64,000 nt of DNA, taken from positions 320,001 to 384,000 of the forward strand of contig JAHPZA010000009.1 in NCBI GenBank assembly GCA_019058445.1, in the 5' to 3' direction. The notes below the pieces were generated by a model, which was given only the letters and a program-made list of their open reading frames with translations, was not told the origin of the DNA and ran no database searches. The position numbers and the translations under genes were made by a program. Shown here one piece after another: positions 1 to 64,000 of this stretch. This DNA comes from Promethearchaeota archaeon (GTDB taxonomy: Archaea; Asgardarchaeota; Lokiarchaeia; Sigyniarchaeales; SOKP01). How positions within the stretch are numbered: the stretch's first letter is position 1; each line of letters begins with the position of its first letter.

Positions 1-143
1 AGTCTTCGAATTCTCATTCCTACAGTAGGTTGGCTCCTATTAACTTTTTCGGCGATTTGGGTATGTGTTAGATTAGGTTGATCTTGGACTAAAGCAATAA
101 TTTTTTTATCAATTTCATCCATTTTTAATACTTCACTCATCAT
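1..143 (-). CDS. Lrp/AsnC-family transcriptional regulator (N-terminal part; runs off the window edge; not in ORF track)
   Basis: Manual translation from ATG at 143: MMSEVLKMDEIDKKIIALVQDQPNLTHTQIAEKVNRSQPTVGMRIRR..., the typical Lrp/AsnC HTH start (DxIDxxI...IAxxxxxSxxTVxxRI). Confidence 0.85.
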   Translation of the reverse strand, partial: MMSEVLKMDEIDKKIIALVQDQPNLTHTQIAEKVNRSQPTVGMRIRR

Positions 144-180
144 TTTTTATTTTCCCCTTGTTAAATTTTTATTATCGGTC

Positions 181-214
181 TATCGTTTATTGACGGTTAA
201 TCGATATAACGATA
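181..214. promoter_or_regulatory. Inverted repeat TATCGTT-N20-AACGATA in the divergent Lrp/ArsR intergenic region; possible operator
   Basis: Perfect 7-bp inverted arms at 181-187 and 208-214 between two divergent regulator genes. Confidence 0.35.
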
Positions 215-346
215 CCATCATATTTAAATATTACGGTAGGTCCTAGATCTTTATCTTATTGAAATTAATAAATCATTAGTAAAATCTTTAAAAGCTTTCA
301 AATTCATCTTAAATTCAAACATTCAGTCCAAAAATTTTGAAATACC

Positions 347-682
347 ATGAGTGAGTTAACAGAAAAGATTGCAGACTTTCTAAAAATACTTTCAGACCAA
401 ACGCGACTTGAGATCTTGGAACTATTAAGAAATGGTGAAAAAACCTCAAAAGAAATACAAGAGCGATTAGGTAAAAGCCAATCAACAATATCTCAGCATC
501 TGAAAAGATTGAACGATGAGGATCTCATCATCAATGAAGAAAAGGACAATATAAACTACTATCGGATTAAGTATCAATATATTTTTAAAATCCTTAAATT
601 TATCCAATCATTCGTAATAACCCTCCAAAAAGAGAAAATTAGAAAGCTAAGTGAATTAAATATTGAAGATACTCTATCATAA
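347..682 (+). CDS. ArsR/SmtB-family transcriptional regulator
   Basis: LKILSDQTRLEILELL...SQSTISQHLKRL winged-helix signature. Confidence 0.9.
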   Translation: MSELTEKIADFLKILSDQTRLEILELLRNGEKTSKEIQERLGKSQSTISQHLKRLNDEDLIINEEKDNINYYRIKYQYIFKILKFIQSFVITLQKEKIRKLSELNIEDTLS

Positions 683-732
683 GTGTTCCTTTTTAAGAAC
701 CTTAAAAAAACAGTTGAATAAAATCAAAAAAT

Positions 733-1281
733 ATGACAGAATCATCAAAAATTGCCAAGGTTTTATTATTAGCAGGACTCGATAATAGCGGTAAGACTTC
801 GATCGCATACAGTTTAAGAGGAACAAGGAACTTACCAACTTTTTGTAAGACAAAACCGACTGTTAGAAGAAATATAGTATCAATTAAAGCTTATGATTCA
901 GAGTATGTAATCTGGGATCTTGGGGGTCAAGAAGCGTATAGAGACGAATATATAGAAAATTTTGATAATTATTTCAAGGGATTAGACAAACTTATCTACG
1001 TTTTTGATGTCCAAGATTTGAGACGATATGATTCAGCATTAGATTATTTCGAGAAAATCATCAATTTGTTAAAAGAAAGAAATGATGTAAGTGAAATTGA
1101 AGTTTTAATTTTCCTGCATAAATTTGATCCTGATTTAAGCACTATTCGACCAGAAATCACTGACGAGATTATAGATGATTTAAAAGAAAACATTAAAAAA
1201 ATAATAGATAAAACGGATTTCTTTTATCAAATATTTAAAACAAGTATTTATTGTTTATTTGACAAAACTGTTACCGATTAG
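733..1281 (+). CDS. Small Ras-superfamily GTPase (Arf/Rag-like, Asgard type)
   Basis: G1 GLDNSGKT, G2 PT, G3 WDLGGQ, G4 HKFD; 182 aa. Confidence 0.9.
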   Translation: MTESSKIAKVLLLAGLDNSGKTSIAYSLRGTRNLPTFCKTKPTVRRNIVSIKAYDSEYVIWDLGGQEAYRDEYIENFDNYFKGLDKLIYVFDVQDLRRYDSALDYFEKIINLLKERNDVSEIEVLIFLHKFDPDLSTIRPEITDEIIDDLKENIKKIIDKTDFFYQIFKTSIYCLFDKTVTD

Positions 1282-1302
1282 AATAAGACTTATTTTTAAT
1301 TA

Positions 1303-1569
1303 CTAATCAATAGTTATAGCGCCTAATTTGCAGGCAGTAGTACAAATATGGCATTTTACGCAACGATCTTCCCGATCTTCCACAACAACACATTTTGGGG
1401 TAGAATCCTTATTAATGACTTGATAAATCCCCCTAAAACATTCTTCTTCACATGCGAAATTTTCGCATTCTGGGCATTTACTCGTATCAATGTGATGAAA
1501 TTTATAACTTTCAATCGTTTTCTGATCGTTAGCTTCACTCATCCTATTTATGTAAGTTAAAAAATCCAT
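1303..1569 (-). CDS. Small 4Fe-4S dicluster ferredoxin-like protein
   Basis: CPECENFACEEEC and CVKCHICTTAC motifs. Confidence 0.8.
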   Translation of the reverse strand: MDFLTYINRMSEANDQKTIESYKFHHIDTSKCPECENFACEEECFRGIYQVINKDSTPKCVVVEDREDRCVKCHICTTACKLGAITID

Positions 1570-1659
1570 TTATCTCTTCACTTTATAGAATATAAAACAA
1601 TTTTTTATTATCCTTTCACAAAATACTCTAAATAGATAATTTCAATTGAATTTATAATA

Positions 1660-2328
1660 ATGATCCCAATTAAATATCCACTCTTTGAAATACCTAATTT
1701 GAAACAAGGAACTTTTCAGGAAAGACCTAATCGATTCATCGCTGAGATCGAATACAAAGGAAAAATAGAAACTGCACATGTCCATGACCCAGGGAGATTA
1801 AAAGAATTACTTATAAAAGGGGCAAAAATTCTCTTTACTCACTCCAAAGGCAAGTTAAAATATTACATAAAGGCTGTAAAATGCGAGGATGAGTGGGTAC
1901 TAATTGACACTGCTCAACATTCGAAAATTGCTATGAAAGTATTTTCTTATTTGCCAGAATTCACGCATGTTAAAGAATTTAAAAAGGAAGTTAAGCTTGG
2001 AAATAGTAGAATTGACTTTATGCTTGATGGGATTCCTTTAGAAGTTAAGGGAGTTACTCTTGTAAAAGATGGATTAGCATTATTTCCGGATGCTCCAACA
2101 GAGCGAGGTACTAGGCATGTAAATGAGATTATTCAACATCATGGAATTATTTTATTTTTAATATTTCGAAAGGCAGAAAAATTTGCTCCTAATTGGGAGA
2201 CTGATCCAAAATTTTCTGAAAAATTAAGCGAAGCAAGGAATAATGGAATTAAAATATATGTAGTTCAAATTTCTTTTGATGGAAAAATGTTATATTATCA
2301 CGGAAGAATTAAACTAGCAGATTTCTGA
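1660..2328 (+). CDS. sfsA: DNA/RNA nuclease SfsA (sugar fermentation stimulation protein)
   Basis: RPNRF, HVHDPGRLKELL, SRIDF, EVKGVTL, FPDAPTERG.RH motifs. Confidence 0.92.
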   Translation: MIPIKYPLFEIPNLKQGTFQERPNRFIAEIEYKGKIETAHVHDPGRLKELLIKGAKILFTHSKGKLKYYIKAVKCEDEWVLIDTAQHSKIAMKVFSYLPEFTHVKEFKKEVKLGNSRIDFMLDGIPLEVKGVTLVKDGLALFPDAPTERGTRHVNEIIQHHGIILFLIFRKAEKFAPNWETDPKFSEKLSEARNNGIKIYVVQISFDGKMLYYHGRIKLADF

Positions 2329-2462
2329 ATTAAATCTAAAATTATAAGTCATTTAAACATTAAATCAAGCTAATTTAAACGGTAAACATTTAAATTTTAG
2401 AACTCTTACCATATTAATATCATTCAAATGAACAAAATGGTATAAATTAGGCGTCACGAAGT

Positions 2463-3146
2463 TTGAGTTCTATAATTTTAATTGAAGATGAAATAATAGT
2501 CTATGATCTGGTAAAAGAATATTTGCAAAAGAAACCGCTATTTAATCTTGAAGAAATCGTCAGTTTTTTAAATTATAGATTAAAATCAAACATGAATTTT
2601 AATAGAAACAAGATCACATTAGTTATTAAAGCTCTTATAAAGAAGAAATTAATCTTACCTGGAACTAAATTGGCTAGAGATGACATTTTAGAAGTTGCCA
2701 AACGGGTAGAAATATATGATTATATTACTGCAATGCCAGGTGCACATTTATCTGAAATCAAGGAATATCATGAAATAGGGAGCAATCATGTTATATGGCA
2801 TTTAAAATGGTTAGAAAAATTCGAATTTATTAGGTCTGCAAGATTTAAAAATCAAAAGGCGTATTTCAACTCAAAATTTGACAAGAGATATGATGAAATT
2901 TTTTTTTATTTAAGAAATGCTAAAGTAAAAAAAATAATAAAACTGCTACGTAAGGAATCATCATCAATGAACCTTACAAATATATCAGATAACCTAAATA
3001 TCCACTATACCACAGTAAAAAAGTATATGAATATCTTACAGAAGTTTAATTTATTAATGGAGGTTGATGAAGAACACAAACAGGAATATTTGCTAAATCC
3101 TAAAATGTTCGCAATAATACAAAATGTTATTGATAATTTGAAATAG
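2463..3146 (+). CDS. Tandem winged-helix DNA-binding protein
   Basis: IYDYITAMPGAHLSEIK...WHLKWLE and NLTNISDNLNIHYTTVKKY HTH segments; TTG start. Confidence 0.75.
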   Translation: MSSIILIEDEIIVYDLVKEYLQKKPLFNLEEIVSFLNYRLKSNMNFNRNKITLVIKALIKKKLILPGTKLARDDILEVAKRVEIYDYITAMPGAHLSEIKEYHEIGSNHVIWHLKWLEKFEFIRSARFKNQKAYFNSKFDKRYDEIFFYLRNAKVKKIIKLLRKESSSMNLTNISDNLNIHYTTVKKYMNILQKFNLLMEVDEEHKQEYLLNPKMFAIIQNVIDNLK

Positions 3147-3268
3147 TAAGGATTTATTTACCTTTAATTTTTGAAAATGATTAAAACTGAGTTCAATATT
3201 CTTCCAATGGGATTTAAAAAATATAATTTAGTCTATCTAATTGAATTAAAAATCTTTGATAAAATGTC

Positions 3269-6214
3269 ATGAGTTCTCGCAAAAAACTTAAAATTCTGAT
3301 TTTAATGGAATTGTTTATTATATTAGCAATAATTTTTAGTTCAATCAATAATGAGAACTATATAAATGATATTTCTGATCAAAATTCTGAGGATAAGCTA
3401 CAATACGATAATCAATTCACAAAAATTAAGAATCAGGGCTATTGGAATTTGACTGGAAGTCCTATTTTTATTAATGGAAGTGCTACAGGCATGGGTGCTC
3501 AAAATTGGACTTGGGCTGAAAGTCATGACTGGTGCACTAAGATTAATGGAGCATATATTATTGAAAACGTCACTATCGATGGTCGAGATGTGGATGGGCG
3601 TTTAATAGACATCGTTGATTCAAATGATCCCTTTATTATTAGAAATTGCACATTAATTGATTCAGATTATGGAAATTACTTCGCAGCTTTAAGATTACAT
3701 AATACAAATAATAGTTTAATAATTAACAATAATTTTTCAAATTCTAATTACAATGGGATATTACTTGAAAATAGTAAAAATAATACAATATCGAATAATT
3801 TATTAAATGACAACCAGTATGGAATACATTTAGCTGATTATAGCAACAACAATACTATTTACAACAATACAGCAAACGGAAACGGATGGTGTGGAATTCT
3901 ACTAGGTGGAGGATTACAGGGACAATCATTTAATAATATTATTAAAAACAACACTTTTAATTTTAATACAGTTTATGGAATATCTTTGACTAGTGGTTCA
4001 ATAAATAATACTATTTCAAATAATACTGTGAGCTATAACACAGGAAAGGGGATTATGCTAGGTTCCCAGTGTAATAATAATACTATCACAGATAACTACA
4101 TCTGCGAAAATGGAGATAGTAATTATGATTATGGAATTCATTTATATGATACTTGTAATAAGAATAAAATAATCAATAACACTATTGTAAATAATTATGA
4201 TTCGGGAATTTATTTGGAAGATCAATGTAATTATAATATTATTTATGATAATATTATAAGTGATAACGGAATCAATGGAATAGAATTAGACGATCGATGT
4301 AATTACAATAATATAACTGATAATACAATTTCCAATAATAGTCAAAATGGAATTTATCTATATCAAATGTGTGAATACAATGGGATAGAAAATAATACAA
4401 TAAATGATAATAAAAATCACGGAATTTATTTGCATCAATCATGTGGTAATACTGGTTATAATGTGATTTCAAACAATACTATTAATGATAATAGTCAAGA
4501 TGGAATACATTTGCTGAATTTCTGTAATAATAACAATATCACTGGAAATTTAGTAAGGGATAATGGAGAGAATGGAATTTATTTATCTACAATATGTAAT
4601 AACAACAATATAACGGGTAATACGGTAAGTTTTAACAATCAACAGGGCATCTTTATTGATAATTACTGTTATAATAATTATATTACAGGAAACACGGTAA
4701 GTCTTAACAATCAACATGGTATCAATTTAGATAATGGGTGTTATGATAATTATATCACAGGAAATACAGTAGAAAATAATTTGAATGGAATAAATATAGT
4801 TGATTGTGATGATACAAATGTATCGAAAAATATAGTTTATTCTAATAATCAACATGGAATTGCTTTGTCAGGATGTAATAATTGTAACCTTACAGGAAAT
4901 AATGTTTATCAGAACGATGAAGATGGATTTATCTTAGAAAATTCTTATGATCTTTATCTGTATAATAATAGTGTAACTCTCAATCTTGACCATGGGATTT
5001 ATCTAATTAACACGAATAATTCTGATATTGTTGAATGTAAAGCTAATAGCAATTTTAAAGATGGTATTAGATTATTTGGAAGTCATAATATTACGATCAT
5101 TAATAGTTCAGCTAATTCCAATGCGATTTATGGGATTGCATTACTAGAGAGTCATTTTAATAAAATGGAAAATAATACTGAAACAATTAGCTTGAATGGT
5201 GTTAGTGGCATATATTTAGAGGGTAGTCATAATAATACTATTACTAGAAATAATATCAATAATAATCCTATTGGTATCCAATTAGTAAATTCATTTAATA
5301 ACACAATATCTCCTAACACCTTTATTGGTAATGGAATTAACATATTATATGGTGTTATCGTAATAGATGATGGATCATCAAGCGATGGAGGAGGGGGAGA
5401 TGGAAGTGTTAAAGATGAATTTCCAATAATTATCATCATCATTATTGTAATTGGGAGTGTAGGTTCTGTAGCTTCCTTAGCAGTAAGGTCATCTATGAAG
5501 AAAGGTAAAGTAAGTTATTCAGGTAAAAAAGGTCTTTCAAAAGAACAGAAAGCTAAAGCTAAAAAGAAAGGGATGTTAAATTTTGAAAATGAAACAGGCG
5601 AATTAGAAACTATTAAATCAGCTAAAGAAATTCAAAAGAAAACCAAGTCAATTACAGATGAATTTCAGAAGAAAATGGATCAATTAGAACCAAAATCAAA
5701 ATCTCAAGAATTAACTGAGGCAGAAAAAGCTGAACTAGCAAAAACGGAAGCAGAAATGGAAGTTGATAAGCAGAAATTTATATGTGTTGTGCATAGGGGA
5801 CCAATTCATGGTTCAAATATTTATCTTTGTAAGCATTGTGAGACCTTTTATTGTGAAAGATGTGCTAAGGTCCTTAAAATGAAAGGAGAGAAATGCTGGA
5901 ATTGTGAGAATGAAATTGATATTGAAATCACAGAAAGAGATCGTAATACCCTGTTAGAGAAAAAAGCTGTTGATTTAATTGAAGATATAATTAATGAGAA
6001 ACAATTTGTTAGAGATTTTGTTGAATCTAATAAAGATATTGAAGAAATTCCTCAAATAAAAGACTATCTTTTTTCATTAATAACTCTTGAAGAATTAGTT
6101 AAAATTGATTTAATAGAACTATCACCAGAGGATAAAAAGCGCTTTATTAAAGAGTTAATTCTTCTAGATTATAATGAACGAGAAAACTATTTGGATGAAA
6201 TACTTAAGGAGTAA
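3269..6214 (+). CDS. Membrane protein: N-terminal signal/TM, NosD-like parallel beta-helix ectodomain, TM, cytoplasmic RING-like Zn finger and acidic helical tail
   Basis: Many GIxLxxxxxNxIxxN repeats; SSSDGGGGDG linker; hydrophobic PIIIIIIIVIG helix followed by a basic patch; CVVH-x11-CKHC-x4-CERC-x10-CWNC. Confidence 0.85.
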   Translation: MSSRKKLKILILMELFIILAIIFSSINNENYINDISDQNSEDKLQYDNQFTKIKNQGYWNLTGSPIFINGSATGMGAQNWTWAESHDWCTKINGAYIIENVTIDGRDVDGRLIDIVDSNDPFIIRNCTLIDSDYGNYFAALRLHNTNNSLIINNNFSNSNYNGILLENSKNNTISNNLLNDNQYGIHLADYSNNNTIYNNTANGNGWCGILLGGGLQGQSFNNIIKNNTFNFNTVYGISLTSGSINNTISNNTVSYNTGKGIMLGSQCNNNTITDNYICENGDSNYDYGIHLYDTCNKNKIINNTIVNNYDSGIYLEDQCNYNIIYDNIISDNGINGIELDDRCNYNNITDNTISNNSQNGIYLYQMCEYNGIENNTINDNKNHGIYLHQSCGNTGYNVISNNTINDNSQDGIHLLNFCNNNNITGNLVRDNGENGIYLSTICNNNNITGNTVSFNNQQGIFIDNYCYNNYITGNTVSLNNQHGINLDNGCYDNYITGNTVENNLNGINIVDCDDTNVSKNIVYSNNQHGIALSGCNNCNLTGNNVYQNDEDGFILENSYDLYLYNNSVTLNLDHGIYLINTNNSDIVECKANSNFKDGIRLFGSHNITIINSSANSNAIYGIALLESHFNKMENNTETISLNGVSGIYLEGSHNNTITRNNINNNPIGIQLVNSFNNTISPNTFIGNGINILYGVIVIDDGSSSDGGGGDGSVKDEFPIIIIIIIVIGSVGSVASLAVRSSMKKGKVSYSGKKGLSKEQKAKAKKKGMLNFENETGELETIKSAKEIQKKTKSITDEFQKKMDQLEPKSKSQELTEAEKAELAKTEAEMEVDKQKFICVVHRGPIHGSNIYLCKHCETFYCERCAKVLKMKGEKCWNCENEIDIEITERDRNTLLEKKAVDLIEDIINEKQFVRDFVESNKDIEEIPQIKDYLFSLITLEELVKIDLIELSPEDKKRFIKELILLDYNERENYLDEILKE
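3745..5340 (+). repeat. Coding tandem repeats (about 66-75 bp units) of the beta-helix
   Basis: Near-identical ACGGTAAGT(T/C)TTAACAATCAACA at about 4622 and 4694, 72 bp apart; boundaries approximate. Confidence 0.75.
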
Positions 6215-6254
6215 TTCTTTTTTAAGCGCTTAATTTTTATATTTTTATTTGAAA

Positions 6255-7682
6255 TTATTTATCTTCAATATTAATTCCTAAGTTTCTAAGCTTTTCCCTT
6301 ATTTCATCGCTAATATCATAAAGTTTTTTCTCTCTCAATTTGTTCCTGATATCTTTAATAATTTCCAAGAGTGAATTAATGATTTTATCTTTCTCATCAA
6401 CTGTGCCATTAAATTTGTCTTTAAGTTGTTGCTTTAGATTAGGGAATAATCCAAAAATCTCATCTATTGTTTCGATGAAATTAAAGAATTTATCCTTGAA
6501 CGTATTGGTAACCTTGTTATTCTCTTCAAAAACAATACGATTAATCTCTCTAAATAATGTCATAATTTCTGCAATTGCTATAGGAGTGTTAAAGTCATCA
6601 TCCATAGCACTAACGACATTTTGCTCTGTACTGTCTATTTTATTAATTAACTCCGCTATTTTATGAGTTTCATGATCGATGGTTTTTATGTCGTTAATAT
6701 TTCGAATTGTATTTTTCAGTCTCTCATAATTTTTTTTAGCCTGATTCATATTATCTAATGAGTAATTTACCGATTTTCTATAATGGCTGGAAATTAGAAA
6801 TAATCTGATAACCATCGGGTCATATTCTTTGGCCACTTCTGAAACAAGAAAAAAATTCCCAAGGCTTTTAGACATTTTCTCATTATCAACATTTACAAAA
6901 CCGTTATGCATAAAATAGTTCGCAAAGGGCTTGCCGGTGTATGCTTCAGATTGAGAAATTTCATTACGATGATGTGGGAATTTCAAATCCTGCCCGCCTC
7001 CATGAATATCAATTGTTTCACCAAGATAATTAATTGCCATTGCGGTGCATTCAATATGCCATCCTGGCCTCCCTTTTCCCCAAGGGCTTTCCCAAAAAGG
7101 CTCATCTTCCTTTGATTTTTTCCATAGTGCGAAATCTTTTGGATTTTTCTTCTCTTCTATATGATTATAATCGATTTCCTCCTCTTCTTCAGCCTCTAAA
7201 TCCTCCTCTGAAATATTTTGCAAGATTGTCCTATATTTTGAAAATGAGTTTACATCAAAATATACAGAAGCATTACTTTCATAGGCATGTCCTTTTGATA
7301 TTAGTCCCTGCACTATTTCTATCATAAAATCGATAACTTCAGTAGCACGCGGATTTTTATAATCCTTTTGAATATTTAAAATATCCATAATTTCCTCGTA
7401 TTCTTTTATATACTGCTCGCTTAGTGTTTTATAGTCAACGCCGCGCTCATTCGCCCTCTTAATGATTTTATCATCAATATCAGTATAATTTTTCACAAGT
7501 TTTATTTCAAACCCTTTAAATTTAAAATAACGTCTTATCAAATCGAAAGCTACAGCTGACTTCGCATGCCCTAAATGGGGGCTGTCATATACAGTTGGTC
7601 CACACACGTACATTAATACTTCATTTGGATTCAGAGGTTTAAACTCTTCTTTTTTAAATGTTAGACTATTGTAAAGCTTCAT
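6255..7682 (-). CDS. cysS: Cysteine--tRNA ligase (class I)
   Basis: MYVCGPTVY..HLGH (HIGH), GRPGWHIEC, DIHGGGQDL.FPHH, KMSKS. Start moved to ATG 7682 (MKLYNS), which has GGTGAT upstream. Confidence 0.97.
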   Translation of the reverse strand: MKLYNSLTFKKEEFKPLNPNEVLMYVCGPTVYDSPHLGHAKSAVAFDLIRRYFKFKGFEIKLVKNYTDIDDKIIKRANERGVDYKTLSEQYIKEYEEIMDILNIQKDYKNPRATEVIDFMIEIVQGLISKGHAYESNASVYFDVNSFSKYRTILQNISEEDLEAEEEEEIDYNHIEEKKNPKDFALWKKSKEDEPFWESPWGKGRPGWHIECTAMAINYLGETIDIHGGGQDLKFPHHRNEISQSEAYTGKPFANYFMHNGFVNVDNEKMSKSLGNFFLVSEVAKEYDPMVIRLFLISSHYRKSVNYSLDNMNQAKKNYERLKNTIRNINDIKTIDHETHKIAELINKIDSTEQNVVSAMDDDFNTPIAIAEIMTLFREINRIVFEENNKVTNTFKDKFFNFIETIDEIFGLFPNLKQQLKDKFNGTVDEKDKIINSLLEIIKDIRNKLREKKLYDISDEIREKLRNLGINIEDK

Positions 7683-7737
7683 TGATAATATCACCGAGAA
7701 GGTTAGTTAGTAAAAGACATTGAAAATCAATAATTAG

Positions 7738-7874
7738 AGCCAGCGGTGGGATTTGCATCCAAAATGGAAAGCCATTTTAAGTTTTGCACCCACGAATAAC
7801 CGCTCTGCAGGCGGTCTCCTTAACTACTCGGAATTGCGCTATTAGCGTATATGCTATTATATAGATACGCTGGC
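7738..7874 (-). tRNA. tRNA-Cys(GCA) with two non-canonical introns (exons 7874-7866, 7832-7783, 7751-7738)
   Basis: Spliced 73-nt cloverleaf: GCCAGCG TA TCCG AGTAGTTA AGGA G ACCGC CTGCAGA GCGGT TATTC GTGGG TGCAAAT CCCAC CGCTGGC T. It has the U73 discriminator typical of tRNA-Cys, anticodon at 7808-7806, and lies next to cysS. Confidence 0.88.
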
Positions 7875-8062
7875 AAAGACGCTGGCATGTAATACTCTAT
7901 TTAATAATTAATTCCTTATTATGTTATTTTTGTTATATTTATTTAAATATTTAGTTCTAATTGTTTTTTATCTTTTTTCCTTTTAATATATACAAGATTG
8001 AGACTTTGGTTTTATCAAAAGGAGGTTAGTAACTATATTTAAATAAAAATTACGGGAATGAA

Positions 8063-8995
8063 TTATTCTAAATCACTCCATAGAGGAGTACTTAAATATC
8101 TTTCACCCCAATCGCACACAATAAATACTATGTTTTCTCCTTGTTCAAATTCCTTAGAAACTTCATGAATTGCTGCCCAAGCAATTGCCCCAGAACTTAT
8201 TCCAGCAAAGATTCCTTCTAACCTTGCCAATTTTCGGGCAGTAGCAATTGCGTCTTTATATTCAACTTGAATAACCTTATCATAAATTTCAGTATTAAGT
8301 ACATCAGGCACGAACCCTGCACCAATTCCTTGGATTTTATGAGGTCCCGGTTTACCCCCAGATAAGACTGGTGAGTTTTTAGGCTCAACAGCATATACTT
8401 TAAGCCTGGCTCCTACTCTATCTTTGAGAATCTCGCCTACTCCTGTAATAGTACCCCCTGTTCCAACTCCTGCCACAAATGCATCTACTTGCCCAGCTAA
8501 ATCATTGAATATTTCTTTTGCAGTAGTTCTGCGGTGAATATCTGGATTAGCTAAATTCTTGAATTGCTGTGGAATGAATATATTTCCTTCTTCTTTAGCC
8601 AACTCTTCAGCTTTGGCAATAGCTGCTTTCATACCACCTCCTTTTGGAGTCAGAATTACTTTCGCACCAAAAGCCTTTAGAACTTGCCTTCTTTCAATTG
8701 TAACACTTTCGGGCATCGTAAGGACTAAGTTATATCCTTTTGAAGCACACACTAGAGCTAATCCAATTCCGGTGTTTCCTGAAGTCGGTTCAATTATAGT
8801 CGTATCTTTAGATATTATGCCCTCCTCTTCGGCTTTTTCAATCATTGCCATTCCGATTCTGTCTTTAACAGAGCCTCCCGGATTGAAATATTCACATTTA
8901 GCATAAAGATTGGGTTTAATCCCTTCGGTTATTCTATTTAGTTTTACAAGAGGAGTCCTTCCTATTGTTTCGATTATATTATTATATGCTCCCAT
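8063..8995 (-). CDS. cysK: Cysteine synthase A (O-acetylserine sulfhydrylase)
   Basis: NPGGSVKDR (PLP Lys), EPTSGNTG, GVGTGGT, GPHKIQGIGAGF, GERYLST. Confidence 0.96.
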   Translation of the reverse strand: MGAYNNIIETIGRTPLVKLNRITEGIKPNLYAKCEYFNPGGSVKDRIGMAMIEKAEEEGIISKDTTIIEPTSGNTGIGLALVCASKGYNLVLTMPESVTIERRQVLKAFGAKVILTPKGGGMKAAIAKAEELAKEEGNIFIPQQFKNLANPDIHRRTTAKEIFNDLAGQVDAFVAGVGTGGTITGVGEILKDRVGARLKVYAVEPKNSPVLSGGKPGPHKIQGIGAGFVPDVLNTEIYDKVIQVEYKDAIATARKLARLEGIFAGISSGAIAWAAIHEVSKEFEQGENIVFIVCDWGERYLSTPLWSDLE

Positions 8996-9053
8996 TTAAT
9001 TTCATCTCACGTTATTTAATTTTGATTCATAATATAACAAATTTCCAAAAATA

Positions 9054-9899
9054 TTAGATTCCTCCACCATAATCACCATAAAAAATTTCTATATCACCTT
9101 CTTTTGGTTGTTTAATAATAGAAAATTTTTTTTCTAATTCTTGTATTCTTTTTTCTAATGCCGAAATCGTGATGGATAAAGGATCTGGCATATCTCCATG
9201 CCGGAGGTCAATTTTTTCTATTTTTTCACCTTTTCTCGAAATGATTTTCCCAGGAACTCCCACAACCACTGAATTTGAAGGGATATCATTTACTACCACG
9301 GAATTAGCCCCCACTCTCACATTATCTCCTATCTTTACAGGTCCTAGTACTTTTGCCCCTGTACCTAAAACAACATTATTTCCAATCGTCGGATGCCGTT
9401 TTTTCTTTTCAAGGGATGTACCTCCTAAAACCACTCCAGCATAGATCGTAACATTATTTCCGATTTCAGCAGTTTCTCCGATGACAACCCCAGTTCCATG
9501 GTCAATAAAAAAATCACTGCCAATAGTAGCTCCAGGATGAATTTCAATGGCTGTCAATTCACGAGCGATATCTGATATATATCTCGGGATAAAAGGCATC
9601 CCTAATTTCCAGAAGAAATGACTAATACGATAAAGAAGAACTGCTTTTATACCAGGATAACTAGTAAGTACTTCTAAAAGACTACTGGCAGCAGGATCTT
9701 TATGAAACGCAGCACTTACATCTGAGACAAAAAAATCTAAAATTTTTTGTAATTCTTTATCAATATCTTGACGATCAACATCTGAAGTTCTATAATTCAA
9801 GTCTAATATGCATTCTGCGCAATATGCTGGACCATTTTGCTCTTTTGTACCCAGGTTTTTACCACAATTTAAGCAGTGTAGGAACTTTTTCATTGACAT
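9054..9899 (-). CDS. cysE: Serine O-acetyltransferase with N-terminal CxxC-x14-CxxC extension
   Basis: DPAA..YPG, EIHPGA.IG..FFIDHGTGVVIGETA, KRHPTIG, hexapeptide repeats; C-terminus GDYGGGI. Confidence 0.93.
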   Translation of the reverse strand: MSMKKFLHCLNCGKNLGTKEQNGPAYCAECILDLNYRTSDVDRQDIDKELQKILDFFVSDVSAAFHKDPAASSLLEVLTSYPGIKAVLLYRISHFFWKLGMPFIPRYISDIARELTAIEIHPGATIGSDFFIDHGTGVVIGETAEIGNNVTIYAGVVLGGTSLEKKKRHPTIGNNVVLGTGAKVLGPVKIGDNVRVGANSVVVNDIPSNSVVVGVPGKIISRKGEKIEKIDLRHGDMPDPLSITISALEKRIQELEKKFSIIKQPKEGDIEIFYGDYGGGI

Positions 9900-10104
9900 T
9901 TGATCACATATAATACTTTAGAAATTTTATATTTCTATCTATAAAGACTTTATTATCATAATTTCATATAAATTTGGTTTATAATTTAAAAAGAAAATAG
10001 AATATAAGACTACACTATTCTTGCTATATCCTATGATTATTAAATATATTATAACTTTTTGAAAAAAAATTGCTAAGAAGAGAACAGAATAATTTTAAGA
10101 TCAA

Positions 10105-10392
10105 TTATTCTCCGAGTAATTCTTTAACTTCCTCCATTCCTTCTTGCATTTCTTTTTCCTGTTGTTTGTCATGTTTTAACAATAAGTATTGGAATTCTCC
10201 AACATGTTCTTTTTCCTCTTTCGCTACGTCCATTAAAACTGCCTTTATATTTTTATCATCAGTTAATGCTGCCATCTGTTCGTATAGGTTTATGGCATCT
10301 AATTCAGCCAACATTGCTGTTCGGAGTATTTGTTTATTGAGAGCTTCCTTACTTACCTTTTCAAGAATAATAGGGATATTTGCTAAAGTCAT
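10105..10392 (-). CDS. Small ferritin-like protein (EncFtn/Flp or half-rubrerythrin type)
   Basis: AELDAINLYEQ...EEKEHVGEF di-iron helix pair. Confidence 0.85.
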   Translation of the reverse strand: MTLANIPIILEKVSKEALNKQILRTAMLAELDAINLYEQMAALTDDKNIKAVLMDVAKEEKEHVGEFQYLLLKHDKQQEKEMQEGMEEVKELLGE

Positions 10393-10667
10393 TTTATTAC
10401 CTCCTTTTAGATTTATTTTTATTTGGATTGTAAATCCTTACACTTTATGTTCTGATAATATCATTTAAAAAATTGACGTATAAAACTTATAAAGTGACTT
10501 TTTAAGGGAATTTATAAATTAAAGATAATCATCTCATAAACAATATCTTATAATTAGCAAAACCTGCCAATTTTTAATAAATCATAGAAAAAACGTTTAA
10601 TAACCCAATCGCTCTATTTTGATAACAGAAATCATATACTTAAAAAAATTAAAAAAAGTGAAATCTT

Positions 10668-10973
10668 ATGTCAGAACAAGAAAAACTTTATGTATCTCCT
10701 GATGTATGTATGTGGCCAAATGATGAACACGATACATACCATATTGAAATTACCTTACCGGGAGTGGAAAAGGACACTTTAAAATTGAAAATGCATGAGG
10801 ATTCATTTTTCATTAAAGGGGAAACAGATGATACAGTATACATAGGTTCTTATGCCGTATGTTGTGAAATTGACCCTGAAAAGGCTAAAGCTTTTTACAA
10901 AAATGGATTACTTAAGATAGATGTTCCCTTTAAAGAACCTGAGTTCCATAGCATTGATGTAGCCATAGACTAA
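10668..10973 (+). CDS. Hsp20/alpha-crystallin family small heat-shock protein
   Basis: IEITLPGVEK...AKAFYKNGLLKI. Confidence 0.85.
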   Translation: MSEQEKLYVSPDVCMWPNDEHDTYHIEITLPGVEKDTLKLKMHEDSFFIKGETDDTVYIGSYAVCCEIDPEKAKAFYKNGLLKIDVPFKEPEFHSIDVAID

Positions 10974-11015
10974 CAATAAAAAAATACTTCTTTTTTTTAT
11001 TATTTCTTTAATTGT

Positions 11016-11729
11016 TTATGATTTAGCAAATTTCTCTTTAGATGCTATCAAAGCTTTAACATCAAAAGGTTTACCATGAGCGGGATAAATGGTTTTTGCC
11101 CCGTGATCGATGATTTTCTGCCAACTTTCAAAGACGGTATTTATATCCTGAGCAAAAATTGGTCTCTTTTTTATACCGGTGAATTTTAGAAAATTCATAG
11201 CTACATCACCAACAAAAGCATTCCCATTAGCTAATACAATAGCTAGATGATCCGAAGTATGTCCGGGAGTATAGAGGATAGCACCATCTATTCCTAGCGT
11301 CTTTAAAAGTTCATGATTATCACTATCAAGAATGATATCTTCTTCTGATAATCTTACCGGGGGATATCCAAATTCATGAAACCGCTCAAACAATTTAAAT
11401 GTGAACTTGACGCGCTTATTAATTGGTAGTGCATCTTCTTCAGGTTTTCCTTGTTCTAAATAAGATAAAGCATTCTTATGAACAATAATTTTCGCTCCAG
11501 TTTTTTCCACTAATTTAGTTGCAAAACCGGCGTGATCATCATGATGATGGGTTAAAAAAAGATACTTGATATCAGTTAGATTTATCTTAATTTTCTTAAT
11601 TTTCTTTTCAAATTTTTCATAATCTTTTGGATAACTGGTATCTATTAATAAGTACCCTTCATTGCATTTTAAAAAGTAGCAATTCGTATAGCTTAATTTT
11701 ATGGACTGAATTTCATTTGATTTTTCCAT
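11016..11729 (-). CDS. MBL-fold metallo-hydrolase
   Basis: THHHDDHAG, TPGHT, GD, PAHG. Confidence 0.9.
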   Translation of the reverse strand: MEKSNEIQSIKLSYTNCYFLKCNEGYLLIDTSYPKDYEKFEKKIKKIKINLTDIKYLFLTHHHDDHAGFATKLVEKTGAKIIVHKNALSYLEQGKPEEDALPINKRVKFTFKLFERFHEFGYPPVRLSEEDIILDSDNHELLKTLGIDGAILYTPGHTSDHLAIVLANGNAFVGDVAMNFLKFTGIKKRPIFAQDINTVFESWQKIIDHGAKTIYPAHGKPFDVKALIASKEKFAKS

Positions 11730-11855
11730 ATAGATAATAAACCAAAATAATATATAAAATAAATAAAAACAAAATAAGAAGCAATTTTTTTTAATATCAC
11801 ATCCTTATGAAAAATAATCCAAATTGCAAAGAGAAAAGAAAGTTGGTGTTTTCTT

Positions 11856-13427
11856 TTGAAAAAAAAAGTTCACAATAAAATCGAATACTATAGGTATAAG
11901 ATTCAAAAGGCTTCTTTAGATTTAAAAGCGTTACTCCGGGAGGAAATTGAAGAATATGAAATCTTGTTATATGGAAAAAGAGGACTTCGTTATAGGATTG
12001 ATCGGCTCGAGCAACTATTATATGGAGAGGTTGAGAAACATTGGTTTAACGAATTAAGAGGGCAGAGCCATGCATTAAATAACATAAGAATCTTTTTTAA
12101 GGGTAGTTATAGCTCATTTGTCATAAAAAATCTTATAAAAAGCATCTCTCAAATAGGAATAATTAATATTATTAAATTAGCATTGCATCAAATGAAAGTA
12201 AGTAATGAGATGAGAAAAATCAACTCAAATATTAGTCATAACGATGAATTTAATGCAATTCTTCAGTATCGAAAAAAAGAAAAGCTCAAACTCTTAAGAG
12301 AGCCTAAAGAAGAAGAGGGATTAACATCATATGAGCGATTCAATAAAGCTGTTCAGCTAAAGGAACCCGATCGAATTCCAATAACCCCTTTGATGGACTA
12401 CTTTTATGCTGCAAATAATAATATGTCATCCAAAGAATTTGTTTTGGGTCCTATTGAAAATCTTTTTACCGCTGTAAGAAATACTTATGCAAAATTTGAA
12501 GGGAAGCTCGATATGGTACACCTCCCTATGGGTCGCCTATACGCCTTTTATAATATATTACCTTTAGGGCCATCGGGATTTTATAATGAGTTAGATTATT
12601 CTGATGAAATTCCAAGCACTCTTCAATTTATAGAAAAAGGGTATATAAAAACAAAGGATCTTAAAAAAATAAAAAAATTAGGGTTAAGATCGATCTGGAG
12701 ACCTGTGAGTAATTTAAAGATTCTTGAAACTCAAGCTGATTTTCTAAAAATTGGAAAATATATTAATTATTGGGAACATAAAAAGCACGTACCCATTTAT
12801 GCTACGAGTGGAATCGTTACACCTTTAGAAGGTTTATGCTATTTAATGGGTATAAAGAATTGGGCTAAAGCAATTAGGAAACACAAGGAAGAGCTCAGAG
12901 AATTTTGTGAACTACTTCTGGACTCTACCCTAGCTAATGATTATGTAATGTATTCATTGTCTCAAGTAAAAAGGACTTACATTTGTTTGGAACGTGTAAG
13001 TCCAATGTTTATTTCTCCTAATGATTTTGAGGAATTAGTTTTACATGATCTAAGAGAAATCGTTAAAGAAAATGTTAGAAATGGTCTTACTACTGTATTT
13101 CATATGGATACTGATTGGACTCCTTTCTTTCATTATTTCCTCGAATTCCCTAAAAATGGAAAGTATATTCTTCACTTAGAAGATTCTGATATTTTTAAAG
13201 CAAAAGAAATGCTGGGTAGTCGATTTTGTATTATGGGTAATATTCAAACAAAATTCTTACGATTTGGAACAGAACAACAAATAATAGATAAAACCAAAGA
13301 ATTAATTGAGGGTTGTAAAGAAGGAGGGGGATACATGATGGCAGAGGGTTGTGAGGTCGCTCCAGATACTCCTTTTAAGAATCTTAAGATTTGGGTAGAA
13401 ACAACCTTGAAATATGGAGCATACTAA
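11856..13427 (+). CDS. Uroporphyrinogen decarboxylase/MtaA-CmuA-family protein with about 150-aa N-terminal extension
   Basis: ERF.KAV.LKEPDRIP, SPNDFEE, FHMD, DIFKAKE.LG..CIMGNI, GGGYMM..GC.V.PD.P. Confidence 0.8.
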   Translation: MKKKVHNKIEYYRYKIQKASLDLKALLREEIEEYEILLYGKRGLRYRIDRLEQLLYGEVEKHWFNELRGQSHALNNIRIFFKGSYSSFVIKNLIKSISQIGIINIIKLALHQMKVSNEMRKINSNISHNDEFNAILQYRKKEKLKLLREPKEEEGLTSYERFNKAVQLKEPDRIPITPLMDYFYAANNNMSSKEFVLGPIENLFTAVRNTYAKFEGKLDMVHLPMGRLYAFYNILPLGPSGFYNELDYSDEIPSTLQFIEKGYIKTKDLKKIKKLGLRSIWRPVSNLKILETQADFLKIGKYINYWEHKKHVPIYATSGIVTPLEGLCYLMGIKNWAKAIRKHKEELREFCELLLDSTLANDYVMYSLSQVKRTYICLERVSPMFISPNDFEELVLHDLREIVKENVRNGLTTVFHMDTDWTPFFHYFLEFPKNGKYILHLEDSDIFKAKEMLGSRFCIMGNIQTKFLRFGTEQQIIDKTKELIEGCKEGGGYMMAEGCEVAPDTPFKNLKIWVETTLKYGAY

Positions 13428-13447
13428 TTTTGAATTTATCAGTGAAA

Positions 13448-14392
13448 TTAATATTCTATTTCCATCTCTTTAAGATAGTCAAAAGCAGAATAGGCCGCAA
13501 TTACCCCTTCAGCTACCCCTGTGATGGCTTGCTTGAAAGGAGCGTCTGCAACATCTCCCGCGGCGAAAATACCGGGGATATTTGTTTCAGACTTTCGGTT
13601 GATAATGATTTCACCTTTTTCATTTGTGTTAACTCCAATTCTTTTAGCAAGATCTGAATTTGGATTTGATCCGATTTCGATAAATACCCCATCAACCTCA
13701 AATTCCTTACCATTATCAAATATTACTGCTCTTACGGAATTATCTCCTTTTATTCCCGTAATATTAGTTTTATAGATAATCTCGATTTTTTCATTATCAT
13801 ATACACGCTTTTTATTTATGGGTTCCGCTCGTATTTCTTCTCCCCGATATATAATGTATACCTTTTTCGCATTTTGGGTAAGGAACAGTGCTTCTTTTGT
13901 GGCAGAATCACTCCCACCTATGACACAAACTACTTTATCCTTAAAGAACGGACCATCACATGTAGCACAATAAGACACTCCTCTTCCCGTAAATTCCTCT
14001 TCTCCGGGGATTCCCAGTTTTCTTCTTTCTGAACCAGTGGCGATGCAAATTGTACGGGCTTTAAACTGCTGAAAAAAGGATTGAAGAACAAAATAATCCT
14101 CTTTTTGTTCAATGCTCCCTATCTCATCGGAAATATAAGAAATATTTAACGATTGCATATGTTCTCTAAACATTTCCATGAATCCTGGACCGCTTACAGA
14201 AGTAATTCCCGGATAATTCTCTATAATATGAGTTGTTGCGATTAATCCGCCAAATGTTTTTCCAACAATAAGTACGTCCATCGCGAAGCGAGCAGCATAA
14301 ATCGCACAGCCAATAGCCGTTGGACCTCCTCCTAAAACGATAATATCATAAATCTTTTCGGGATCGAACCCGAGTGAATCAGTAGGAAACAC
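13448..14392 (-). CDS. trxB: Thioredoxin-disulfide reductase
   Basis: GGGP, ENYPG, GRGVSYCATCDG, IGGSDSA, GIFAAGDV. Confidence 0.93.
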   Translation of the reverse strand: MFPTDSLGFDPEKIYDIIVLGGGPTAIGCAIYAARFAMDVLIVGKTFGGLIATTHIIENYPGITSVSGPGFMEMFREHMQSLNISYISDEIGSIEQKEDYFVLQSFFQQFKARTICIATGSERRKLGIPGEEEFTGRGVSYCATCDGPFFKDKVVCVIGGSDSATKEALFLTQNAKKVYIIYRGEEIRAEPINKKRVYDNEKIEIIYKTNITGIKGDNSVRAVIFDNGKEFEVDGVFIEIGSNPNSDLAKRIGVNTNEKGEIIINRKSETNIPGIFAAGDVADAPFKQAITGVAEGVIAAYSAFDYLKEMEIEY

Positions 14393-15062
14393 GTATATTC
14401 CCTCCTATTAATGATCGTAATATTTCATTTGGCCCAACCATCCCAGTAATTGTCTTTTGATCATTGATGATTGTGTAGGGGACACCTGCGGCATCATAAT
14501 ATTGGCCGATATCTTGATTGTGGTTTATATCGATAATTACCGTTCTAATCTTCCCCTCAGAAGCTAGCGCAAACATATTCGCGATGGTAATAACTTGAGG
14601 ACAATAGGGACAAGTTTCCGTCATCATTATTTTTATTGTACTAGGCTCTATCCTGTTTAAATTCTGTTTTATTGTAGCTTCATAATAATTAGGGGCACCT
14701 GCAAAAGTAAATATTGATTGAATAAAGGGCTGGATCTCAGCACCCTGAGGAGCTGCTAAGTACCTGATTACCTCTCTTCCATTATTATCGATAAAAAGAA
14801 TTGTGGGCACACGAGAAATATCATATTGCTTCACAAACTCAGGATTATCATCTATTGACATTTCTTCAATGGTGAGCATTCCATTTGAGTTTTCCTCATA
14901 AATTCGTAATAATGTCATGAATTGACTACAATCCATACAAGCTCTTATCTTAGATCCATCTGCCTCAATCCTTTGAGAAGTAAAAACTTTTAATTTTACT
15001 GGTGTTTTTAATTTAGCCATTTCCCTCCGAATAATTTCCTTATAATGTTCATCTGAAGACAT
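14379..15062 (-). CDS. Protein disulfide oxidoreductase (PDO/AhpF-N-like, two thioredoxin folds)
   Basis: CMDC and CPYC active sites, each with a downstream cis-Pro VP motif. Confidence 0.85.
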   Translation of the reverse strand: MSSDEHYKEIIRREMAKLKTPVKLKVFTSQRIEADGSKIRACMDCSQFMTLLRIYEENSNGMLTIEEMSIDDNPEFVKQYDISRVPTILFIDNNGREVIRYLAAPQGAEIQPFIQSIFTFAGAPNYYEATIKQNLNRIEPSTIKIMMTETCPYCPQVITIANMFALASEGKIRTVIIDINHNQDIGQYYDAAGVPYTIINDQKTITGMVGPNEILRSLIGGNIRVSY

Positions 15063-15096
15063 TTCGAATCATACCTCCTTATTTTTAATTTATATG

Positions 15097-15789
15097 TTAA
15101 GCATACATCCCGTCAAAATCTCTTTTTCCTTTTGTGAGTTTATCTAATAAGTCTTGAGGTGAAAACATGCCATAAATATGTTCTTTTTCATTTATCATTG
15201 TATGGGGAACTCCCTGAATTTGGTATTTCATCGCAATGTCTTGATTGGCGTTAATATCAATGATATTGACTTTAATTTTTCCATCTGATAAAGTAGCAAA
15301 TAAATTTGCAATAGGTACAACTGTGGGACAATATGGGCATGTATGAGTAATAAACAATTTGATTTCTGATTTCCCGATTTTCTTAAGGTTTGTCATGATG
15401 GTGTCTTTGTAAAAAGAAACCGATCCAGAGAAATCTTGTAAACTTTTAATAAAAGGTGCTAATTCTGCTCCTGAAGGTTCTGCGGTATACCGTATGACTT
15501 CCCGATCTTTTTCATCTATAAAAAGAATAGTTGGAATTCTTACAACCTTATATTTTTCTACGATGTCAGGATTCTCCTCAGTGGAGTATTCTTCAACATC
15601 TAATTTACCATTAGAGTGCTGTTCCAATACATTCAACAAATTAAAAGTGCTATCACATGCCATACACTGTCTAATTTTTGTTCCATCGTCTTGAGTTTTG
15701 AAATCGGTAAATAATTTTAAAGAGACTCTGTCTTTCAATTTAGCCATTTCATTTATTATAAGTTTTTCATTTTGAACTATGTAGGACAT
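15097..15789 (-). CDS. Protein disulfide oxidoreductase, paralog of the downstream gene
   Basis: CMAC and CPYC sites; clearly similar to 14379-15062. Confidence 0.85.
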   Translation of the reverse strand: MSYIVQNEKLIINEMAKLKDRVSLKLFTDFKTQDDGTKIRQCMACDSTFNLLNVLEQHSNGKLDVEEYSTEENPDIVEKYKVVRIPTILFIDEKDREVIRYTAEPSGAELAPFIKSLQDFSGSVSFYKDTIMTNLKKIGKSEIKLFITHTCPYCPTVVPIANLFATLSDGKIKVNIIDINANQDIAMKYQIQGVPHTMINEKEHIYGMFSPQDLLDKLTKGKRDFDGMYA

Positions 15790-16011
15790 CTTTAAATCTA
15801 CTCTTTGTGATTTAACCTAAGATAATTTAGGCAATTTAATATAAAAATCTTTTATACTCTAATCTATAAGAAAATAGCATAAAAAGGTTATTCTAATAAA
15901 AATAAAATTATCATTTCAATTTATAAAATAAAAAAATAGGACTCTTGAAGAAATGATATTATATTTATCATCTAATCAACGAATGAAATAAAAAAAAGAT
16001 TTGAAGATAAT

Positions 16012-17820
16012 CTAGTTAAGATGTTTTTTAATATAATCTATTGTCTTTGTTAAGAGAGGGATTTTTTCTTCCCAATTAAACATTGCCGAAATATGGCCTG
16101 CCTTTTCAAACAAATTAAATTCATGAGGGTGATTTTTTTCTTTAAGTTTGTCAATAAATCTTTCGATTGGTTCTATTGGGCATCTTGTGTCATTTTTACC
16201 CCCCATTATCATTACAGGAGCCTTTATATCAGAAACAAATGTAATTGGACTTCGATCTAAATATAACTGCTTTAATTCTTTTCGTGGTTTTCCTCCAAAC
16301 AGAGCCGCTTCAAATTGTTGGAAGAATAGATCTGATAATTTATACATATGAAGCCAGTCCACGACAGGTACCAAAGAAACTCCTGTAACAAAAACATTGG
16401 GTTTTTTTGTTAGTGCTATTAATGTCATGTAGCCACCATAGGAAGCACCAGTTATACTCAATTTAGATCCATCAATTTCTGATCGTTCTTTCAGCCATTT
16501 TGCTCCGTAGACAACATCTTCTAAATCTCCACCCCCAGGATCACCTATATCCAAATTTTGGAATTCCGTACCATAACCCGTTGATCCTCTATAGTTCGGA
16601 GCTAAAACTGCCATACCATTCTGGGAAAAAGCTTGGTGGTTCATTCCGTAAATCCAAGAATCACTAGTCTGACTCCAAGGTCCACCGTGGATATGCATTA
16701 CTGCAGGAATTTTTGCTTTTTCAGAAATAGCAGGAATATACCACCCATGGATTTTATGTCCATCAAACGAATCATACCATATAGACTGAGGAGGGGTAAA
16801 TTTTGTAATATCTATATTAAAATCTCTTGTGGTAAGAGGCTTTATGGACTCTGTTCCTAATTCGTGAATATATAATCCATAAGGATCTTTTAGTGAAGAA
16901 TGTAATGTAATGATTTTTTTACCATCCTTACTAATTTTTGGCCACTCAACAGTACCTATTGGAAATGGAAGAGGTTCCTCAACACTGACTCCAATAGGAT
17001 GACCACGTAAAGTTGATCGCCCATGTTTAGCTACAATATAATAAATCTTATCACCTTTAGGGCTCCAAACAGCTCCACCAAAATAAGGATTGGCATCCTC
17101 CTCTTGATCTAACTCTAGCATGATAGAGTCTTCCCCTTGAAATTCTTGGATATAGAGTCTTCCCCGCCCAGTTGCTTCGCTAAATAAAGCTAACTTTTTA
17201 TCATCAGAAGACCACGAAGGAATCCCATCTCTTGTATCTTTTTTAATACTATAAATAATAATATCAGATGGATCTTTTCTATTTATAACAGATACTTCAG
17301 TATCTATAAAACTTTTGATGGATGTACAAGCAAACCATTTAGCATCATGAGAATAATGTAAGTCGTATAGTATTGGTCCCTTATAATCCAGAATGTACGA
17401 TTCTTCAGTTTTAAGATTAATTGTTTCTATACCTCCGCCTTTAGGGGATATAATTGTGCGGGAAATCTCCATTCCATCAGGATTCCATGAAATTCCCATT
17501 GTTCTATAAGGATTTATGCTTATTTGTTTTTTCTCTCCATCTTCAGTTGAAAGGTTGAAAAGATGAGAGATTTCATCTCCATCTTTATCCATGGGATAAA
17601 CAATATATTTACCGTCTGGTGATAAATTACCTCCTAGGATGGATTGATTCTCCTTAGTTAATTGCTTAGGCCCTTTACTTAAATCTGTGGGAAGGAGATA
17701 TAGTTGTAGCAAACCAGTATTATTAGAGGAATAAATAATGTATTTACAATTCTCATCTGTATCAAAACTCCAAATAATAGGAATCTTAACAATATCTTCA
17801 ATTGTGATGCTAATTTTCAT
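16012..17820 (-). CDS. S9-family peptidase (acylaminoacyl/prolyl oligopeptidase type)
   Basis: N-terminal propeller repeats (SPDG, WSPKG); HGGP, NYRGSTGYG, GASYGG (Ser), ND.RCP (Asp), AGH (His). Confidence 0.92.
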   Translation of the reverse strand: MKISITIEDIVKIPIIWSFDTDENCKYIIYSSNNTGLLQLYLLPTDLSKGPKQLTKENQSILGGNLSPDGKYIVYPMDKDGDEISHLFNLSTEDGEKKQISINPYRTMGISWNPDGMEISRTIISPKGGGIETINLKTEESYILDYKGPILYDLHYSHDAKWFACTSIKSFIDTEVSVINRKDPSDIIIYSIKKDTRDGIPSWSSDDKKLALFSEATGRGRLYIQEFQGEDSIMLELDQEEDANPYFGGAVWSPKGDKIYYIVAKHGRSTLRGHPIGVSVEEPLPFPIGTVEWPKISKDGKKIITLHSSLKDPYGLYIHELGTESIKPLTTRDFNIDITKFTPPQSIWYDSFDGHKIHGWYIPAISEKAKIPAVMHIHGGPWSQTSDSWIYGMNHQAFSQNGMAVLAPNYRGSTGYGTEFQNLDIGDPGGGDLEDVVYGAKWLKERSEIDGSKLSITGASYGGYMTLIALTKKPNVFVTGVSLVPVVDWLHMYKLSDLFFQQFEAALFGGKPRKELKQLYLDRSPITFVSDIKAPVMIMGGKNDTRCPIEPIERFIDKLKEKNHPHEFNLFEKAGHISAMFNWEEKIPLLTKTIDYIKKHLN

Positions 17821-17914
17821 TCACCTATGATTTTTTAGTTCATAAAAATTTGATTTCGATTAGGTTAAGTATAGTTTAGATTTGAATTAAATTATTTGAA
17901 TTTTTTTTGCAATA

Positions 17915-20590
17915 TTACAAACTCTCTTTTAAGATATTCCTTAAAACTGTATGTAAAATTCCTCCATTCTTATAATATTCGATATCAACAGGAGTATCTA
18001 ATCTCGCAACTACTTTAAAAGTTTTTTCTTGTCCATTATCAGATTTAGCAATAACAGTCAACTCCCCTTGCGGGACTATTTCTTTAATCCCTAATATTTC
18101 ATAGGTTTCATTACCTATAAGTCCTAATGAATTTGCATTCTCACCATCTTTAAATTGAAGAGGTAAAACTCCCATTCCGACAAGATTACTTCTATGAATT
18201 CTTTCAAATGATTCAGCTAACACAGCTTTAATGCCTAATAATTGTGTTCCCTTTGCTGCCCAATCCCTTGAACTGCCCATGCCATAATCACCGCCCGCAA
18301 GGATTAATAACGGAATACCTTTCTTTTCATAGTCCATAGCCGCATCATAGATAGGAACTACAGTCCCCGATATATGATTAATGGTCCATCCTCCTTCTTT
18401 ATCCACGAGTTTATTTCTAATTCTTATATTTCCAAATGTACCTCGCATCATTACTTCATGATTTCCCCTTCTTGATCCAAATGAATTGAAATCTTTCACA
18501 TCTATTCCTTTTGAAATTAGATATTGCCCTGCGGGCATATCTTCTGGAATGGCTCCAGCCGGAGAGATGTGATCAGTTGTAACACTTACCCCCAATAATG
18601 CTAGTACTTTAGAGTTTTGAATGTTCTCCAAGGGGGGTTCATGAATTGGAAAATCTAGAAAAAATGGAGGTTCACGAATATATGTTGATTTTTCATCCCA
18701 CTTATACACCTCATCTTCAGGAGGATTGAGTTGATTCCAAAGATCCCATCCTTTAAAAATTTCACTATATTCCTTAGTAAATAAATCAGGACCGACAAAT
18801 TCATTAGTTAATTTTCTGATTTCATCGGCACTTGGCCAAATATCTTTTAAATATACGGGGTTATCGCTTTTATCTACACCTAATGGATCCTGGTACAAAT
18901 TTATCGCAACCGTACCTGCCAAAGCAAATGCTACAACCAGAGGAGGAGAAGCGAGATAGTTTGCTCTTACATGAGGACTAATCCGACCTTCAAAATTTCT
19001 ATTACCACTTAACACCGCAGCGGCAACGAGATCATGTTTATTTATTTCCTTAACAAACTCATCCTTTAAAGGACCACTATTTCCAATACAAGTTGTGCAT
19101 CCATAACCCACTAAATTAAATCCTAATTGTTCGAGGTAGGACATTAGACCTGAATTTTTCATATAATCAGTTACCACTCGGGACCCTGGTGCGAAACTAG
19201 TCTTTACATGATTAGGGACTTTTAAACCTCTTTCTAATGCATTTCTAGCTAACAAACCTGCTCCGATCATTACCGAAGGATTAGATGTATTGGTGCATGA
19301 TGTAATAGCAGCAATTATTACTGCCCCATGATTTAATTTATCCCCTCTGGAAATATTATTTGTTTCATTTGGTTTATTAAACATTGTTTTCATGCTCTCT
19401 AAAAATGTTTTTTTCATTTCTGGAAGCAGTATTCTGTCTTGGGGTCGCTTCGGACCTGCTAGACTTGGTTCCACCTTACTTAAATCAACTTCTATATATT
19501 CGCTAAATTCTGGCGTAGGTGATTCTTTCGAATAAAATATTCCGACTTTCTTCAAGTACTTTTCCACTAAATCAATTTGCTCATCCTTTCTCCCACTTAA
19601 TTTTAAATAATATAGAGTCTCCTCATCAACAGGAAAAAAACCCATAGTTGCCCCATATTCGGGAGACATATTGGCAATTGTTGCTCTGTCTGCTAAACTT
19701 AACTCTTTTAAGCTAGGTCCATAAAACTCAACAAACTTTCCAACAACTCCATGTTTTCTTAGGATTTGAGTAATAGTTAACACCACATCTGTTGCTGTCA
19801 CTCCAGATTTTATTTCCCCTATTAATTTAACTCCAACAACTTCAGGTATGGGCATATAATAAGGCTGACCTAAAAGAACTGCCTCTGCTTCAATACCACC
19901 CACACCCCACCCTAAAACACCTAAACTATTAATCATAGTAGTATGAGAATCTGTTCCTACTAAAGTATCTGGAAAGGAAATATTTTCTCCATTCACTTTT
20001 CTTAAATGCACTACTGAAGCTAAATACTCTAAATTAACTTGATGGCAAATACCTCGACTAGTGGGAACTACCCTAAAATTATTAAATACGCTCTGTGCCC
20101 ATTTTAAAAATAAATATCTTTCACGATTGCGCTCCATCTCCATTTCTTCATTTTTTTGAATCGCATTTTCAGTCCCATAAAAGTCAACTTGTATAGAGTG
20201 GTCAATTACTAAATCAGCAGGTACTACAGGATTTATTCGGGAAGGATCTCCTCCAGCTCTTTCCATAGCGGAACGTAGTGCTGCTAAATCAACCATCGCT
20301 GGAACACCCGTAAAATCTTGAAGGAGAACTCGAGATGGTATATACGGAATTTCCACTACATTATCACTATTTGGTACCCAGTTTAATAGGGCGAGAACAT
20401 GATCTTTAGTAATAAGCTCATCATCTAAATTTCTTACCATATTTTCTAGCAAAATTCGGAGAGAATAAGGTAATCTACTAATGTCTCCTAAATCTAAATC
20501 TTTTAATTTTTGAATATTATATATTGCAGTAACTCCTAGCTTGGTCTCTAAATTCTGCTTTAGTTTACGTTTTAATTCAAAACCATCCAA
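17915..20590 (-). CDS. acnA: Aconitate hydratase A
   Basis: LLQDFTGVPA.VDLA, DHSIQVD, GTDSHT, AAITSCTNTSNP, GYGCTTCIGNSG, GSSRDWAAKG. Confidence 0.97.
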   Translation of the reverse strand: MDGFELKRKLKQNLETKLGVTAIYNIQKLKDLDLGDISRLPYSLRILLENMVRNLDDELITKDHVLALLNWVPNSDNVVEIPYIPSRVLLQDFTGVPAMVDLAALRSAMERAGGDPSRINPVVPADLVIDHSIQVDFYGTENAIQKNEEMEMERNRERYLFLKWAQSVFNNFRVVPTSRGICHQVNLEYLASVVHLRKVNGENISFPDTLVGTDSHTTMINSLGVLGWGVGGIEAEAVLLGQPYYMPIPEVVGVKLIGEIKSGVTATDVVLTITQILRKHGVVGKFVEFYGPSLKELSLADRATIANMSPEYGATMGFFPVDEETLYYLKLSGRKDEQIDLVEKYLKKVGIFYSKESPTPEFSEYIEVDLSKVEPSLAGPKRPQDRILLPEMKKTFLESMKTMFNKPNETNNISRGDKLNHGAVIIAAITSCTNTSNPSVMIGAGLLARNALERGLKVPNHVKTSFAPGSRVVTDYMKNSGLMSYLEQLGFNLVGYGCTTCIGNSGPLKDEFVKEINKHDLVAAAVLSGNRNFEGRISPHVRANYLASPPLVVAFALAGTVAINLYQDPLGVDKSDNPVYLKDIWPSADEIRKLTNEFVGPDLFTKEYSEIFKGWDLWNQLNPPEDEVYKWDEKSTYIREPPFFLDFPIHEPPLENIQNSKVLALLGVSVTTDHISPAGAIPEDMPAGQYLISKGIDVKDFNSFGSRRGNHEVMMRGTFGNIRIRNKLVDKEGGWTINHISGTVVPIYDAAMDYEKKGIPLLILAGGDYGMGSSRDWAAKGTQLLGIKAVLAESFERIHRSNLVGMGVLPLQFKDGENANSLGLIGNETYEILGIKEIVPQGELTVIAKSDNGQEKTFKVVARLDTPVDIEYYKNGGILHTVLRNILKESL

Positions 20591-20651
20591 TTATATCACT
20601 TAACAATTTCTCTATTAAATTGAATAAGATTAAAAATAATATTTAAATCTG

Positions 20652-21923
20652 TTATCTTTCGTGCATTGTTATATAATTCTTATCAAGCTCACCTATATAA
20701 CGAAGTCGAGGTCTGATAAGTTTATTATCCGAAAGCTGTTCAATTGCATGAGCGACCCATCCTGCACTTCTTGACGCAGCAAATAAAGGGGTAAATAAGG
20801 GCGTAGGAATTCCTAAAATATGCAAGAGCCCTGCTGAATACAAGTCCACATTAGGGTAAATTTTTTTAGTGTTTATCATATATTCAGTTAATAACTCGGT
20901 CATTTCAAAGATATTATCTATTTCTCCATGTTCCGTATCATGTACCAGATCTGGAATACTTTCAATAATTTCACCTCTTTCCCAGCGTTCCCAGAAAAAT
21001 TTTGATATTTCACGCAGAATTTTTGCTCGAGGATCCCAAGTCTTATAAACTCTGTGTCCAAATCCCATAATTTTTTCTTTGTTTTCCAATTTAGTTTTTA
21101 GCCACGGCAAGACATCCTCCTTTTTTTTTATTTCTTCCAACATCATTCTTACAACTCTCTCATTTGCACCTCCATGTAATGGGCCTCTGAGAGTACCAAT
21201 TGCACTAGTAATCCCGCTGTATATATCTGATAAAGTAGAAACAGTTACTCTACATGAGAAGGTAGATGAATTAATTGAATGATCGGCATGACAGATTAAC
21301 ACATCGTCGAAGGCCTTTTCGATATCTCCACTAGGCTCTCTCCCAGTCATCATATAATAATAATTGGCAGCGTGAGAAAGTTCTTCAGATGGTTCAATTA
21401 ATGGTAAATTAGTTTGGATCCTGTGTGAAAATGCCAATACAGTTGGAATTTTTGCGATGATTCTAATACCCTTTCGGATATTTGCCTCTTCTGTGAAGAT
21501 ATAGTCGTCAGGATCGTAAAGAGATAATGCCGAAATGGATGTACGTAATAGTTCAATCCGAGTAGTGTTCCTCGGATAACTTTTAAGAATAGTCAAAATA
21601 TTGTCGGGGATATTTCGCTCTTTGATTAATTGATCTTTGAAAGAACTTAATTGATTTTTAGATGGTAGCCGACCATAAATTAAAAGATAAGCTACCTCTT
21701 CAAATGTTGAATTATTCACTAAATCCTCAAGTGAATAACCTCTGTAATATAATTTTCCGTGATCTCCATCAATGAAAGTAATCAGGCTATCATCCACGTA
21801 TATTCCTACTAATCCTTTATATGTTTTAGAGCGATCAAGTTCACATAACTGTGATTCTTCCTCCTCATAATCCTCACATACAAAAGTATCTGGTGTTTCA
21901 CATTTACTTGGATGTTGACTCAT
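20652..21923 (-). CDS. gltA: Citrate synthase
   Basis: LYYRGY, DHSINSSTF, GPLHGGAN, GFGHRVYK..DPR, PNVD, RPRLRY. Confidence 0.93.
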   Translation of the reverse strand: MSQHPSKCETPDTFVCEDYEEEESQLCELDRSKTYKGLVGIYVDDSLITFIDGDHGKLYYRGYSLEDLVNNSTFEEVAYLLIYGRLPSKNQLSSFKDQLIKERNIPDNILTILKSYPRNTTRIELLRTSISALSLYDPDDYIFTEEANIRKGIRIIAKIPTVLAFSHRIQTNLPLIEPSEELSHAANYYYMMTGREPSGDIEKAFDDVLICHADHSINSSTFSCRVTVSTLSDIYSGITSAIGTLRGPLHGGANERVVRMMLEEIKKKEDVLPWLKTKLENKEKIMGFGHRVYKTWDPRAKILREISKFFWERWERGEIIESIPDLVHDTEHGEIDNIFEMTELLTEYMINTKKIYPNVDLYSAGLLHILGIPTPLFTPLFAASRSAGWVAHAIEQLSDNKLIRPRLRYIGELDKNYITMHER

Positions 21924-22045
21924 AATTGAAAAACCTTTTTTGTCATATTTCTTTGGTAATTTACCTTTAATGAACTTAAATTGATATTTAATTCTAATTT
22001 TTATAAAAAATTAATAGAAAAGATGTAGGAAAAAACAATAAGAAG

Positions 22046-23098
22046 TTAAACTAAAATATCTGGTGTGATCTCTGCTAAAGATTTTACACCCGTCATTTTC
22101 ATTGCTTTGGCTAAGGTTTTTTGTAGATATTCCATTTGTAATCTAACTCCCAATATTCCAGCTCCCACAGCAGCTCTTACTAAGTCTCGTCCTATGAGTA
22201 CCGCATCAGCACCTAATGCTAACATTTTTAATACATCATAACCATTTCTAATTCCTCCATCGGCTAAAATCATAATTTTGTCTTCCACCTCAGCTACAAT
22301 ATCAGGAAGTACATCAGCAGTTCCGGGTGTGTGGTCAAGTACTCGTCCTCCATGATTAGAGACCACAATGGCAGATGCTCCTACCTCAACAGCAGCTAAT
22401 GCGTCTTCACTACACATAATCCCCTTAATAATAACAGGTAATGACGTTGATTTCACTAATTCTTCAAGGTCTTCCACACTTTTACGATAAATGGGTCTAT
22501 CGTATTTCACCATGGCATAAGAACCACACCCATCGATATCTGTTCCTACAGCAATAGCTCCTGCGACTTCTGCCTTTTTAAAAAATTTAATAATAAGATC
22601 TTGATCACGGGGTTTAACAATTTTAACACCCCACCCATTTGCTTCGGCTATGGCATCAATCCCCCAAGTATTTTCTAATGAATAGGAATAAGAGTCTCCA
22701 CGCCATCCTACTGTTTTAGCTTCTTTGCACCCAAACACAACTGATCTACAAAACCCTTTTTCAGTAATTACTTCTTCACCTCCAAAGCTATTTACTCCAG
22801 CTACACTTGCTCCCATTATCGGCATTGATAATGCTCTCCCGAAAAAAAAGAATTTCGTATCAGGTTCAAAATGAGGTCCTATTACCCTCATTTTAAGCTT
22901 AATTTTTTTTAGGGCAAGAAAATTATTATGAAAGCTTGAGCCGCTTCCAACCCCTCCAATTCCAAGAGGCTTTCCATAACTATGACCCTGACATAATCTT
23001 GTATCCAGACCGTCACAATTCCTATATACTCCACAGATGCCTTTTAATTTGTCTCGTGCTTTTTCTCTAACGTCCGGAAGTGTGATATTTCCTGACAA
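22046..23098 (-). CDS. FMN-dependent alpha-hydroxy-acid dehydrogenase/oxidase family protein; substrate unknown, possibly malate
   Basis: IIKGI, VVSNHGGRVLD, ADGGIR.G.DV.KMLALGA..V.IGR; N-terminal CGVYRNCDG....LC Cys cluster. Confidence 0.88.
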   Translation of the reverse strand: MSGNITLPDVREKARDKLKGICGVYRNCDGLDTRLCQGHSYGKPLGIGGVGSGSSFHNNFLALKKIKLKMRVIGPHFEPDTKFFFFGRALSMPIMGASVAGVNSFGGEEVITEKGFCRSVVFGCKEAKTVGWRGDSYSYSLENTWGIDAIAEANGWGVKIVKPRDQDLIIKFFKKAEVAGAIAVGTDIDGCGSYAMVKYDRPIYRKSVEDLEELVKSTSLPVIIKGIMCSEDALAAVEVGASAIVVSNHGGRVLDHTPGTADVLPDIVAEVEDKIMILADGGIRNGYDVLKMLALGADAVLIGRDLVRAAVGAGILGVRLQMEYLQKTLAKAMKMTGVKSLAEITPDILV

Positions 23099-23118
23099 AT
23101 CTCATTCCACCCGTATTA

Positions 23119-24510
23119 TTAAACCATCTTTTTGGGATCTAATAAAGTATCTAAATCCTCATCAAATTCTAAGCCCATTTCCATTATCACTTCTTTGATA
23201 GTTTTTCCCTCATTGAATGCTTTTTGTGCGATTACCGAACATTTATCGTAGCCGATGTAAGGACTTAGATTTGTAACTAACATAATGAGTTTTTCTAATT
23301 GCGAATTTATTTGAATTTTATTAGCTTTCAAATCCAATAAACAATTTTCTATAAAAGATTGAATTGCATTACTTAAAATCTGAATTGAATCGAGAATATT
23401 GTATATTATAATAGGTTTACATATGTTAAGATCCAAAATGCTTCCATACCCCTCGCCAAAAGATACAATAGCATCATTTCCAAACACCTGTATGCATACT
23501 TGAATAAGAGCCTCCGATTGAGTTGGATTAGTTTTTCCAGGCATTATGGAGGATCCCGGCTCATTTTGTGGCAAAATCAATTCAGAGAGCCCCGCCCGAG
23601 GTCCGCTCCCCATCCATCTAATATCATTTGCCATTTTCATTAATGAAAGTGATAATTGTCTTAATGCCGCACTGGCATTAACAAGGGTATTATGAGAAGC
23701 GATACCTTCAGCTTTTACAGGGTTTAGCTTAATAGGGTACTTAGTAATTTCAGATAATTTTCTAACCACAATTTTCGCAAAATCTTTATGAGCATTAATT
23801 CCTGTCCCTAAAGCAGTTCCTCCTAATGGAATATAACACAACTCATCGAACACATATTTAAGTCTTTTTTCACTGATTTCAATCTGTTTTCTATAAACCT
23901 CAAATTCCAATGAAATTGGGATAGGTACAGCATCCTGTAGGTGAGTTCTTCCGACTTTAATAATCCCATTAAAATCTCTGATTTTCTGGTTCAAAGTTTC
24001 AATTAAGTTTTTAATTACTGGAAAAAGCTTATTACTCAATAAATGTAGAACTGATACATGCATAGTTGTAGGGATTACATCGTTAGAAGATTGCCCTTTA
24101 TTCACGTGATCATTAGGGTGAACTGGATACTTTTTACCCATAGGATGTCCCATTATTTCATTTGCTCTATTAGCCAGAACTTCATTCATATTCATATTGG
24201 TCTGGGTACCAGATCCTGTTTGATAAATGTCAATAGGAAATTGATCAAAATGCTTATTTTCTTCTAATATTTCTTTCATTGATAAAAGAAGTGCATCTCC
24301 AATTCCCTTTTCTACTAATTTTAACTCTAAGTTAGCTAACAAACATGTTTTTTTAACTTCTGCAAGTGAGCGAATAAAGATATCTGGAAATCTTTTTTTG
24401 CTAATTTGGAAATTTTGAATGGCTCTTTGTGTATTTATACCCCAGTAAACATTACTAGGAACATTCATTTCGCCTAAAACATCCTTTTCTTTACGAAATT
24501 CTTCATTCAT
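23119..24510 (-). CDS. fumC: Class II fumarate hydratase
   Basis: QTGSGTQTNMN, HPNDHVN.GQSSND, GRTHLQDA, GSSIMPGK.NP. Confidence 0.95.
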   Translation of the reverse strand: MNEEFRKEKDVLGEMNVPSNVYWGINTQRAIQNFQISKKRFPDIFIRSLAEVKKTCLLANLELKLVEKGIGDALLLSMKEILEENKHFDQFPIDIYQTGSGTQTNMNMNEVLANRANEIMGHPMGKKYPVHPNDHVNKGQSSNDVIPTTMHVSVLHLLSNKLFPVIKNLIETLNQKIRDFNGIIKVGRTHLQDAVPIPISLEFEVYRKQIEISEKRLKYVFDELCYIPLGGTALGTGINAHKDFAKIVVRKLSEITKYPIKLNPVKAEGIASHNTLVNASAALRQLSLSLMKMANDIRWMGSGPRAGLSELILPQNEPGSSIMPGKTNPTQSEALIQVCIQVFGNDAIVSFGEGYGSILDLNICKPIIIYNILDSIQILSNAIQSFIENCLLDLKANKIQINSQLEKLIMLVTNLSPYIGYDKCSVIAQKAFNEGKTIKEVIMEMGLEFDEDLDTLLDPKKMV

Positions 24511-25267
24511 TTTTGATCCACTTATCTCTTATATCTTTTATAGCAGTTCCGGGCATAATATTTTTAGGACAAACGCGATTACAAATAAAGAACTTCTCAC
24601 AAGCGGGTACGCCATCTTCTTTTATAATCCGCGAAACTACTTTCTGTTGCTTTTCTTTAGTTATTCGTGAATCATTTATAAATCTATCTGCCTTTGCGAG
24701 TTGGGCCGGTCCCAGATAACTTGGATTTTTATTACTAACAGGGCATGCCCAGCATAAGCCACATAGTATACAATATACTAATCTCTCAATTACTTTCATT
24801 TGGGTTGGAGATTGTTTTGATTCTGGTGCTACATCGTTCCATTCTCTTACCAAATAAGGTTCAATTTCTCGATAAAATTTCCAAAAGGGTTCCATATCTA
24901 CGACTAAATCTTTAAGAACTTTCATATTGGGCAATGGTTCAATTAAAATTTCATTCTCTTTATCCCAATATGAGTGATCTCCAAATTCAAACTCAGGTAT
25001 ATTGATTGACTTTTTCGCCGTTTTAAGTGTAGATACTTGCACTCTACATGCTAGCATAGGAACTTTATCTATTGTCATCCCACAAGAGCCACATATTGCT
25101 CCTCTACACGCATATCTAAAAGCGAGTGTAGAATCAAAATGATCTTGTATATAAAACAAAGCTTCAAGGACACTCATTCCTTTAGATATTGGAAGTTCAT
25201 ACCTTTCATAACGTATATCTCCATTTCCAGGATTTCTATAAACTAATAATTTGACATTTTTTGTCAT
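24503..25267 (-). CDS. sdhB: Succinate dehydrogenase/fumarate reductase Fe-S subunit
   Basis: CRGAICGSC...LAC (2Fe-2S), CILCGLCWAC, CEKFFICNRVCP. ATG 25267, just after the sdhA stop, is preferred to TTG 25279. Confidence 0.92.
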   Translation of the reverse strand: MTKNVKLLVYRNPGNGDIRYERYELPISKGMSVLEALFYIQDHFDSTLAFRYACRGAICGSCGMTIDKVPMLACRVQVSTLKTAKKSINIPEFEFGDHSYWDKENEILIEPLPNMKVLKDLVVDMEPFWKFYREIEPYLVREWNDVAPESKQSPTQMKVIERLVYCILCGLCWACPVSNKNPSYLGPAQLAKADRFINDSRITKEKQQKVVSRIIKEDGVPACEKFFICNRVCPKNIMPGTAIKDIRDKWIKNE

Positions 25268-25268
25268 T

Positions 25269-26981
25269 TCAATAAGCACGCTCCTTTACTTCAAATATTC
25301 CCAATATAACGGGTTTTTGTTTCAGCTCTAAACCATCTTTAGTTCTATAAACTAAAGAGTGCCAAAGAAAATTCTTATCATCTCGTTCAGGATAGTCCCA
25401 GCGGTAATGTGCACCCCTACTCTCTTTCCTCATCAAAGCAGCATATGCAGTTACTTCTGCAATATCTAACATACTTCTAAGCTCCAAAGTGCGAATAAGA
25501 CCATAATTAAATTTACGATCTGATGTTGCTATGTGTACGTCTTGAAAATCTTCTTGTAATCTTTTAAGATCCTCATACGCGTATTTAAGTTCATCTTGTT
25601 TTCGAAAAACTCCAACATATTGATTCATAATTCCTCCCATGGCCTGCCTTATTACAACTGGTTTTTTACCGCTGTTATTTTCCCATTTTTTAAATAAATC
25701 TTCAGTTTCCTTTAATACTTTATTTTCAACATTTTCTCTGATAGGTGAGGATGGTCTTGAGGGTAAGCCTTTTTCCAATAACTTTCTGCCAATGGCTCTT
25801 CCGAATACTGAAGTTTCTAATAATGAATTACCCCCTAAACGATTTGCTCCATGAACAGAAAGGCATGAACATTCCCCAACAACCCATAGTCCAGACAAAT
25901 CAGTTTCTCCAAAATCTCCTTCAAATTTTGTAGCTATCCCTCCCATACTATAATGTTGACCAGGTTGTACGGGGATTGGCTCCTCAATTGGATCTATTCC
26001 CGCAAAGTAAATACTTATCTCTCGAATCCCGGGAAGCCTTTCATTTATTTTATTCGCACCTAAATGAGTAAGATCTAGATTAACGTAAGCATTTTCGAAG
26101 CCACGCCCTTCCATGACTTCAATGTCGATTGCCCTCGCTACCATATCACGAGGTGCAAGTTCCATTGCCTTTGGGGCAGTTTTGCTCATAAATCGTTCAC
26201 CTTCATTGTTATACAAAAGCCCTCCTTCTCCGCGTGCCCCCTCGGTAATTAAAATATTTGTACCATATAAAGTTGTAGGATGGAATTGTACAAATTCACA
26301 GTCTTGCATTGGAACTCCCGCTCTGAAAGCTGCGCCATTTCCATCTCCTGTATTGATAATTGCATTTGTAGAGCTTTTAAACATTCTCCCAAATCCTCCC
26401 GTGGCGAGAATAACATACAATGATCGAAATATCACAAGTTCCCCGCTGGCAATATCAAGACAGATGACGCCAGCGATTTTATTCTCAACAACAATAAGGT
26501 CAATCAAGAAATATTCATCGAAAAATTTAACACTATTTCTAACACACTGTTCATATAAGGTATGCAAAAGTGCATGTCCAGTACGATCTCCTGCGTAACA
26601 AGTACGAGGAAAGCCAGCTCCTCCGAAAGGTCTTTGGGCAATTAAGCCAGAATCTAACCGCGAAAATGGAGCTCCCATACTCTCAAATTCAATCACAATT
26701 TTTGGAGCTTCTTCACACATAAACATTACTACGTTTTGATCAGCTAAATAGTCGGAGCCTTTAACTGTATCAAACGCATGTCCTTTCGGGGTATCATCCT
26801 TGCCAACTTCTAGATTGCCTAGAGCAGCGTTAATTCCTCCTTGAGCAGCTCCTGAATGGCTACGTACAGGATATACTTTACTAATAATCGCTACATTCCA
26901 TTGAGATGATAATTCCAAACCAGCTCTTAGGCCACTAAGTCCTGCCCCTACAATAATTACATCAAATTCTTCAATATCCAT
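25269..26981 (-). CDS. sdhA: Succinate dehydrogenase/fumarate reductase flavoprotein
   Basis: GAGLSG, RSHSGAAQGG (covalent-FAD His), QFHPT, ITEGARGEGG, ELAPRD, HYSMGG, HGANRLGGNSL, ESRGAH. Confidence 0.96.
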   Translation of the reverse strand: MDIEEFDVIIVGAGLSGLRAGLELSSQWNVAIISKVYPVRSHSGAAQGGINAALGNLEVGKDDTPKGHAFDTVKGSDYLADQNVVMFMCEEAPKIVIEFESMGAPFSRLDSGLIAQRPFGGAGFPRTCYAGDRTGHALLHTLYEQCVRNSVKFFDEYFLIDLIVVENKIAGVICLDIASGELVIFRSLYVILATGGFGRMFKSSTNAIINTGDGNGAAFRAGVPMQDCEFVQFHPTTLYGTNILITEGARGEGGLLYNNEGERFMSKTAPKAMELAPRDMVARAIDIEVMEGRGFENAYVNLDLTHLGANKINERLPGIREISIYFAGIDPIEEPIPVQPGQHYSMGGIATKFEGDFGETDLSGLWVVGECSCLSVHGANRLGGNSLLETSVFGRAIGRKLLEKGLPSRPSSPIRENVENKVLKETEDLFKKWENNSGKKPVVIRQAMGGIMNQYVGVFRKQDELKYAYEDLKRLQEDFQDVHIATSDRKFNYGLIRTLELRSMLDIAEVTAYAALMRKESRGAHYRWDYPERDDKNFLWHSLVYRTKDGLELKQKPVILGIFEVKERAY

Positions 26982-27039
26982 AAAATACCAACTATTCTAT
27001 ATATTTTAATTTGAATTATAATATAAAAAACAATATGGA

Positions 27040-27897
27040 TTAGCGAAATGTTTCTAATAATTCATTAAATTTAATTTTGTCTAATTCCCTTTTGTAGAGG
27101 GGAGTGCTGTCATTATCGTAAATCCCTACATTTTCTTCGTAAGTTTTTTTATTGGGATTAAGGTATAAAATTCCTAAAGGGAATTTTCTAGTTTCTAAAG
27201 CTTTTTCAATTGCTTTATTTTGGTCATAAGGATCATGAGAATCATCTAAATAATAAGTGTTTTGTTTATACCACTCATAGGTGTTGACCCGATTGAAAGA
27301 GACGCATGGACAAAATAAATCTATCAAGGCATATCCTTTATGTTTGATAGCTTTTTTAAGGATCTCTTTAGTTTGTTCAATATCGCCCACAAAAGCACGG
27401 GCTACAAAGGAAGCATCTAATGATATAGCTATTGCCGGTGCATTAAAAGGCTGATTATATACTCCTTTTACTTGTACCTTTGTTACAAAGCCAATTTGGC
27501 TTGTAGCAGAAGCCTGTCCCTTAGTAAGTCCATATACCTGATTATTGTGTACGATATTCACAATATCCGGATTATACCGAATCGTATGTAGAAAATGATT
27601 ACCTCCCTCACTAAAAGTGCACCCGTCTCCACTAACTGCTATGACTGTAAGTTCTGGATTGGCAGCTTTGGCTCCAAGTGCATTGGATAAATATCGCCCA
27701 TGTAGTCCATTAAAACTCTGGGATTTCATGAAATGTGGAAATTTTCCAGCTTGACCAATTCCCGATATTAAAGCAAATTCATATGGTTTTATTCCTAATT
27801 CGCTAAGGGTTTCTTTCATTATTCTAAGAGCAAGATAATTTCCACAACCTGGACACCACGAAATTTCTGCATCTCGATCAAAAATATTACTTGACAT
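27040..27897 (-). CDS. korB: 2-oxoacid:ferredoxin oxidoreductase beta subunit (probably 2-oxoglutarate by context)
   Basis: [38 protein letters not shown]. Confidence 0.9.
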
Positions 27898-27998
27898 TTT
27901 CTTAATTATTTTCTCGAATAATTAAGATATCTTTTACTAACGAATAAATAAATTCTTTCTTAATAGTTTATAATAAGACTTAGGACTATGAATTATAT

Positions 27999-29828
27999 TT
28001 AAAAGTAATCTAATGTTTTTTGCTTTCTAAGTCTTATAAAATCTTCAGTACTAAAGTTTTTTATGTTTTTTTCTTCATATTTCTTTAATAATTGTTCTAA
28101 ACTGTAAATATCCTTCTCAGCACTTAATTGAATTATATCATAGAAAGTACTTGTATGGTTTTCAGGAATTCCTATTATTTTTTCGAATAATAAAGGAGAT
28201 ACTAATCTAGTATCATCCATCTTAACCTGTTTAGTTTTATATCGAATACTTGATGGAAGCTCAAAATATAATTTATATGAATCCCACCTAGTTCCAACAA
28301 GAAGGAGCAATGAATTAGGAAGATTTCTATACTTTGAAGTTTTCCTTGCGATAAGATTCTTATGTAATTTATTTCTTTTGAAAAATCCTAAAGAAAACTC
28401 TATTAAAAGATAATCTTTTGATGCCAATAGGTAATAAAAATTACTTAGAAAATTTCTAAGCTCTGGTATCTCTTCAACTAATTTCTTGAATCTAGTTTTC
28501 AAATGTTTTAAAAAGGTATTATTGATGATTATTATTGCATCTATCCGAAAACCTTGTTGTGGATAAAAAATTTCAGTCTCAGTAAAATATATCGGAGTTA
28601 AATTTTGCCCATTAATAATATCAGGTATAAAGAATTTTAATATATCGTGATTAAGGATTCCGATTCGCTGATTGATTATTTGCCGTGAATTTAGATTTAG
28701 ATAACTTACTATATCAGAATATGATTTATTGAATCTTAATATTGAATTTAAAAACCCCCGATAATATTTTTCTACTTCTTCATAAGAGGGAGCTTCATTT
28801 TCATCTAACTCAAAAATTTCAGATAAATCAGGATAAATAATTTCTATAAAATAATTTAATAATCCTTTATACGTCGTTTGCGTGTAAATTACTTCCCAAT
28901 GAGGATCAAATCCTAGATATTTTACAAAATCATTGTAAGTATAATCTAGTCTTTTTAAAGATTTTCTAAATCCCCGAAATTCTGATTTATCTATTTGACC
29001 GCTTTTAGGTATTTCTTTAAGTCCAAAATCGTGCTTTAATCTCAAATTAGGTAAGATTTTTTCATAAAAAAACTTAATATGCTTTTCTAAATCCCAGCCA
29101 ACATAACTATACTTATATTCAATATTAGGTGTAAAACCAGCACCAATGATTATATCATTCAGATTTAAACCCAATGTATTATATGCCCTTTTCCAATAGC
29201 CGGAAAAACCTGCTTTTTCTATATCATCTTCAGAAGGACTTTTGTTAAATATTGGATAAATAACTTCTCGAAAAAAGTCAATGGCTAAACTATTATTGAT
29301 TAACCAATCGTAGCGATGAATTAAAGTTCTATATTTAATATTATGTTTTTTAAAAAATGAAATTTCTGCTTTTGAAAAATTAAATCTTTTGATAAATAGA
29401 TTTGCTTTTTTTACAATATCTCCATAATTTAACTTACGATAATCAAGAGCTCTTATGAATTTATTATTTATTATTCGCATGACCTCTCTCATAGGAGCCT
29501 CATCAGGTAATAAAGAGTATTGTTTCTGAACTAATTTAGTTAATATTTTATCTTTTAAGTATCTGGAAGCGTTAAGTATTGCATCTTTATAATATCTTGG
29601 ATATCCATTTTCATTCCAATCTAAAAAACTCCAATTTTGGCGCTTAACAACAATATGTTCTTTGCTCATAAAATCTTTCAAATGCCCATTTTTTATAAGA
29701 TCTTCAATATCAGAATTATTAAGCTCCTCGGTTTTCTCATATTTCTGTTTCTTTATAGAACAAAATCCAAAGTTCTCACATTCTAACTCTTCTTTAATGG
29801 ATTTTTCTTTTTCGTACTCTTTAGACAT
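27999..29828 (-). CDS. Hypothetical protein with four 50-60-aa helical repeats and a C-terminal PD-(D/E)xK-like domain
   Basis: Repeats with [FY][FL]xxxI[LY]P...P...F/YxG[FY]...[YL][NSG]D[IF][VI]; C-terminal GILNH..E..RIDA..IEFS..KxxKY. The nuclease call is inference. Confidence 0.6.
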   Translation of the reverse strand: MSKEYEKEKSIKEELECENFGFCSIKKQKYEKTEELNNSDIEDLIKNGHLKDFMSKEHIVVKRQNWSFLDWNENGYPRYYKDAILNASRYLKDKILTKLVQKQYSLLPDEAPMREVMRIINNKFIRALDYRKLNYGDIVKKANLFIKRFNFSKAEISFFKKHNIKYRTLIHRYDWLINNSLAIDFFREVIYPIFNKSPSEDDIEKAGFSGYWKRAYNTLGLNLNDIIIGAGFTPNIEYKYSYVGWDLEKHIKFFYEKILPNLRLKHDFGLKEIPKSGQIDKSEFRGFRKSLKRLDYTYNDFVKYLGFDPHWEVIYTQTTYKGLLNYFIEIIYPDLSEIFELDENEAPSYEEVEKYYRGFLNSILRFNKSYSDIVSYLNLNSRQIINQRIGILNHDILKFFIPDIINGQNLTPIYFTETEIFYPQQGFRIDAIIIINNTFLKHLKTRFKKLVEEIPELRNFLSNFYYLLASKDYLLIEFSLGFFKRNKLHKNLIARKTSKYRNLPNSLLLLVGTRWDSYKLYFELPSSIRYKTKQVKMDDTRLVSPLLFEKIIGIPENHTSTFYDIIQLSAEKDIYSLEQLLKKYEEKNIKNFSTEDFIRLRKQKTLDYF

Positions 29829-30018
29829 GTTTTTATCACATCACTTTGTTATCTTGATCTTAAATAGATTAGAACGTAATATTTTAACATTTTTTTAAAA
29901 CTATTCAAATACCGAAACGAATATATAATTCTTTTTCATCATATTTAAATCTTTGATTTTTGACAGAATTTAGAAATGGATAAAAAATTATATATAAAAT
30001 AGATTTTATTAAACTACA

Positions 30019-30144
30019 ATGGGCATGAATAGAAAAGAAATCGTTGAGGAAATTAGAATTGTACTGAATCAAAATGAAGATCTAAAGGACGTTAAATTTA
30101 AACCGCATTATAAAAGTAAATTTTTGACCTCATCCATGATATAG
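30019..30144 (+). CDS. Possible 41-aa peptide or gene remnant (not in ORF track)
   Basis: Manual translation MGMNRKEIVEEIRIVLNQNEDLKDVKFKPHYKSKFLTSSMI; no recognisable motif. Confidence 0.3.
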   Translation: MGMNRKEIVEEIRIVLNQNEDLKDVKFKPHYKSKFLTSSMI

Positions 30145-30306
30145 TAATCCTATATTTTCTATTCAAGCTTATAATATACTTAATATTTATTTCTTTATTA
30201 TTTAATTTGATAGATGTAAGACAAAAATTTCTATTAAATTGGTGAAAATAAAATATCAAAAAGAAAATCAGAAATAAATTCTTTTAATTTTAAAATTATT
30301 TGCCTA

Positions 30307-31254
30307 TTGATTTGTATTGTGAGTCTTATTATTAGTTTTATAAGTTTATATATAATTCAGGGCTTACTAGGAATAATTTTGTTTTGTATATTTTTTAACA
30401 TGTTATTAATTTTTATATATATCAATTCACGTATCATATTCCAATTTAACACCAGTTTAATAGGTGTATCATTATTTTTGATTGGACTTGCCTTTGCAAT
30501 ATCAACATTAGTTTTTAATCCATTTAACATCTTAGGAACATTATTGTTTGCTATTATTTATATGGTAATGATCGTAGTTGGAATATTATTTATTAAAGAT
30601 GGAATAAAATTCAAACAAAAAGATAAAAAATGTAATCAACTAGTTATAGAAAAAATAATTCACAAAAATAAGATGGATAAAGAAGAAGTTCAGGTTTTAG
30701 AAAATTTAGAAAGAATTCTTGGAAGGAAAATTGCGCGATTAAATAACATTAATTATGATACAATTGGAGTTCAAATTGTTGAAAATAAAATCGTAGGATT
30801 GGCCTTGTATAAATGCGAGCTAAATTATTTACCAGATTACATAGGTGAACTTAAATCACTCCAAGTATTAGGTTTGAGTTCTAATCAATTAAAAGAACTC
30901 CCTGAATCTATAGGCAGATTAAACTCTCTGAAAATATTAGATTTAGATAATAATCAGTTAAAAAAACTCCCTGAATCCATTGGTCAATTATCATCTCTAG
31001 AGGGATTATTAAGTCTAAGAAATAATCAATTAACTAAACTTCCAGAGTCCATTGGAAAATTAAAATCTCTTAAAGAATTTAATTTAAGTAAAAATAAATT
31101 AACAACTTTACCTGATGCTTTTAAAGCACTTGAATCACTTGAAATTTTAGATATACGATTTAATCCGTTATCTAAGTCAAAAAATCAAGATGATAGGACC
31201 AAAATAATATTAAAATATTTGAAAAAGCATGGTGTTAAAATTTATAAATCTTAG
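30307..31254 (+). CDS. Membrane-anchored leucine-rich-repeat protein (3-4 N-terminal TM helices; frame open upstream to ATT 30238)
   Basis: Hydrophobic N-terminus followed by about five LxxLPESIGxLxxLxxLxLxxNQL repeats. Confidence 0.85.
   Translation: MICIVSLIISFISLYIIQGLLGIILFCIFFNMLLIFIYINSRIIFQFNTSLIGVSLFLIGLAFAISTLVFNPFNILGTLLFAIIYMVMIVVGILFIKDGIKFKQKDKKCNQLVIEKIIHKNKMDKEEVQVLENLERILGRKIARLNNINYDTIGVQIVENKIVGLALYKCELNYLPDYIGELKSLQVLGLSSNQLKELPESIGRLNSLKILDLDNNQLKKLPESIGQLSSLEGLLSLRNNQLTKLPESIGKLKSLKEFNLSKNKLTTLPDAFKALESLEILDIRFNPLSKSKNQDDRTKIILKYLKKHGVKIYKS
30810..31170 (+). repeat. 69/72-bp LRR-coding tandem repeats
   Basis: Related AATCA(A/G)TTA...CC(T/A)GA(A/G)TC(T/C)AT(A/T)GG units start at 30883, 30952 and 31024. 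Confidence 0.8.
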
Positions 31255-31301
31255 TTCTTCTTAAGGAAATTATTATTATAAATAAAAGATTTAAATTCTA
31301 C

Positions 31302-31547
31302 TTGGAAAAAGGATTATCAATAGTCTCAATCATTATTGGTGCATGTTTTGTTATATATTTCTGGATTCTAATTGGTTTAACACTGTTTTGGATTAGTTTT
31401 TCAAATTATTATATCAATTGGAATATATTTATCCCAATCTTAATTATCTTGTTCTTAGGAATAATCGCAATCATTATTGGAATAAAAGGATTAAGAAACA
31501 AATTATATAAAGAAAAGATAACTCAAATTCGGTTTTACTTCTTTTAA
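31302..31547 (+). CDS. Small two-TM membrane protein
   Basis: Two hydrophobic helices and a basic tail; TTG start; stop overlaps the korA stop. Confidence 0.55.
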   Translation: MEKGLSIVSIIIGACFVIYFWILIGLTLFWISFSNYYINWNIFIPILIILFLGIIAIIIGIKGLRNKLYKEKITQIRFYFF

Positions 31548-33259
31548 TCACCCTCAACAATTTTTTTTAATTTTTGGTGTAATTCTTCTACTGAAAACAC
31601 ATAACCACTGTACTTTAATATGTTTATATCGATCTTTACATGAGTCTCTAACTCTACTAACTTGGCAAATTGCCCTGTAGGATTGTTTTCGATTGCGATA
31701 ATCTTTTTCGCTTTATTCACATGGTCAATAATACTTGAATGTAAAGGATAGACTTGCTTAAAATGCAAAAATGCGATATCTTCTCGGTTCAGAGTTTCGA
31801 GTGCTTCTTTAATTAAATAGTAGTTGCTTCCCCATCCTATGATTAAAAATTCATAATCATCATTTCCAATGAGTTCAGGTGGTGTAGCTATCTTTTTGAT
31901 GAGTTCAAGTTTCTTATACCGTTTTTCAACTGTTTTTTTCCTAATGGTTGGATCTTCTGTAATATTTCCTTCTTCTGTATGAGTATGACTATCCGCATCT
32001 ACTAGTCCAGTTCCGTATCCTGGAACACTAAGAGGAGAAATGCCACTTTCAGTGAATCGATATCTTTCATAATTCTCATCATTTTGTACGAAATATTTTT
32101 TAATTTCTAATTTTTCATGCTCTAAAGAAGATATGTTGTAATATGAATCAATGAGATATTGGTCAGATAAGATAAAAACGGGTACTTGATATTTTTGTGT
32201 TAAATTAAACGCATTTTGAGTTAGTTTAAACGCATCTTCGATTGTTCCTGGAGCGAATATAATTCTTGGGAAATATCCCGCTCCAGCATAAAGAACTAGT
32301 TCAAGATCTTCCTGCGCAGTACGAGTGGGCATACCGGTCGCAGGTCCAGGTCTCTGACCAACAAGTATTACAATAGGTAGTTCCATCATACCTGCTAAAC
32401 TTACTCCTTCACACATTAGAGAAAAACCACCTCCAGAGGTAGAAACAAAAGAACGCGCCCCTGTATATGAAGCACCTATAGCTTTATTTATTACACTAAT
32501 CTCATCTTCAGACTGATCAACTATAATAGAGAAATCAAGACCATGTTGAGCAAGAAAAGTTCCAACACCAGTAGAGGGAGCCATTGGATAAAATGTAACA
32601 TAATTGGCACCTCCAGCTATAGCTCCCAGGGCCACTGCTTCTCTTCCATCTAACAAATAATCATTAATTACATCAAAATTTCTTTTCAACATGAATTCTC
32701 TCTTTATTTTGCTATTTCTTATTAAATTCGCAGCAATTTCGAATCCTTTATCAGCAGCTTTAATATTCTCATCTATAAGAGCTTTTCCTTTACTTTTAAA
32801 AGTTTCAGAAAGAGCTGTGTGAAGTGTATTTTCATTTACATTTAAAAGACCACATATAACACCAAGAGCAATTATATTAGCAAAAATTTTACCTCCAATT
32901 TCCTTTGCAAGTTGCTCAAAAGGAATTTCAATCCTCTCGCAATCATTTTCAGAGCTCGTTTGAATAAATTGCTTTTCCCCGAGGACTAAAGTTTGTTGAG
33001 AAATTCTTTCCTTTATATGAGGTATTGCCTCTTCGTTAAGAGGAATTAATATGTCAATTCGTTCTATATAAGCCCGAACTGGATTGGAAGAGACACGTAT
33101 CGATGTGGAATTAACCCCACCTCGAACTCTTGACATATATTCTCTCGTTGCAAATACATTAAATCCAGATTTTTTTAATGTTCTTGTAAGTAAGCTTTCA
33201 ACTGTTTGAATTCCTTGACCCGCAGCTCCACATAATACTATAGAAAAATCATTCTCCAA
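31544..33259 (-). CDS. korA: 2-oxoacid:ferredoxin oxidoreductase alpha subunit (fused gamma-alpha)
   Basis: GAAGQG, EYMSRVRGG, YPMAPST, QSEDEI, TSGGGFSLM.EG, QRPGPATGMPT. Confidence 0.92.
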   Translation of the reverse strand: MENDFSIVLCGAAGQGIQTVESLLTRTLKKSGFNVFATREYMSRVRGGVNSTSIRVSSNPVRAYIERIDILIPLNEEAIPHIKERISQQTLVLGEKQFIQTSSENDCERIEIPFEQLAKEIGGKIFANIIALGVICGLLNVNENTLHTALSETFKSKGKALIDENIKAADKGFEIAANLIRNSKIKREFMLKRNFDVINDYLLDGREAVALGAIAGGANYVTFYPMAPSTGVGTFLAQHGLDFSIIVDQSEDEISVINKAIGASYTGARSFVSTSGGGFSLMCEGVSLAGMMELPIVILVGQRPGPATGMPTRTAQEDLELVLYAGAGYFPRIIFAPGTIEDAFKLTQNAFNLTQKYQVPVFILSDQYLIDSYYNISSLEHEKLEIKKYFVQNDENYERYRFTESGISPLSVPGYGTGLVDADSHTHTEEGNITEDPTIRKKTVEKRYKKLELIKKIATPPELIGNDDYEFLIIGWGSNYYLIKEALETLNREDIAFLHFKQVYPLHSSIIDHVNKAKKIIAIENNPTGQFAKLVELETHVKIDINILKYSGYVFSVEELHQKLKKIVEGD

Positions 33260-33496
33260 AATAATTTCCTCCTTTTTTGAGTTTGATATGACAACAGTTA
33301 TTTAAATGATTCAAAACATTGTATTTTTGACAAAACTACTTTTTATTTAAGTTGGGATAGATAGTATTAAAAAGACTTTGTTAATGAATTATAAATCTGC
33401 AATTATAGAAACTAATAAATTATAGAATATTAGAATAAGTTTTATTAAGAAATACAGAAATTTTATATTTAATTTCGAAGCAAGGTGGCGTAAAAA

Positions 33497-34621
33497 ATTC
33501 GCTTACTCGAATATGAAAGTAAGGAAGTATTTTCTCAATTTGGTCTTCCGCTTGCGAAAAATAATGTGATCAATAATAAGGAAGATATTGAAGAAAAAGT
33601 AGATATATTTCAATTTCCAGCAATAATTAAATCACAAATTGCGATCGGAAGTAGAAAAAAAGCTGGGTTAATTAAAATTGCGCAGAATAACACCGAAGCA
33701 AAAGCTCTATGTGAAGAATTCTTTAGGAAAGAGGTTGGAGGCTTTCGAGTAGAAGCTATTCTTATTGAGGAATTGGTTACAATTCAACATGAATACTACT
33801 GCTCAATCGCCTTAGATGCTTCCAGTAGGCAGTTCTTTTTAATTGCGAGTAAAGAAGGAGGAATTGATATTGAAGAAGTGGCGACAACCCATCCCGAGGC
33901 TATAATTAAAGAAAATTTTTCATTGAAACAAGGTTTAACCAAAGAAATTGCTAAAAAGGTCGCAGAACAATTAGATATCACAAATAAACTTTTAAATTCT
34001 GCTATAGATATTTTTTTAAAGTTATGGGAAATTACATTTAAGACAGAAGCGCAATTAGTTGAAATTAATCCTTTAGTTTTGACCCCTTCAGGGTTATTAG
34101 CCGTAGATGGAAAGATGATTTTAGATGATGATGCAGCTTTTCGCCAACCATTAATTCAAGAATTAGAACCAAAAAAACTCTCTAATTTGGAGAAAGTAGC
34201 TAAAGAGGCAGGTTTTTCATTTGTAGAATTAGAGGGGGATATTGGAATCTTAGCAAATGGGGCTGGGTTAACTATGGCGCTTTTAGATGTATTATCTCAG
34301 CTCGGATTAAAACCCGCAAATTTTTTAGATGTTGGTGGGGGTGCCAGTAAAGAACGTGTGTATAAAGCCCTTGAGTTAATATTTAAACTGACTCCTAAAT
34401 GTGTTTTAATTAATATTTTTGGTGGAATAACCCGCTGTGATATTGTTGCAGAGGCTGTTATTCAAGCTCTAAAAGACTTCTCAAATGCTCCCCCTATAGT
34501 TATCAGATTAACGGGGACAAATGAAAAAGAGGGAATTGATTTACTTAAACGTGAGAATATTAATGCATTCAATGACGTAATGGAAGCAGTCAAAAAAGTG
34601 AAGGAGGTACTAGGTGGCTAA
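33497..34621 (+). CDS. sucC: Succinyl-CoA synthetase beta subunit; N-terminus extended to a probable ATT start at 33497
   Basis: EGGIDIEE, EINPL, NGAGLTM, PANFLDVGGG, NIFGGITRCD, RLTGTN. The frame upstream of GTG 33566 reads (I)RLLEYESKEVFSQFGLP, matching the conserved SucC N-terminus. Confidence 0.93.
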   Translation: MRLLEYESKEVFSQFGLPLAKNNVINNKEDIEEKVDIFQFPAIIKSQIAIGSRKKAGLIKIAQNNTEAKALCEEFFRKEVGGFRVEAILIEELVTIQHEYYCSIALDASSRQFFLIASKEGGIDIEEVATTHPEAIIKENFSLKQGLTKEIAKKVAEQLDITNKLLNSAIDIFLKLWEITFKTEAQLVEINPLVLTPSGLLAVDGKMILDDDAAFRQPLIQELEPKKLSNLEKVAKEAGFSFVELEGDIGILANGAGLTMALLDVLSQLGLKPANFLDVGGGASKERVYKALELIFKLTPKCVLINIFGGITRCDIVAEAVIQALKDFSNAPPIVIRLTGTNEKEGIDLLKRENINAFNDVMEAVKKVKEVLGG

Positions 34622-35474
34622 AATGTATGTTAGTCAAAATTCAAAAGTGGTTGTTCAAGGAATAACTGGAAATCAAGGGGCCTTTCATACCAAATTAATG
34701 TTAGAGTATGGAACTAATATTGTTGCGGGAGTTACACCAAAAAAGGGAGGGCAAGAGGTACATGGTGTACCTGTTTTTAATTCCGTTAAAGAAGCAGTCT
34801 CAGAAAAAGACTGTGATACAAGTATTATCTTTGTTCCAGCAAAATTTATGTTTGAAGCTGTAAAGGAAAGTATATTAGCAGGTATCGCGATGACTTGTAT
34901 TATTACAGAAAATGTCCCAGTCTTTGATATGTTAAGACTAGTTGAGATGGCTCAAGAAAGAAAACAGCATCTTCTTGGTCCAAATTGTCCAGGAATGATG
35001 ATACCAGACAAAATAAAGCTAGGAATAATGCCAGGAGATATGTGTCATTACGGCAATGTAGCGGTGATTTCAAAAAGTGGTACTCTTTCTTATGAAATTA
35101 CTAAAACAATTGGTAACGCAGGAATTGGAGTTTCGGCTTATATTGGCATTGGAGGAGATCCCATTAGAGGGAAGACAATGATTGAAGCTGTTGAATATTA
35201 TTCTAACGATCCTAACACTAAAAAAATTGTACTTATTGGAGAAATAGGAAGTGATGAGGAAGAAAAGACTGCTGAATTTATAAAAGAGCATGTTTCTAAG
35301 CCCATCATTGCATATATTGCGGGAAAAAGTGCCCCTGAGGGAAAAAGAATGGGTCATGCGGGAGCTATAATTTCTGGAGATTTTGGTACAGCCCAAGGAA
35401 AGATTAAAGCATTAAAAAATGCTGGAGCTTTAATAGCAGATTTACCATGGGAAATCCCTAATCTTTTAAAATAA
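34614..35474 (+). CDS. sucD: Succinyl-CoA synthetase alpha subunit
   Basis: VQGITG..G.FH, GPNCPG, SKSGTL, GIGGDP, IGEIG, RMGHAGAI (phospho-His). Confidence 0.96.
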   Translation: MAKMYVSQNSKVVVQGITGNQGAFHTKLMLEYGTNIVAGVTPKKGGQEVHGVPVFNSVKEAVSEKDCDTSIIFVPAKFMFEAVKESILAGIAMTCIITENVPVFDMLRLVEMAQERKQHLLGPNCPGMMIPDKIKLGIMPGDMCHYGNVAVISKSGTLSYEITKTIGNAGIGVSAYIGIGGDPIRGKTMIEAVEYYSNDPNTKKIVLIGEIGSDEEEKTAEFIKEHVSKPIIAYIAGKSAPEGKRMGHAGAIISGDFGTAQGKIKALKNAGALIADLPWEIPNLLK

Positions 35475-35494
35475 TCAGAAAAATACTAAGTCTA

Positions 35495-36193
35495 ATGTCA
35501 GAATGGAATGTAAAACTAATTGAAAAGATTGAAAGAACTAAGGATACCAAAAGCTTTCGCTTTGAGCGTCCAGAAAATTTCACATACCTTCCCGGGCAAT
35601 TTACTACTTTTTATATACCGAAAGAAGGAAATGGTGAATTATTTCACCATTTTTCATTTTCTAGTTCTCCAACTGAACCATTTATTGAATTTACAACCCG
35701 TATCCGAGAAAGTGAATACAAACAGAGATTAGATCAACTTTCTCTTGGAACCACAATAAGGATAAGCACTATATTAGGAAAATTTTCATTAACTAAAAAA
35801 ATAAATAAGGTTGTTTTCATCTGTGCTGGAATAGGAATCACAGCGGCTAGGTCAAATATAAAATGGGTAATTGATACTCAAACTAACATTGACATAATAT
35901 TGTTGTACGGTAATAGAGACTTAAATAATATAGCTTTTAAAAATGAATTAGAAGCAATTAAGCAAAATAATTTTAAATTGTTTCATATTCTTTCCCACCC
36001 TACTGAGGATTGGAAAGGATGGAAGGGACGAATTAATGAACATTTTATATTATATAGTGTTCCAGATTGGGAGGAAAGAAGATGGTTTATCTCGGGACCA
36101 CCAGCGATGGTTGACATGGTTGAAAAAATTCTTACAGAAGATATATGTGTTCCTATGGAGATTATAAGAGAAGAATTCTATATAGGTTATTAA
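35495..36193 (+). CDS. FNR-family FAD/NAD(P)-binding oxidoreductase
   Basis: PGQF, HFSFSSSP, AGIGIT, YGNR, GRIN, SGPPAMV, EEF.GY. Confidence 0.85.
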   Translation: MSEWNVKLIEKIERTKDTKSFRFERPENFTYLPGQFTTFYIPKEGNGELFHHFSFSSSPTEPFIEFTTRIRESEYKQRLDQLSLGTTIRISTILGKFSLTKKINKVVFICAGIGITAARSNIKWVIDTQTNIDIILLYGNRDLNNIAFKNELEAIKQNNFKLFHILSHPTEDWKGWKGRINEHFILYSVPDWEERRWFISGPPAMVDMVEKILTEDICVPMEIIREEFYIGY

Positions 36194-36245
36194 AAAAAGG
36201 AAACTAATTATTTCTGTAAAGTGATTTTGAGGATAAAAATGCCAT

Positions 36246-37250
36246 TTAAAGTAATAAATCACACATATCTCTTAGTTCAAAAGGAATCTTTTTTTTACGT
36301 CCATATACTTTCAAAATCCAGTACGCATCAGGACAATATGAGGTAATAAAATTGCCCTCATCTGAAAATTTTTCAAAAAATCCACTTTCCTCTTTAAAAT
36401 CATTCATCCTCTTAAGTGCAATAGTTTCAATAATATCAGTTCTTAATTGATGGCCTACACCACCACCGCAACATGTTTTTGGAACTTTTGTTAATACATT
36501 ATATCCACTCTTTTTGTATAAATCTTCTAATATCTCAACAATTCCGGGAAATTCTCCATTTCTTAGAGGACATGCATGTTGGATAACTAAATTTCCTGAC
36601 TTCTTTTTTTCAGCAGGAGAAAGAAATTCTGTAAAATAGTTAATTTCGAGATCTGACATGCTAAACTCTTTTTTAAAAACCATGTAGCAACTAGGACAAG
36701 CAGTAATTATTCTTTTATATCCATTTTCTTTAAATATAGTTTTATTTTTGTTAACTAATTTATGATATGTATCCATTACTCCATTGCATAAAATAGGATA
36801 TCCGCAGCATATTTCTTTATCCAAAAGAGTAAAGTCTATTTTTTTATGCAATAAATATTTAATGAGATTCTCGGCATATACGGGAGTTTTCACAGCAGTA
36901 AAGCATCCTAAATATAAAAGGGTTTCAGATTCTTTAGGAATACCTTCAGGGAAGTTAACTCTACTCTTATTCATAGTAAATGGTGTTCCAAATGTCTCTA
37001 ATGCGTTAATAGTATCATTTAATCCCTTTATCTTTCCTCCATCCTTTAGAAATCTCTCTTTTAACTGAAATCTTTCTACTGAAGTACCGCAATCATTGCA
37101 ATGTATGCAATTATAGACTCGAAAATAATCATCCTGCTTGAATCTATAATCACTTTCAAGAAGTTTTTTAACTTCTTCATTAGTAATAAAATGGTCGGGA
37201 TCCGCTTCTCGACAAGGACAATAATAATCTTCTTGCTTAAAATCATTCAT
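36246..37250 (-). CDS. CCG-domain (HdrB/HdrD/GlpC-like) Fe-S protein
   Basis: CPC, CIHCNDC, YLGC, ICCG, ACPSC, QHAC, TCCGGG, YCPDA. Confidence 0.8.
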   Translation of the reverse strand: MNDFKQEDYYCPCREADPDHFITNEEVKKLLESDYRFKQDDYFRVYNCIHCNDCGTSVERFQLKERFLKDGGKIKGLNDTINALETFGTPFTMNKSRVNFPEGIPKESETLLYLGCFTAVKTPVYAENLIKYLLHKKIDFTLLDKEICCGYPILCNGVMDTYHKLVNKNKTIFKENGYKRIITACPSCYMVFKKEFSMSDLEINYFTEFLSPAEKKKSGNLVIQHACPLRNGEFPGIVEILEDLYKKSGYNVLTKVPKTCCGGGVGHQLRTDIIETIALKRMNDFKEESGFFEKFSDEGNFITSYCPDAYWILKVYGRKKKIPFELRDMCDLLL

Positions 37251-38263
37251 AGGAGTAATTCAAATATATCTTTAGCTTTTGGATGAATTTTACATTGTTT
37301 ACTAAATCTGCGTAATATCCACCAGCAACTTACACAATAGGTCGTAGCAAAATCCACATTATCTCTGTCAAAATCTTCCATACGTTTTTTAGCAACAGCT
37401 TCAATAATATCTGTTCGATGCATATAGCCAAGTCCTCCTCCACAACACCAATGGGGAACATCTATTACATTGTAACCACTTTGTTTCAATATATTATCCA
37501 CATTCTCAGAAACATCATCTCGACCACGATTTATTAGTTGACAAAGATGCTGAACCTCAATTGACCCAGATTTTTTAGTTTTTGACGGTTTTAAATAATC
37601 TATAATATACTTAAAATCGACTTCTCCATCCATCTCTGGTTTATAATAGGTATTGAAGAGAAAATAACAAGCCGGACAAAGACAAATAACTTTTTTATAT
37701 TTTTTAAAAATTTCGATGTTTTCTTTTTTGCATGTTTCAAATTCTTCCATAGATCCCGAAGCAAACCATGGCCAGCCACAACAAATTTCTGTGTCCAAGA
37801 TGGTAAAATCAATATTTTGATTTAAGAGATACTGTAGAGAGTGCTCTGTATACCGGGGAATCCTGATTGTTGAGAGACAGCCCATAAAAAAAAGGGTATC
37901 AGACTCTTTTGGAATACCCTCAAGACGTTTTATTCTCATTTTATTAGTTGGATAGGGGGTTCGAAAGTTTCTGAAACATTCACGCATCTCTTCAAGACCC
38001 TCAACAGTGAGATCTTGAGAGAGAAATTTTTGCTTTAATTTTATGCGTTCCATTTCAGTTTCACACAACCCGCAATGGACACAATTATAGATCTTTAAAT
38101 AGTCATCCTGGGTAAATTCAATTTTATCAAGCTTATTGACCATTTCCTTAACTTCATCATCACTATAAAAATGTTGAGGATCAATCTCCTCAGTTGGATA
38201 TTTTTTTCTGCCTTTAGGATATTTTAAATAATCGCCCATAAAAATACTTACCCTATTTATCAT
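37247..38263 (-). CDS. CCG-domain (HdrB/HdrD/GlpC-like) Fe-S protein, paralog
   Basis: CVHCGLC, FMGC, ICCG, LCPAC, QHLC, WCCGGG, YCVSC; 4-nt overlap with the downstream paralog. Confidence 0.8.
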   Translation of the reverse strand: MINRVSIFMGDYLKYPKGRKKYPTEEIDPQHFYSDDEVKEMVNKLDKIEFTQDDYLKIYNCVHCGLCETEMERIKLKQKFLSQDLTVEGLEEMRECFRNFRTPYPTNKMRIKRLEGIPKESDTLFFMGCLSTIRIPRYTEHSLQYLLNQNIDFTILDTEICCGWPWFASGSMEEFETCKKENIEIFKKYKKVICLCPACYFLFNTYYKPEMDGEVDFKYIIDYLKPSKTKKSGSIEVQHLCQLINRGRDDVSENVDNILKQSGYNVIDVPHWCCGGGLGYMHRTDIIEAVAKKRMEDFDRDNVDFATTYCVSCWWILRRFSKQCKIHPKAKDIFELLL

Positions 38264-38308
38264 AAAAATGCGTTTATAATTAATAAAATAAAAAAAAAGA
38301 ATATTTCA

Positions 38309-38467
38309 TTATTTATCTTCTTTCAGTTTTACATCTGTTCTTTGTATGCCGACTTCTTTACTAGATGGTATAGCTGTGCCACAGTGGTCTTTTTTAGCCT
38401 CACCCTCTTTAAAGGCTTTATCCATTTCTTTCTCTAATTCATCTTCTGTCCATTCTTTATCAGTCAT
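38309..38467 (-). CDS. Small charged hypothetical protein (52 aa, single Cys in DHCG)
   Basis: MTDKEWTEDELEKEMDKAF...; ATG 38467 preferred because the upstream extension resembles translated intergenic DNA. Confidence 0.55.
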   Translation of the reverse strand: MTDKEWTEDELEKEMDKAFKEGEAKKDHCGTAIPSSKEVGIQRTDVKLKEDK

Positions 38468-38597
38468 AATATAAAATATCACACTCAAATAAATAAAAAT
38501 TAGGTTTATAAAATATTGAATAATCGTTAAAAAATGCAAATCCATCTTAAGAAAGAAAAATTGAAAATAAAAAGTAGTTAAAAATGGTATATTTTTA

Positions 38598-38966
38598 CTA
38601 TTGTTGATTTATGTATTCTAACGCAGCATTTTCCTTTTCAACAGGGCGTCTCTCAGGTACATTTATATATTCTTTTCCTATACTCTCATAATAATCTTTT
38701 CGCATATATAAATTACAATAACAAGCGCCAAACTCGGGAACATCCTTTTGAGCATAATCACATGGGCAGATTAAGTCTCTATCCAACTCTCGGTTCCCAC
38801 AAGCCAAACGGCAGGGACATGATTGGTAGCCCAAATTTTTCTTATTTTCTACGAGTCCGTCAATCAAATCATTTAATGTTTTTTGATCTTTGTTTAATAT
38901 CCATCCGTTCTTTTCGGCTACTTGTTTACAATACTGAAGCATTCCGTCTTTTGTTTCCATGTCCAT
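38598..38966 (-). CDS. Ferredoxin:thioredoxin reductase catalytic-subunit family protein
   Basis: CPCR...ICPC...CYC motif set and C-terminal PERR. Confidence 0.9.
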   Translation of the reverse strand: MDMETKDGMLQYCKQVAEKNGWILNKDQKTLNDLIDGLVENKKNLGYQSCPCRLACGNRELDRDLICPCDYAQKDVPEFGACYCNLYMRKDYYESIGKEYINVPERRPVEKENAALEYINQQ

Positions 38967-39298
38967 TATGTTTCCTCCCCTTGTTTCATTAATTCTTCAT
39001 ATTTATTCGGATCATATCCCACTACTACATCTTTTGCGTCGCACACCATATATGGATATGAAATTCGGTTTTGATAGTTAGTTCTTAAATAATCAAGTAT
39101 TTCGGATTTTTGAGATGTCTGTATTTTATCCACATCTACATAACGATATTTTATATTACGCCCGTTTAACCAAGCTTTACACTTTTTACACCACATGCAA
39201 GTACTGAGGGTGAATATAGTGATCTCTCTTTTTGCATTTTCTCCCTCAACTTGAACTGCTAAATTATCTATTAATTCTTCTGTCGTCATAAAAATCAT
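38966..39298 (-). CDS. Glutaredoxin/NrdH-like protein
   Basis: LSTCMWCKK, SYP, VVGY; stop/start overlap with the FTR-like gene. Confidence 0.88.
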   Translation of the reverse strand: MIFMTTEELIDNLAVQVEGENAKREITIFTLSTCMWCKKCKAWLNGRNIKYRYVDVDKIQTSQKSEILDYLRTNYQNRISYPYMVCDAKDVVVGYDPNKYEELMKQGEET

Positions 39299-39347
39299 AT
39301 TTTTTATAATTTAGATCTCTATTAAATTAAATTGTTTAATCTAATAT

Positions 39348-39797
39348 TTAGGATTTTTTAATATTACTTTTCCATTCTGGGTCTATACAGTTGAACGCTT
39401 CTTCTGTTAAGCTTCGAATCTCACTGTCGCAGGAATCTAATAATATTCCTAAATGTTCAAGTGCTCTCTTATCCCCTATTTTCATCAAGCTTTCGACGAT
39501 TAAGAAGATCCGCTGCATATCTTGCTGATCTTCTGGTAGTTCTAACTCTTTTTTTAAAACATCCACAATCAGCATGGTGGCTTTAACATCTTTAATTTCA
39601 CCCATCGCTTCAATAATGCGATTTATAACAATGGGATCTTTTTCCGATTTTAGAACTTTAGCCAAAGAATTAGTTGCTCTCTTATCTTTCAAGTATCCTA
39701 AGTGACTGGCCGCTGCTACCCTTTCCATAGTAGTTTCTCCATGAAATAATTTCTTTATCGTTTGATTAAATTCCACGTTTTTAGTTTCCCAATCCAT
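39348..39797 (-). CDS. HEAT/PBS-lyase-like repeat protein
   Basis: ERVAAASHLG...KRA...L, IIEAMGEI, L.KIGDKRAL..L. Confidence 0.8.
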   Translation of the reverse strand: MDWETKNVEFNQTIKKLFHGETTMERVAAASHLGYLKDKRATNSLAKVLKSEKDPIVINRIIEAMGEIKDVKATMLIVDVLKKELELPEDQQDMQRIFLIVESLMKIGDKRALEHLGILLDSCDSEIRSLTEEAFNCIDPEWKSNIKKS

Positions 39798-39986
39798 CTT
39801 AATAGAAAAAAGAGCCTTTAAACATTAGAACTTGATGTTTATAATTTATAGAATTTCATTGTTTTATGAAGTAATTCTAAAAGATAATAAGGAAAGTTTT
39901 TAATATTTTAATTTAGCACACATTTTTAACCTCGTTCTTTTATAATCTTATTAATTTTAAGTTCGATTTTAAATACTTTTAGGAAA

Positions 39987-41066
39987 TTGGAGATGTCTGA
40001 GAAAAATAATAACGCTATTAATGCTAACTCTCATCCAAAAGAAAAAATACTTTGTATATCTTATTTTGATCAGATAATAGGCCCAAATCAATTTTATTGT
40101 AAGGAGCCTTTAATTGACAATGAATATCCGAATTTAAATCGAATTCTCGAATTCAATGAAGAGCCAGGAAGTTTTATTTTTGCATTTCGGAAATATCAAA
40201 CTGTTAATCATATATTTACCATTGATTCTGAATATGCAAGAGGAGGTGAGGAGCTTTTGATGATCTCTTATATGATAAGAGCAGCCTACTTTCGAAATGA
40301 AATTGTTGATGTGTTTAAATATTTAGAAAGTAAAAAGCCCATCCTTGAGAATTATGCCGAAGAACTAAAAAAATTAAAGGAACTTCCTGAAATATTACAT
40401 AGTAAGAATAAATCTGGTTTAAAAGGAAATATTCTTGAAATAAGCTCAGAAAAATTCAAAAATAAATTTCTAAAATTGTACCAAAAATATTTTCAAGAAC
40501 TTTCACCTAAGTTCGAACTTGAATCTCCAGTTCAACTTCAAAAAATTCCAAAAAAGATATTTATTCTTGGTGAGAGAAATACCGGAAAAACGGCTTTCTT
40601 GAGTAGTGTGGAGGATATTCAATTCCACAATCAGATAAACAATGACTTACCCACAATGATTTATGAGCTGTTAATAGATAATCTCACTATCTTAACCTAC
40701 GATTGTATTGAACAAAATTTTGATTGTGATCGGTGTAAAAACTACGGTGGATGCATTAAAAATGCCCAAGGCTTTATAGTAATGCTTAATGCGAGTGATA
40801 AAAATTCTATTGCTGGTAGTATAGAGAAGTTTCAAAAAATAGTAAAAAAATGCGAGGAAATTGAGAACAAAAAAATACCGATTGTAATAATTGGAAATTT
40901 ATTTAATGATAAAGAAGAAATTGATTCAGACTGCATATATAATATGTTTAATTTGAAAGAGCTAAAGGAATGTGGTATGAAAATCAAATATTATGCAATA
41001 AATGTTTTAAATGACAATGACACGATAATGAAAGCGCTAAGATGGCTTGTTCGGCACATGATTTAA
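39987..41066 (+). CDS. Fusion of an N-terminal longin/uDENN-like domain and a degenerate small GTPase domain
   Basis: ILCISYFDQIIGP at the N-terminus; C-terminal KIFILGERNTGKT, AQGFIVM, IPIVIIGN. Confidence 0.65.
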   Translation: MEMSEKNNNAINANSHPKEKILCISYFDQIIGPNQFYCKEPLIDNEYPNLNRILEFNEEPGSFIFAFRKYQTVNHIFTIDSEYARGGEELLMISYMIRAAYFRNEIVDVFKYLESKKPILENYAEELKKLKELPEILHSKNKSGLKGNILEISSEKFKNKFLKLYQKYFQELSPKFELESPVQLQKIPKKIFILGERNTGKTAFLSSVEDIQFHNQINNDLPTMIYELLIDNLTILTYDCIEQNFDCDRCKNYGGCIKNAQGFIVMLNASDKNSIAGSIEKFQKIVKKCEEIENKKIPIVIIGNLFNDKEEIDSDCIYNMFNLKELKECGMKIKYYAINVLNDNDTIMKALRWLVRHMI

Positions 41067-41183
41067 TTACTTATATATAAAAATATTTCTCCTTTCCTTG
41101 AGGCTCTTGACATAAAAAAAAGATAAAAATAGTAGATTAGTTTAATCAATATATTAAGAGACTCGAAATAATTTTATTAAATA

Positions 41184-42278
41184 TTATATTTTAGTCATTT
41201 CTTTTTTTCTTTCTAAAATTGCTGAATATAATTGTTCTTTTGTTTCGAAAGGAATATCTATTTTTTCCTTTTTATTAAGCTGAATTGCATTTACTGGGCA
41301 AGTAGGAACACAGTTTCCACAACCAATACATTTTTTTTTATTTAATTTTGCAATTCCTTTACGCAATTTTATGGCATTCATCTGACAACGATCTACACAA
41401 GTTCCGCACCCCTGACATAATTCAAGATCTATTTCTGCTTGAAATGTACTAGATAACAACTTTGCAGGTTGAGGAAGGATTTTACAATTTGAAAGCATTC
41501 CACAACAGCACCCGCAACAGCTGCAAATAAATTCTGGATTTATTGTATTAAAGGCTTGTAAAACCAAGCCTTCTTCCTCGTTTTTTTGAATTATTTGAAG
41601 AGCTTCCTCTTTACTCACTTCACGCCCCCACCCCTGATCATTATATAACTGAGCCATATCTCCAAATCCAATACATGTTTCAAGTCTAGAAGTCATTTTA
41701 CACGACTCTCCAATCATTTTCTTTCCTTGACGGCATATACATTCAGCTACGCCTATTGGACCTTTAGTGTTTTCAATTATTTTTCTTAGTTCATCATATG
41801 TTGGTATATAATGTTCAGGAGTTATACTTTTTTCAACTGGAACTGTCCGAAATTGTGAAATTTGTGTACCAAATACTTCATTCATAAATGGCCCATAAGC
41901 ATAAGACCAAAAATCATTGTAAAATTCTTCAGTGAGTTTATTTATTTGATATTCATACATTCCAATTAAGAGGTAAGCATTAGCATAATATCTTTTACCG
42001 TTAATAGTTTTATAATGGATAGCTCCCTTTTTAACCATTTTGTCTAGAACGTGTGTTAGATCATGAACAGATATCTCTATGTCATTAACTCGCTCATAAA
42101 TTATCTCTGAAGGTTCATACGAATCGCTTAACTTGCATGCAATTTTTGCTTCATCTGGGGAAAATAAATGTTTTAATAATTCTATTTCAATCCCTGATTC
42201 TGTAGGAGGGAATCCGATTGGGAATTTATCCAGATGTTTTTGTAATTTTCTATAAATATCAGATTGAGCCTCATTCAT
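41184..42278 (-). CDS. wHTH plus Cys-rich plus 4Fe-4S dicluster protein
   Basis: CICR, ICSCCGCCC, CQGCGTCVDRC, CIGCGNCVPTCP. Confidence 0.85.
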   Translation of the reverse strand: MNEAQSDIYRKLQKHLDKFPIGFPPTESGIEIELLKHLFSPDEAKIACKLSDSYEPSEIIYERVNDIEISVHDLTHVLDKMVKKGAIHYKTINGKRYYANAYLLIGMYEYQINKLTEEFYNDFWSYAYGPFMNEVFGTQISQFRTVPVEKSITPEHYIPTYDELRKIIENTKGPIGVAECICRQGKKMIGESCKMTSRLETCIGFGDMAQLYNDQGWGREVSKEEALQIIQKNEEEGLVLQAFNTINPEFICSCCGCCCGMLSNCKILPQPAKLLSSTFQAEIDLELCQGCGTCVDRCQMNAIKLRKGIAKLNKKKCIGCGNCVPTCPVNAIQLNKKEKIDIPFETKEQLYSAILERKKEMTKI

Positions 42279-42307
42279 TTTCTACTCATCTCAGTTTCTT
42301 TAATTTA

Positions 42308-43426
42308 TTATTTCATTATTTCTGCGGGTTTCTCAATTCTAGGAATCAATACTACAACTTCTCTTGGCCCTGTTCTTTTTAATTCAAGAGCTTCTTGAGG
42401 ACAATGATAAGCGCATATTCCACAGCCAATGCATCTTGTCTTATTGATTTCTAATAATTCATTTATTAAGTCTAATGCTTCCATAGGACATTTTTTTACG
42501 CATGTTTGACAGCCTACACAGAGTTCTTCATTCAATGACACTTCATAAGATGTTAATGCCTTCATTGGTAAATTACCCTCATAAAGACTGTGAAAAACTT
42601 CACAGCAACATTTACAGCAATTGCATATAGCAAATTCATCATTATTAGTATCTTGATAGGAATGAAAAGTTCTATGAACAAGACCTAAATCCTCTGCTTC
42701 CTTTAATAATTTAATTGCTTCATCTTTAGAAATTTCCTCAGCAAAATGATAATCTATATAAAATTGAGCAACTCTTCCAAAGAATAAACAATTTTTTTTT
42801 GGTGCTGCAATCTTGCATGGATCATTTAAGAGCTCTCTATGGTGCCTGCAATAGCAATTAGATACAGAAATAACATCAAATTTTTTGACTATCTGAGATG
42901 CAATTTCTAAAGGTAAAATTAATTCCTCAGGAGTTTCCATTTTTTCTTCTACTGGAACAATCCGATATATTGGTGTAGTTTGCTCAAATAATTTCATAGT
43001 AGTATCATAGTTCTTTTGATATCCCTCTCCAATATCTTGGAAATAAGCTTCAAAAAGTTGTGCTAATATCGTTTGCTTTTCCCCCGATTCTCCCTTCATA
43101 AATTGCATCTCAAAAATACCCGGTACAGGTCCTAATAAATAATATACCATAACACCTGTACTTCTACTTGGTGTGGCTATCATTACGCCATTTTTTACCA
43201 TTTGTTCTACTAATTTAAGAACCGTTTGCTTATCTAACTTTGAATTTGATATTAATTGATCTAAATTCATTGAACGCTTTTTAAATAATAGAATAATTTT
43301 TGCTTGCTCCTCAGTAAATAACAACTTAATAATTTTAATTAATGATTCGCTAACTGGAAAGGGTACTCCTCCTGATTTAATAAGCTTTCTTGCTACTTTA
43401 TACCATAATTTATTGTCATCTGACAA
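42308..43426 (-). CDS. wHTH plus Cys-rich plus 4Fe-4S dicluster protein (paralog)
   Basis: CYCR, ICNCCKCCC, CVGCQTCVKKCP, CIGCGICAYHCP. TTG 43426 (MSDDNKLW) chosen as start by alignment to the paralog and an upstream GAGGT. Confidence 0.85.
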   Translation of the reverse strand: MSDDNKLWYKVARKLIKSGGVPFPVSESLIKIIKLLFTEEQAKIILLFKKRSMNLDQLISNSKLDKQTVLKLVEQMVKNGVMIATPSRSTGVMVYYLLGPVPGIFEMQFMKGESGEKQTILAQLFEAYFQDIGEGYQKNYDTTMKLFEQTTPIYRIVPVEEKMETPEELILPLEIASQIVKKFDVISVSNCYCRHHRELLNDPCKIAAPKKNCLFFGRVAQFYIDYHFAEEISKDEAIKLLKEAEDLGLVHRTFHSYQDTNNDEFAICNCCKCCCEVFHSLYEGNLPMKALTSYEVSLNEELCVGCQTCVKKCPMEALDLINELLEINKTRCIGCGICAYHCPQEALELKRTGPREVVVLIPRIEKPAEIMK

Positions 43427-43471
43427 TTTTTTCGACCTCATTAGATATATTATTGTTATGGTGACAGAACA

Positions 43472-43505
43472 ATCGCACACTTATAAATGTTATTGTGTGA
43501 TCACA
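43472..43505. promoter_or_regulatory. Palindromic site(s) in the divergent Fe-S protein/TrmB-like intergenic region
   Basis: Perfect palindrome TGTGATCACA at 43496-43505, plus an imperfect inverted pair ATCGCACA/TGTGTGAT. Confidence 0.4.
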
Positions 43506-43545
43506 TCAGAACATATTTAAATAATTGATATAACATGGTATATAT

Positions 43546-44538
43546 ATGGTTAGAAAAAAAATAGAAAATGAAATTTTATCAGCACTCAAAGATGCTGGTC
43601 TTAACAATGAGGAATCCATTATTTATTATACATTAATAAAATATGGTAAAAAGGGAGCAACAGTCAGAAAAGTAAATCTTGAATTAAAGCAAATTGAGAG
43701 GACTACGATTTATCATATTCTAGAAAGATTAATTAAAAAGGAATTTGTCATTGCAAAGGAATCAGCAGAAACTCTAAAAAAAGCGAAAATATTTATTGGT
43801 TTAGAACCATCTAATTTTTTTAACAAAATGTTAACCCAAAAAAAGAAAGAATACCAGGATTTTGAAAAAAACGCACCCCTCTTTTTAGAACGTTTACAAC
43901 AAATATATGAACTTGAGGAAGAATACGCAATTCAAAATATAAATCCCTTTATTCAACCTTATTTAAGTCTGCTATTAAAAAATGGATGGAAAATATCAAA
44001 TCAAATTGTAGAAAAAAAATCAAAAATATTTGGATATGACTTTTATGATTATCATGTTGATCCTCCTTCTACAGGACCTTATACGGGATATGGGGGATTT
44101 CATATTTATGTATTTGATCATTTTATAGATTTTAGTAGTGAAAATAAAAAAGAAGTTGATTCAGATAAGAATAATTTATTTGGTGGAAAGATCAAAGAAT
44201 CTCCTTTGAAGAACCCATTACTATTACCTTATTCTAATACTGAGTTACAATTCGCTGTTTTGCAAATAAAGAGGATCGTAAAAGAGAGATTTTTAAAAGA
44301 ATTCAAAATAAGAAATGTAATGATTAAAGAAAGTGAAATCACTCTTTTAGGTATGATTTTTTCATCATTAATAGTCAAAATTAAATCCGAAAAAGATACC
44401 AAATTTAGAGAAGCATTTAATTCAGTATTATTACCAATTGAAAACAAGTGTTATTTCATTTGGGCAGTAAAACCAAAGGTAATCCTAGAATTGCTAAAGA
44501 GTGTTTTAAGAGTAGAAAATATTCCATTTAATGAATAA
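43546..44538 (+). CDS. TrmB-family HTH regulator with uncharacterised C-terminal domain
   Basis: LKDAGLNNEESIIYYTLI...IERTTIYHILERLIKK. Confidence 0.75.
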   Translation: MVRKKIENEILSALKDAGLNNEESIIYYTLIKYGKKGATVRKVNLELKQIERTTIYHILERLIKKEFVIAKESAETLKKAKIFIGLEPSNFFNKMLTQKKKEYQDFEKNAPLFLERLQQIYELEEEYAIQNINPFIQPYLSLLLKNGWKISNQIVEKKSKIFGYDFYDYHVDPPSTGPYTGYGGFHIYVFDHFIDFSSENKKEVDSDKNNLFGGKIKESPLKNPLLLPYSNTELQFAVLQIKRIVKERFLKEFKIRNVMIKESEITLLGMIFSSLIVKIKSEKDTKFREAFNSVLLPIENKCYFIWAVKPKVILELLKSVLRVENIPFNE

Positions 44539-44711
44539 GACAGGGTAAATATACATTGCAAATGTTAGACTGGAGTAAAGGCTCGTTCGACACATGAATT
44601 AATTATTAATATAACATAGAAAAATAAGACGATTTTATTTTCATTTAATAAAAAACGAATCGAATTCATTTATAATTTAGAGAATAAAAGTTTTTTATTG
44701 TTCTCAGCTAC

Positions 44712-45032
44712 TTGTTATATATGAGTGATATTCAACTACCTATCATAATTACAAAATCCGATTGCCACAGGTGCAAAGAACTGAAGGAATGGATGAAAGA
44801 GAACGAGCTTCCTTATGTTGAAAAGGATATAGATGATGAGGAATTTGTACAGCAATTACTTCATGACTCCAACTTTGTTGGGATGTTCTGCGACAAAGAG
44901 GGATGTGTGGTTAATACGCCGGTTGTAATGTATAAAGGTAAATATATCTTTAATAAGTTATGGGGAATTGATGGTTTAAGAAAGAAAGAAGCCCAGAAGC
45001 TGTTTAAAGATTTATTTAAACTAAAGAAATAA
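44712..45032 (+). CDS. Glutaredoxin-like protein
   Basis: TKSDCHRCKELK, TPVV; extra CDKEGC pair. Confidence 0.75.
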   Translation: MLYMSDIQLPIIITKSDCHRCKELKEWMKENELPYVEKDIDDEEFVQQLLHDSNFVGMFCDKEGCVVNTPVVMYKGKYIFNKLWGIDGLRKKEAQKLFKDLFKLKK

Positions 45033-45135
45033 TAATATTTTTTATTTTCTTTTTTCATAGAGGGTGGCGCTCTATTTCTTAAATTTTAAGAATATAAGGA
45101 ATTATGAATTTTGAGCTTAATTATTAAAAAAAGAG

Positions 45136-46008
45136 CTATTGAGGTTCTTCTTCTTTAAAGAATTTCGAAGGTCCATAAAAAATGATTAAAATAATTACAA
45201 GGACCCATACTAAAATAACGCTTACAGTCATGCTTTCAAGAGAAAACCAAAGATTAAATAATGTAGCAAAGGTATTTGTGATAGCATGAAACACAAGAAC
45301 AATAAATACATTAGAGTTGGAATTGGAATACAACCATGTATAAATAAAAGTTAAACCAATTGTAATTATAATAAAATTCACAAGAAATAATGGTCCTAAT
45401 CTATTCAAATCTGCATTTTGACCTACACCTGTAATAAAGAACATGGGTAAGTGCCATAAAGCCCATAATATACCTAAAATAAGACTTGTTTTTAATGCAT
45501 TCCATCGATCTAAAAGGGGATTTAAAACGTATCCCCTCCATCCAAATTCTTCTCCTAAAGCAAAAGCAAACATAAATACAAAAAGAAAAATTGCTATTCC
45601 AAGAATAGAGAATAAGGTAACATTATCAACTTGTTGAGATCCTGGGATTGGGAGCGGAGAACCTAATAATGCAAAAATTAACCAAATTATTATTGCTAAC
45701 ATTGAAAGAGGTAATATTGCAGCTAAATACCATATTAATTTTGGTTGAGTGACGTTAAATCCGCTATGTAATAATTTTTTTGCTCCATCTTTCCCCTCAT
45801 ACTTATATATCATAATAAAACTTGCTATAGTGGGGCCAAAAATCCTTAAATATCCAATATAAATCCAAAGATCGACAATGTCTTGCGATGTATTTATTAT
45901 ACCTATGGAAATTAATAATGAGGGTAACCATATTAACCAAGAAATTCCATATGCTAAGATAAAATACCCAAAGATAGGTCTGTTTATTTTTGTGTTTGAT
46001 TTTCCCAT
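45136..46008 (-). CDS. CPBP/Abi (type II CAAX) intramembrane protease
   Basis: EEFGWRG, WALWHLP, FHAITN. Confidence 0.92.
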   Translation of the reverse strand: MGKSNTKINRPIFGYFILAYGISWLIWLPSLLISIGIINTSQDIVDLWIYIGYLRIFGPTIASFIMIYKYEGKDGAKKLLHSGFNVTQPKLIWYLAAILPLSMLAIIIWLIFALLGSPLPIPGSQQVDNVTLFSILGIAIFLFVFMFAFALGEEFGWRGYVLNPLLDRWNALKTSLILGILWALWHLPMFFITGVGQNADLNRLGPLFLVNFIIITIGLTFIYTWLYSNSNSNVFIVLVFHAITNTFATLFNLWFSLESMTVSVILVWVLVIILIIFYGPSKFFKEEEPQ

Positions 46009-46109
46009 AATAAATCCTTCATAATTGTATCTTCTAAGATAAAAATGACAATATAAATTTAAATATTTTATAAAAAGAGGAATAAAATACCATTAAATAG
46101 ATTATTGAA

Positions 46110-47213
46110 CTATACATCCACTCTAGGTGGGGGAATAAAAACAGTTCTAAGACCTGTTCTATTCAAGTTCATTGCTTCTTCGGGGCAGTGGTGGGCACAG
46201 ACACCACATCCAATACATCTTTCCTCGTTTACAACGGCAAGAGTATCTTCTAATCCAATTGCTTCCATAGGGCATTTTTCGACGCAAGTACCGCATCCTA
46301 TGCAATTCTCTTCATTAACTTTTGCTAAATAAGAAGTTAATGTGTTTATTGGTGCTAATCCGCGATGATACAATTCTAAAGTGCCACAGCAGCATTTACA
46401 ACAACTGCAAATAGAAAATTCGTTATATTCTGGATCGTCCATATCGTGAAATGTAGTGTGAACATATCCATTTTCTTCAGCTTCTTTGAGCATTTTTAAT
46501 GCTTTATCTTTGGAAATAGGCTTAGCAAAGTCATGTTCTATTAAGAATTTGCCATGTTTACCTAATAATAAGCAATCTCCCCCTGGAGCATCCATTTTAC
46601 AAGGGTCTCCAACAAGTTTCTGCTTATGTCTACAATAGCAAGTTCCAACACCGTAAACATCATATTTTTCTACTATTTTAGTTACTTCTTCGAACGGTAA
46701 GACTGTTTGTTGTTTTACATCAACGTATTCCTCAATAGGGACGATACGGGTGCCGGGTTTTTGATTTTTGAATTCAGATACGAATGTATCATAATTTTTT
46801 TGAACCACCTGCTTCAAGTCGTTAAATAATTTCTCGTATAAATGTGCTATCTTTTTATCTTTTTCACTCGTACCACCGCGGTAAAATGTACGTTCGAATA
46901 TTCCCGCATAAGTCCCTATAAAGGGATTAAGGTGATACTCCATGATACCGGTATTTTCATTAGGTAAAGCAGTAATAAAACCCTCATACATTAGATCATT
47001 TAGCATTTTTTCTAATTCATTGTCATCCAAGTCTGTTTTTTGTTTTATTTGATCAATGGTAAGTATAGGCTTCCTAAATACATGAAGAAATTTGGCTTGT
47101 TCCTCGGTAATTAAAGTTTGTAAAATTTCGACAAGAGTGGGGTGATAAGGGATTGCTTCTCCTCCTGCCTTTTGAATTAGGCGTATAAGTTTTGACCATA
47201 TCTTTTCGGACAT
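46110..47213 (-). CDS. wHTH plus Cys-rich plus 4Fe-4S dicluster protein (third paralog)
   Basis: CYCRH, ICSCCKCCC, CIGCGTCVEKCP, CIGCGVCAHHCP. Confidence 0.85.
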   Translation of the reverse strand: MSEKIWSKLIRLIQKAGGEAIPYHPTLVEILQTLITEEQAKFLHVFRKPILTIDQIKQKTDLDDNELEKMLNDLMYEGFITALPNENTGIMEYHLNPFIGTYAGIFERTFYRGGTSEKDKKIAHLYEKLFNDLKQVVQKNYDTFVSEFKNQKPGTRIVPIEEYVDVKQQTVLPFEEVTKIVEKYDVYGVGTCYCRHKQKLVGDPCKMDAPGGDCLLLGKHGKFLIEHDFAKPISKDKALKMLKEAEENGYVHTTFHDMDDPEYNEFSICSCCKCCCGTLELYHRGLAPINTLTSYLAKVNEENCIGCGTCVEKCPMEAIGLEDTLAVVNEERCIGCGVCAHHCPEEAMNLNRTGLRTVFIPPPRVDV

Positions 47214-47390
47214 TGTTTACTCACATTTTTTATTATTGGTCTATATTTATGTGGATTTAAATTTTAATAAAGTTACGACATCAAATTATATAAAATTGAG
47301 TAAGGTGGATAAAACAATTACATGATATTTTCAATTATATTAAAAACAGATGAGTATGCCATTAAAAAATATAAAAATAAAAAGAAATAA

Positions 47391-48227
47391 TTATGAATTT
47401 TGAGTATTTTTCCTTGTAAAATCAATCCCATAAAAACCAATGACTATGACGACTAATATTCCCATGATAATTAGACTCAATAGCCATGGCATATAATTCC
47501 CACCTGGAGTAGGTTCCATTAAAGGTAAAAGAACAAATATCAAATTCATCCAGGTATGAATGATTAAAGCTGGGACGATGCTCTGCTCAGTGTTATTTTG
47601 TATCCATGCTATTATAAGACTAAACACTACTTCATTAAGTATAAACAACCAGAGAGGAATAAAATCATGATGAGGAAAACCTACCACAAAGAATAGCGGT
47701 AAATGCCAAAATCCCCAAATAAATCCTAAAATTAAATTTGCCAAAAGAGAATTAGTCTTTTCTTCCATTCGAGGTTTAGCATATCCTCTCCAACCAAATT
47801 CCTCTGCTAATGGACCATCAATCAATAAAGTAATAATAAACATCAAGGGAATTAGCCATAATGGAATAGTTGCAACTGGAAAGCTTCCTCTAAATAGAAG
47901 AACATTGATTAAATGTGCAAGAATAACTAATATAGGTAAAAGAATTATCAACGGTATCCACCACCATCCTAATTTAAAATTAAGCCATCTCTTCATATTG
48001 TTTTTAAAACCGCTCTTTCCTTCAAATTTTAAAGTTAGACTAAATGCTGACACCATTGGACCAAAGGGTGCAATCATTCCTAGTACGAAATATACTGTAT
48101 ATGAACCACCTATTAAACCATTTGTGTATAAAACAGCTGGAAACCATAAAGCCCATGTAAAAGCATATGTTATTATAAAGTATAAAAGTAAATCTCTATT
48201 CACATTCTCAGATTCCATATTTCTCAA
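47391..48227 (-). CDS. CPBP/Abi (type II CAAX) intramembrane protease
   Basis: EEFGWRG, WGFWHLP, IHTWMN. Confidence 0.92.
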   Translation of the reverse strand: MRNMESENVNRDLLLYFIITYAFTWALWFPAVLYTNGLIGGSYTVYFVLGMIAPFGPMVSAFSLTLKFEGKSGFKNNMKRWLNFKLGWWWIPLIILLPILVILAHLINVLLFRGSFPVATIPLWLIPLMFIITLLIDGPLAEEFGWRGYAKPRMEEKTNSLLANLILGFIWGFWHLPLFFVVGFPHHDFIPLWLFILNEVVFSLIIAWIQNNTEQSIVPALIIHTWMNLIFVLLPLMEPTPGGNYMPWLLSLIIMGILVVIVIGFYGIDFTRKNTQNS

Positions 48228-48350
48228 CCTTAAATTTGTGTGAATATATGAAATAATTAGATTATATTAATATTTATCATTATAATTAATAAATTTAAAA
48301 TCAAAATATCCGAATGAGCACAATAACCTCTAAATATTTAAAAGAAATAT

Positions 48351-48950
48351 CTATAATTTAAATTCTGCTAATCTCTTTATTACTTTTCTAATAGTTTTTA
48401 GACCCTCTTCATCATCTTCTACGCCTTCTTTACCTCGATCATTACTCCATAAACTAGCTCCTAAATTGGCTCCGAATGCACCTCCCGATACGGATATAAC
48501 ATGATTTTGTTGATAAAAATCTAATATTGTTCTAATAGCAATCTCCTGACCTCCACTCCGATCACCCCCAACTGCTAAAGCTATACCGATCTTATTCTTA
48601 AATACATTAGGATTCCTTGCTACTAAGGCCCGCATTCTATCCATAACCGTTTTTAATTGTCCGGATAACGTACCTTGAAAAACTGGAGTGCCTAACAGTA
48701 GAAATTTAGATTTTTCTACTTTAGGATATAGATCTTGTAAATCATCCTTATAAACGCATCCTTTTTTCTCTCGAATACAGTAATCACAATTAATGCAGAA
48801 TTTTATATCCTTGGCTCTTACAGTCCAAAATTCTGTTTTAAAGCCAAACTTTTCTGAGGCATAATTTAAAGCATAATGTACAGCAAATTCAGTACCCTGA
48901 TTTCTTGGGCTTGCACATATGCCTAAAAAGTAGTTTTCATCTTCACTCAT
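48351..48950 (-). CDS. Iron-sulfur flavoprotein (ISF; flavodoxin family)
   Basis: SPR..GT, CINCDYC-x5-C, TPVF, GGQE. Confidence 0.88.
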   Translation of the reverse strand: MSEDENYFLGICASPRNQGTEFAVHYALNYASEKFGFKTEFWTVRAKDIKFCINCDYCIREKKGCVYKDDLQDLYPKVEKSKFLLLGTPVFQGTLSGQLKTVMDRMRALVARNPNVFKNKIGIALAVGGDRSGGQEIAIRTILDFYQQNHVISVSGGAFGANLGASLWSNDRGKEGVEDDEEGLKTIRKVIKRLAEFKL

Positions 48951-49081
48951 AATGATTCTTAGGTTTTTTATAGAATTAAAGCTATCGAAAATAGAATATT
49001 TTGAAAACTATTTTTCTGTTATAAAATTTATTTTATTAAAAAAAAAAAAGAACTTAACAACAAAGCGGTGAATAAACAAAA

Positions 49082-50011
49082 ATGATGAGTTTGGACAAAA
49101 TTTTGAGGGATGGAAAGCTACATATTTTTTTATTAGGGAGTGGTGGACCAATTAACAATAATTTAAGAGTTGCTCCAAGTATAGCTGTGATAGCAAACGG
49201 GGAATTTATTCTTGTTGACGTTGGACCTGGTTCATACCGAAATCTTGACATATTAAGACTTCCAGCTGCGCATTTAAGTGCGATTTTTCTCACACACTTT
49301 CACTCAGATCATATCGGAGATTTAGGTGAGGCAAATGTATTATCTTGCGCTAATGGAAGAATAAAACCATTAGAAGTATATGGTCCAGAAGGAGTAGAAA
49401 AAGTAGTGAATGGATTTATTATGGCGTATGAACAAGATTCAAAATATAGAAATGACCATCATGGAGATGAGGTTTTTAATCTTGAGATTGCTACTCCTAT
49501 AAGTAAAACTATAAAGCTACCAGATCCTAACGAGAAAGAATTAGTTTTTGATAGAAATGAGCTAAAAGTTTATGCATTTGAAGTGGATCATTCTCCTGTA
49601 AAACCTGCTCTAGGCTATAGGATTGAATTTAAAGGAATGAATGTTGCTATAACCGGTGACACTATAAAGACGGAAAACCTCGTTAAACATTGTAAGAATG
49701 CAGATATTCTTTTTAGTGAAGCCATTTCTTATGATATGTTAAAAACCGTGATTGCCGGAGCACAAGCACGTAACCTTTCTAGAGTCGTTAAAATTTTGAC
49801 AGATATTCAAGAATATCACATGGAACCTGTTGTAGCTGCCAAATTAGCTAAAGAGGCAGATGTAAAGAAAATTGTATTTGTCCATATTGTACCTCCACTA
49901 ACAAATAAATTGGCTGAACAAACATATTTAAAAGGCGTTTCTGATGTTTTTGATGGAGAAATTGTTTTGGGTGAAGATAACATGAAATTTCGATTAGATC
50001 CAAAACGATAA
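49082..50011 (+). CDS. MBL-fold hydrolase of the RNase Z/AtsA subgroup
   Basis: LLGSGGP, THFHSDH, VDH, ITGDT, EA, YH, FVH. Confidence 0.85.
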   Translation: MMSLDKILRDGKLHIFLLGSGGPINNNLRVAPSIAVIANGEFILVDVGPGSYRNLDILRLPAAHLSAIFLTHFHSDHIGDLGEANVLSCANGRIKPLEVYGPEGVEKVVNGFIMAYEQDSKYRNDHHGDEVFNLEIATPISKTIKLPDPNEKELVFDRNELKVYAFEVDHSPVKPALGYRIEFKGMNVAITGDTIKTENLVKHCKNADILFSEAISYDMLKTVIAGAQARNLSRVVKILTDIQEYHMEPVVAAKLAKEADVKKIVFVHIVPPLTNKLAEQTYLKGVSDVFDGEIVLGEDNMKFRLDPKR

Positions 50012-50154
50012 GGTATTAAAAAACTCTAGATGCGATAATTTTCAATAAATAACCTCCATCCCTAGGAAATGGATGTGGATTCTCTACTGATTTCCATTAT
50101 TTTATATAGAGATTAGATAAAAAATAAAAATTAAAGAAAGTTTTTTACTTTAAT

Positions 50155-50808
50155 ATGTCCTTTGAGAAACCATCGTTAGCACGAGTGAAAATTAAATTTC
50201 CAGATAAAATATGGATATCTCAAATTTTTAATAATTATAAAGATTTACAGATGGAAATTTCTTATTTTTTACCATATGACATCGAAAAATCAATTGGAAA
50301 TGCATTAATTGAAATAAAACATTACAAAATTGAGGAAATTATAGAGGAAATCAAACATCATCCATCTGTGTTTGAGTTTAGTTTATTAGAAAAGGAAGAA
50401 CATCGAATCAAATTCAATGTAAAAACAAAAGATCCCTATCTATTATACGGAGTAATTAAATGCGGGGTACTTGTCAATTTTCCGGTTAATGTTAGAGAGG
50501 GTTTTGCATATTGGAGATTAATTGCCACTCGCGAACGGATAGATGAATTACTCACGTTATTTGATGAGAGACAGATTAATTATGAATTACTTAGAATAGG
50601 AAATGCTCCATATGAAATAACCGATGATAAAAATAAACTAAGTCTGGAAGAATCTGAAGTTCTTGACCAGGCAATAAACTCAGGTTTTTTTGAAGTTCCA
50701 AGGAAAATTTCTCTAGAGGAATTGGCAAATCAATTAGGGAAATCTAAATCTGCACTATCAGTAATGTTGAGAAAAATAATTAAAAAGAAAGTAATGTTCG
50801 AAGAATGA
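50155..50808 (+). CDS. HTH-10 (bacterio-opsin activator type) transcriptional regulator
   Basis: C-terminal A...GFFEVPRKISLEELA..LG.SKSALS..LRK. Confidence 0.88.
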   Translation: MSFEKPSLARVKIKFPDKIWISQIFNNYKDLQMEISYFLPYDIEKSIGNALIEIKHYKIEEIIEEIKHHPSVFEFSLLEKEEHRIKFNVKTKDPYLLYGVIKCGVLVNFPVNVREGFAYWRLIATRERIDELLTLFDERQINYELLRIGNAPYEITDDKNKLSLEESEVLDQAINSGFFEVPRKISLEELANQLGKSKSALSVMLRKIIKKKVMFEE

Positions 50809-50810
50809 AT

Positions 50811-51632
50811 CTAGCAATAAAATTTACTAATTCTTTTCTCTAACTCATCCTTAGTTATATGATTAGCATTTAAAATGAATTCGCTTAACGGAGTCATGTC
50901 ATCAATTTCTAATACATTATCCGGGCAATTAACCAAGCATTTTAAGCACCTTAAACATTTTTTATTATCTGCCTCACCAATATCGGCATTCATTGCCTGA
51001 GAAGGGCATACTTCTTCACAGGTTCGACACATACTACAGTCCTTTCCTCTCCTCGACGGGGTGGGAAGAGTTTTTTCCCTATGCTCGAACCTCTGAAAAA
51101 CATGATTTGAAATAAGGGGATTTTCAACCTGCAGACTATTAGTTTCTTTTTCTTGAAACTTTTTCATAATATTTCTTGCAAATCTTTTTGCTAAGTCGTA
51201 ATCTCTCTTATCTGGTCGCTTCTCTAAAAAATTCCATCCTGCTAAATTAAATGTATGTTTTCCAGGAAATTCTGAAGAAGCAACTAGAATAAAATTACTT
51301 TGTTCTAAAATTTCTCTAGTATTAAAATGTGCCCCACCAACAGCAACACCACCATAGGTAAAGAAGGTAGCGCATTTTTTTCCCTCTCCATTTAGAGATT
51401 TAAGCCAATCTCTTACAACTGCTGGTATCCGCCAAGCATATATAGGAGCTCCGAAGATAAAGGCATTATAAGGAGATAAATCATATTTCTGTTGCCTTTG
51501 CTTATAGCTTGTAATATTAAAAGTATCAATCTCAACATTCATTCCTGCTAATTCATCTGCAATTGCTGCAGCAATATGTTCTGTGTTTCCAGTCCCAGAA
51601 AAGTAGAATAATCCTAATTTCAATAAATCCAC
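50811..51632 (-). CDS. Flavodoxin plus 4Fe-4S dicluster fusion (EFR1-like)
   Basis: YFSGTGNT, PIY, TYGG; CSMCRTCEEVCP, CLRCLKCLVNCP. Confidence 0.88.
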   Translation of the reverse strand: MDLLKLGLFYFSGTGNTEHIAAAIADELAGMNVEIDTFNITSYKQRQQKYDLSPYNAFIFGAPIYAWRIPAVVRDWLKSLNGEGKKCATFFTYGGVAVGGAHFNTREILEQSNFILVASSEFPGKHTFNLAGWNFLEKRPDKRDYDLAKRFARNIMKKFQEKETNSLQVENPLISNHVFQRFEHREKTLPTPSRRGKDCSMCRTCEEVCPSQAMNADIGEADNKKCLRCLKCLVNCPDNVLEIDDMTPLSEFILNANHITKDELEKRISKFYC

Positions 51633-51658
51633 CTAATTATTTGAAAAAATACATTCCA

Positions 51659-54055
51659 TTATAAATTAATTTCTAAACGATTGATTATATCGTTTTGGAT
51701 AGCTGTTCCCAGATCGGTAAAATTAGCATTGTATCCTCCCACTTTTACTATTAAATCAGGATAATTCTCAGGATGTTTTTGAGCATCTCTTAAAGTATCA
51801 GTAGATACAACCGTAGGTTGGATTTGCATACCACCCTTATTAAAATAGGTTCTTAGGAGGTGATAAAACTTCTCTACGTTTTTATCTCCCTCAAAATTTT
51901 GAGGATGAAATCTCGCATTAATAGCTACTCCATTCGTTGCTAACGAATAGTTTAATTTTGCAATTGAATTTAAAGCTGCTGTTATACCATTGCGTTCAGT
52001 TTGGTTAGTTGGAGATAAGCTATTAGATAATGGCTGAAATGATTTTCTACCATCTGCCGAAGCTAAAGTAATTAGACCTTCTAGTACATGTATGCCCATA
52101 GTATAGCATCCAGGATTAAATCGACCTCCTCTAATGGGTTTATGTTTCACTACTTCTTGACAATAGAGGTCCCATAATTCAACTGCCATAGCATCAACTT
52201 CGTCTTGATCATTACCCCATTTTTGATATTTATTTAATAATTCCTTATGAAGTATATTTTGTCTTTTGAAGTTTGAATTTAAAATATTTACAAATTCGGG
52301 AAGAGTAATTAATTTTTGCTCATAGACTAGTTTTTTTATATTATACATTGAGTTTACCAAACTTGCAAAACTGAAGGCCGTTATCGAAGAGAAATTATAT
52401 TTTGCGCCACCCTGGGTATAATCTTTTCCTTTTTCTAAACATTCCTCTAGTGTTGCAGAGATAAATGACTGCTGACACCATTTCATAGCTTCATCGTCCA
52501 TTAAATTAGCAATTTGTGCAGCTTTTTTAATATTAAACTGAAGCTGTTTTTTAAAAGCTTTATAAAAATCTTTATACGTTTTAAAGCTAGCAGGATCCCC
52601 TGTTTGTAATCCATCAATCTGACTAGAAAAATGACTATAGCCATTATTGAGGGTCAATTCCAATACACCAGGTAAATTCAAAAACATATGTCCCGTAGCT
52701 GCGAATGTATTTCCTTGAGAGGTGGGTTCGACACATCCAATAATGACATAATTACGCGCGTCATCTAACGAATATCCTGCTTTATGTAAAGCCGGAACGA
52801 TAATTTCGTCATTATAAAAAGCGATTCCCGAGGTGGATTGAAAAACTTTTAAAGCTTCAAGAAAAAAGTTCTTAGGAGTACTTTTATGAATTCTAATGGA
52901 AAGATCCGAGGTAAGGGATTTAAGATTTTTATAGGCTTCTAAGAACATATAAGAGAGTTCATTTGTAGTATCCTCCCCGTTCGTATCAATCCCAGAAATA
53001 GTAATAGTTTGCGTATTTAACCCTATTGCATTCGCTGCTGCAGTATAATTCGTAGGCAATAACGTACAATTCCATGTAAGTTTTAAGTTTAATTCCTCTA
53101 TAAGCTCTAACGCAAACTCTCTTGTTACTTTATTTTCTTTAACATCATTATAATAATAAGACCATAAGATTTGATCTAGTCTACCTAAAGCTAAAACACT
53201 CCTATAATAAATGATATTTGCAATATTCTGAGTGAACCATATATATTGAACTGCTTCATAGAATGATTTTGGTGAGCTTTTTGAGAGATTTTCCATACAC
53301 TCTGCGATTGAAATCAATTCGCTTCTTCTTTTTATGTCATTTTCCCTTTTAGCCATTTGATGAGCAAGTTCAGAATAGCGAAGCGCAAACTCTATTGCGG
53401 CATGATAATATATTTTGACTGCCTCATAAAATGCATTCTTCTCTTTATATTCAGGATCAGCTTTCTCTAATCTCTTTTGAAAATACTCAGTCTCTTTAAT
53501 TATACCAGGATATCCTAGTTTCAATAATTTTTCGTACCCCGCACATATATGCCCCTCATTCGTTCCAGTCATTACAGCTATATTTGGTGCAGACGCAGCA
53601 GTATTATCATCTCTTAATAAAATTTTCTCCTCTTGCATTCTATTGTATATTATATCACCATACAGGGATTTCCCTTCCCAATACGGAATAATTTGCATCA
53701 GACTTTCAATATCTTCATCTGAAATATGAAAAGGTTGTGGTTTACGTTCTCCTAATTTTCTCAAACTTTCTTTATCTGTAAAACCTCTAAAAGAATGCAG
53801 TTCAAAAGTCAATTTTTCACCAAGATTTTTACTTGTTTCATTTCCAACAAGTAATTCATCATCTCTAATGAAAATTGTCATATTTTTTAATGTATGGGCG
53901 ATAGCCTTGGCTTTTTTTATGATTTCTGGGTCCTCTTCATTACTTTTATAAATTTCAGTAAAAAATTTAAGCCGCTGCACGCATAAATCATAGGAGCTTG
54001 AGAGCAAATTCTCTTTTAATTTGATCGTCCTTTTATTTTTTGCATTAGAAGCCAA
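51659..54055 (-). CDS. Glycyl radical enzyme (PFL2/eliminase-like, substrate unknown)
   Basis: IRDDELLVG, GRLDQ.L, GCVEP (thiyl Cys loop), ASADGR, DAQKHPENY.DLIVKVGGY (glycyl loop). Confidence 0.9.
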   Translation of the reverse strand: MASNAKNKRTIKLKENLLSSSYDLCVQRLKFFTEIYKSNEEDPEIIKKAKAIAHTLKNMTIFIRDDELLVGNETSKNLGEKLTFELHSFRGFTDKESLRKLGERKPQPFHISDEDIESLMQIIPYWEGKSLYGDIIYNRMQEEKILLRDDNTAASAPNIAVMTGTNEGHICAGYEKLLKLGYPGIIKETEYFQKRLEKADPEYKEKNAFYEAVKIYYHAAIEFALRYSELAHQMAKRENDIKRRSELISIAECMENLSKSSPKSFYEAVQYIWFTQNIANIIYYRSVLALGRLDQILWSYYYNDVKENKVTREFALELIEELNLKLTWNCTLLPTNYTAAANAIGLNTQTITISGIDTNGEDTTNELSYMFLEAYKNLKSLTSDLSIRIHKSTPKNFFLEALKVFQSTSGIAFYNDEIIVPALHKAGYSLDDARNYVIIGCVEPTSQGNTFAATGHMFLNLPGVLELTLNNGYSHFSSQIDGLQTGDPASFKTYKDFYKAFKKQLQFNIKKAAQIANLMDDEAMKWCQQSFISATLEECLEKGKDYTQGGAKYNFSSITAFSFASLVNSMYNIKKLVYEQKLITLPEFVNILNSNFKRQNILHKELLNKYQKWGNDQDEVDAMAVELWDLYCQEVVKHKPIRGGRFNPGCYTMGIHVLEGLITLASADGRKSFQPLSNSLSPTNQTERNGITAALNSIAKLNYSLATNGVAINARFHPQNFEGDKNVEKFYHLLRTYFNKGGMQIQPTVVSTDTLRDAQKHPENYPDLIVKVGGYNANFTDLGTAIQNDIINRLEINL

Positions 54056-54231
54056 TCTTAAATCCTCGTAAAATCTTCTCTAGGTATAATAATATTAAAG
54101 CTACATAAAAATTATCCTTTAATATTTAATAGCATTTCAAATTAAAAACTAAGATGACTTGTATTAAATTTGAATTTAAAAGAATAAAATAAATAATGAA
54201 AAATCGAATATAATTTTCAAATTCATGCTTA

Positions 54232-55023
54232 CTATAACCATTCTTCACGTAGTATATCGCCTTGTAAGCTAACAATAATATTTTTAATTGGGACTTTCCT
54301 TTTTGCTCTCGCAGCACCCTCTTTCGCGAGATATACTAATCCAGAACAGCATGGAACTTGCATAGTAAGAACTGTCAGTGTATTGATCTTCGCATCATCC
54401 ATCCACGATCGTATCTTTTCTATATACACTTCTTGCCCTTGATCTAATTTTGGGCAGGCAATAGCAAGTGATTTCCCTTTTAAATATTCGGGATGAAATC
54501 CTCCTAAGGAATATCCTACACAATCAGCAGCAAGTAATACATCCGCACCTTGGTAGTAAGGAGCTGTTGGAGAGATTAAATGCATTTGAATCGGCCACTG
54601 TCGTAATTGAGATTTGATTGATCCCTCTATTACTTGTTCATCTCCATCATCACATTCGGTAAAAGTCATAGTACGCGATCCTGGACATCCACATGCAATA
54701 TTACCAGACTCATCAGCTGCTAGATGTAGCTCCTTTTGTTGAGTAGATTTTTGATTCTCAAGATGTTCTTCCACAGCTTTTTCATCAAATTCTACAGCTT
54801 CACGCTCGATTATTCTTAGAGCACCAGCAGGGCATTCACCGAGGCATGCACCCAGCCCATCACAAAATACATCACTTATCACCTTAGCTTTACCGTCAAT
54901 TATCTCTAATGCTCCCTCTGCGCAAGTAATTACACAATTGCCACAACCCGTGCATAAATCCTCATCAATTTCAATTATTTTTCTATTAACCAATTTTTTT
55001 TGTTCAGCTACTGTCATTTTCAT
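54232..55023 (-). CDS. 4Fe-4S dicluster protein with Cys-rich C-terminal domain
   Basis: CTGCGNCVITC, CDGLGACLGECP, CGCPG, QWPIQ, AADC, ACPKLD, VPCC. Confidence 0.85.
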   Translation of the reverse strand: MKMTVAEQKKLVNRKIIEIDEDLCTGCGNCVITCAEGALEIIDGKAKVISDVFCDGLGACLGECPAGALRIIEREAVEFDEKAVEEHLENQKSTQQKELHLAADESGNIACGCPGSRTMTFTECDDGDEQVIEGSIKSQLRQWPIQMHLISPTAPYYQGADVLLAADCVGYSLGGFHPEYLKGKSLAIACPKLDQGQEVYIEKIRSWMDDAKINTLTVLTMQVPCCSGLVYLAKEGAARAKRKVPIKNIIVSLQGDILREEWL

Positions 55024-55082
55024 GATACTACTTTTTATTTCTTAATTAAAAAGTAAATCGATTTGCATATATCTTTACTTGC

Positions 55083-55092
55083 GAACATGTTC
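55083..55092. promoter_or_regulatory. Palindrome GAACATGTTC between divergent redox genes
   Basis: Perfect 10-bp palindrome in a 122-bp divergent intergenic region. Confidence 0.3.
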
Positions 55093-55145
55093 AAATTAAC
55101 AAATCATAATAAAAACCTTAAAATAAGAAGAAAAATCAATAAAAA

Positions 55146-56495
55146 ATGATGAAAGTTGTAATTATAGGAAATGGAGTAGCAGGTACTTTTACGGCTCAAC
55201 ATATTCGAAATCATGATGAAAATGTTGAGATTGAAATTTATTCACAAGAAAGTTATCCCTATTATACTCGAATAAAACTTCCAGAATTAATTAGTGAGCG
55301 GGTCAAGATTGATGATCTCATTGTTTTTAAAAAAGAATGGTATGAAAAGAAGAATATTAAAACTCATCTAAATAAAAATATTATTTCAATTGATCCCAAG
55401 CAAAAGCAAATATTTATAGAAGATGAGAATGAGCCTGTAGCTTATGATAAGCTCATTCTTGCTACAGGAAGCATGCCAAATATCCCACCTATTAAGAACG
55501 CAGTTGAAATGGTTGGCAAGGGAGTTTTTACCTTACGTAATATAGATAATGCTTTGGAGATTCGAAAATATATTAAAACTAATGAGATTAAGAAAGCTGT
55601 CATTATTGGTGGAGGTTTATTGGGATTAGAATTAGCAAGACAAATAAAAAATTGCGACTTAAATACAACGGTTGTAGAATTTTTTCCCAGGCTATTACCT
55701 CGCCAATTGGATGTGGGTTGTGGAGATATGCTGAAAGAAGATATAGAAAAAATGGGGATAAAAGTAGTGCTAGACGCAGCAACTGAAGAGATTGAAGTAA
55801 ACGGGACTATAAAAGGAATTAAAATAAAGGATGGAAGGAAAATTGAAGCAGACATCGTTTTAATTCAGGCAGGTGTAAGAAACACAATTGGTCTAGCAAA
55901 GAATGCAAATTTAGAGACTAATCGAGGGATTGTTGTCAATAAATACTTAGAAACTAGTGAAGAGGATATATATGCTGTTGGAGACTGCATAGAATACAAG
56001 AATCAAACTTGGGGGATTATTCCCGCTTGCCTAGAGCAATCTAAAATACTGGCAGCATCTGTTATAGGTAATCGAAATATCGAATATGAAGGTACGGTTC
56101 CAAAAAATACATTAAAGATCGTTGGAATAGATCTCACTTCTGTTGGAATATATGATCCTTCAGATAAAGATCTTGTTGGTGCAGGGTGGGATATTATGAA
56201 AAACATAGATAAAAAAGGAGGATGTTATAAAAAAATCGTGTTGAAAGATAACACTCTCAAGGGAGCAATCTTATTTGGAGAAAAAGAGGCAATTCCATAT
56301 GTTAATAAACACATTGAAAAACAGATAAACGAATCAGAGCTAAGAGAAGCTATTAATTTATATAAATGGATATGTGGAGGTTGTGGAGCAGAATATGATG
56401 ATGCTAAAATGGAGATATTATTCAAAGATTTACCTGAAGATTGGAAATGCCCTAATTGTAAAGGCCCCAAGTCAGGATTTAAGAAAAAAATATAA
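55146..56495 (+). CDS. NAD(P)H:rubredoxin oxidoreductase-like flavoprotein with fused C-terminal rubredoxin
   Basis: GNGVAG, ATGS, GGGLLGLE, IYAVGD; C-terminal WICGGCGAEYD...LPEDWKCPNC. Confidence 0.9.
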   Translation: MMKVVIIGNGVAGTFTAQHIRNHDENVEIEIYSQESYPYYTRIKLPELISERVKIDDLIVFKKEWYEKKNIKTHLNKNIISIDPKQKQIFIEDENEPVAYDKLILATGSMPNIPPIKNAVEMVGKGVFTLRNIDNALEIRKYIKTNEIKKAVIIGGGLLGLELARQIKNCDLNTTVVEFFPRLLPRQLDVGCGDMLKEDIEKMGIKVVLDAATEEIEVNGTIKGIKIKDGRKIEADIVLIQAGVRNTIGLAKNANLETNRGIVVNKYLETSEEDIYAVGDCIEYKNQTWGIIPACLEQSKILAASVIGNRNIEYEGTVPKNTLKIVGIDLTSVGIYDPSDKDLVGAGWDIMKNIDKKGGCYKKIVLKDNTLKGAILFGEKEAIPYVNKHIEKQINESELREAINLYKWICGGCGAEYDDAKMEILFKDLPEDWKCPNCKGPKSGFKKKI

Positions 56496-56533
56496 ATTTT
56501 AAAAAACACCATAGAAAAAATATTTGAAAAAGT

Positions 56534-56674
56534 ATGCCAACATATAGATGTAAACGATGTCAATTTCTCTATATTGATGAGAGAAGGGAAATTCCTTTTG
56601 AAGAACTCGATGAAAAGTTTAAATGCCCTAGGTGTCGGTGTTCAAAAAAAATGTTTGAATGTTTAGAAAGGTAG
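56534..56674 (+). CDS. Rubredoxin (46 aa; not in ORF track)
   Basis: Manual translation MPTYRCKRCQFLYIDERREIPFEELDEKFKCPRCRCSKKMFECLER; YxCxxC...FEEL...FxCPxC...K..F pattern. Confidence 0.85.
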   Translation: MPTYRCKRCQFLYIDERREIPFEELDEKFKCPRCRCSKKMFECLER

Positions 56675-56706
56675 TAAATCTTTAAAAATTCAAATGTGGT
56701 GAGATA

Positions 56707-58029
56707 ATGAAGAACTCCATTAAGAAAATGATTTTATTATTAATTTATTTTTCCAGTCCATTAGCTGTTATTCTCTTATTCTATATTTTAAATCCCTCAG
56801 TATTATCTCAACGTCCATTAAGACAGCTAGCAAATATCCTAGGTCTTACAGCTTATATCATTCTTATTTATGAGTTTGTGTTAACCTCCAGATTAAAGGT
56901 AATTGATAGGATTTTTGGAATGGATCGGATTATTTTATTTCACATAATTATGTCCGCTATTGCAATACAGTTAGCAGTTGTGCATGGGCTTATCATGTTT
57001 TATATAAGTGAAACAACTATCATTCTGATTGGATCGGGAATTAATCTCTTAGCACAATTTATTATTTTGATGGCAGTAGGCGCAATTTTTTTACATGGGT
57101 CTGGAAAGAAAATAAAAAAACTAGATTATAACGTAGCAAAGACAATACACAATTTAACAATTATTACAACATCTTTTTTATTTCTACATGCATTAGGTAC
57201 TAATCTTAATTATCCATCTCCAATTATACTTATTATATATACTCTTTTTTATTTATTGGCATTAGGATCTTGGCTAAATCTTAAAGTAATTCGAATAAGA
57301 AAAGTGAAAAACAATCCTTATGAAATTATTCAGGTAAAAAATGAGGCAGGTTCTTACTGGACATTAACATTAAAACCGAAGAATGCAGAAATTCTAGATT
57401 ATTCACCAGGACAATATGGCTATCTCTCCATAAAATCTCAAGAAGTATCAAAAGAATTTCATCCATTTTCATTTGCATCAAGTCCCGTAAAAAATGACTC
57501 TATTAGCTTTACGATAAAAGAATTAGGGGATTATACTAATCAAATTGGAACAGTTAAAATTGGAGAAACTGCTTATATTGAGGGACCTTATGGAATTTTT
57601 AATGCCCTTAAATCTAAAGCGAATCACCTAGTTTTAATTGCTGGAGGATCGGGTATTACACCCTTTCTTAGCCTGCTCCGTTATATGAAAGACACTAAGA
57701 ACACTAGAAAAGTAACTCTAATTTGGGGTGTAAAATTTCCTTATGAATTATTTCTGAATGATGAGTTTGAAGAAATGAAAAGGATAAATCCAAATTTAGC
57801 TATAATTCCGGTAATTTCTGATGATGAGAGTTGGGAAGGTGAATCTGGATTTATTGATCGCGAAAAACTAGAGCGTTTAGCTCCTTGTGTTGATCCTGGA
57901 AAAGAAATCCAAAAAAATGATTATTATATTTGCGGACCCCCAGCTATGGTAAAAAATGTACGACCTGCATTGAAATCATTGGGTGTAAATAAAAGTAAAT
58001 ACCTTCACACTGAAAAATTTTATCGTTAA
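56707..58029 (+). CDS. Ferric-reductase/NOX-family membrane flavocytochrome
   Basis: About six TMs with H-x13-H and H-x12-H heme ligand pairs; PGQY, HPFS, GGSGITPF, CGP, C-terminal EKF. Confidence 0.88.
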   Translation: MKNSIKKMILLLIYFSSPLAVILLFYILNPSVLSQRPLRQLANILGLTAYIILIYEFVLTSRLKVIDRIFGMDRIILFHIIMSAIAIQLAVVHGLIMFYISETTIILIGSGINLLAQFIILMAVGAIFLHGSGKKIKKLDYNVAKTIHNLTIITTSFLFLHALGTNLNYPSPIILIIYTLFYLLALGSWLNLKVIRIRKVKNNPYEIIQVKNEAGSYWTLTLKPKNAEILDYSPGQYGYLSIKSQEVSKEFHPFSFASSPVKNDSISFTIKELGDYTNQIGTVKIGETAYIEGPYGIFNALKSKANHLVLIAGGSGITPFLSLLRYMKDTKNTRKVTLIWGVKFPYELFLNDEFEEMKRINPNLAIIPVISDDESWEGESGFIDREKLERLAPCVDPGKEIQKNDYYICGPPAMVKNVRPALKSLGVNKSKYLHTEKFYR

Positions 58030-58208
58030 TGATTATTATCCGATTTTTAACTTTTTCAGAATATATTCTTAAATGTTTGAATTTAAAATTCAAATTTTAA
58101 AAATATATTTTTGCTACCTTCAAATTATTAAAGAAAAGCATTTATAGTTCTTGGTACACATTTATTTAACTCTTCAATGAGAGGAAAAAATAAGGTTTTG
58201 AATGTTTT

Positions 58209-58805
58209 ATGGAAAATACGCTAAAGCTTGAAATAATTGCTCAAGAAAATTTGATTGTCGCAAAAAGAGAAAAAATAATTGCATCTGAATTAAAACAATT
58301 AGCTAAAAATCTCTTGAAAAAAGCAAAAACACGTGAAAAATTTGTAAATAGAGAAATTAATTTAGCAAAAATAAGAAAGGAATTTATCAAAGAAAATGAG
58401 AAATTATTAGAAAATAAAATTAAATCTAAAGATATATTAGAGATTTCTGAGGAAGAATTAAAAAAAGATAGGGATTTTATAGAGCATCATGAAAAAGTCG
58501 CTGAAGATCAACTCGAAATGGCAAAAAAACATAAATCAATTGCAGAAATCGAAGAAAAATTGGCCAAAAACAAAATTGAATTAGCAAATATTAAAATTCA
58601 TGCCTCAAATATCCGATTAAAGTTATCAAAATTACAACTTAAATATTTAAAAACGATTGAGAGAAGCGGCTCGCAATCAAAAGCAATGTTAATTAAAGGG
58701 TTGTTTAAGCAAGAACAAGAAAATTTGAATCAATACTTAAGCGAAATAAGGGAAAAAGAGGAGGAAATAAAATTACTGCAAGCGAATATAACAAATTTAA
58801 AATAA
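58209..58805 (+). CDS. Coiled-coil hypothetical protein
   Basis: K/E/L-rich heptads throughout, no Pro. Confidence 0.65.
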   Translation: MENTLKLEIIAQENLIVAKREKIIASELKQLAKNLLKKAKTREKFVNREINLAKIRKEFIKENEKLLENKIKSKDILEISEEELKKDRDFIEHHEKVAEDQLEMAKKHKSIAEIEEKLAKNKIELANIKIHASNIRLKLSKLQLKYLKTIERSGSQSKAMLIKGLFKQEQENLNQYLSEIREKEEEIKLLQANITNLK

Positions 58806-58871
58806 TATTTATCCTCCTATATTTTAGTAAAACTTAAAACTCAAGTTTAAATTATTTATGCTCAATATACT

Positions 58872-59288
58872 CTATTCTTCTTTTAACTTTTTAAGAATAT
58901 ATTCCAAAATAGTAATCACTCGTTCTTTATATGAAATTTGCTCTGGATAATCATAACTAAATGATTTCCAATGAGGTCGCTTATGACCTATTTTAAATTT
59001 CACACCTTTCATAGTAGTCCAGTAAGAATTAGGATTAATCTTGGTAGCTATTTGATCGGCAATAATATACCAATGATACTTAGTTTGGATATTAGCTCCT
59101 GAATTGAGTGGTGCGGGATTGACTCGGGTTTTGACGCTATTAAAATTAAAACTCCATCTATCAGGTGCTTTTTTAGTTTCATGCCATTTCCCATCTTTAT
59201 AATTCCAAAAGTGAGAATGACCAATCTCCATACCTGTATATTTTTTGTACTTGTAAGATTTAAGTGTGTTGTACGTCGTTAAAATCAC
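58872..59288 (-). CDS. Hypothetical protein with a Trp/His-rich beta-type core (start uncertain)
   Basis: GHSHFWNY..GKWHETK.APDRW...YHWYI...GHKRP. Confidence 0.6.
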   Translation of the reverse strand: MILTTYNTLKSYKYKKYTGMEIGHSHFWNYKDGKWHETKKAPDRWSFNFNSVKTRVNPAPLNSGANIQTKYHWYIIADQIATKINPNSYWTTMKGVKFKIGHKRPHWKSFSYDYPEQISYKERVITILEYILKKLKEE

Positions 59289-59411
59289 TTAATTACAAAA
59301 TTAACTTAGTACAGTAGTACACATTTTCATATAAATAATAAGACACCTGCAATTTTTCAATAATATTCATAAAAAATCCAACTTCTAAAAATTAAGAGAG
59401 AATTGAAATGA

Positions 59412-61007
59412 TTAATTTCTTTTATAGACAGATTTGCCTCTTACAATTGTCTCAAGAACTTGAATATTTTTTATCTGGGCTTTCGGGACTTCGAGTGGAT
59501 TTTTATCTAATATAACAAAATCTGCTAATTTTCCAACCTCGATGCTCCCTTTTACATCTTCTTCAAAGGCGGCATATGCTCCATTTATTGTGTATGTTTT
59601 TAAAGCCTCTTCAATAGAAATACATTGTTCTGGCACTAATCCATTTCGAGTAACTAAAGCATGTATCCCTAAAATAACATCCGGTACTTCAACCGGGCAA
59701 TCTGAACCTGATGCTATGACCACCCCGGCATCTATAAGTGATTTATAGGGGTAGGTATATTTACATCGGTCCTTCCCAATACGTTTTTCCAACCAAGTAT
59801 ATTCTGAATTAATAAATGATGGTTGACAAGACGCGATCAAACCCAGTTCTTTCATATCACGAATAACATCAGCGGTTAACATAGATGCATGCTCAACTCT
59901 ATGACGATGGTCTTCTCGGGGATTTTCTTTTAAGAGTCTTTTATATAAATCAACCACTATTCTATTACCCTTATCTCCTATTGTATGAACACCTATTTGA
60001 AATCCACGATTATGAGCATCTTTCATTAAATTGTATAATTTTTCAGTATCAACCACACAAAAACCACACATATCGGGAGCGTCCGAAAAAGGTTCAAACA
60101 TGCATGCTGTTTTTGCTCCAAAAGTGCCATCTGCAAACGTTTTAAAACCCCCAATTTTAAATTTACTGTATTTATGTCCCTCATCTAAGGGAGGCTTTTT
60201 TACTTTTACGATATTATTGATATCCTCTGTGGTTACTAAACAATACCAATTCTGAAGTACTTTTGGAATAATTGATTTCATAATTGAGAACTCAACACCC
60301 CGACCTCTATCATATTCGACTAGACCGCAAATTGAGGTAATCCCCTTTTCAGCTAATATTTTAAATGCTTTTTCTGCGCCATCCATAATTTCGGATGGGT
60401 TTGGAAACGACATTTTAGAATATAAGAGATTTAGAGCTTCTTCGGAAATAATTCCAGTTATTTCTCCCTTTTCATTTTTTCTTATTTCTCCACCCTCAGG
60501 AACTTCTGTTTCAGCTGTTATTCCAGCAATCTCTAATGCTTTAGTATTTGCAACCCCAATATGCCCATCATATCTTACAAGAAAAACCGGATTTTCAGAA
60601 CAAATCTCATCTAGTTGCCATCTTGTTGGTAATGTTCTTTCTTCAGGATTAGTGAAATATTCTTCATTTAGACGTAACCCAATTATCCATTCAGATGAGT
60701 TTTTTTGAGGAGCAGTCTCTCTTATGAGAATGTGAAGATCTTTCATACTTTTAACATTAGTAAGATCAAGATTCACTAGGAAAAATATGAACATTATTGG
60801 ATGCATGTGTGAATCAATAAACCCCGGAAGTAATGTAAATCCATCCAAATTAATTAATTCAAATCCATCTCCCATTTTTTGTTTAATCTCAGTAAATTTT
60901 CCCACAGCAACAATTTTTTCTCCTTCAGTTGCTACTGCTTCTACAGAAGGTTGGTCCTCATTTAAAGTTAATATGGCTCCCCCATAATAAATCCTTTTTT
61001 CATTCAA
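59412..61007 (-). CDS. YtcJ-like amidohydrolase
   Basis: PGFIDSHMH, DGH, K.FADG, HTIGD, RVEHAS, GSDCP, GKLADF. Confidence 0.92.
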   Translation of the reverse strand: MNEKRIYYGGAILTLNEDQPSVEAVATEGEKIVAVGKFTEIKQKMGDGFELINLDGFTLLPGFIDSHMHPIMFIFFLVNLDLTNVKSMKDLHILIRETAPQKNSSEWIIGLRLNEEYFTNPEERTLPTRWQLDEICSENPVFLVRYDGHIGVANTKALEIAGITAETEVPEGGEIRKNEKGEITGIISEEALNLLYSKMSFPNPSEIMDGAEKAFKILAEKGITSICGLVEYDRGRGVEFSIMKSIIPKVLQNWYCLVTTEDINNIVKVKKPPLDEGHKYSKFKIGGFKTFADGTFGAKTACMFEPFSDAPDMCGFCVVDTEKLYNLMKDAHNRGFQIGVHTIGDKGNRIVVDLYKRLLKENPREDHRHRVEHASMLTADVIRDMKELGLIASCQPSFINSEYTWLEKRIGKDRCKYTYPYKSLIDAGVVIASGSDCPVEVPDVILGIHALVTRNGLVPEQCISIEEALKTYTINGAYAAFEEDVKGSIEVGKLADFVILDKNPLEVPKAQIKNIQVLETIVRGKSVYKRN

Positions 61008-61141
61008 TTTTAAGATCCCCTATTAAAAATAATCTTTAGTTTTAGTTTTTGAAATGTAATATCAAATATAAAATATTTAACAAGAGTTTAGCTTTAAAAA
61101 ATGGAGGAGAAATTTTGAATTATGAGAATATTACGACTTTT

Positions 61142-62758
61142 CTATTCTTTTTTGTAAGCAGTTTTACCACGTATAATCGTTTCTACAACTTTTAGATTTT
61201 TTATATCATTATTTGGGATCTCCAAAGGATTTTTATCTAAGATAACCAAATCTGCTAACTTTCCAACTTCTATACTGCCTTTTACATTCTCTTGGAAAGC
61301 AGCATACGCACCATTAATAGTATAAGCCTTTAAACTCTCCTTTATTGACACGCATTCTTGAGGAGTGTAACCTACTCGAGTAACCATAGCATGAAGTCCT
61401 AAAATAGGATCTGGATCTTCGACTGGACAATCTGAACCTGCAGCAAGAATAACACCAGCATCAATTATAGATTTAAAAGGATATACATAAGAAAAACGCT
61501 TTTTACCTAATCGTTCTTCCAAAAAAGGGCAATCTGAGATTATAAATGGTGGTTGACATGAAGCAATTAATCCTAATTCTTTCATATCATTAATAACATC
61601 TGGGGTTAGCATTGAAGCATGTTCAATTCGATGTCGATGATTTTCTCTTGGAAATTCAGTTAAAAGTTTTTTGTATAAATCTACGATCCCTCGATTACCT
61701 TTATCTCCAATTGCATGAATAGCAATCTGATAACCAAGATTATGCGCAGATTTCATAAGATTATAGATTGTATCATCATCAATCACACAAAAGCCATAAT
61801 TATCTGGTTGGTCTAAATATGGGTCAAACATATAGGCTGTTGATGAACCAAAGGTGCCATCATACCAAAACTTTATACAACCCACTTTAAATTTCCCATC
61901 ATCTTTACCCTCATCTAAGGGTAATTTCTTTATTCTCTTCAATTTTTTGGGAGTTGCAGTATAAACTATACTATAAAAGTTCTGAAGGATTTCTTCTTTA
62001 ATTGTTTTAAGAATCGGAATTGCGATACCACCTAGATTTTCAACGCCACCTTCTCTATCCATTTCATAAACACCATGGACAGTGGTTAATCCTTTTGATG
62101 CTAAATCCTTGTAAAAAGTTGATGCAACTTTAACAATTTTCTCTCTGCTTGGTAGAGTAATTTTTGAAATTATCATATTTCTCGCGTTTTCAGTTAGAAT
62201 GCCATTAGGTTCGCCATTTTCATTTTTTTGTATTTCTCCTCCATCAGGTGAGACTGTATTTTTATCAATTTCAGCAATTTCTAATGCTTTACTATTGATG
62301 ACGCATAAATGGCCATCATGTCTTAAAAGAAATACAGGATTTTCAGAACAGGCCTTATCTAAATCCCAACGTGTCGGTAAAACTGGAACCTCAAAATTTT
62401 CCTCCATTAAATTCAATCCCATAATAAATTCATTAGGTTCCGCTGATTTTGCTGTTTCTTTCAGAAGTTCCTGAAGTTCTTCCAAGCTTTTTATACTTGA
62501 AAGATTTAAATTCATTAAGAAAATAAGAGAGAAAATAGGATGCATATGGCAATCAATAAATCCTGGAAGAAGAGCTTTATCTTTTAAATCTATGATCTCG
62601 TAATCCTTGTCCATCTTATCTTTAACTTCCTCTAAATTGCCTACAGCAATAATTTTTTCACCGCTTATGCCCACTGCTTCAACCAGTGGTTGATTATCGT
62701 TTATGGTGATAATTGGTCCGCCAACAAAAATTTTCCCTTCAGATGTGTCATTATTCAT
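61142..62758 (-). CDS. YtcJ-like amidohydrolase (tandem paralog)
   Basis: PGFIDCHMH, HDGH, KFWYDG, HAIGD, RIEHAS, GSDCP, GKLADL. Confidence 0.92.
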   Translation of the reverse strand: MNNDTSEGKIFVGGPIITINDNQPLVEAVGISGEKIIAVGNLEEVKDKMDKDYEIIDLKDKALLPGFIDCHMHPIFSLIFLMNLNLSSIKSLEELQELLKETAKSAEPNEFIMGLNLMEENFEVPVLPTRWDLDKACSENPVFLLRHDGHLCVINSKALEIAEIDKNTVSPDGGEIQKNENGEPNGILTENARNMIISKITLPSREKIVKVASTFYKDLASKGLTTVHGVYEMDREGGVENLGGIAIPILKTIKEEILQNFYSIVYTATPKKLKRIKKLPLDEGKDDGKFKVGCIKFWYDGTFGSSTAYMFDPYLDQPDNYGFCVIDDDTIYNLMKSAHNLGYQIAIHAIGDKGNRGIVDLYKKLLTEFPRENHRHRIEHASMLTPDVINDMKELGLIASCQPPFIISDCPFLEERLGKKRFSYVYPFKSIIDAGVILAAGSDCPVEDPDPILGLHAMVTRVGYTPQECVSIKESLKAYTINGAYAAFQENVKGSIEVGKLADLVILDKNPLEIPNNDIKNLKVVETIIRGKTAYKKE

Positions 62759-62841
62759 GATAAAAAATCCATTAATCTAATTAAAAATTTTAATCTAAAT
62801 AAAGAAATAAAAAATAAAAATTAAGGTTTAAGATTTTAAAA

Positions 62842-64000
62842 TTATACTTCAAGGGTTTCTTCCGGAATTGTTTTACAAATTTCTGTCAAATCAATGCCTT
62901 TTTTAGCAAGCCACTTTTTTCTTATTATATAATAGATCACAGCTCCAAGGTAAAAGCAGATAGAAATTAGAACTGCAATTGGAGAAATTAGTACCATTAA
63001 AATAATCGAGAAAATGGCGTATGCTACATTAATCACTACGCACGCTATTAAAACTTTCCTTTTTAGCTTAAATTGTGATTTCTTCATCAATTCGGGGAAT
63101 TTTTTTTCGAGTTTAAGGGGAACTGATGCGAGGACTAACGCCCCAATAGATCCTGTAAATGCTAACACAATTGATAGATCAATTATACTCGCTTGAAAGA
63201 ATAGAAGGATCAACGCGCCAGCCACAAATATGGTTATAGACCAATGAGGGGTCTTATACCTCTTGTTGAGTTTTGCAAGAAAAGAAGGAAGTAATTGATC
63301 TCGTGCAGCACTAAATAGATTTCTTGAATATGCGAGGAGAATCCCATGAATCGTTGAGGCAATAGCGATAAGAATAAGAATACTTAAAAAAATTAAAACC
63401 CATGGAGGAAAGAATAATGCCGCTACATCTACTAGATTCCCTTCTATTTCTCCTAAAGTTCTCCAATCCATATTTCCAGTCATAACGATAGATACTAATA
63501 TGTAAACAGTTGCAATTAAAAAGAAACTAATTAATAGGCCTAAAGGTATATTTTTTCTCGGATTTTTCACCTCACCCCCAATTTCGGCTACTGCTGTAAA
63601 TCCTTGATAAGAAAAACTTAATATTACAGCACCCATGAAGACACCAATAATTCCCATAGGAAACAATCCCCCACTTCCAGTGCCCCTCAATTTATTTACA
63701 TCAATATGGGGTAATCCAAATATAATGAAAATTAAAATGACCAGAAAATCACCACAAATCGCAAGCAGAATCTGAAGCCAACCAGTAAATTTAATTCCAA
63801 AAAGGTTTGTAATGTAAAATACGAGCAATATAATAATCGCAACTATTAAGAAAGAACCAGGGATAAATACCTCAAAATAAAGACCAAATCCTAAAGCTAA
63901 TAATGCCAATCCTCCCACAATATTTAATATTACTGTAGCGACCACTAGCATACCTATAAATGGAGATCCTAACCTTGAGCTATAAACCCAAGCACCTCCG
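62842..64000 (-). CDS. APC-family amino acid permease (5' part lies beyond the window)
   Basis: FSYQGF...GGEVKNPRKNIP, SRNLFSAARD.LLP, TP. The frame stays open upstream of 63951 (GGAWVYSSRLG) to the window end. Confidence 0.9.
   Translation of the reverse strand, partial: GGAWVYSSRLGSPFIGMLVVATVILNIVGGLALLALGFGLYFEVFIPGSFLIVAIIILLVFYITNLFGIKFTGWLQILLAICGDFLVILIFIIFGLPHIDVNKLRGTGSGGLFPMGIIGVFMGAVILSFSYQGFTAVAEIGGEVKNPRKNIPLGLLISFFLIATVYILVSIVMTGNMDWRTLGEIEGNLVDVAALFFPPWVLIFLSILILIAIASTIHGILLAYSRNLFSAARDQLLPSFLAKLNKRYKTPHWSITIFVAGALILLFFQASIIDLSIVLAFTGSIGALVLASVPLKLEKKFPELMKKSQFKLKRKVLIACVVINVAYAIFSIILMVLISPIAVLISICFYLGAVIYYIIRKKWLAKKGIDLTEICKTIPEETLEV

Follow-up and report, generated by a model that had tools for sequence, protein, structure and literature searches.

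Non-canonical archaeal tRNA introns have been described in the Thermoproteales and Thaumarchaeota (Marck and Grosjean 2003; Sugahara et al. 2008; both as cited in PMC4090602 and PMC8450103). The non-canonical sites named in the text of PMC4090602 extend from 20/21 to 59/60, with an extreme case at 3/4; 9/10 is not among them. The tRNA genes of Asgard archaea are intron-rich, with introns at non-canonical sites (PMC11291895; Goswami et al. 2026, preprint 10.64898/2026.10.13.758758). In that preprint, the few insertions in the acceptor stem and at the junctions are pooled as "other", and a duplicate in the leader is not mentioned. Nanoarchaeum equitans has a further related arrangement in its split tRNA genes (Randau et al. 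2005, cited in PMC4033280), where the extra sequences pair mutually in trans and are removed by the splicing endonuclease EndA.

We analyzed a window of 64,000 nucleotides (the whole stretch, to which all positions given without a contig refer) from a metagenome-assembled genome (MAG) of Promethearchaeota, that is, Loki-type Asgard archaea. The genome comprises 4.6 Mb in 10 contigs, has a G+C content of ~31% and is 92.6% complete. The minus strand of the window carries a tRNA-Cys(GCA) gene with an intron assigned to position 9/10, and an additional copy of the 5′ acceptor strand is present in its leader. The present intron shares several features with those described for the Thermoproteales and Thaumarchaeota: the introns are short, protein-spliced and located outside 37/38, they have 3-nt bulges around a short helix, several can occur in one gene, and EndA and RtcB are encoded in the genome. 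Unlike those, the present intron lies at the acceptor/D junction, its splice helix is formed from acceptor-stem bases, and a leader copy is always present. With the published Asgard tRNAs the locus shares the superphylum, the interruption of most tRNA genes, many introns that escape standard finders, and introns gained or lost among close relatives, but the focus of those studies is on Atabeyarchaeia, Freyarchaeia and Jordiarchaeia, whereas the family considered here is of the Loki type. As in the N. equitans split tRNAs, pairing by sequence outside the mature tRNA lets a relaxed motif form beside the exons; here, in contrast, the extra sequence would pair in cis with the 3′ strand of the tRNA itself and would be removed by RNase P. 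As an element the intron is ordinary, although its site is rare, and the interesting and testable part is its coupling to the leader decoy. The locus adds an acceptor/D-junction tRNA intron, checked against relatives, in a Loki-type Asgard archaeon, in a gene overlooked by both ARAGORN and Rfam.

Structure and orthologues of the tRNA-Cys gene

The three-exon tRNA-Cys(GCA) gene occupies positions 7874-7738 on the minus strand and has the following parts.

7866-7874, minus strand: exon 1, tRNA nt 1-9 (acceptor 5′ strand, U8 and A9)
7871-7868, minus strand: 5′ strand of the central splice helix, nt 4-7 within exon 1
7833-7865, minus strand: intron 1, 33 nt, assigned to position 9/10; without counterpart in 18 orthologue sequences, geometry kept in 7 variants
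7783-7832, minus strand: exon 2, tRNA nt 10-59 (D arm, GCA anticodon arm, variable loop, 5′ part of the T arm)
7752-7782, minus strand: intron 2, 31 nt, T loop, position 59/60
7738-7751, minus strand: exon 3, tRNA nt 60-73 (discriminator U73; CCA not encoded)

An earlier sequence-only reading of this DNA had proposed that removal of the 33 nt from 7865 to 7833 restores the D arm of the tRNA. This was borne out: with both inserts removed, ARAGORN reports a 74-nt cloverleaf, tRNA-Cys(gca), and the restored canonical cloverleaf has the same junction as the intron-free orthologues. Both tRNA-Cys identity marks, the GCA anticodon and the U73 discriminator, are present. The same reading warned that standard finders may miss the gene; the unspliced gene has no ARAGORN call and no Rfam match at the gathering score; a permissive tRNA scan yields a weak match of 14.8 bits that covers nt 10-42 alone.

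The orthologue search with this stretch covered 41 related genomes, including the genome of the window, and the gene was found in 26 of them; the related MAGs titled Promethearchaeota include Loki_b31, AMARA_1S and ABR15. In 18 distinct intron-free orthologue sequences, exon 1 runs directly into exon 2 with the junction as proposed, and three of these score 58-63 bits on the Rfam tRNA family RF00005. We regard the gene structure and the junction as established. In a comparison with four DNA runs, the stretch was found to be covered without differences by a contig of 61 kb from a public sediment run; this run is probably the source sample and does not provide independent support. No RNA run with the segment 6255-9899 was found. 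The ABR15 allele has no intron 2, and it differs from the present allele by a compensatory change from C-G to G-C in pair 29-41 of the anticodon stem. In intron-bearing alleles, the exons remain under constraint. Alleles with the intron at 9/10, alleles with an intron at 10/11 and intron-free alleles are all held by one genus, and their coexistence fits the repeated gain and loss published for Asgard tRNA introns (10.64898/2026.10.13.758758).

The tRNA-Cys gene is flanked, on the same strand, by a gene for a PLP enzyme (CysK-like) and by the cysteinyl-tRNA synthetase gene cysS. The latter starts 43 nt downstream of the tRNA 3′ end, and its synteny with the tRNA gene is kept among the orthologues. 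The intervening segment (7695-7737) contains GGTGAT, a ribosome-binding-like motif conserved in relatives, and tRNA-Cys and cysS may belong to a single transcript. 

U at position 55 is nearly universal in tRNA T loops. The T loop of this tRNA-Cys (7783-7788 plus 7751) reads TGCAAAT and has G at position 55. This G55 loop is a lineage trait and not a sign of decay, because the intron-free orthologues adjoining cysS have the same T loop. Judged from its sequence and that of its relatives, the gene appears to be real and working, with two introns of the endonuclease type.

Splice motifs of the introns

Intron 2 has a self-complementary central helix of 4 bp and bulges AA^A and AA^T. For intron 1, a relaxed bulge-helix-bulge had been claimed from the sequence, and all its components (three central pairs out of four, 3-nt bulges and a 4-bp intron stem) were found. 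In the central helix, nt 4-7 (7871-7868) face 7838-7835: three positions pair (G-C, C-G and G-C) and the remaining one is an A.A mismatch. The two 3-nt bulges read TA^T and AT^T. The intron stem is formed by 7864-7861 with 7842-7839 (4 bp), and the inner stem also has 4 bp. Among 20,000 shuffled introns, the motif was seen in 0.15%, counting those with at least three of four central pairs and an adjacent intron stem of at least 4 bp at the exact register.

Seven distinct variants of the 9/10 form were found, in pattern scans of species genomes and metagenomes that specified the exons only and not the leader copy, and all have the same geometry. The latter was tabulated by script, the MAFFT alignment having placed the paired columns inconsistently. 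The three standard central pairs are present in all seven variants, and the outer position is A.A or A.G. The intron stem covaries: it is CTAT/ATAG, CTATG/CATAG, CTATG/TGTAG, or a different stem of 9 bp. An exon-side outer helix closing the 3′ bulge was seen in none of the seven variants. The arrangement corresponds to the relaxed HBh′ motif, with a central helix, both cut sites lying two bases inside 3-nt single-stranded stretches, and a single flanking helix, and not to the strict hBHBh′ motif, which has two 3-nt bulges, four central pairs and both outer helices. Motif geometry and covariation can be counted as established.

A different intron, 30-31 nt long and located at 10/11, is present elsewhere in this genus and family. 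This second form must be 10/11 because T10 is present on the 5′ side only. Here, nt 5-8 are paired with ACGC or GCGC, and the bulges are AT^A and AA^C. All four pairs of the central helix are perfect in four variants, and one of them is G.U in three. A covarying stem of 9-10 bp is present in six of seven variants, the remaining one (L009) being without a contiguous adjacent stem in our table.

In the predicted ensemble of the present allele, the splice helix has a competitor. The intron 7-mer at 7850-7844 is complementary to nt 4-10 and pairs with them at a probability of ~0.95, and the resulting 7-bp helix covers the 5′ cut site; this holds for the present allele and for the four variants closest to it. 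The predicted probability of the 9/10 splice helix is ~0.014 in this allele and ranges over 0.0003-0.03 when the four closest variants are included. Local energies are -6.9 kcal/mol for the splice helix and -9.5 kcal/mol for the competing helix; the enzyme could bridge this gap of 2.6 kcal/mol by capture of the minor fold. A cut beyond the better 4-bp intron partner at 7847-7844 was also considered and was ruled out, since the tRNA would keep nine extra bases.

The leader copy of the acceptor strand

Upstream of the tRNA, the following features were identified.

7880-7886, minus strand: copy of the 5′ acceptor strand in the leader ("decoy"), an exact 7-mer repeat 12 nt upstream of the real one
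7875-7879, minus strand: spacer separating the leader copy from the 5′ end of the tRNA, variable in length and sequence among alleles
7941-7955, minus strand: promoter-like AT-rich element (BRE/TATA-like), 66 nt upstream of the tRNA +1 position

The leader copy is present in 15 of 15 distinct intron-bearing alleles and in 0 of 18 intron-free ones, a contrast that, the alleles being related, perhaps represents three independent events. The copy was no part of the query in any of the searches that yielded these alleles. Its offset is 12, 11 or 6 nt, and the 7-mer is invariant among alleles with variable flanks. This co-occurrence of intron and copy is taken as established. In the literature searched, no description of a leader copy of the acceptor strand was found. 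The promoter-like 15-mer, allowing at most two mismatches, is located 34-42 nt upstream of +1 in the intron-free alleles and 49-66 nt upstream in the intron-bearing ones. The AT-rich 15-mer presumably acts as a promoter. Given its position and the usual archaeal TATA-to-start spacing, the leader copy should be transcribed.

The tRNA-Thr(GGU) gene of the same genome (contig 9, 575629-575758, plus strand) is interrupted by a 29-nt intron, at 8/9 or 9/10, and a duplicate of its own acceptor 5′ strand is located 12 nt upstream. Neither the intron nor the duplicated strand was found in any orthologue among the relatives searched. This gene is an independent repeat of the intron-plus-leader-copy design. 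The sequence-only reading had treated 9/10 as an uncommon site for an intron; it is indeed rare, but in view of tRNA-Thr(GGU) it is not unique. Anchor scans, which do not pick up genes interrupted in the T stem or in the 3′ acceptor strand, covered ~38 tRNA genes; of these, only tRNA-Cys and tRNA-Thr carry an intron between nt 7 and 11. An acceptor 5′ strand is also duplicated upstream of tRNA-Leu(GAG) (contig 1, 127438-127563, minus strand), at 11 nt and within a GTAGG-rich leader; the sole intron of this gene, at 15/16, has a strict motif that folds without the leader.

In the minimum-energy fold of the tRNA-Cys precursor, the leader copy pairs with the 3′ acceptor strand. When 13 precursors were folded without a leader, the true acceptor stem had a probability of 0.36-0.94 and the splice helix one of at most 0.012 in every precursor. 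Adding the native 24-nt leader lowered the probability of the true acceptor stem to below 0.04, with the copy occupying the 3′ strand, in 13 of 13, and the splice helix reached 0.74-0.99 in eight, namely all five 10/11-form precursors tested, two 9/10 variants, and tRNA-Thr. The median splice-helix probability with shuffled leaders was at most 0.024. As a prediction, this structural switch is established. The leader copy is thus predicted to capture the 3′ acceptor strand, freeing nt 4-8 for the splice helix, and the intron at the rare 9/10 site seems to be workable only thanks to the spare acceptor copy upstream.

We propose the following course of processing. Nucleotides 5-7 would pair with three bases near the 3′ end of the intron, nt 4 facing an A, and the two 3-nt bulges would hold the cut sites, with the 4-bp intron stem closing the 5′ bulge. 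Because this splice helix would borrow acceptor-stem bases, the transcript would carry a second 5′ acceptor strand in its leader. The leader copy would bind the 3′ acceptor strand, the precursor would retain a tRNA-like body, and the true 5′ strand would build the splice motif. EndA would then cleave, and RtcB would ligate the exons. Finally, the true 5′ strand would oust the leader copy, and RNase P would trim the leader. We infer this order of steps.

It is rather unlikely, if still worth serious attention, that the leader copy is functionless: the first 6-12 bases would have been duplicated by slippage, the company of the intron would be fortuitous, and EndA would find its motif unaided. 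Such an origin is consistent with the extent of the repeat unit, which, as would be the case in a tandem duplication, does not stop at the acceptor strand but includes U8, A9 and the initial bases of the intron (10 of 12 positions match); with tRNA-Leu(GAG), where the acceptor strand is repeated without need; and with the present allele, in which the leader lifts the splice helix to only ~1%. However, intron and copy co-occur strictly among 15 versus 18 alleles, the copy being arranged in three ways (at an offset of 12, 11 or 6), and the same design is seen again in tRNA-Thr with that gene's own acceptor sequence. Further, the 7-mer is invariant despite the drift of its flanks, and in every precursor folded without the leader the true acceptor stem is predicted to form and the splice helix hardly at all (probabilities as above).

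Several other origins of the copy were examined and rejected. It cannot be the true exon 1, as position 8 would be C in several alleles; in the 10/11 form it is without nt 7-9, and the product would exceed or fall short of the right length by one base. A target-site duplication is ruled out by the location of both copies on one side of the intron, and a partial tRNA duplication of the integrase type by size and spacing.

Cleavage register, splicing enzymes and other tRNA genes

A T is present at the boundary on either side of intron 1, and cleavage at 9/10 or at 10/11 yields an identical spliced product. Of the 9/10 register claimed in the sequence-only reading, the motif geometry was upheld in seven variants, but the sequence alone permits 9/10 or 10/11. 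It is the geometry, and only the geometry, that favours 9/10; covariation of the intron stem is the best evidence, and cleavage presumably occurs at exactly this position. That cleavage of a genuine intron takes place at 10/11, like that of the congeners' form, or in mixed registers, we regard as quite improbable. Apart from the identity of the products, such a cut is suggested by the congeners, whose second intron form can be placed at 10/11 without ambiguity and has four pairs in its central helix, and by the dominant predicted fold of this allele, in which the pairing of nt 4-10 with the intron resembles that of nt 5-8 in the 10/11 form. But at the 10/11 register this allele has two of four central pairs and no adjacent intron stem, its 3′ cut would fall 4 nt past any helix that nt 5-8 can make, instead of 2 nt, and seven of seven variants fit 9/10.

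Because a second tRNA-Cys(GCA) gene is present in the genome (contig 1, 166769-166866, minus strand), the gene at 7874-7738 is not the sole source of tRNA-Cys. The second gene has a different acceptor stem and a normal TTCAAAT T loop and is likewise interrupted, by an AT-rich insert in the D loop. It is hardly credible that the gene at 7874-7738 is a decaying copy with a retained insert and that the second one supplies the cell: the presence of the latter, the odd G55 T loop, and a splice motif that is relaxed and thermodynamically disfavoured in this allele are compatible with decay, but the tRNA stems are all intact, a compensatory anticodon-stem change separates intron-bearing alleles, the G55 loop is common to intron-free orthologues scoring 58-60 bits, the location beside cysS is conserved, the intron stem covaries, and the second gene is itself interrupted.

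Returning to the reading of a working tRNA-Cys gene spliced at 9/10, relaxed motifs need a broad-specificity endonuclease, that is, the (αβ)2 type with the L1 loop. The genome encodes an EndA of 202 aa (PF01974 and PF02778; contig 9, 770313-770918) and an RtcB (574 bits). The best solved relative of this EndA is 1A79, the α4 enzyme of M. jannaschii, which has strict specificity. For Asgard archaea, (αβ)2 EndA with the L1 loop and broad specificity has been described (PMC5829648). No second EndA paralogue was found by Pfam or tblastn in this 92.6% complete genome. A single EndA is detectable in this genome, most of whose tRNA genes are interrupted.

Taken as a whole, the proposal of a working tRNA-Cys with a 9/10 EndA intron, a relaxed motif, and a leader copy acting as decoy is probably correct. 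Against it stand the predicted splice fold of this allele, a conformer of ~1% owing to the competing 7-bp helix; the central helix of three pairs in every variant and the 3′ bulge without an outer helix; the one EndA, nearest to the strict-specificity M. jannaschii enzyme; and tRNA-Leu(GAG), which has a duplicated acceptor strand, yet whose motif is predicted to form without the leader.

A broader reading is quite possible but tentative: the leader copy could be a selected cis-acting folding helper that, by occupying the 3′ acceptor strand, licenses introns at the acceptor/D junction, from 8/9 to 10/11, and recurs across Archaea wherever these appear, and the intron could have slid by one base between congeners. 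If true, the leader helper would be a rule for where archaeal tRNA introns can persist, which the recent Asgard census left open. The spare acceptor strand in the leader offers a testable answer to the problem of a splice motif and an acceptor stem that need the same bases, and the duplicated 5′ acceptor strand provides a signature for annotation.

Additional features were observed in other tRNA genes. The T loop of tRNA-Thr(GGU) is unusual, ATCATAG. Inserts of 30-31 nt at T-loop position 59/60 were observed in ~10 other tRNA genes, about a quarter of those seen, for instance in the following.

Contig 6: 1249076-1249179, 1243614-1243744 and 1046196-1046327
Contig 9: 721033-721213

Finally, the metagenome contig Ga0209977_10141446 contains, at ~296-352, an intron-free tRNA-Cys with a different acceptor strand, GCCAAAG. 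A 14-nt fragment located 33 nt upstream of it matches nt 1-14 of the GCCAGCG-type tRNA-Cys and may have been left over when a gene was rearranged or replaced.

Follow-up and report, generated by a model that had tools for sequence, protein, structure and literature searches.

Introduction

What lets tRNA introns of archaea survive at certain positions but not elsewhere is posed as an open question in a 2026 preprint on Asgard archaea, whose tRNA genes are published there as heavily interrupted (bioRxiv 10.64898/2026.10.13.758758). The tRNA-Cys(GCA) gene described here brings this question to a single point: one of its introns lies at 9/10, and since tRNA nucleotides 4–7 are needed for pairing with the intron, the splice motif is incompatible with the 7-bp G+C-rich acceptor stem. 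How can such an intron be removed and retained? The answer proposed below is a second copy of the 5' acceptor strand in the leader of the gene, which is probably functional and would act during splicing as a stand-in for the true strand. If this is true, a leader-encoded stand-in strand places a concrete and testable constraint on intron position and adds a cis element of a new kind to tRNA processing.

The Interrupted Gene and Its Leader

The source genome (designated G000) is of Asgard type and has a size of 4.6 Mb and about 31% G+C, and the window, that is, the whole stretch of 64,000 nucleotides that was analysed, contains the gene on its minus strand. The majority of tRNA genes in this genome are interrupted: ARAGORN reports 23, mostly doubtful, and many Rfam matches are partial. 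On raw DNA the tRNA-Cys gene is missed by both ARAGORN and the Rfam tRNA model, neither of which finds anything in the window, and a repeated acceptor strand may therefore serve as an annotation signal that flags such hidden 5' introns. The following features were assigned, all on the minus strand.

7940..7957, minus strand: GAACTAAATATTTAAATA, a BRE/TATA-like motif and putative promoter, located 53 nt before the leader copy
7880..7886, minus strand: leader copy GCCAGCG, equal to tRNA nt 1–7 and complementary to the 3' acceptor strand (sequence, fold)
7875..7879, minus strand: spacer TCTTT, 5 nt, from the leader copy to the tRNA start (sequence; CCTTT in the closest relative, G002)
7866..7874, minus strand: exon 1, tRNA nt 1–9, GCCAGCGTA (junction of intron-less orthologs, ARAGORN on the spliced sequence)
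within 7866..7874, minus strand: exon 1 nt 4–7, the 5' strand of the central splice helix (motif reading)
7833..7865, minus strand: intron 1, 33 nt, at 9/10, relaxed bulge-helix-bulge (sequence, fold; homologous intron in G002)
7783..7832, minus strand: exon 2, with D arm, anticodon arm (GCA), variable loop and 5' half of the T arm (90–98% identity to orthologs, ARAGORN)
7752..7782, minus strand: intron 2, 31 nt, T loop (59/60) (sequence, ARAGORN on the spliced sequence)
7738..7751, minus strand: exon 3, with T60, 3' strand of the T stem, 3' acceptor strand CGCTGGC (7745–7739) and discriminator T7738 (sequence, ARAGORN)

When the 33-nt insert at 9/10 and the 31-nt insert in the T loop are removed, a canonical tRNA is restored and ARAGORN calls tRNA-Cys(GCA); intron-less orthologs read GCCAGCGTA-TCCGAG at the first junction, exactly as predicted for the spliced molecule. 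CCA is not encoded in exon 3. The motif definitions are those of Marck and Grosjean 2003, as quoted in bioRxiv 10.64898/2026.10.13.758758. Intron 2 has a perfect central helix (TGCA/TGCA), bulges AA|A and AA|T, and the hairpin AAAATGG/CCATTTT, and it is missing from G002 and other orthologs, where the uninterrupted arm has the sequence GTGGG-TGCAATT-CCCAC or one close to it.

Intron 1 is of the relaxed class. The first-pass annotation had described its motif as pairing of nt 4–7 (AGCG) with the intron, which stands for three of the four central pairs only (AGCG/CGCA), CGCA at 7838–7835 being paired with nt 5–7; the bulges TA|T and AT|T are of 3 nt each, and the inner helix is formed by CTAT (7864–7861) and ATAG (7842–7839). 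The same annotation pointed to ATACGCT in the intron as complementary to AGCGTAT, and this complementarity is real (7850–7844 with 7871–7865); it is not the splice motif, however, the resulting helix would bury the 5' splice site, and ATACGCT is better described as a competing partner. A two-step splice in this genome and in G002 via the perfect AGCG/CGCT helix with an AA bulge was also considered and is thought unlikely, leaving 9 extra bases and requiring a second intron of 9 nt.

Upstream of the gene the minus strand reads T7887-GCCAGCG-T7879, then CTT, then T7875-GCCAGCG-T7867. Thus TGCCAGCGT occurs at 7887–7879 and again at 7875–7867 with a 12-nt period, in exact agreement with the repeat first noticed in the annotation, and therefore a complete second GCCAGCG lies 5 nt upstream of the tRNA start. 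In the 64-kb window this 7-mer has five occurrences against 0.77 expected, a number reached in 0 of 100 shuffles; three of the five belong to the tRNA-Cys gene, two as the direct repeats and one as their 3' partner (7739–7745), and the duplication is non-random and real. The other two (window 26444–26475) are inverted, 18 nt apart and unrelated to tRNA. Two further roles for the upstream sequence were rejected: it cannot be the genuine exon 1, as nucleotides 8–9 are wrong and no fitting splice motif is found, and it does not supply an outer helix, as the leader shows no complementarity to exon 2.

The leader copy is predicted to be transcribed. Many orthologs have kept a GAACTAAATATTTAAATA-type motif in front of tRNA-Cys amid varying flanks, and this motif is distant enough for the copy to fall within the expected leader; in Thermofilum pendens the tRNA promoters are located 30–49 nt upstream of the mature 5' end (PMC3218864). 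The opposite view, that transcription starts at the true tRNA start or later and the copy is a DNA remnant of an old start site outside the RNA, is very improbable: the A+T-rich TTATTAAATA (7907–7898), about 24 nt upstream of the true start, could be a TATA box, but A+T-rich strings are everywhere in a genome of 31% G+C, the ortholog-conserved motif lies much further upstream, and a remnant would have no need to stay complementary to the 3' strand.

The genes around tRNA-Cys on the minus strand (window 6255–9899) are arranged in the order CysE-like, CysK-like (PALP), tRNA-Cys, and cysS, all on the same strand; cysS follows about 45 nt downstream of tRNA-Cys, and the two may be co-transcribed. 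Nearly all cysS-linked members of the family that were seen have G at position 55 and the T loop TGCAAAT or TGCAATT (window 7783–7792 and 7751), the exceptions being two orthologs with TTCAAGT/TTCAATT. A second tRNA-Cys(GCA) of the source genome (G000:C1:166866, minus strand) has a normal TTCAAAT T loop and a D-loop intron.

Orthologs of the tRNA-Cys Gene

The first-pass annotation had proposed to compare orthologs with and without a 9/10 intron for the presence of the duplication. Orthologs were searched for in 154 genomes of the order, the class-level search yielding no further genomes, and all those whose match began after position 8 were inspected. An intron at 9/10 or 10/11 was found in 12 readable genomes, two more being interrupted by contig ends and left out, and the leader copy is present in 12/12 of them, a count that overstates the number of independent events because the genomes are related. 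Among 35 distinct orthologs that are uninterrupted from the acceptor strand to the D arm, none has the copy, and their best upstream 7-mer has at least 3 mismatches; these 35 include at least 8 genes with a D-loop intron, which leaves the acceptor strand untouched. The proposed comparison thus came out as anticipated for tRNA-Cys, and the pattern is met again in tRNA-Thr(GGT), as described in the next section.

Four layouts of the copy were observed in tRNA-Cys. In the first the two copies abut as GCCAGC|GCCAGCG (G003, G006, G008, G009, G014, G050, G111, and G131; 8 genomes of 3 genera), and the others have a spacer of 5 nt (G000 and G002), 4 nt (G051), or 3 nt (G023). The abutting and 3-nt-spacer layouts are accompanied by a canonical motif with all four central pairs (GCGT/ACGC or AGCG/CGCT), 3-nt bulges, and an inner helix of up to 9–10 pairs. 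The abutting copy is conserved: it is invariant in the 8 genomes, whereas variation is seen at 22 of the 30 columns before it (Fisher p 0.0015). The copy also matches the local acceptor sequence, since G051 has GCCAGTG in both the leader and exon 1 and CACTGGC as the 3' strand, a match which is trivial where the duplication is recent; the splice motif of this gene has only two of four central pairs, and no convincing motif could be drawn. G007 has its upstream context in common with G002, yet has neither the copy nor the intron.

The tRNA-Cys genes of G131 and G111 are mosaics: from the upstream context through the leader copy to the 5' intron they look like genera g1 and g6, but in the variable-region intron and the downstream flank like g2, the genus to which they belong, and intragenic recombination is suggested. 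As a separate observation, several relatives have dense arrays of 15–25 intron-less tRNA genes with high Rfam scores (G002:C308:5286-8170, G004:C160:620-2118, G008:C14:5171-8085, and G009:C22:30303-33334), in contrast to the interrupted chromosomal tRNA set; a mobile-element or viral origin of these arrays is a guess.

A Second tRNA Family and Other Genes

Partial Rfam matches in the source genome led to tRNA-Thr(GGT) at G000:C9:575657. In this gene GCCTCAA is separated by 5 nt from GCCTCAAT, behind which a canonical intron of 29 nt begins at 8/9; the intron has a perfect central helix (nt 3–6 with TGAG) and an inner helix with 8 of 9 pairs, and the 3' strand of the gene is TTGAGGC. The 8/9 intron and the leader copy occur together in 3/3 genomes (G000, G108, and G081). 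The latter two have GCCTCTA as acceptor strand and TAGAGGC as 3' strand, and in their leaders G108 carries GCCTCTA and G081 CCTCTA; the intron partner tracks the acceptor strand (TGAG in G000, GGAG in G108, and AGAG in G081), and all four central pairs of the splice helix form in all three genes. Co-occurrence of the copy with acceptor-invading introns is therefore observed in two tRNA families, and, judged from sequence, tRNA-Thr(GGT) is an independent replication of the tRNA-Cys pattern in an unrelated gene. No intron at 8/9 to 10/11 was found to lack the copy among the tRNA-Cys and tRNA-Thr orthologs.

The position of the copy relative to the promoter-like motif can be followed in the same family. 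Intron-less Thr genes have a conserved promoter-like motif 43–45 nt before the tRNA start, and in G000 and G108 it is the leader copy that is found at this distance, the true start being located 12–16 nt further on.

An exact copy is present in 0/46 distinct intron-less Thr sequences and a near-copy in one, G018 (G018:C166:6000-6270). This gene has no 8/9 intron, and its leader 7-mer GCCCCTG, with a 9-nt spacer as in G108, forms Watson-Crick pairs with the 3' strand throughout and so matches it better than the true 5' strand does, which has a U.G pair. The 7-mer either was left behind when an intron was lost or is older than the intron, and, if the G018 gene is functional, it suggests that a copy is tolerable to the gene.

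A scan of the source genome for acceptor-stem and T-arm signatures gave 36 tRNA-like genes, of which Cys and Thr(GGT) alone are interrupted at or before position 10. A leader 7-mer pairing 7/7 with the gene's own 3' strand was found in only 3 of the 36, namely Cys, Thr(GGT), and Leu(GAG). In the last of these (G000:C1:127439-127563, minus strand) GTAGGAG is repeated after a 4-nt spacer and the sole intron is a canonical D-loop intron at 15/16; the relatives read GCAGGAG and have the same D-loop intron and no copy, which is thus specific to this genome. On the grounds of the intron position and of these copy-less relatives tRNA-Leu(GAG) was rejected as a third example, and its copy is treated as incidental or as a pre-adaptation. 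The two copies found with no acceptor-invading intron, in Leu of G000 and Thr of G018, mean that the copy is not exclusive to such introns. When 343 kb of loci were scanned for other triples of a repeat with its partner, nothing but junk turned up beyond the known cases. At G000:C4:473791 and G000:C4:98728 two tRNA genes start with GGGAGGG and have CCCTC(T) a few bases upstream, which is complementary to their own 5' strand and so of a polarity opposite to that of the tRNA-Cys leader copy.

Folding of the Precursors

The first-pass annotation had proposed that the leader copy pairs with the 3' acceptor strand and frees exon 1, and had suggested folding the precursor with and without the leader. 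The models agree with the proposal. With the leader, the predicted minimum-energy fold has the leader copy on the 3' strand and exon 1 on the intron (−50 kcal/mol), and the leaderless precursor is predicted to form a normal acceptor stem (−44.4), so that in the models the leader shifts the 3' strand onto the copy. The helix of leader copy and 3' strand has a predicted probability of 0.91–1.00 in 9/9 precursors and the true acceptor stem a probability of about 0; for the window gene the ensemble value for pairing of the copy with 7745–7739 is 0.99. This helix is an unbroken one of 7 bp with no bulges.

Both the pairing and its energetic effect are thus modelled. When the splice motif is enforced in the precursor models, the leader increases its equilibrium share by a factor of 17 to 37,000 relative to the leaderless form. 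As a copy-to-complement mutant proved not to be neutral, it was replaced as a control by random and shuffled sequences. Compared with 100 versions in which random A+T-rich sequence took the place of the copy, the predicted splice-motif share ranks in the top 0–2% for 8 of 9 constructs; against composition-matched shuffles the leader advantage is smaller, and for G000 and G002 it is not significant (30% and 94% of shuffles do as well). The layout of these two genomes has three of four pairs in the central helix, which faces competition from the 7-bp AGCGTAT/ATACGCT helix.

In the two-dimensional model the leader copy is still favoured (0.5–0.97) once the precursor has been spliced in silico, and therefore an exchange of strands would need tertiary structure or an enzyme such as RNase P.

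Proposed Mechanism and Alternatives

According to these data the best explanation, and one that we hold to be reasonably probable, is that the GCCAGCG of the leader acts in cis as a stand-in (decoy) for the 5' acceptor strand. It would pair with the 3' acceptor strand of the precursor, and the true 5' strand, being thus free, would build the splice motif for the splicing endonuclease, on which account splicing would depend on the leader. Once ligation is done, the true strand would displace the leader copy and RNase P would then remove the leader. The enzymes implied by this scheme are encoded in the source genome: the splicing endonuclease is represented by a single PF01974 match (68 bits, 203-aa open frame, G000:C9:770595-770843), and the archaeal RNase P RNA is found at G000:C3:7495-7803 with 127.5 bits against a cut-off of 84. 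With this RNA encoded and the leader located upstream of nucleotide +1, the locus has what is expected of a 5' leader removed by RNase P, the cleavage itself being predicted.

The copy most likely originated by short tandem duplication of the 5' end of the gene and would have been kept by selection wherever an intron sits at 8/9 to 10/11. The main rival explanation accepts the same origin and denies the selection: the copy would be a neutral by-product, a tandem duplication of the tRNA 5' end that comes or goes with the intron, through slippage, for instance, or recombination in which mature-tRNA cDNA aligns on the upstream copy, and that has no role in splicing. The repeats do look like tandem duplications of 6 to 16 nt, the window gene duplicates the flanking T on both sides, and the first copy sits where the tRNA starts in intron-less relatives as counted from the promoter-like motif (38 versus 39 nt and 44 versus 43–45 nt). 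The shared upstream context of G007, with neither copy nor intron, and the copies in Leu of G000 and Thr of G018, with no such introns, also agree with a neutral course. However, the intron is not flanked by the repeat, which is hence no target-site duplication, seven layouts in two tRNA families all retain 6–7 matching bases, the abutting copy is unchanged across three genera despite its varying flanks, and every 8/9 to 10/11 intron that was found has a copy, which together make the neutral explanation unlikely.

A functional copy could also act in another way, by keeping an acceptor/T-arm minihelix on the precursor for 3' end protection, 3' trimming, or CCA addition during the time in which exon 1 is engaged, and not by driving the splice motif. 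Identical pairing is predicted for this case, which overlaps with the stand-in explanation to the extent that sequence alone does not separate the two, and the leader 7-mer of G018, a perfect partner of the 3' strand in a gene with no 5' intron, fits an intron-independent role; but the near-confinement of copies to genes with acceptor-invading introns is left unexplained, and the minihelix is regarded as improbable, though less so than the DNA remnant discussed above.

The stand-in strand may be extended, tentatively and with somewhat less than even confidence, to a general archaeal rule: an intron that borrows the 5' acceptor strand (from about 3/4 to 10/11) would become fixed only where the leader supplies a stand-in strand. 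Under such a rule the leader helix, splicing, the true acceptor stem, and RNase P cleavage would follow one another in this order as a programmed strand exchange, and the copy would be an undescribed cis-chaperone element that limits intron sites.

Comparison with Known Systems

The nearest known relatives are the non-canonical archaeal tRNA introns of Thermoproteales and Asgard archaea. Common to them and to the introns described here are short length, splicing by protein (predicted here), locations outside 37/38, and several introns per gene, as well as 3-nt bulges and an inner hairpin, and both are missed by standard tRNA finders. The known motif also has a 4-bp exon-intron central helix, of which intron 1 of the window gene forms three pairs. 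The published descriptions cover the intron and its motif only, whereas the tRNA-Cys gene adds a leader copy. In the Asgard preprint (bioRxiv 10.64898/2026.10.13.758758) the words "leader" and "decoy" are absent, and a leader copy of the acceptor strand is not described in the reviews and primary papers examined on introns of archaea, on tRNAs of the split and permuted types, and on the structure of the endonuclease.

In split and permuted tRNAs (Nanoarchaeum equitans, Caldivirga, and Cyanidioschyzon; PMC4090602, PMC4033280), as in the proposed scheme, a flanking sequence pairs next to the tRNA, enables the endonuclease, and is later discarded. Their flanks, however, form the bulge-helix-bulge itself and are cut by the endonuclease, whereas the leader copy forms a plain helix of 6–7 bp with no bulges and would need RNase P for its removal. 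A leader of the split or permuted type that forms the splice motif was ruled out for the window gene by the uninterrupted 7-bp helix between the leader copy and the 3' strand.

Direct repeats of a tRNA terminus adjoining an intact gene are also left as attL/attR duplications by archaeal viruses and plasmids (PMC3293823). The att repeats comprise tens of bases and flank an inserted element with an integrase, whereas the leader copies comprise 6–7 bases, lie 0–9 nt apart, and have nothing between them. An integrase att site was accordingly rejected for the window gene, where the repeat is only 7–9 nt, no more than 3 nt follow the shared T as a spacer, and there is no insert between the copies.

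In attenuators and riboswitches mutually exclusive helices are formed, one strand picks between two partners, and this choice gates downstream processing. The choice between alternative partners is common to these regulators and to the precursor proposed here, which would work with neither a ligand nor a ribosome. Unlike theirs, the tRNA-Cys switch would be set off when the intron is removed, and RNase P would make it irreversible.

What the first reader, a model, noticed from the sequence alone, without database searches (positions are those of the whole stretch)
22046..23098. Candidate non-orthologous malate dehydrogenase: FMN alpha-hydroxy-acid dehydrogenase between fumC and gltA
Seen: the gene starts 20 bp after fumC and precedes citrate synthase, the position of the malate-to-oxaloacetate step, and no NAD-MDH or Mqo is in the cluster. 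It keeps the catalytic SNHGGR and has an N-terminal Cys cluster (C-x5-C-x7-C) that is not part of the glycolate/lactate oxidase core. Known: this family oxidises (S)-2-hydroxy acids to 2-oxo acids, and L-malate is such a compound. I know of no member established as a TCA-cycle malate dehydrogenase. Inference: an FMN (possibly Fe-S) malate:acceptor oxidoreductase that closes the cycle.
Basis: inference. Interest (0 to 1): 0.82.

Follow-up and report, generated by a model that had tools for sequence, protein, structure and literature searches.

The report
Candidate flavin/iron-sulfur malate dehydrogenase
A flavin enzyme of the lactate/glycolate-oxidase family sits in the malate dehydrogenase slot of citric-acid-cycle gene clusters in this Asgard archaeon and in at least eight other phyla, so it is probably an undescribed NAD-independent malate dehydrogenase, though no one has assayed it.

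Summary
Window 22046-23098 (-) encodes a 350-aa PF01070 protein, 20 nt after fumC and 122 nt before gltA. It lies in a near-complete TCA cluster: sucCD / korA-korB-sdhA-sdhB-fumC-X-gltA-acnA. SNHGGR and C22-x5-C28-x7-C36 are present.

The 4.6-Mb Asgard assembly (92.6% complete) has no Ldh_1, Ldh_2, Mqo or malic enzyme hit.

A tree of 81 relatives splits cleanly in two.
- Clade A holds this protein. It has three Cys, with Tyr/Phe replacing the second Cys, and often an N-terminal rubredoxin. 33 of 40 loci have TCA genes within 5 kb, in different arrangements, across Asgard, Spirochaetota, Fibrobacterota, Desulfobacteraceae, Myxococcota, methanogens and Bathyarchaeia.
- Clade B has a CxxCxxCxxxC motif. 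0 of 41 loci have TCA neighbours.

In 61 Desulfobacteraceae the ortholog is complementary to NAD-MDH: 8/49 with the ortholog carry Ldh_1, against 7/12 without it. None has Mqo.

Caveats:
- Nothing has been assayed.
- Most Asgard relatives also carry an Ldh_2 gene.
- There is no anticorrelation with MDH inside the Asgard class.
- The bacteria that lack MDH do have malic enzyme.

Best reading (about 0.6): an FMN plus 3Fe-4S-like malate:acceptor (rubredoxin-type) oxidoreductase. The scan's first readers flagged the same arrangement in other genomes. I found no paper describing it.

The parts
22046..23098 (-). Gene X: a 350-aa FMN-dependent alpha-hydroxy-acid dehydrogenase-family protein of clade A, the candidate malate:acceptor oxidoreductase
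   Evidence: Pfam PF01070 1.1e-63. AF2 model pLDDT 93.9. Foldseek TM 0.78 to mandelate oxidase, LCHAO and HAO1. Placed in clade A of the family tree.
22991..23035 (-). N-terminal Cys loop C22-x2-Y25-x2-C28-D-G-x5-C36, a presumed 3Fe-4S-type cluster site
   Evidence: C22, C28 and C36 are invariant in alignments A1 and A2. The sister clade has CxxCxxC[DN]GxxC at the same place. The region has lower pLDDT (65-88), as expected for an empty metal site.
22343..22360 (-). SNHGGR: catalytic His249 and carboxylate-binding Arg252
   Evidence: These align to His and Arg of SNHGAR in L-lactate oxidase and HAO1. They are invariant in A1.
23099..23118 (-). 20-nt fumC-X spacer with a GGTGG ribosome-binding motif
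   Evidence: Read from the sequence.
23119..24510 (-). fumC, class II fumarase, which makes L-malate
   Evidence: Lyase_1 and FumaraseC_C; TIGR00979 2e-167.
20652..21923 (-). gltA, citrate synthase, which consumes oxaloacetate
   Evidence: PF00285 3.8e-122; TIGR01800 over its cut-off.
17915..20590 (-). acnA, aconitase
   Evidence: NF006757 at 1389 bits.
24503..26981 (-). sdhA (25269-26981) and sdhB (24503-25279): succinate dehydrogenase/fumarate reductase with no membrane-anchor genes beside them
   Evidence: TIGR01812 at 744 bits and TIGR00384 at 206 bits.
27040..27897 (-). korB, 2-oxoacid:ferredoxin oxidoreductase beta subunit
   Evidence: TIGR02177 over its cut-off.
31544..33259 (-). korA, 2-oxoacid:ferredoxin oxidoreductase alpha/gamma subunit, separated from korB by a low-GC insert
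   Evidence: POR_N and POR.
33566..35474 (+). sucC (33566-34621) and sucD (34614-35474), succinyl-CoA synthetase, divergent from korA
   Evidence: ATP-grasp_2, Ligase_CoA and CoA_binding.
55146..56495 (+). NAD(P)H:rubredoxin reductase-like flavoprotein with a C-terminal rubredoxin domain; possibly part of the rubredoxin electron network (link to X is inferred)
   Evidence: Pyr_redox_2, Rubredoxin_C and Rubredoxin. Stand-alone rubredoxin at G000:C9:384424-384570.

Best explanation
Gene X encodes a cytoplasmic TIM-barrel flavoprotein of the (S)-2-hydroxy-acid oxidase/dehydrogenase superfamily. It interconverts L-malate and oxaloacetate without NAD. The proposed mechanism is as follows. Malate made by FumC binds over FMN. 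His249 abstracts the hydroxyl proton, Arg252 holds the C1 carboxylate and Lys225 stabilises reduced FMN. The two electrons then leave one at a time through an iron-sulfur cluster held by Cys22, Cys28 and Cys36. This cluster is 3Fe-4S-like, because the second Cys of the ancestral CxxCxxCxxxC motif is Tyr. The electrons pass to a small one-electron carrier, most likely rubredoxin. Rubredoxin is fused to the N-terminus of the orthologs in Desulfobacteraceae, Myxococcota and methanogens and is free-standing in this genome. An acceptor more positive than the oxaloacetate/malate couple (-166 mV) would make malate oxidation exergonic, as with Mqo, and would feed oxaloacetate to the citrate synthase encoded next door. 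With a reduced carrier the same enzyme could run as an oxaloacetate reductase for the reductive branch. What is shown: the fold, the conserved catalytic residues, the conserved Cys, the gene order, the phylogenetic clade and the phyletic patterns. What is inferred: the substrate, the cofactor type, the redox partner and the direction.
For: 1. Family and catalytic core. PF01070 scores 1e-63. The AF2 model has pLDDT 93.9 and TM 0.78 to solved hydroxy-acid oxidases. K225, H249, R252, D189 and D280-G-G-x-R284 are invariant.

2. Position in the window. X sits between fumC and gltA inside sucCD/korAB-sdhAB-fumC-X-gltA-acnA.

3. Conservation of position within the class. It lies directly downstream of fumC in 53 of 57 genomes of the class. 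56 of 57 carriers have fumC, against 47 of 104 non-carriers.

4. Independent arrangements elsewhere:
- sucA-sucB-gltA-X in Planctomycetota, Fibrobacteria and Chitinivibrionales
- korA-korB-X with divergent gltA in Desulfocicer vacuolatum DSM 3385
- sdhA-sdhB-fumC-(Rd)X in Methanobacterium and an unclassified bacterium
- acnA/gltA beside X in Myxococcales and Methanosarcinales
- X-sdhAB in Bathyarchaeia
The only TCA step never encoded beside it is malate/oxaloacetate.

5. Tree. Clade A has TCA neighbours in 33 of 40 loci and clade B in 0 of 41. The split has 100/100 SH-aLRT support, and 0 of 500 label shuffles were as clustered.

6. Missing-gene argument.
- No Ldh_1, Ldh_2, Mqo or malic enzyme in this assembly.
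- None of Ldh_1, Ldh_2 or Mqo in the isolates Desulfocicer vacuolatum and Desulfobacter latus, nor in MAGs of Planctomycetota, Myxococcales and Chitinivibrionales.
- In 61 Desulfobacteraceae, Ldh_1 occurs in 8/49 with the ortholog (3 strong hits) against 7/12 without it. Mqo is over its cut-off in 0/61.

7. Electron path. The three Cys are invariant, and the sister clade has a four-Cys ferredoxin-type motif. Rubredoxin fusions occur in clade A.
Against: - There is no enzymatic, genetic or expression data.
- Within the Asgard class there is no anticorrelation with Ldh_1 (18/57 against 19/104).
- Ldh_2, proposed as the MDH of Loki/Thor in 10.1101/385732, is present in 141 of 161 genomes, including most carriers and 7 of 9 genus-mates. 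Its locus is simply not in this 92.6%-complete assembly.
- Methanobacterium carriers have both Ldh_1 and Ldh_2.
- The bacteria that lack MDH/Mqo have malic enzyme, so a malate-pyruvate-oxaloacetate bypass is possible.
- By profile alignment, canonical Tyr129 is Lys159 here and Pro in most relatives. No counterpart of Arg164 is evident, so substrate binding differs from characterised members.
- Only 29 of 57 Asgard carriers have gltA.
- korAB-X arrangements would equally fit a 2-oxoglutarate-related substrate.
Confidence: 0.6

Rival explanations
1. X oxidises a different (S)-2-hydroxy acid that feeds or cleans the cycle. One candidate is L-2-hydroxyglutarate to 2-oxoglutarate, for korAB. Others are L-lactate or glycolate. 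The link to fumC and gltA would then be operon convenience.
For: - The family's characterised members act on lactate, glycolate, mandelate and long-chain hydroxy acids.
- korA-korB-X occurs in Hodarchaeota and Desulfobacteraceae.
- A HAD-phosphatase fusion in clade B hints at glycolate or another small hydroxy acid as substrate for some relatives.
- Most Asgard carriers have an Ldh_2 gene that could be the real MDH.
Against: - The commonest partners are fumC (directly upstream in 53 of 57) and gltA, not kor.
- The complementarity in Desulfobacteraceae is with NAD-MDH.
- From my own knowledge, Desulfobacter species are acetate specialists that do not use lactate.
- L-2-hydroxyglutarate repair is mainly needed where MDH makes it.
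- Ldh_2 in this class occurs regardless of fumC (141/161 against 103/161) and sits in a non-TCA context.
Confidence: 0.2
2. X is not a free-standing substrate dehydrogenase. It would be an electron-input or electron-output module of the anchorless SdhAB, for example passing electrons between a flavin/Fe-S relay and fumarate reductase. Alternatively it catalyses a non-hydroxy-acid reaction on the FMN barrel.
For: - sdhA-sdhB-(fumC)-X is a recurrent unit, and sdhCD anchors are absent from the cluster.
- Tyr129 is not conserved.
- Weak Pfam overlaps with DHO_dh, NMO and Glu_synthase.
Against: - The His/Arg/Lys/Asp set specific to 2-hydroxy-acid chemistry is invariant across both clades.
- sucAB-gltA-X and gltA-X loci lack sdh altogether.
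- The other Pfam hits cover only the shared FMN-phosphate-binding strands.
Confidence: 0.1
3. X is dispensable or redundant here. The real malate dehydrogenase of this organism would be an Ldh_2 or Ldh_1 gene lying in the unassembled 7% of the genome, and X would have an unrelated accessory role.
For: - The assembly is 92.6% complete, in 10 contigs with N gaps.
- Genus-mates G048 and G052 carry both X and Ldh_2.
- The whole Ldh_2 neighbourhood of those genomes is missing from G000.
Against: - This does not explain the conserved position of X in TCA clusters of many phyla, nor the isolates with finished-quality genomes that lack every known MDH/MQO family.
- Redundancy between MDH and a carrier-linked enzyme is normal. 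From my own knowledge, E. coli and Corynebacterium have both Mdh and Mqo.
Confidence: 0.1

Closest known systems
FMN-dependent (S)-2-hydroxy-acid oxidases/dehydrogenases (glycolate oxidase/HAO1, L-lactate oxidase, flavocytochrome b2, mandelate oxidase/dehydrogenase, LldD; Pfam PF01070)
   Same: - Same TIM-barrel fold (TM 0.78).
- Same FMN-binding strands.
- Same catalytic His-Arg (SNHGGR), Lys and Asp.
- L-malate is an (S)-2-hydroxy acid.
   Different: - Identity is 30% or less, and only the C-terminal half aligns well.
- The N-terminal helix carrying Tyr24 is replaced by a Cys loop.
- Tyr129 and Arg164 are not conserved.
- Scores fall far below the NCBIfam cut-offs for LldD, lactate oxidase and MftD.
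- The predicted electron exit is through Fe-S/rubredoxin rather than O2, haem b2 or quinone.
- It is embedded in the TCA cycle.
Malate:quinone oxidoreductase (Mqo, PF06039)
   Same: It has the same proposed role: NAD-independent, flavin-dependent oxidation of malate that is exergonic and can replace or accompany NAD-MDH in the cycle.
   Different: - Mqo is unrelated: an FAD Rossmann-type peripheral membrane protein that reduces quinone directly.
- X is an FMN TIM barrel with Cys ligands and no membrane segment.
- No Mqo homolog was found in any carrier genome tested.
FMN plus Fe-S TIM-barrel flavoproteins such as the glutamate synthase alpha subunit (3Fe-4S bound by C-x5-C-x4-C; from my own knowledge)
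   Same: It combines an FMN barrel with a three-Cys cluster motif of similar spacing, used to pass single electrons.
   Different: - The barrel family and the chemistry are different.
- The only Pfam overlap (Glu_synthase, E 4e-6) covers residues 269-305, the phosphate-binding strands.
- In X the cluster loop is N-terminal.
Clade B relatives ('alpha-hydroxy-acid oxidizing protein' or 'putative L-lactate oxidase' of Bacillota, Fusobacteriota, Desulfovibrionaceae, Nitrospirota)
   Same: Identity is 35-48% over the full length, with the same architecture and the Cys loop at the same site.
   Different: - They have four Cys (CxxCxxC[DN]GxxC).
- They have no TCA neighbours (0 of 41).
- Some carry Tat signals, ATP-grasp ligase fusions or HAD fusions.
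- They are also uncharacterised, as far as I could find.

Membership tests
FMN-dependent alpha-hydroxy-acid dehydrogenase/oxidase superfamily (PF01070) | (beta/alpha)8 barrel recognised by the family profile | tested here: met
   Pfam 215.9 bits against a cut-off of 24.9. AF2 pLDDT 93.9. Foldseek E 1e-25 and TM 0.78 to mandelate oxidase, LCHAO and HAO1.
FMN-dependent alpha-hydroxy-acid dehydrogenase/oxidase superfamily (PF01070) | Catalytic base His and carboxylate-binding Arg (His254/Arg257 of glycolate oxidase) | tested here: met
   H249 and R252 lie in SNHGGR and align to SNHGAR of lactate oxidase and HAO1. They are invariant in 44 and in 81 sequences.
FMN-dependent alpha-hydroxy-acid dehydrogenase/oxidase superfamily (PF01070) | Lys that stabilises FMN N1/O2 (Lys230) and Asp paired with the His (Asp157) | tested here: met
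   K225 (IIKGI) aligns to the VAKGI Lys. D189 aligns to the Asp of VTVDT in HAO1. Both are invariant.
FMN-dependent alpha-hydroxy-acid dehydrogenase/oxidase superfamily (PF01070) | Tyr that hydrogen-bonds the substrate hydroxyl (Tyr129 of glycolate oxidase, Tyr132 of HAO1) | tested here: not met
   In the profile alignment to HAO1, LQLYIYKDR pairs with GVKIVKPRD. That position is Lys159 here and Pro in most relatives. The alignment in this half is weak (30.8 bits).
FMN-dependent alpha-hydroxy-acid dehydrogenase/oxidase superfamily (PF01070) | Tyr24 and Arg164, which hold the substrate carboxylate | tested here: inconclusive
   The YDYY helix is replaced by the Cys loop. Y41 (Tyr/Phe across clade A) might substitute for it. 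No Arg lies 7 residues after D189. Model coordinates could not be inspected.
LldD / L-lactate oxidase / MftD equivalogs (NCBIfam) | Score at or above the curated equivalog cut-off | tested here: not met
   NF008398 149.6 against 376. NF033901 135.3 against 550. TIGR02708 116.3 against 645.5. TIGR03966 120.1 against 470.9.
Known malate dehydrogenases (Ldh_1 NAD-MDH, Ldh_2, Mqo) | Homology to PF00056/PF02866, PF02615 or PF06039 | tested here: not met
   None of these families appears among the protein's Pfam hits. If X is a malate dehydrogenase it is analogous to these, not homologous.
Clade A ('TCA-linked, three-Cys') of the Fe-S-type FMN_dh subfamily, as defined here | Branches within clade A, carries the C-x2-[Y/F]-x2-C-D-G-x5-C motif, and has S193 and R308 | tested here: met
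   The tree split has 100 SH-aLRT support. The motif CGVYRNCDGLDTRLC is present. S193 is found in 100% of clade A and 0% of clade B; R308 in 88% against 12%.
Iron-sulfur flavoprotein (cluster actually bound) | Fe-S cluster ligated by the three Cys | not testable with these tools
   Only conservation and motif type are available. This needs EPR, UV-vis or a structure.

The most novel reading that the evidence does not exclude
Clade A would be a previously unrecognised, widespread class of malate dehydrogenase: a malate:rubredoxin/Fe-S oxidoreductase with FMN and a 3Fe-4S-type cluster. It would close the TCA cycle in many anaerobes, including Asgard archaea. It would also be the gene behind the NAD(P)-independent malate dehydrogenase activity reported decades ago in Desulfobacter (my recollection; not verified here). 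Together with anchorless SdhAB and FumC it may form a soluble, carrier-coupled module that oxidises malate while reducing fumarate. That would balance a branched cycle without NAD or quinone.
Probability: 0.45. Interest if true: 0.9.

Novelty: new variant of a known kind. Interest (0 to 1): 0.8.

Why it matters
The malate/oxaloacetate step is the thermodynamic bottleneck of the oxidative TCA cycle. Only NAD(P)-MDH (two folds) and FAD-Mqo are known to catalyse it. A third, FMN/Fe-S solution would have several consequences:
- Metabolic reconstructions would change wherever the step is scored as missing or is assigned on weak grounds to Ldh_2. This covers Asgard archaea (relevant to models of the eukaryotic host's metabolism), acetate-oxidising sulfate reducers, Planctomycetota, Myxococcota and some methanogens.
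- An old orphan enzyme activity in Desulfobacter would gain a gene.
- It would reveal a rubredoxin-linked electron outlet from central carbon metabolism.
- Thousands of proteins now named 'alpha-hydroxy-acid oxidizing protein', 'lactate dehydrogenase' or '4-hydroxymandelate oxidase' would be re-annotated.

Tried and rejected
- **Complex prediction** of X with the genome's own 48-aa rubredoxin plus FMN gave no verdict (score 0.00). It counts neither for nor against binding.
- **Rubredoxin-fused representatives** P0002-P0004 were looked up for context. P0003 and P0004 are not in TCA clusters and P0002 lies on a 2-kb contig. A rubredoxin fusion alone therefore does not mark TCA linkage.
- **Specificity residues.** I looked for a basic residue specific to the TCA-linked clade that could bind the distal carboxylate. 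K159 is confined to Asgard and Planctomycetota (Gln or Pro elsewhere). Only S98, S193 and R308 are clade-A-specific. Without coordinates I could not place them.
- **Isocitrate as substrate** was considered, because icd is absent from the cluster. I rejected it. From my own knowledge, isocitrate has the D (2R) configuration at the hydroxyl carbon, while this family is L-specific. An Iso_dh gene also exists elsewhere in the genome.
- **Verifying the Desulfobacter activity.** I tried to confirm from the held literature that Desulfobacter postgatei has an NAD-independent malate dehydrogenase. The papers found cite Brandis-Heep et al. 1983 but do not state this. It remains my recollection.
- **Literature searches** for an FMN-type malate dehydrogenase, or for notes on missing MDH in Asgard or Desulfobacteraceae, found nothing relevant.
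- **Atlas feature search** returned only unnamed 'alpha-hydroxy-acid oxidizing protein' clusters.
Full report
**1. What is in the window**

On the minus strand the ORFs read as follows:
- korA (31544-33259)
- a 3.6-kb low-GC insert
- korB (27040-27897)
- sdhA (25269-26981)
- sdhB (24503-25279)
- fumC (23119-24510)
- gene X (22046-23098)
- gltA (20652-21923)
- acnA (17915-20590)

sucC and sucD (33566-35474) are divergent from korA.

X starts with TTG, 20 nt after the fumC stop, behind a GGTGG motif. Orthologs begin at the same residue. X is a PF01070 FMN_dh protein (1.1e-63). Its C-terminal half (about residues 190-350) aligns well to solved lactate, glycolate and mandelate oxidases. Its N-terminal half aligns only weakly. 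SNHGGR (residues 247-252) and C22-x5-C28-x7-C36 are present.

**2. The organism and its other malate enzymes**

The closest relatives are Promethearchaeota/Lokiarchaeia-type Asgard MAGs. The assembly is 4.61 Mb in 10 contigs and is 92.6% complete.

Six-frame profile searches found no Ldh_1 (PF00056, PF02866), Ldh_2 (PF02615), Mqo (PF06039) or malic enzyme (PF00390). The positive controls behaved as expected. One Iso_dh gene lies elsewhere in the genome.

There is a caveat. Ldh_2 occurs in 141 of 161 genomes of the class and in 7 of 9 genus-mates. The Ldh_2 neighbourhood of two genus-mates has no counterpart at all in this assembly. A gap therefore cannot be excluded. A preprint proposed COG2055 (Ldh_2) as the Loki/Thor MDH on homology grounds (10.1101/385732). 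Two points weaken that assignment. In this class Ldh_2 is present whether or not fumC is (141 against 103 of 161). Where I looked, it also lies beside cation-efflux, nitroreductase and FAD-oxidoreductase genes, not TCA genes.

**3. Linkage inside the Asgard class**

- X (E <= 1e-30) occurs in 57 of 161 genomes.
- 56 of those 57 have fumC, against 47 of the 104 without X.
- In 53 of 57, X lies immediately downstream of fumC on the same contig (coordinates).
- gltA is present in 29 of 57 carriers, against 15 of 104 non-carriers.
- Ldh_1 is not anticorrelated: 18/57 against 19/104.
- In ten fumC-positive genomes without X, fumC sits in a different context, next to a distant aconitase-family gene. 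Only one of the ten has gltA and sdhA nearby.

**4. Linkage outside the Asgard archaea**

This is the strongest evidence. Two scans of one-genome-per-species contigs gave 91 loci. tblastn with the window's TCA proteins and Pfam scans of neighbours show:
- sucA-sucB-gltA-X in Planctomycetota, Fibrobacteria and Chitinivibrionales
- fumC and sdhA beside X in a Treponemataceae MAG
- gltA (divergent) with korA-korB-X in the isolate Desulfocicer vacuolatum DSM 3385 and a closed Desulfobacterium-like chromosome
- gltA beside X in other Desulfobacteraceae
- sdhA-sdhB-fumC-X in an unclassified bacterium and in about ten Methanobacterium/Methanobacteriota genomes
- acnA and gltA beside X in Myxococcales and Methanosarcinales
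- sdhAB-X in Methanoperedens
- X-sdhAB with gltA in Bathyarchaeia

The partners differ between lineages, but all are TCA enzymes. The one cycle step never encoded beside X is malate/oxaloacetate. Its substrate and product are exactly what FumC makes and citrate synthase uses.

**5. A distinct clade with a distinct metal motif**

A maximum-likelihood tree of 81 members splits into two clades. Each has 100% SH-aLRT support.

Clade A (40 rows) contains the window's protein. 33 of the 40 loci have TCA genes within 5 kb.

Clade B (41 rows) covers Bacillota, Fusobacteriota, Desulfovibrionaceae, Nitrospirota and ATP-grasp-fused Spirochaetota proteins. None of its loci has TCA neighbours.

The TCA label needs 6 changes on the tree, against a mean of 26 in shuffles; 0 of 500 shuffles were as low.

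The clades also differ in the N-terminal loop. Clade B has CxxCxxC[DN]GxxC, a ferredoxin-type four-Cys motif. Clade A has C-x2-[Y/F]-x2-C-D-G-x5-C, so the second Cys is replaced and three invariant Cys remain. Loss of the second Cys of a CxxCxxC motif is the classic route to 3Fe-4S clusters, and glutamate synthase binds its 3Fe-4S next to FMN with C-x5-C-x4-C (both from my own knowledge). A 3Fe-4S-type centre is therefore the likeliest cofactor, but it is inferred.

Many clade A proteins carry an N-terminal rubredoxin or rubredoxin-like domain. These include Desulfobacteraceae, Myxococcales, the unclassified bacterium, Methanobacterium, Methanosarcinales, Methanoperedens and Bathyarchaeia. Two of them, Methanosarcinales and Methanoperedens, have the rubredoxin but lack the Cys loop.

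The Asgard proteins lack the fusion. This genome does encode a free 48-aa rubredoxin just beyond the window, and an NAD(P)H:rubredoxin-reductase/rubredoxin fusion at 55146-56495.

Clade B shows other fusions: Tat signals, ATP-grasp ligases and a HAD phosphatase. This points to other substrates and cellular locations for that clade.

**6. Missing-gene and complementarity tests in bacteria**

Ldh_1_C, Ldh_2 and Mqo were all not found in the following carriers:
- Desulfocicer vacuolatum DSM 3385
- Desulfobacter latus AcRS2
- a Desulfobacteraceae MAG
- the Planctomycetota MAG (5.8 Mb) and the Myxococcales MAG (6.3 Mb)
- the Chitinivibrionales, Sedimentisphaerales, Methanosarcinales and Sifarchaeum MAGs
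- bacterium Meg22

Results for an even sample of 61 Desulfobacteraceae:

| Genomes | Number | With any Ldh_1_C hit | With a strong hit (E < 1e-30) |
|---|---|---|---|
| With the ortholog (59% identity or more to the Desulfocicer protein) | 49 | 8 | 3 |
| Without the ortholog | 12 | 7 | 7 |

No Mqo hit reached the family cut-off in any of the 61.

These genomes are related, so the number of independent events is small. Even so, the pattern is what non-orthologous replacement predicts. Desulfobacter species oxidise acetate through a modified citric acid cycle (PMC2702500 and PMC9768450, citing Brandis-Heep 1983). I recall that their malate dehydrogenase was reported as NAD(P)-independent, but I could not verify this in the held literature.

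Counter-evidence:
- All five MDH-less bacteria tested have malic enzyme, so a bypass through pyruvate is possible.
- Fibrobacteria, Treponemataceae, Syntrophorhabdaceae, Methanobacterium, Methanoperedens, Bathyarchaeia and one Hodarchaeota carrier also have Ldh_1 and/or Ldh_2.

**7. Structure and active site**

The AF2 model built on 44 sequences is confident (pLDDT 93.9, pTM 0.93). It is less confident only at residues 30-50, the presumed metal loop. Foldseek's best matches are mandelate oxidase, long-chain hydroxy-acid oxidase, HAO1 and flavocytochrome b2, at TM about 0.78 and 30% identity or less. No solved structure has the Cys loop.

Residues invariant across both clades are K162, D187, D189, K206, K225, S247-N-H-G-G-R252, D280-G-G-x-R284 and R304.

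In the profile alignment to HAO1, Asp160 pairs with D189. Tyr132 (Tyr129 of glycolate oxidase) pairs with Lys159 here and with Pro in most relatives. The YDYY helix is replaced by the Cys loop. The chemistry at FMN is therefore conserved, but substrate recognition is not canonical.

Clade-A-specific residues are S98, S193 and R308. Their positions relative to FMN could not be examined.

NCBIfam scores are far below the cut-offs for LldD, lactate oxidase and MftD.

**8. Interpretation**

The best-supported reading (about 0.6) is that clade A enzymes interconvert L-malate and oxaloacetate using FMN. Electrons would leave or enter through the three-Cys cluster to a rubredoxin-type carrier. This acceptor potential would make malate oxidation favourable, and it explains the enzyme's place between fumC and gltA.

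The direction may differ by host. It would be oxidative where OGDH or citrate synthase clusters carry X. It could be reductive in methanogens with sdhAB-fumC-X.

A more speculative extension is a soluble malate-oxidising, fumarate-reducing module formed with the anchorless SdhAB.

The rivals are another 2-hydroxy acid (0.2), an electron-transfer or other non-canonical role (0.1), and redundancy with an unassembled MDH (0.1).

**9. Novelty**

I found no paper describing an FMN-type malate dehydrogenase or discussing this gene in TCA clusters. Database names are generic: 'alpha-hydroxy-acid oxidizing protein', '4-hydroxymandelate oxidase' and 'IPP isomerase/L-lactate dehydrogenase-like'.

First-stage readers of this scan independently flagged the same arrangement on other genomes. 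Those notes are unchecked and are not independent evidence.

I classify the finding as a new variant of a known kind: a known superfamily with a new cofactor architecture and a probable new physiological role.

Noticed in passing
window 27898-31543: The korA-korB pair is split by a 3.6-kb insert of about 26% GC. The insert holds a 609-aa ORF with no Pfam hit (27999-29828, -), a leucine-rich-repeat protein (30307-31254, +) and an 81-aa ORF. It looks like a foreign insertion into the TCA operon. Relatives such as L038-L040 have korA/korB adjacent or korB directly upstream of sdhA.
   Followed up: partly
window 55146-58029 and G000:C9:384424-384570 (L117:925-1071): A rubredoxin network lies near the TCA cluster. 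It comprises an NAD(P)H:rubredoxin reductase-like protein with a C-terminal rubredoxin domain (55146-56495), a ferric-reductase-type FAD/NAD protein (56707-58029), a 2x4Fe-4S protein (54232-55023) and a free 48-aa rubredoxin just past the window end.
   Followed up: partly
L062 and L082 (Methanosarcinales, Methanoperedens): These clade A members keep the N-terminal rubredoxin but have lost the three-Cys loop entirely (the sequence ...DNPxxxPExxQEYGxPLG replaces it). They still sit beside acnA/gltA or sdhAB. The rubredoxin iron may therefore be sufficient as the electron relay.
   Followed up: no
L086, L088, L101, L105 and P0006 (Desulfovibrionaceae, Nitrospirota): These clade B (four-Cys) relatives carry twin-arginine signal peptides (RREFLKGAA...). 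That implies periplasmic FMN/Fe-S hydroxy-acid dehydrogenases. Other clade B proteins are fused to ATP-grasp L-amino-acid-ligase domains (about 750 aa), and one to a HAD phosphatase (P0054).
   Followed up: partly
L011:5824-6246 and G016:C1:2229221-2229613: Only C-terminal fragments of X remain (frames of 140 and 138 aa). One is in a Sedimentisphaerales MAG, between fumC and pntAB. The other is in a closed 6-Mb Asgard genome that lacks fumC. They look like decaying copies.
   Followed up: no
L006:7085-9953 and L011:6254-9122: In Planctomycetota and Sedimentisphaerales, the membrane NAD(P) transhydrogenase genes pntA-pntAB-pntB lie convergent with X, directly downstream of it.
   Followed up: no
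Class-wide, e.g. G033:C135:4241-6543, G093:C138:25441-27748, G143:C323:16427-18737: Many Loki-type genomes carry two tandem Ldh_2 genes. The family is nearly universal in the class (141 of 161) irrespective of TCA genes, so its assignment as 'the' Asgard malate dehydrogenase deserves testing.
   Followed up: partly
L020-L029 (fumC-positive Asgard genomes without X): In these genomes fumC sits near a distant aconitase-family gene (26-29% identity to AcnA) instead of the sdhAB/gltA/acnA cluster. fumC therefore has a second, non-TCA-cluster context in this class.
   Followed up: no
window 16012-17820: A prolyl-oligopeptidase/S9 peptidase with beta-propeller repeats follows acnA on the same strand, 94 nt downstream.
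   Followed up: no
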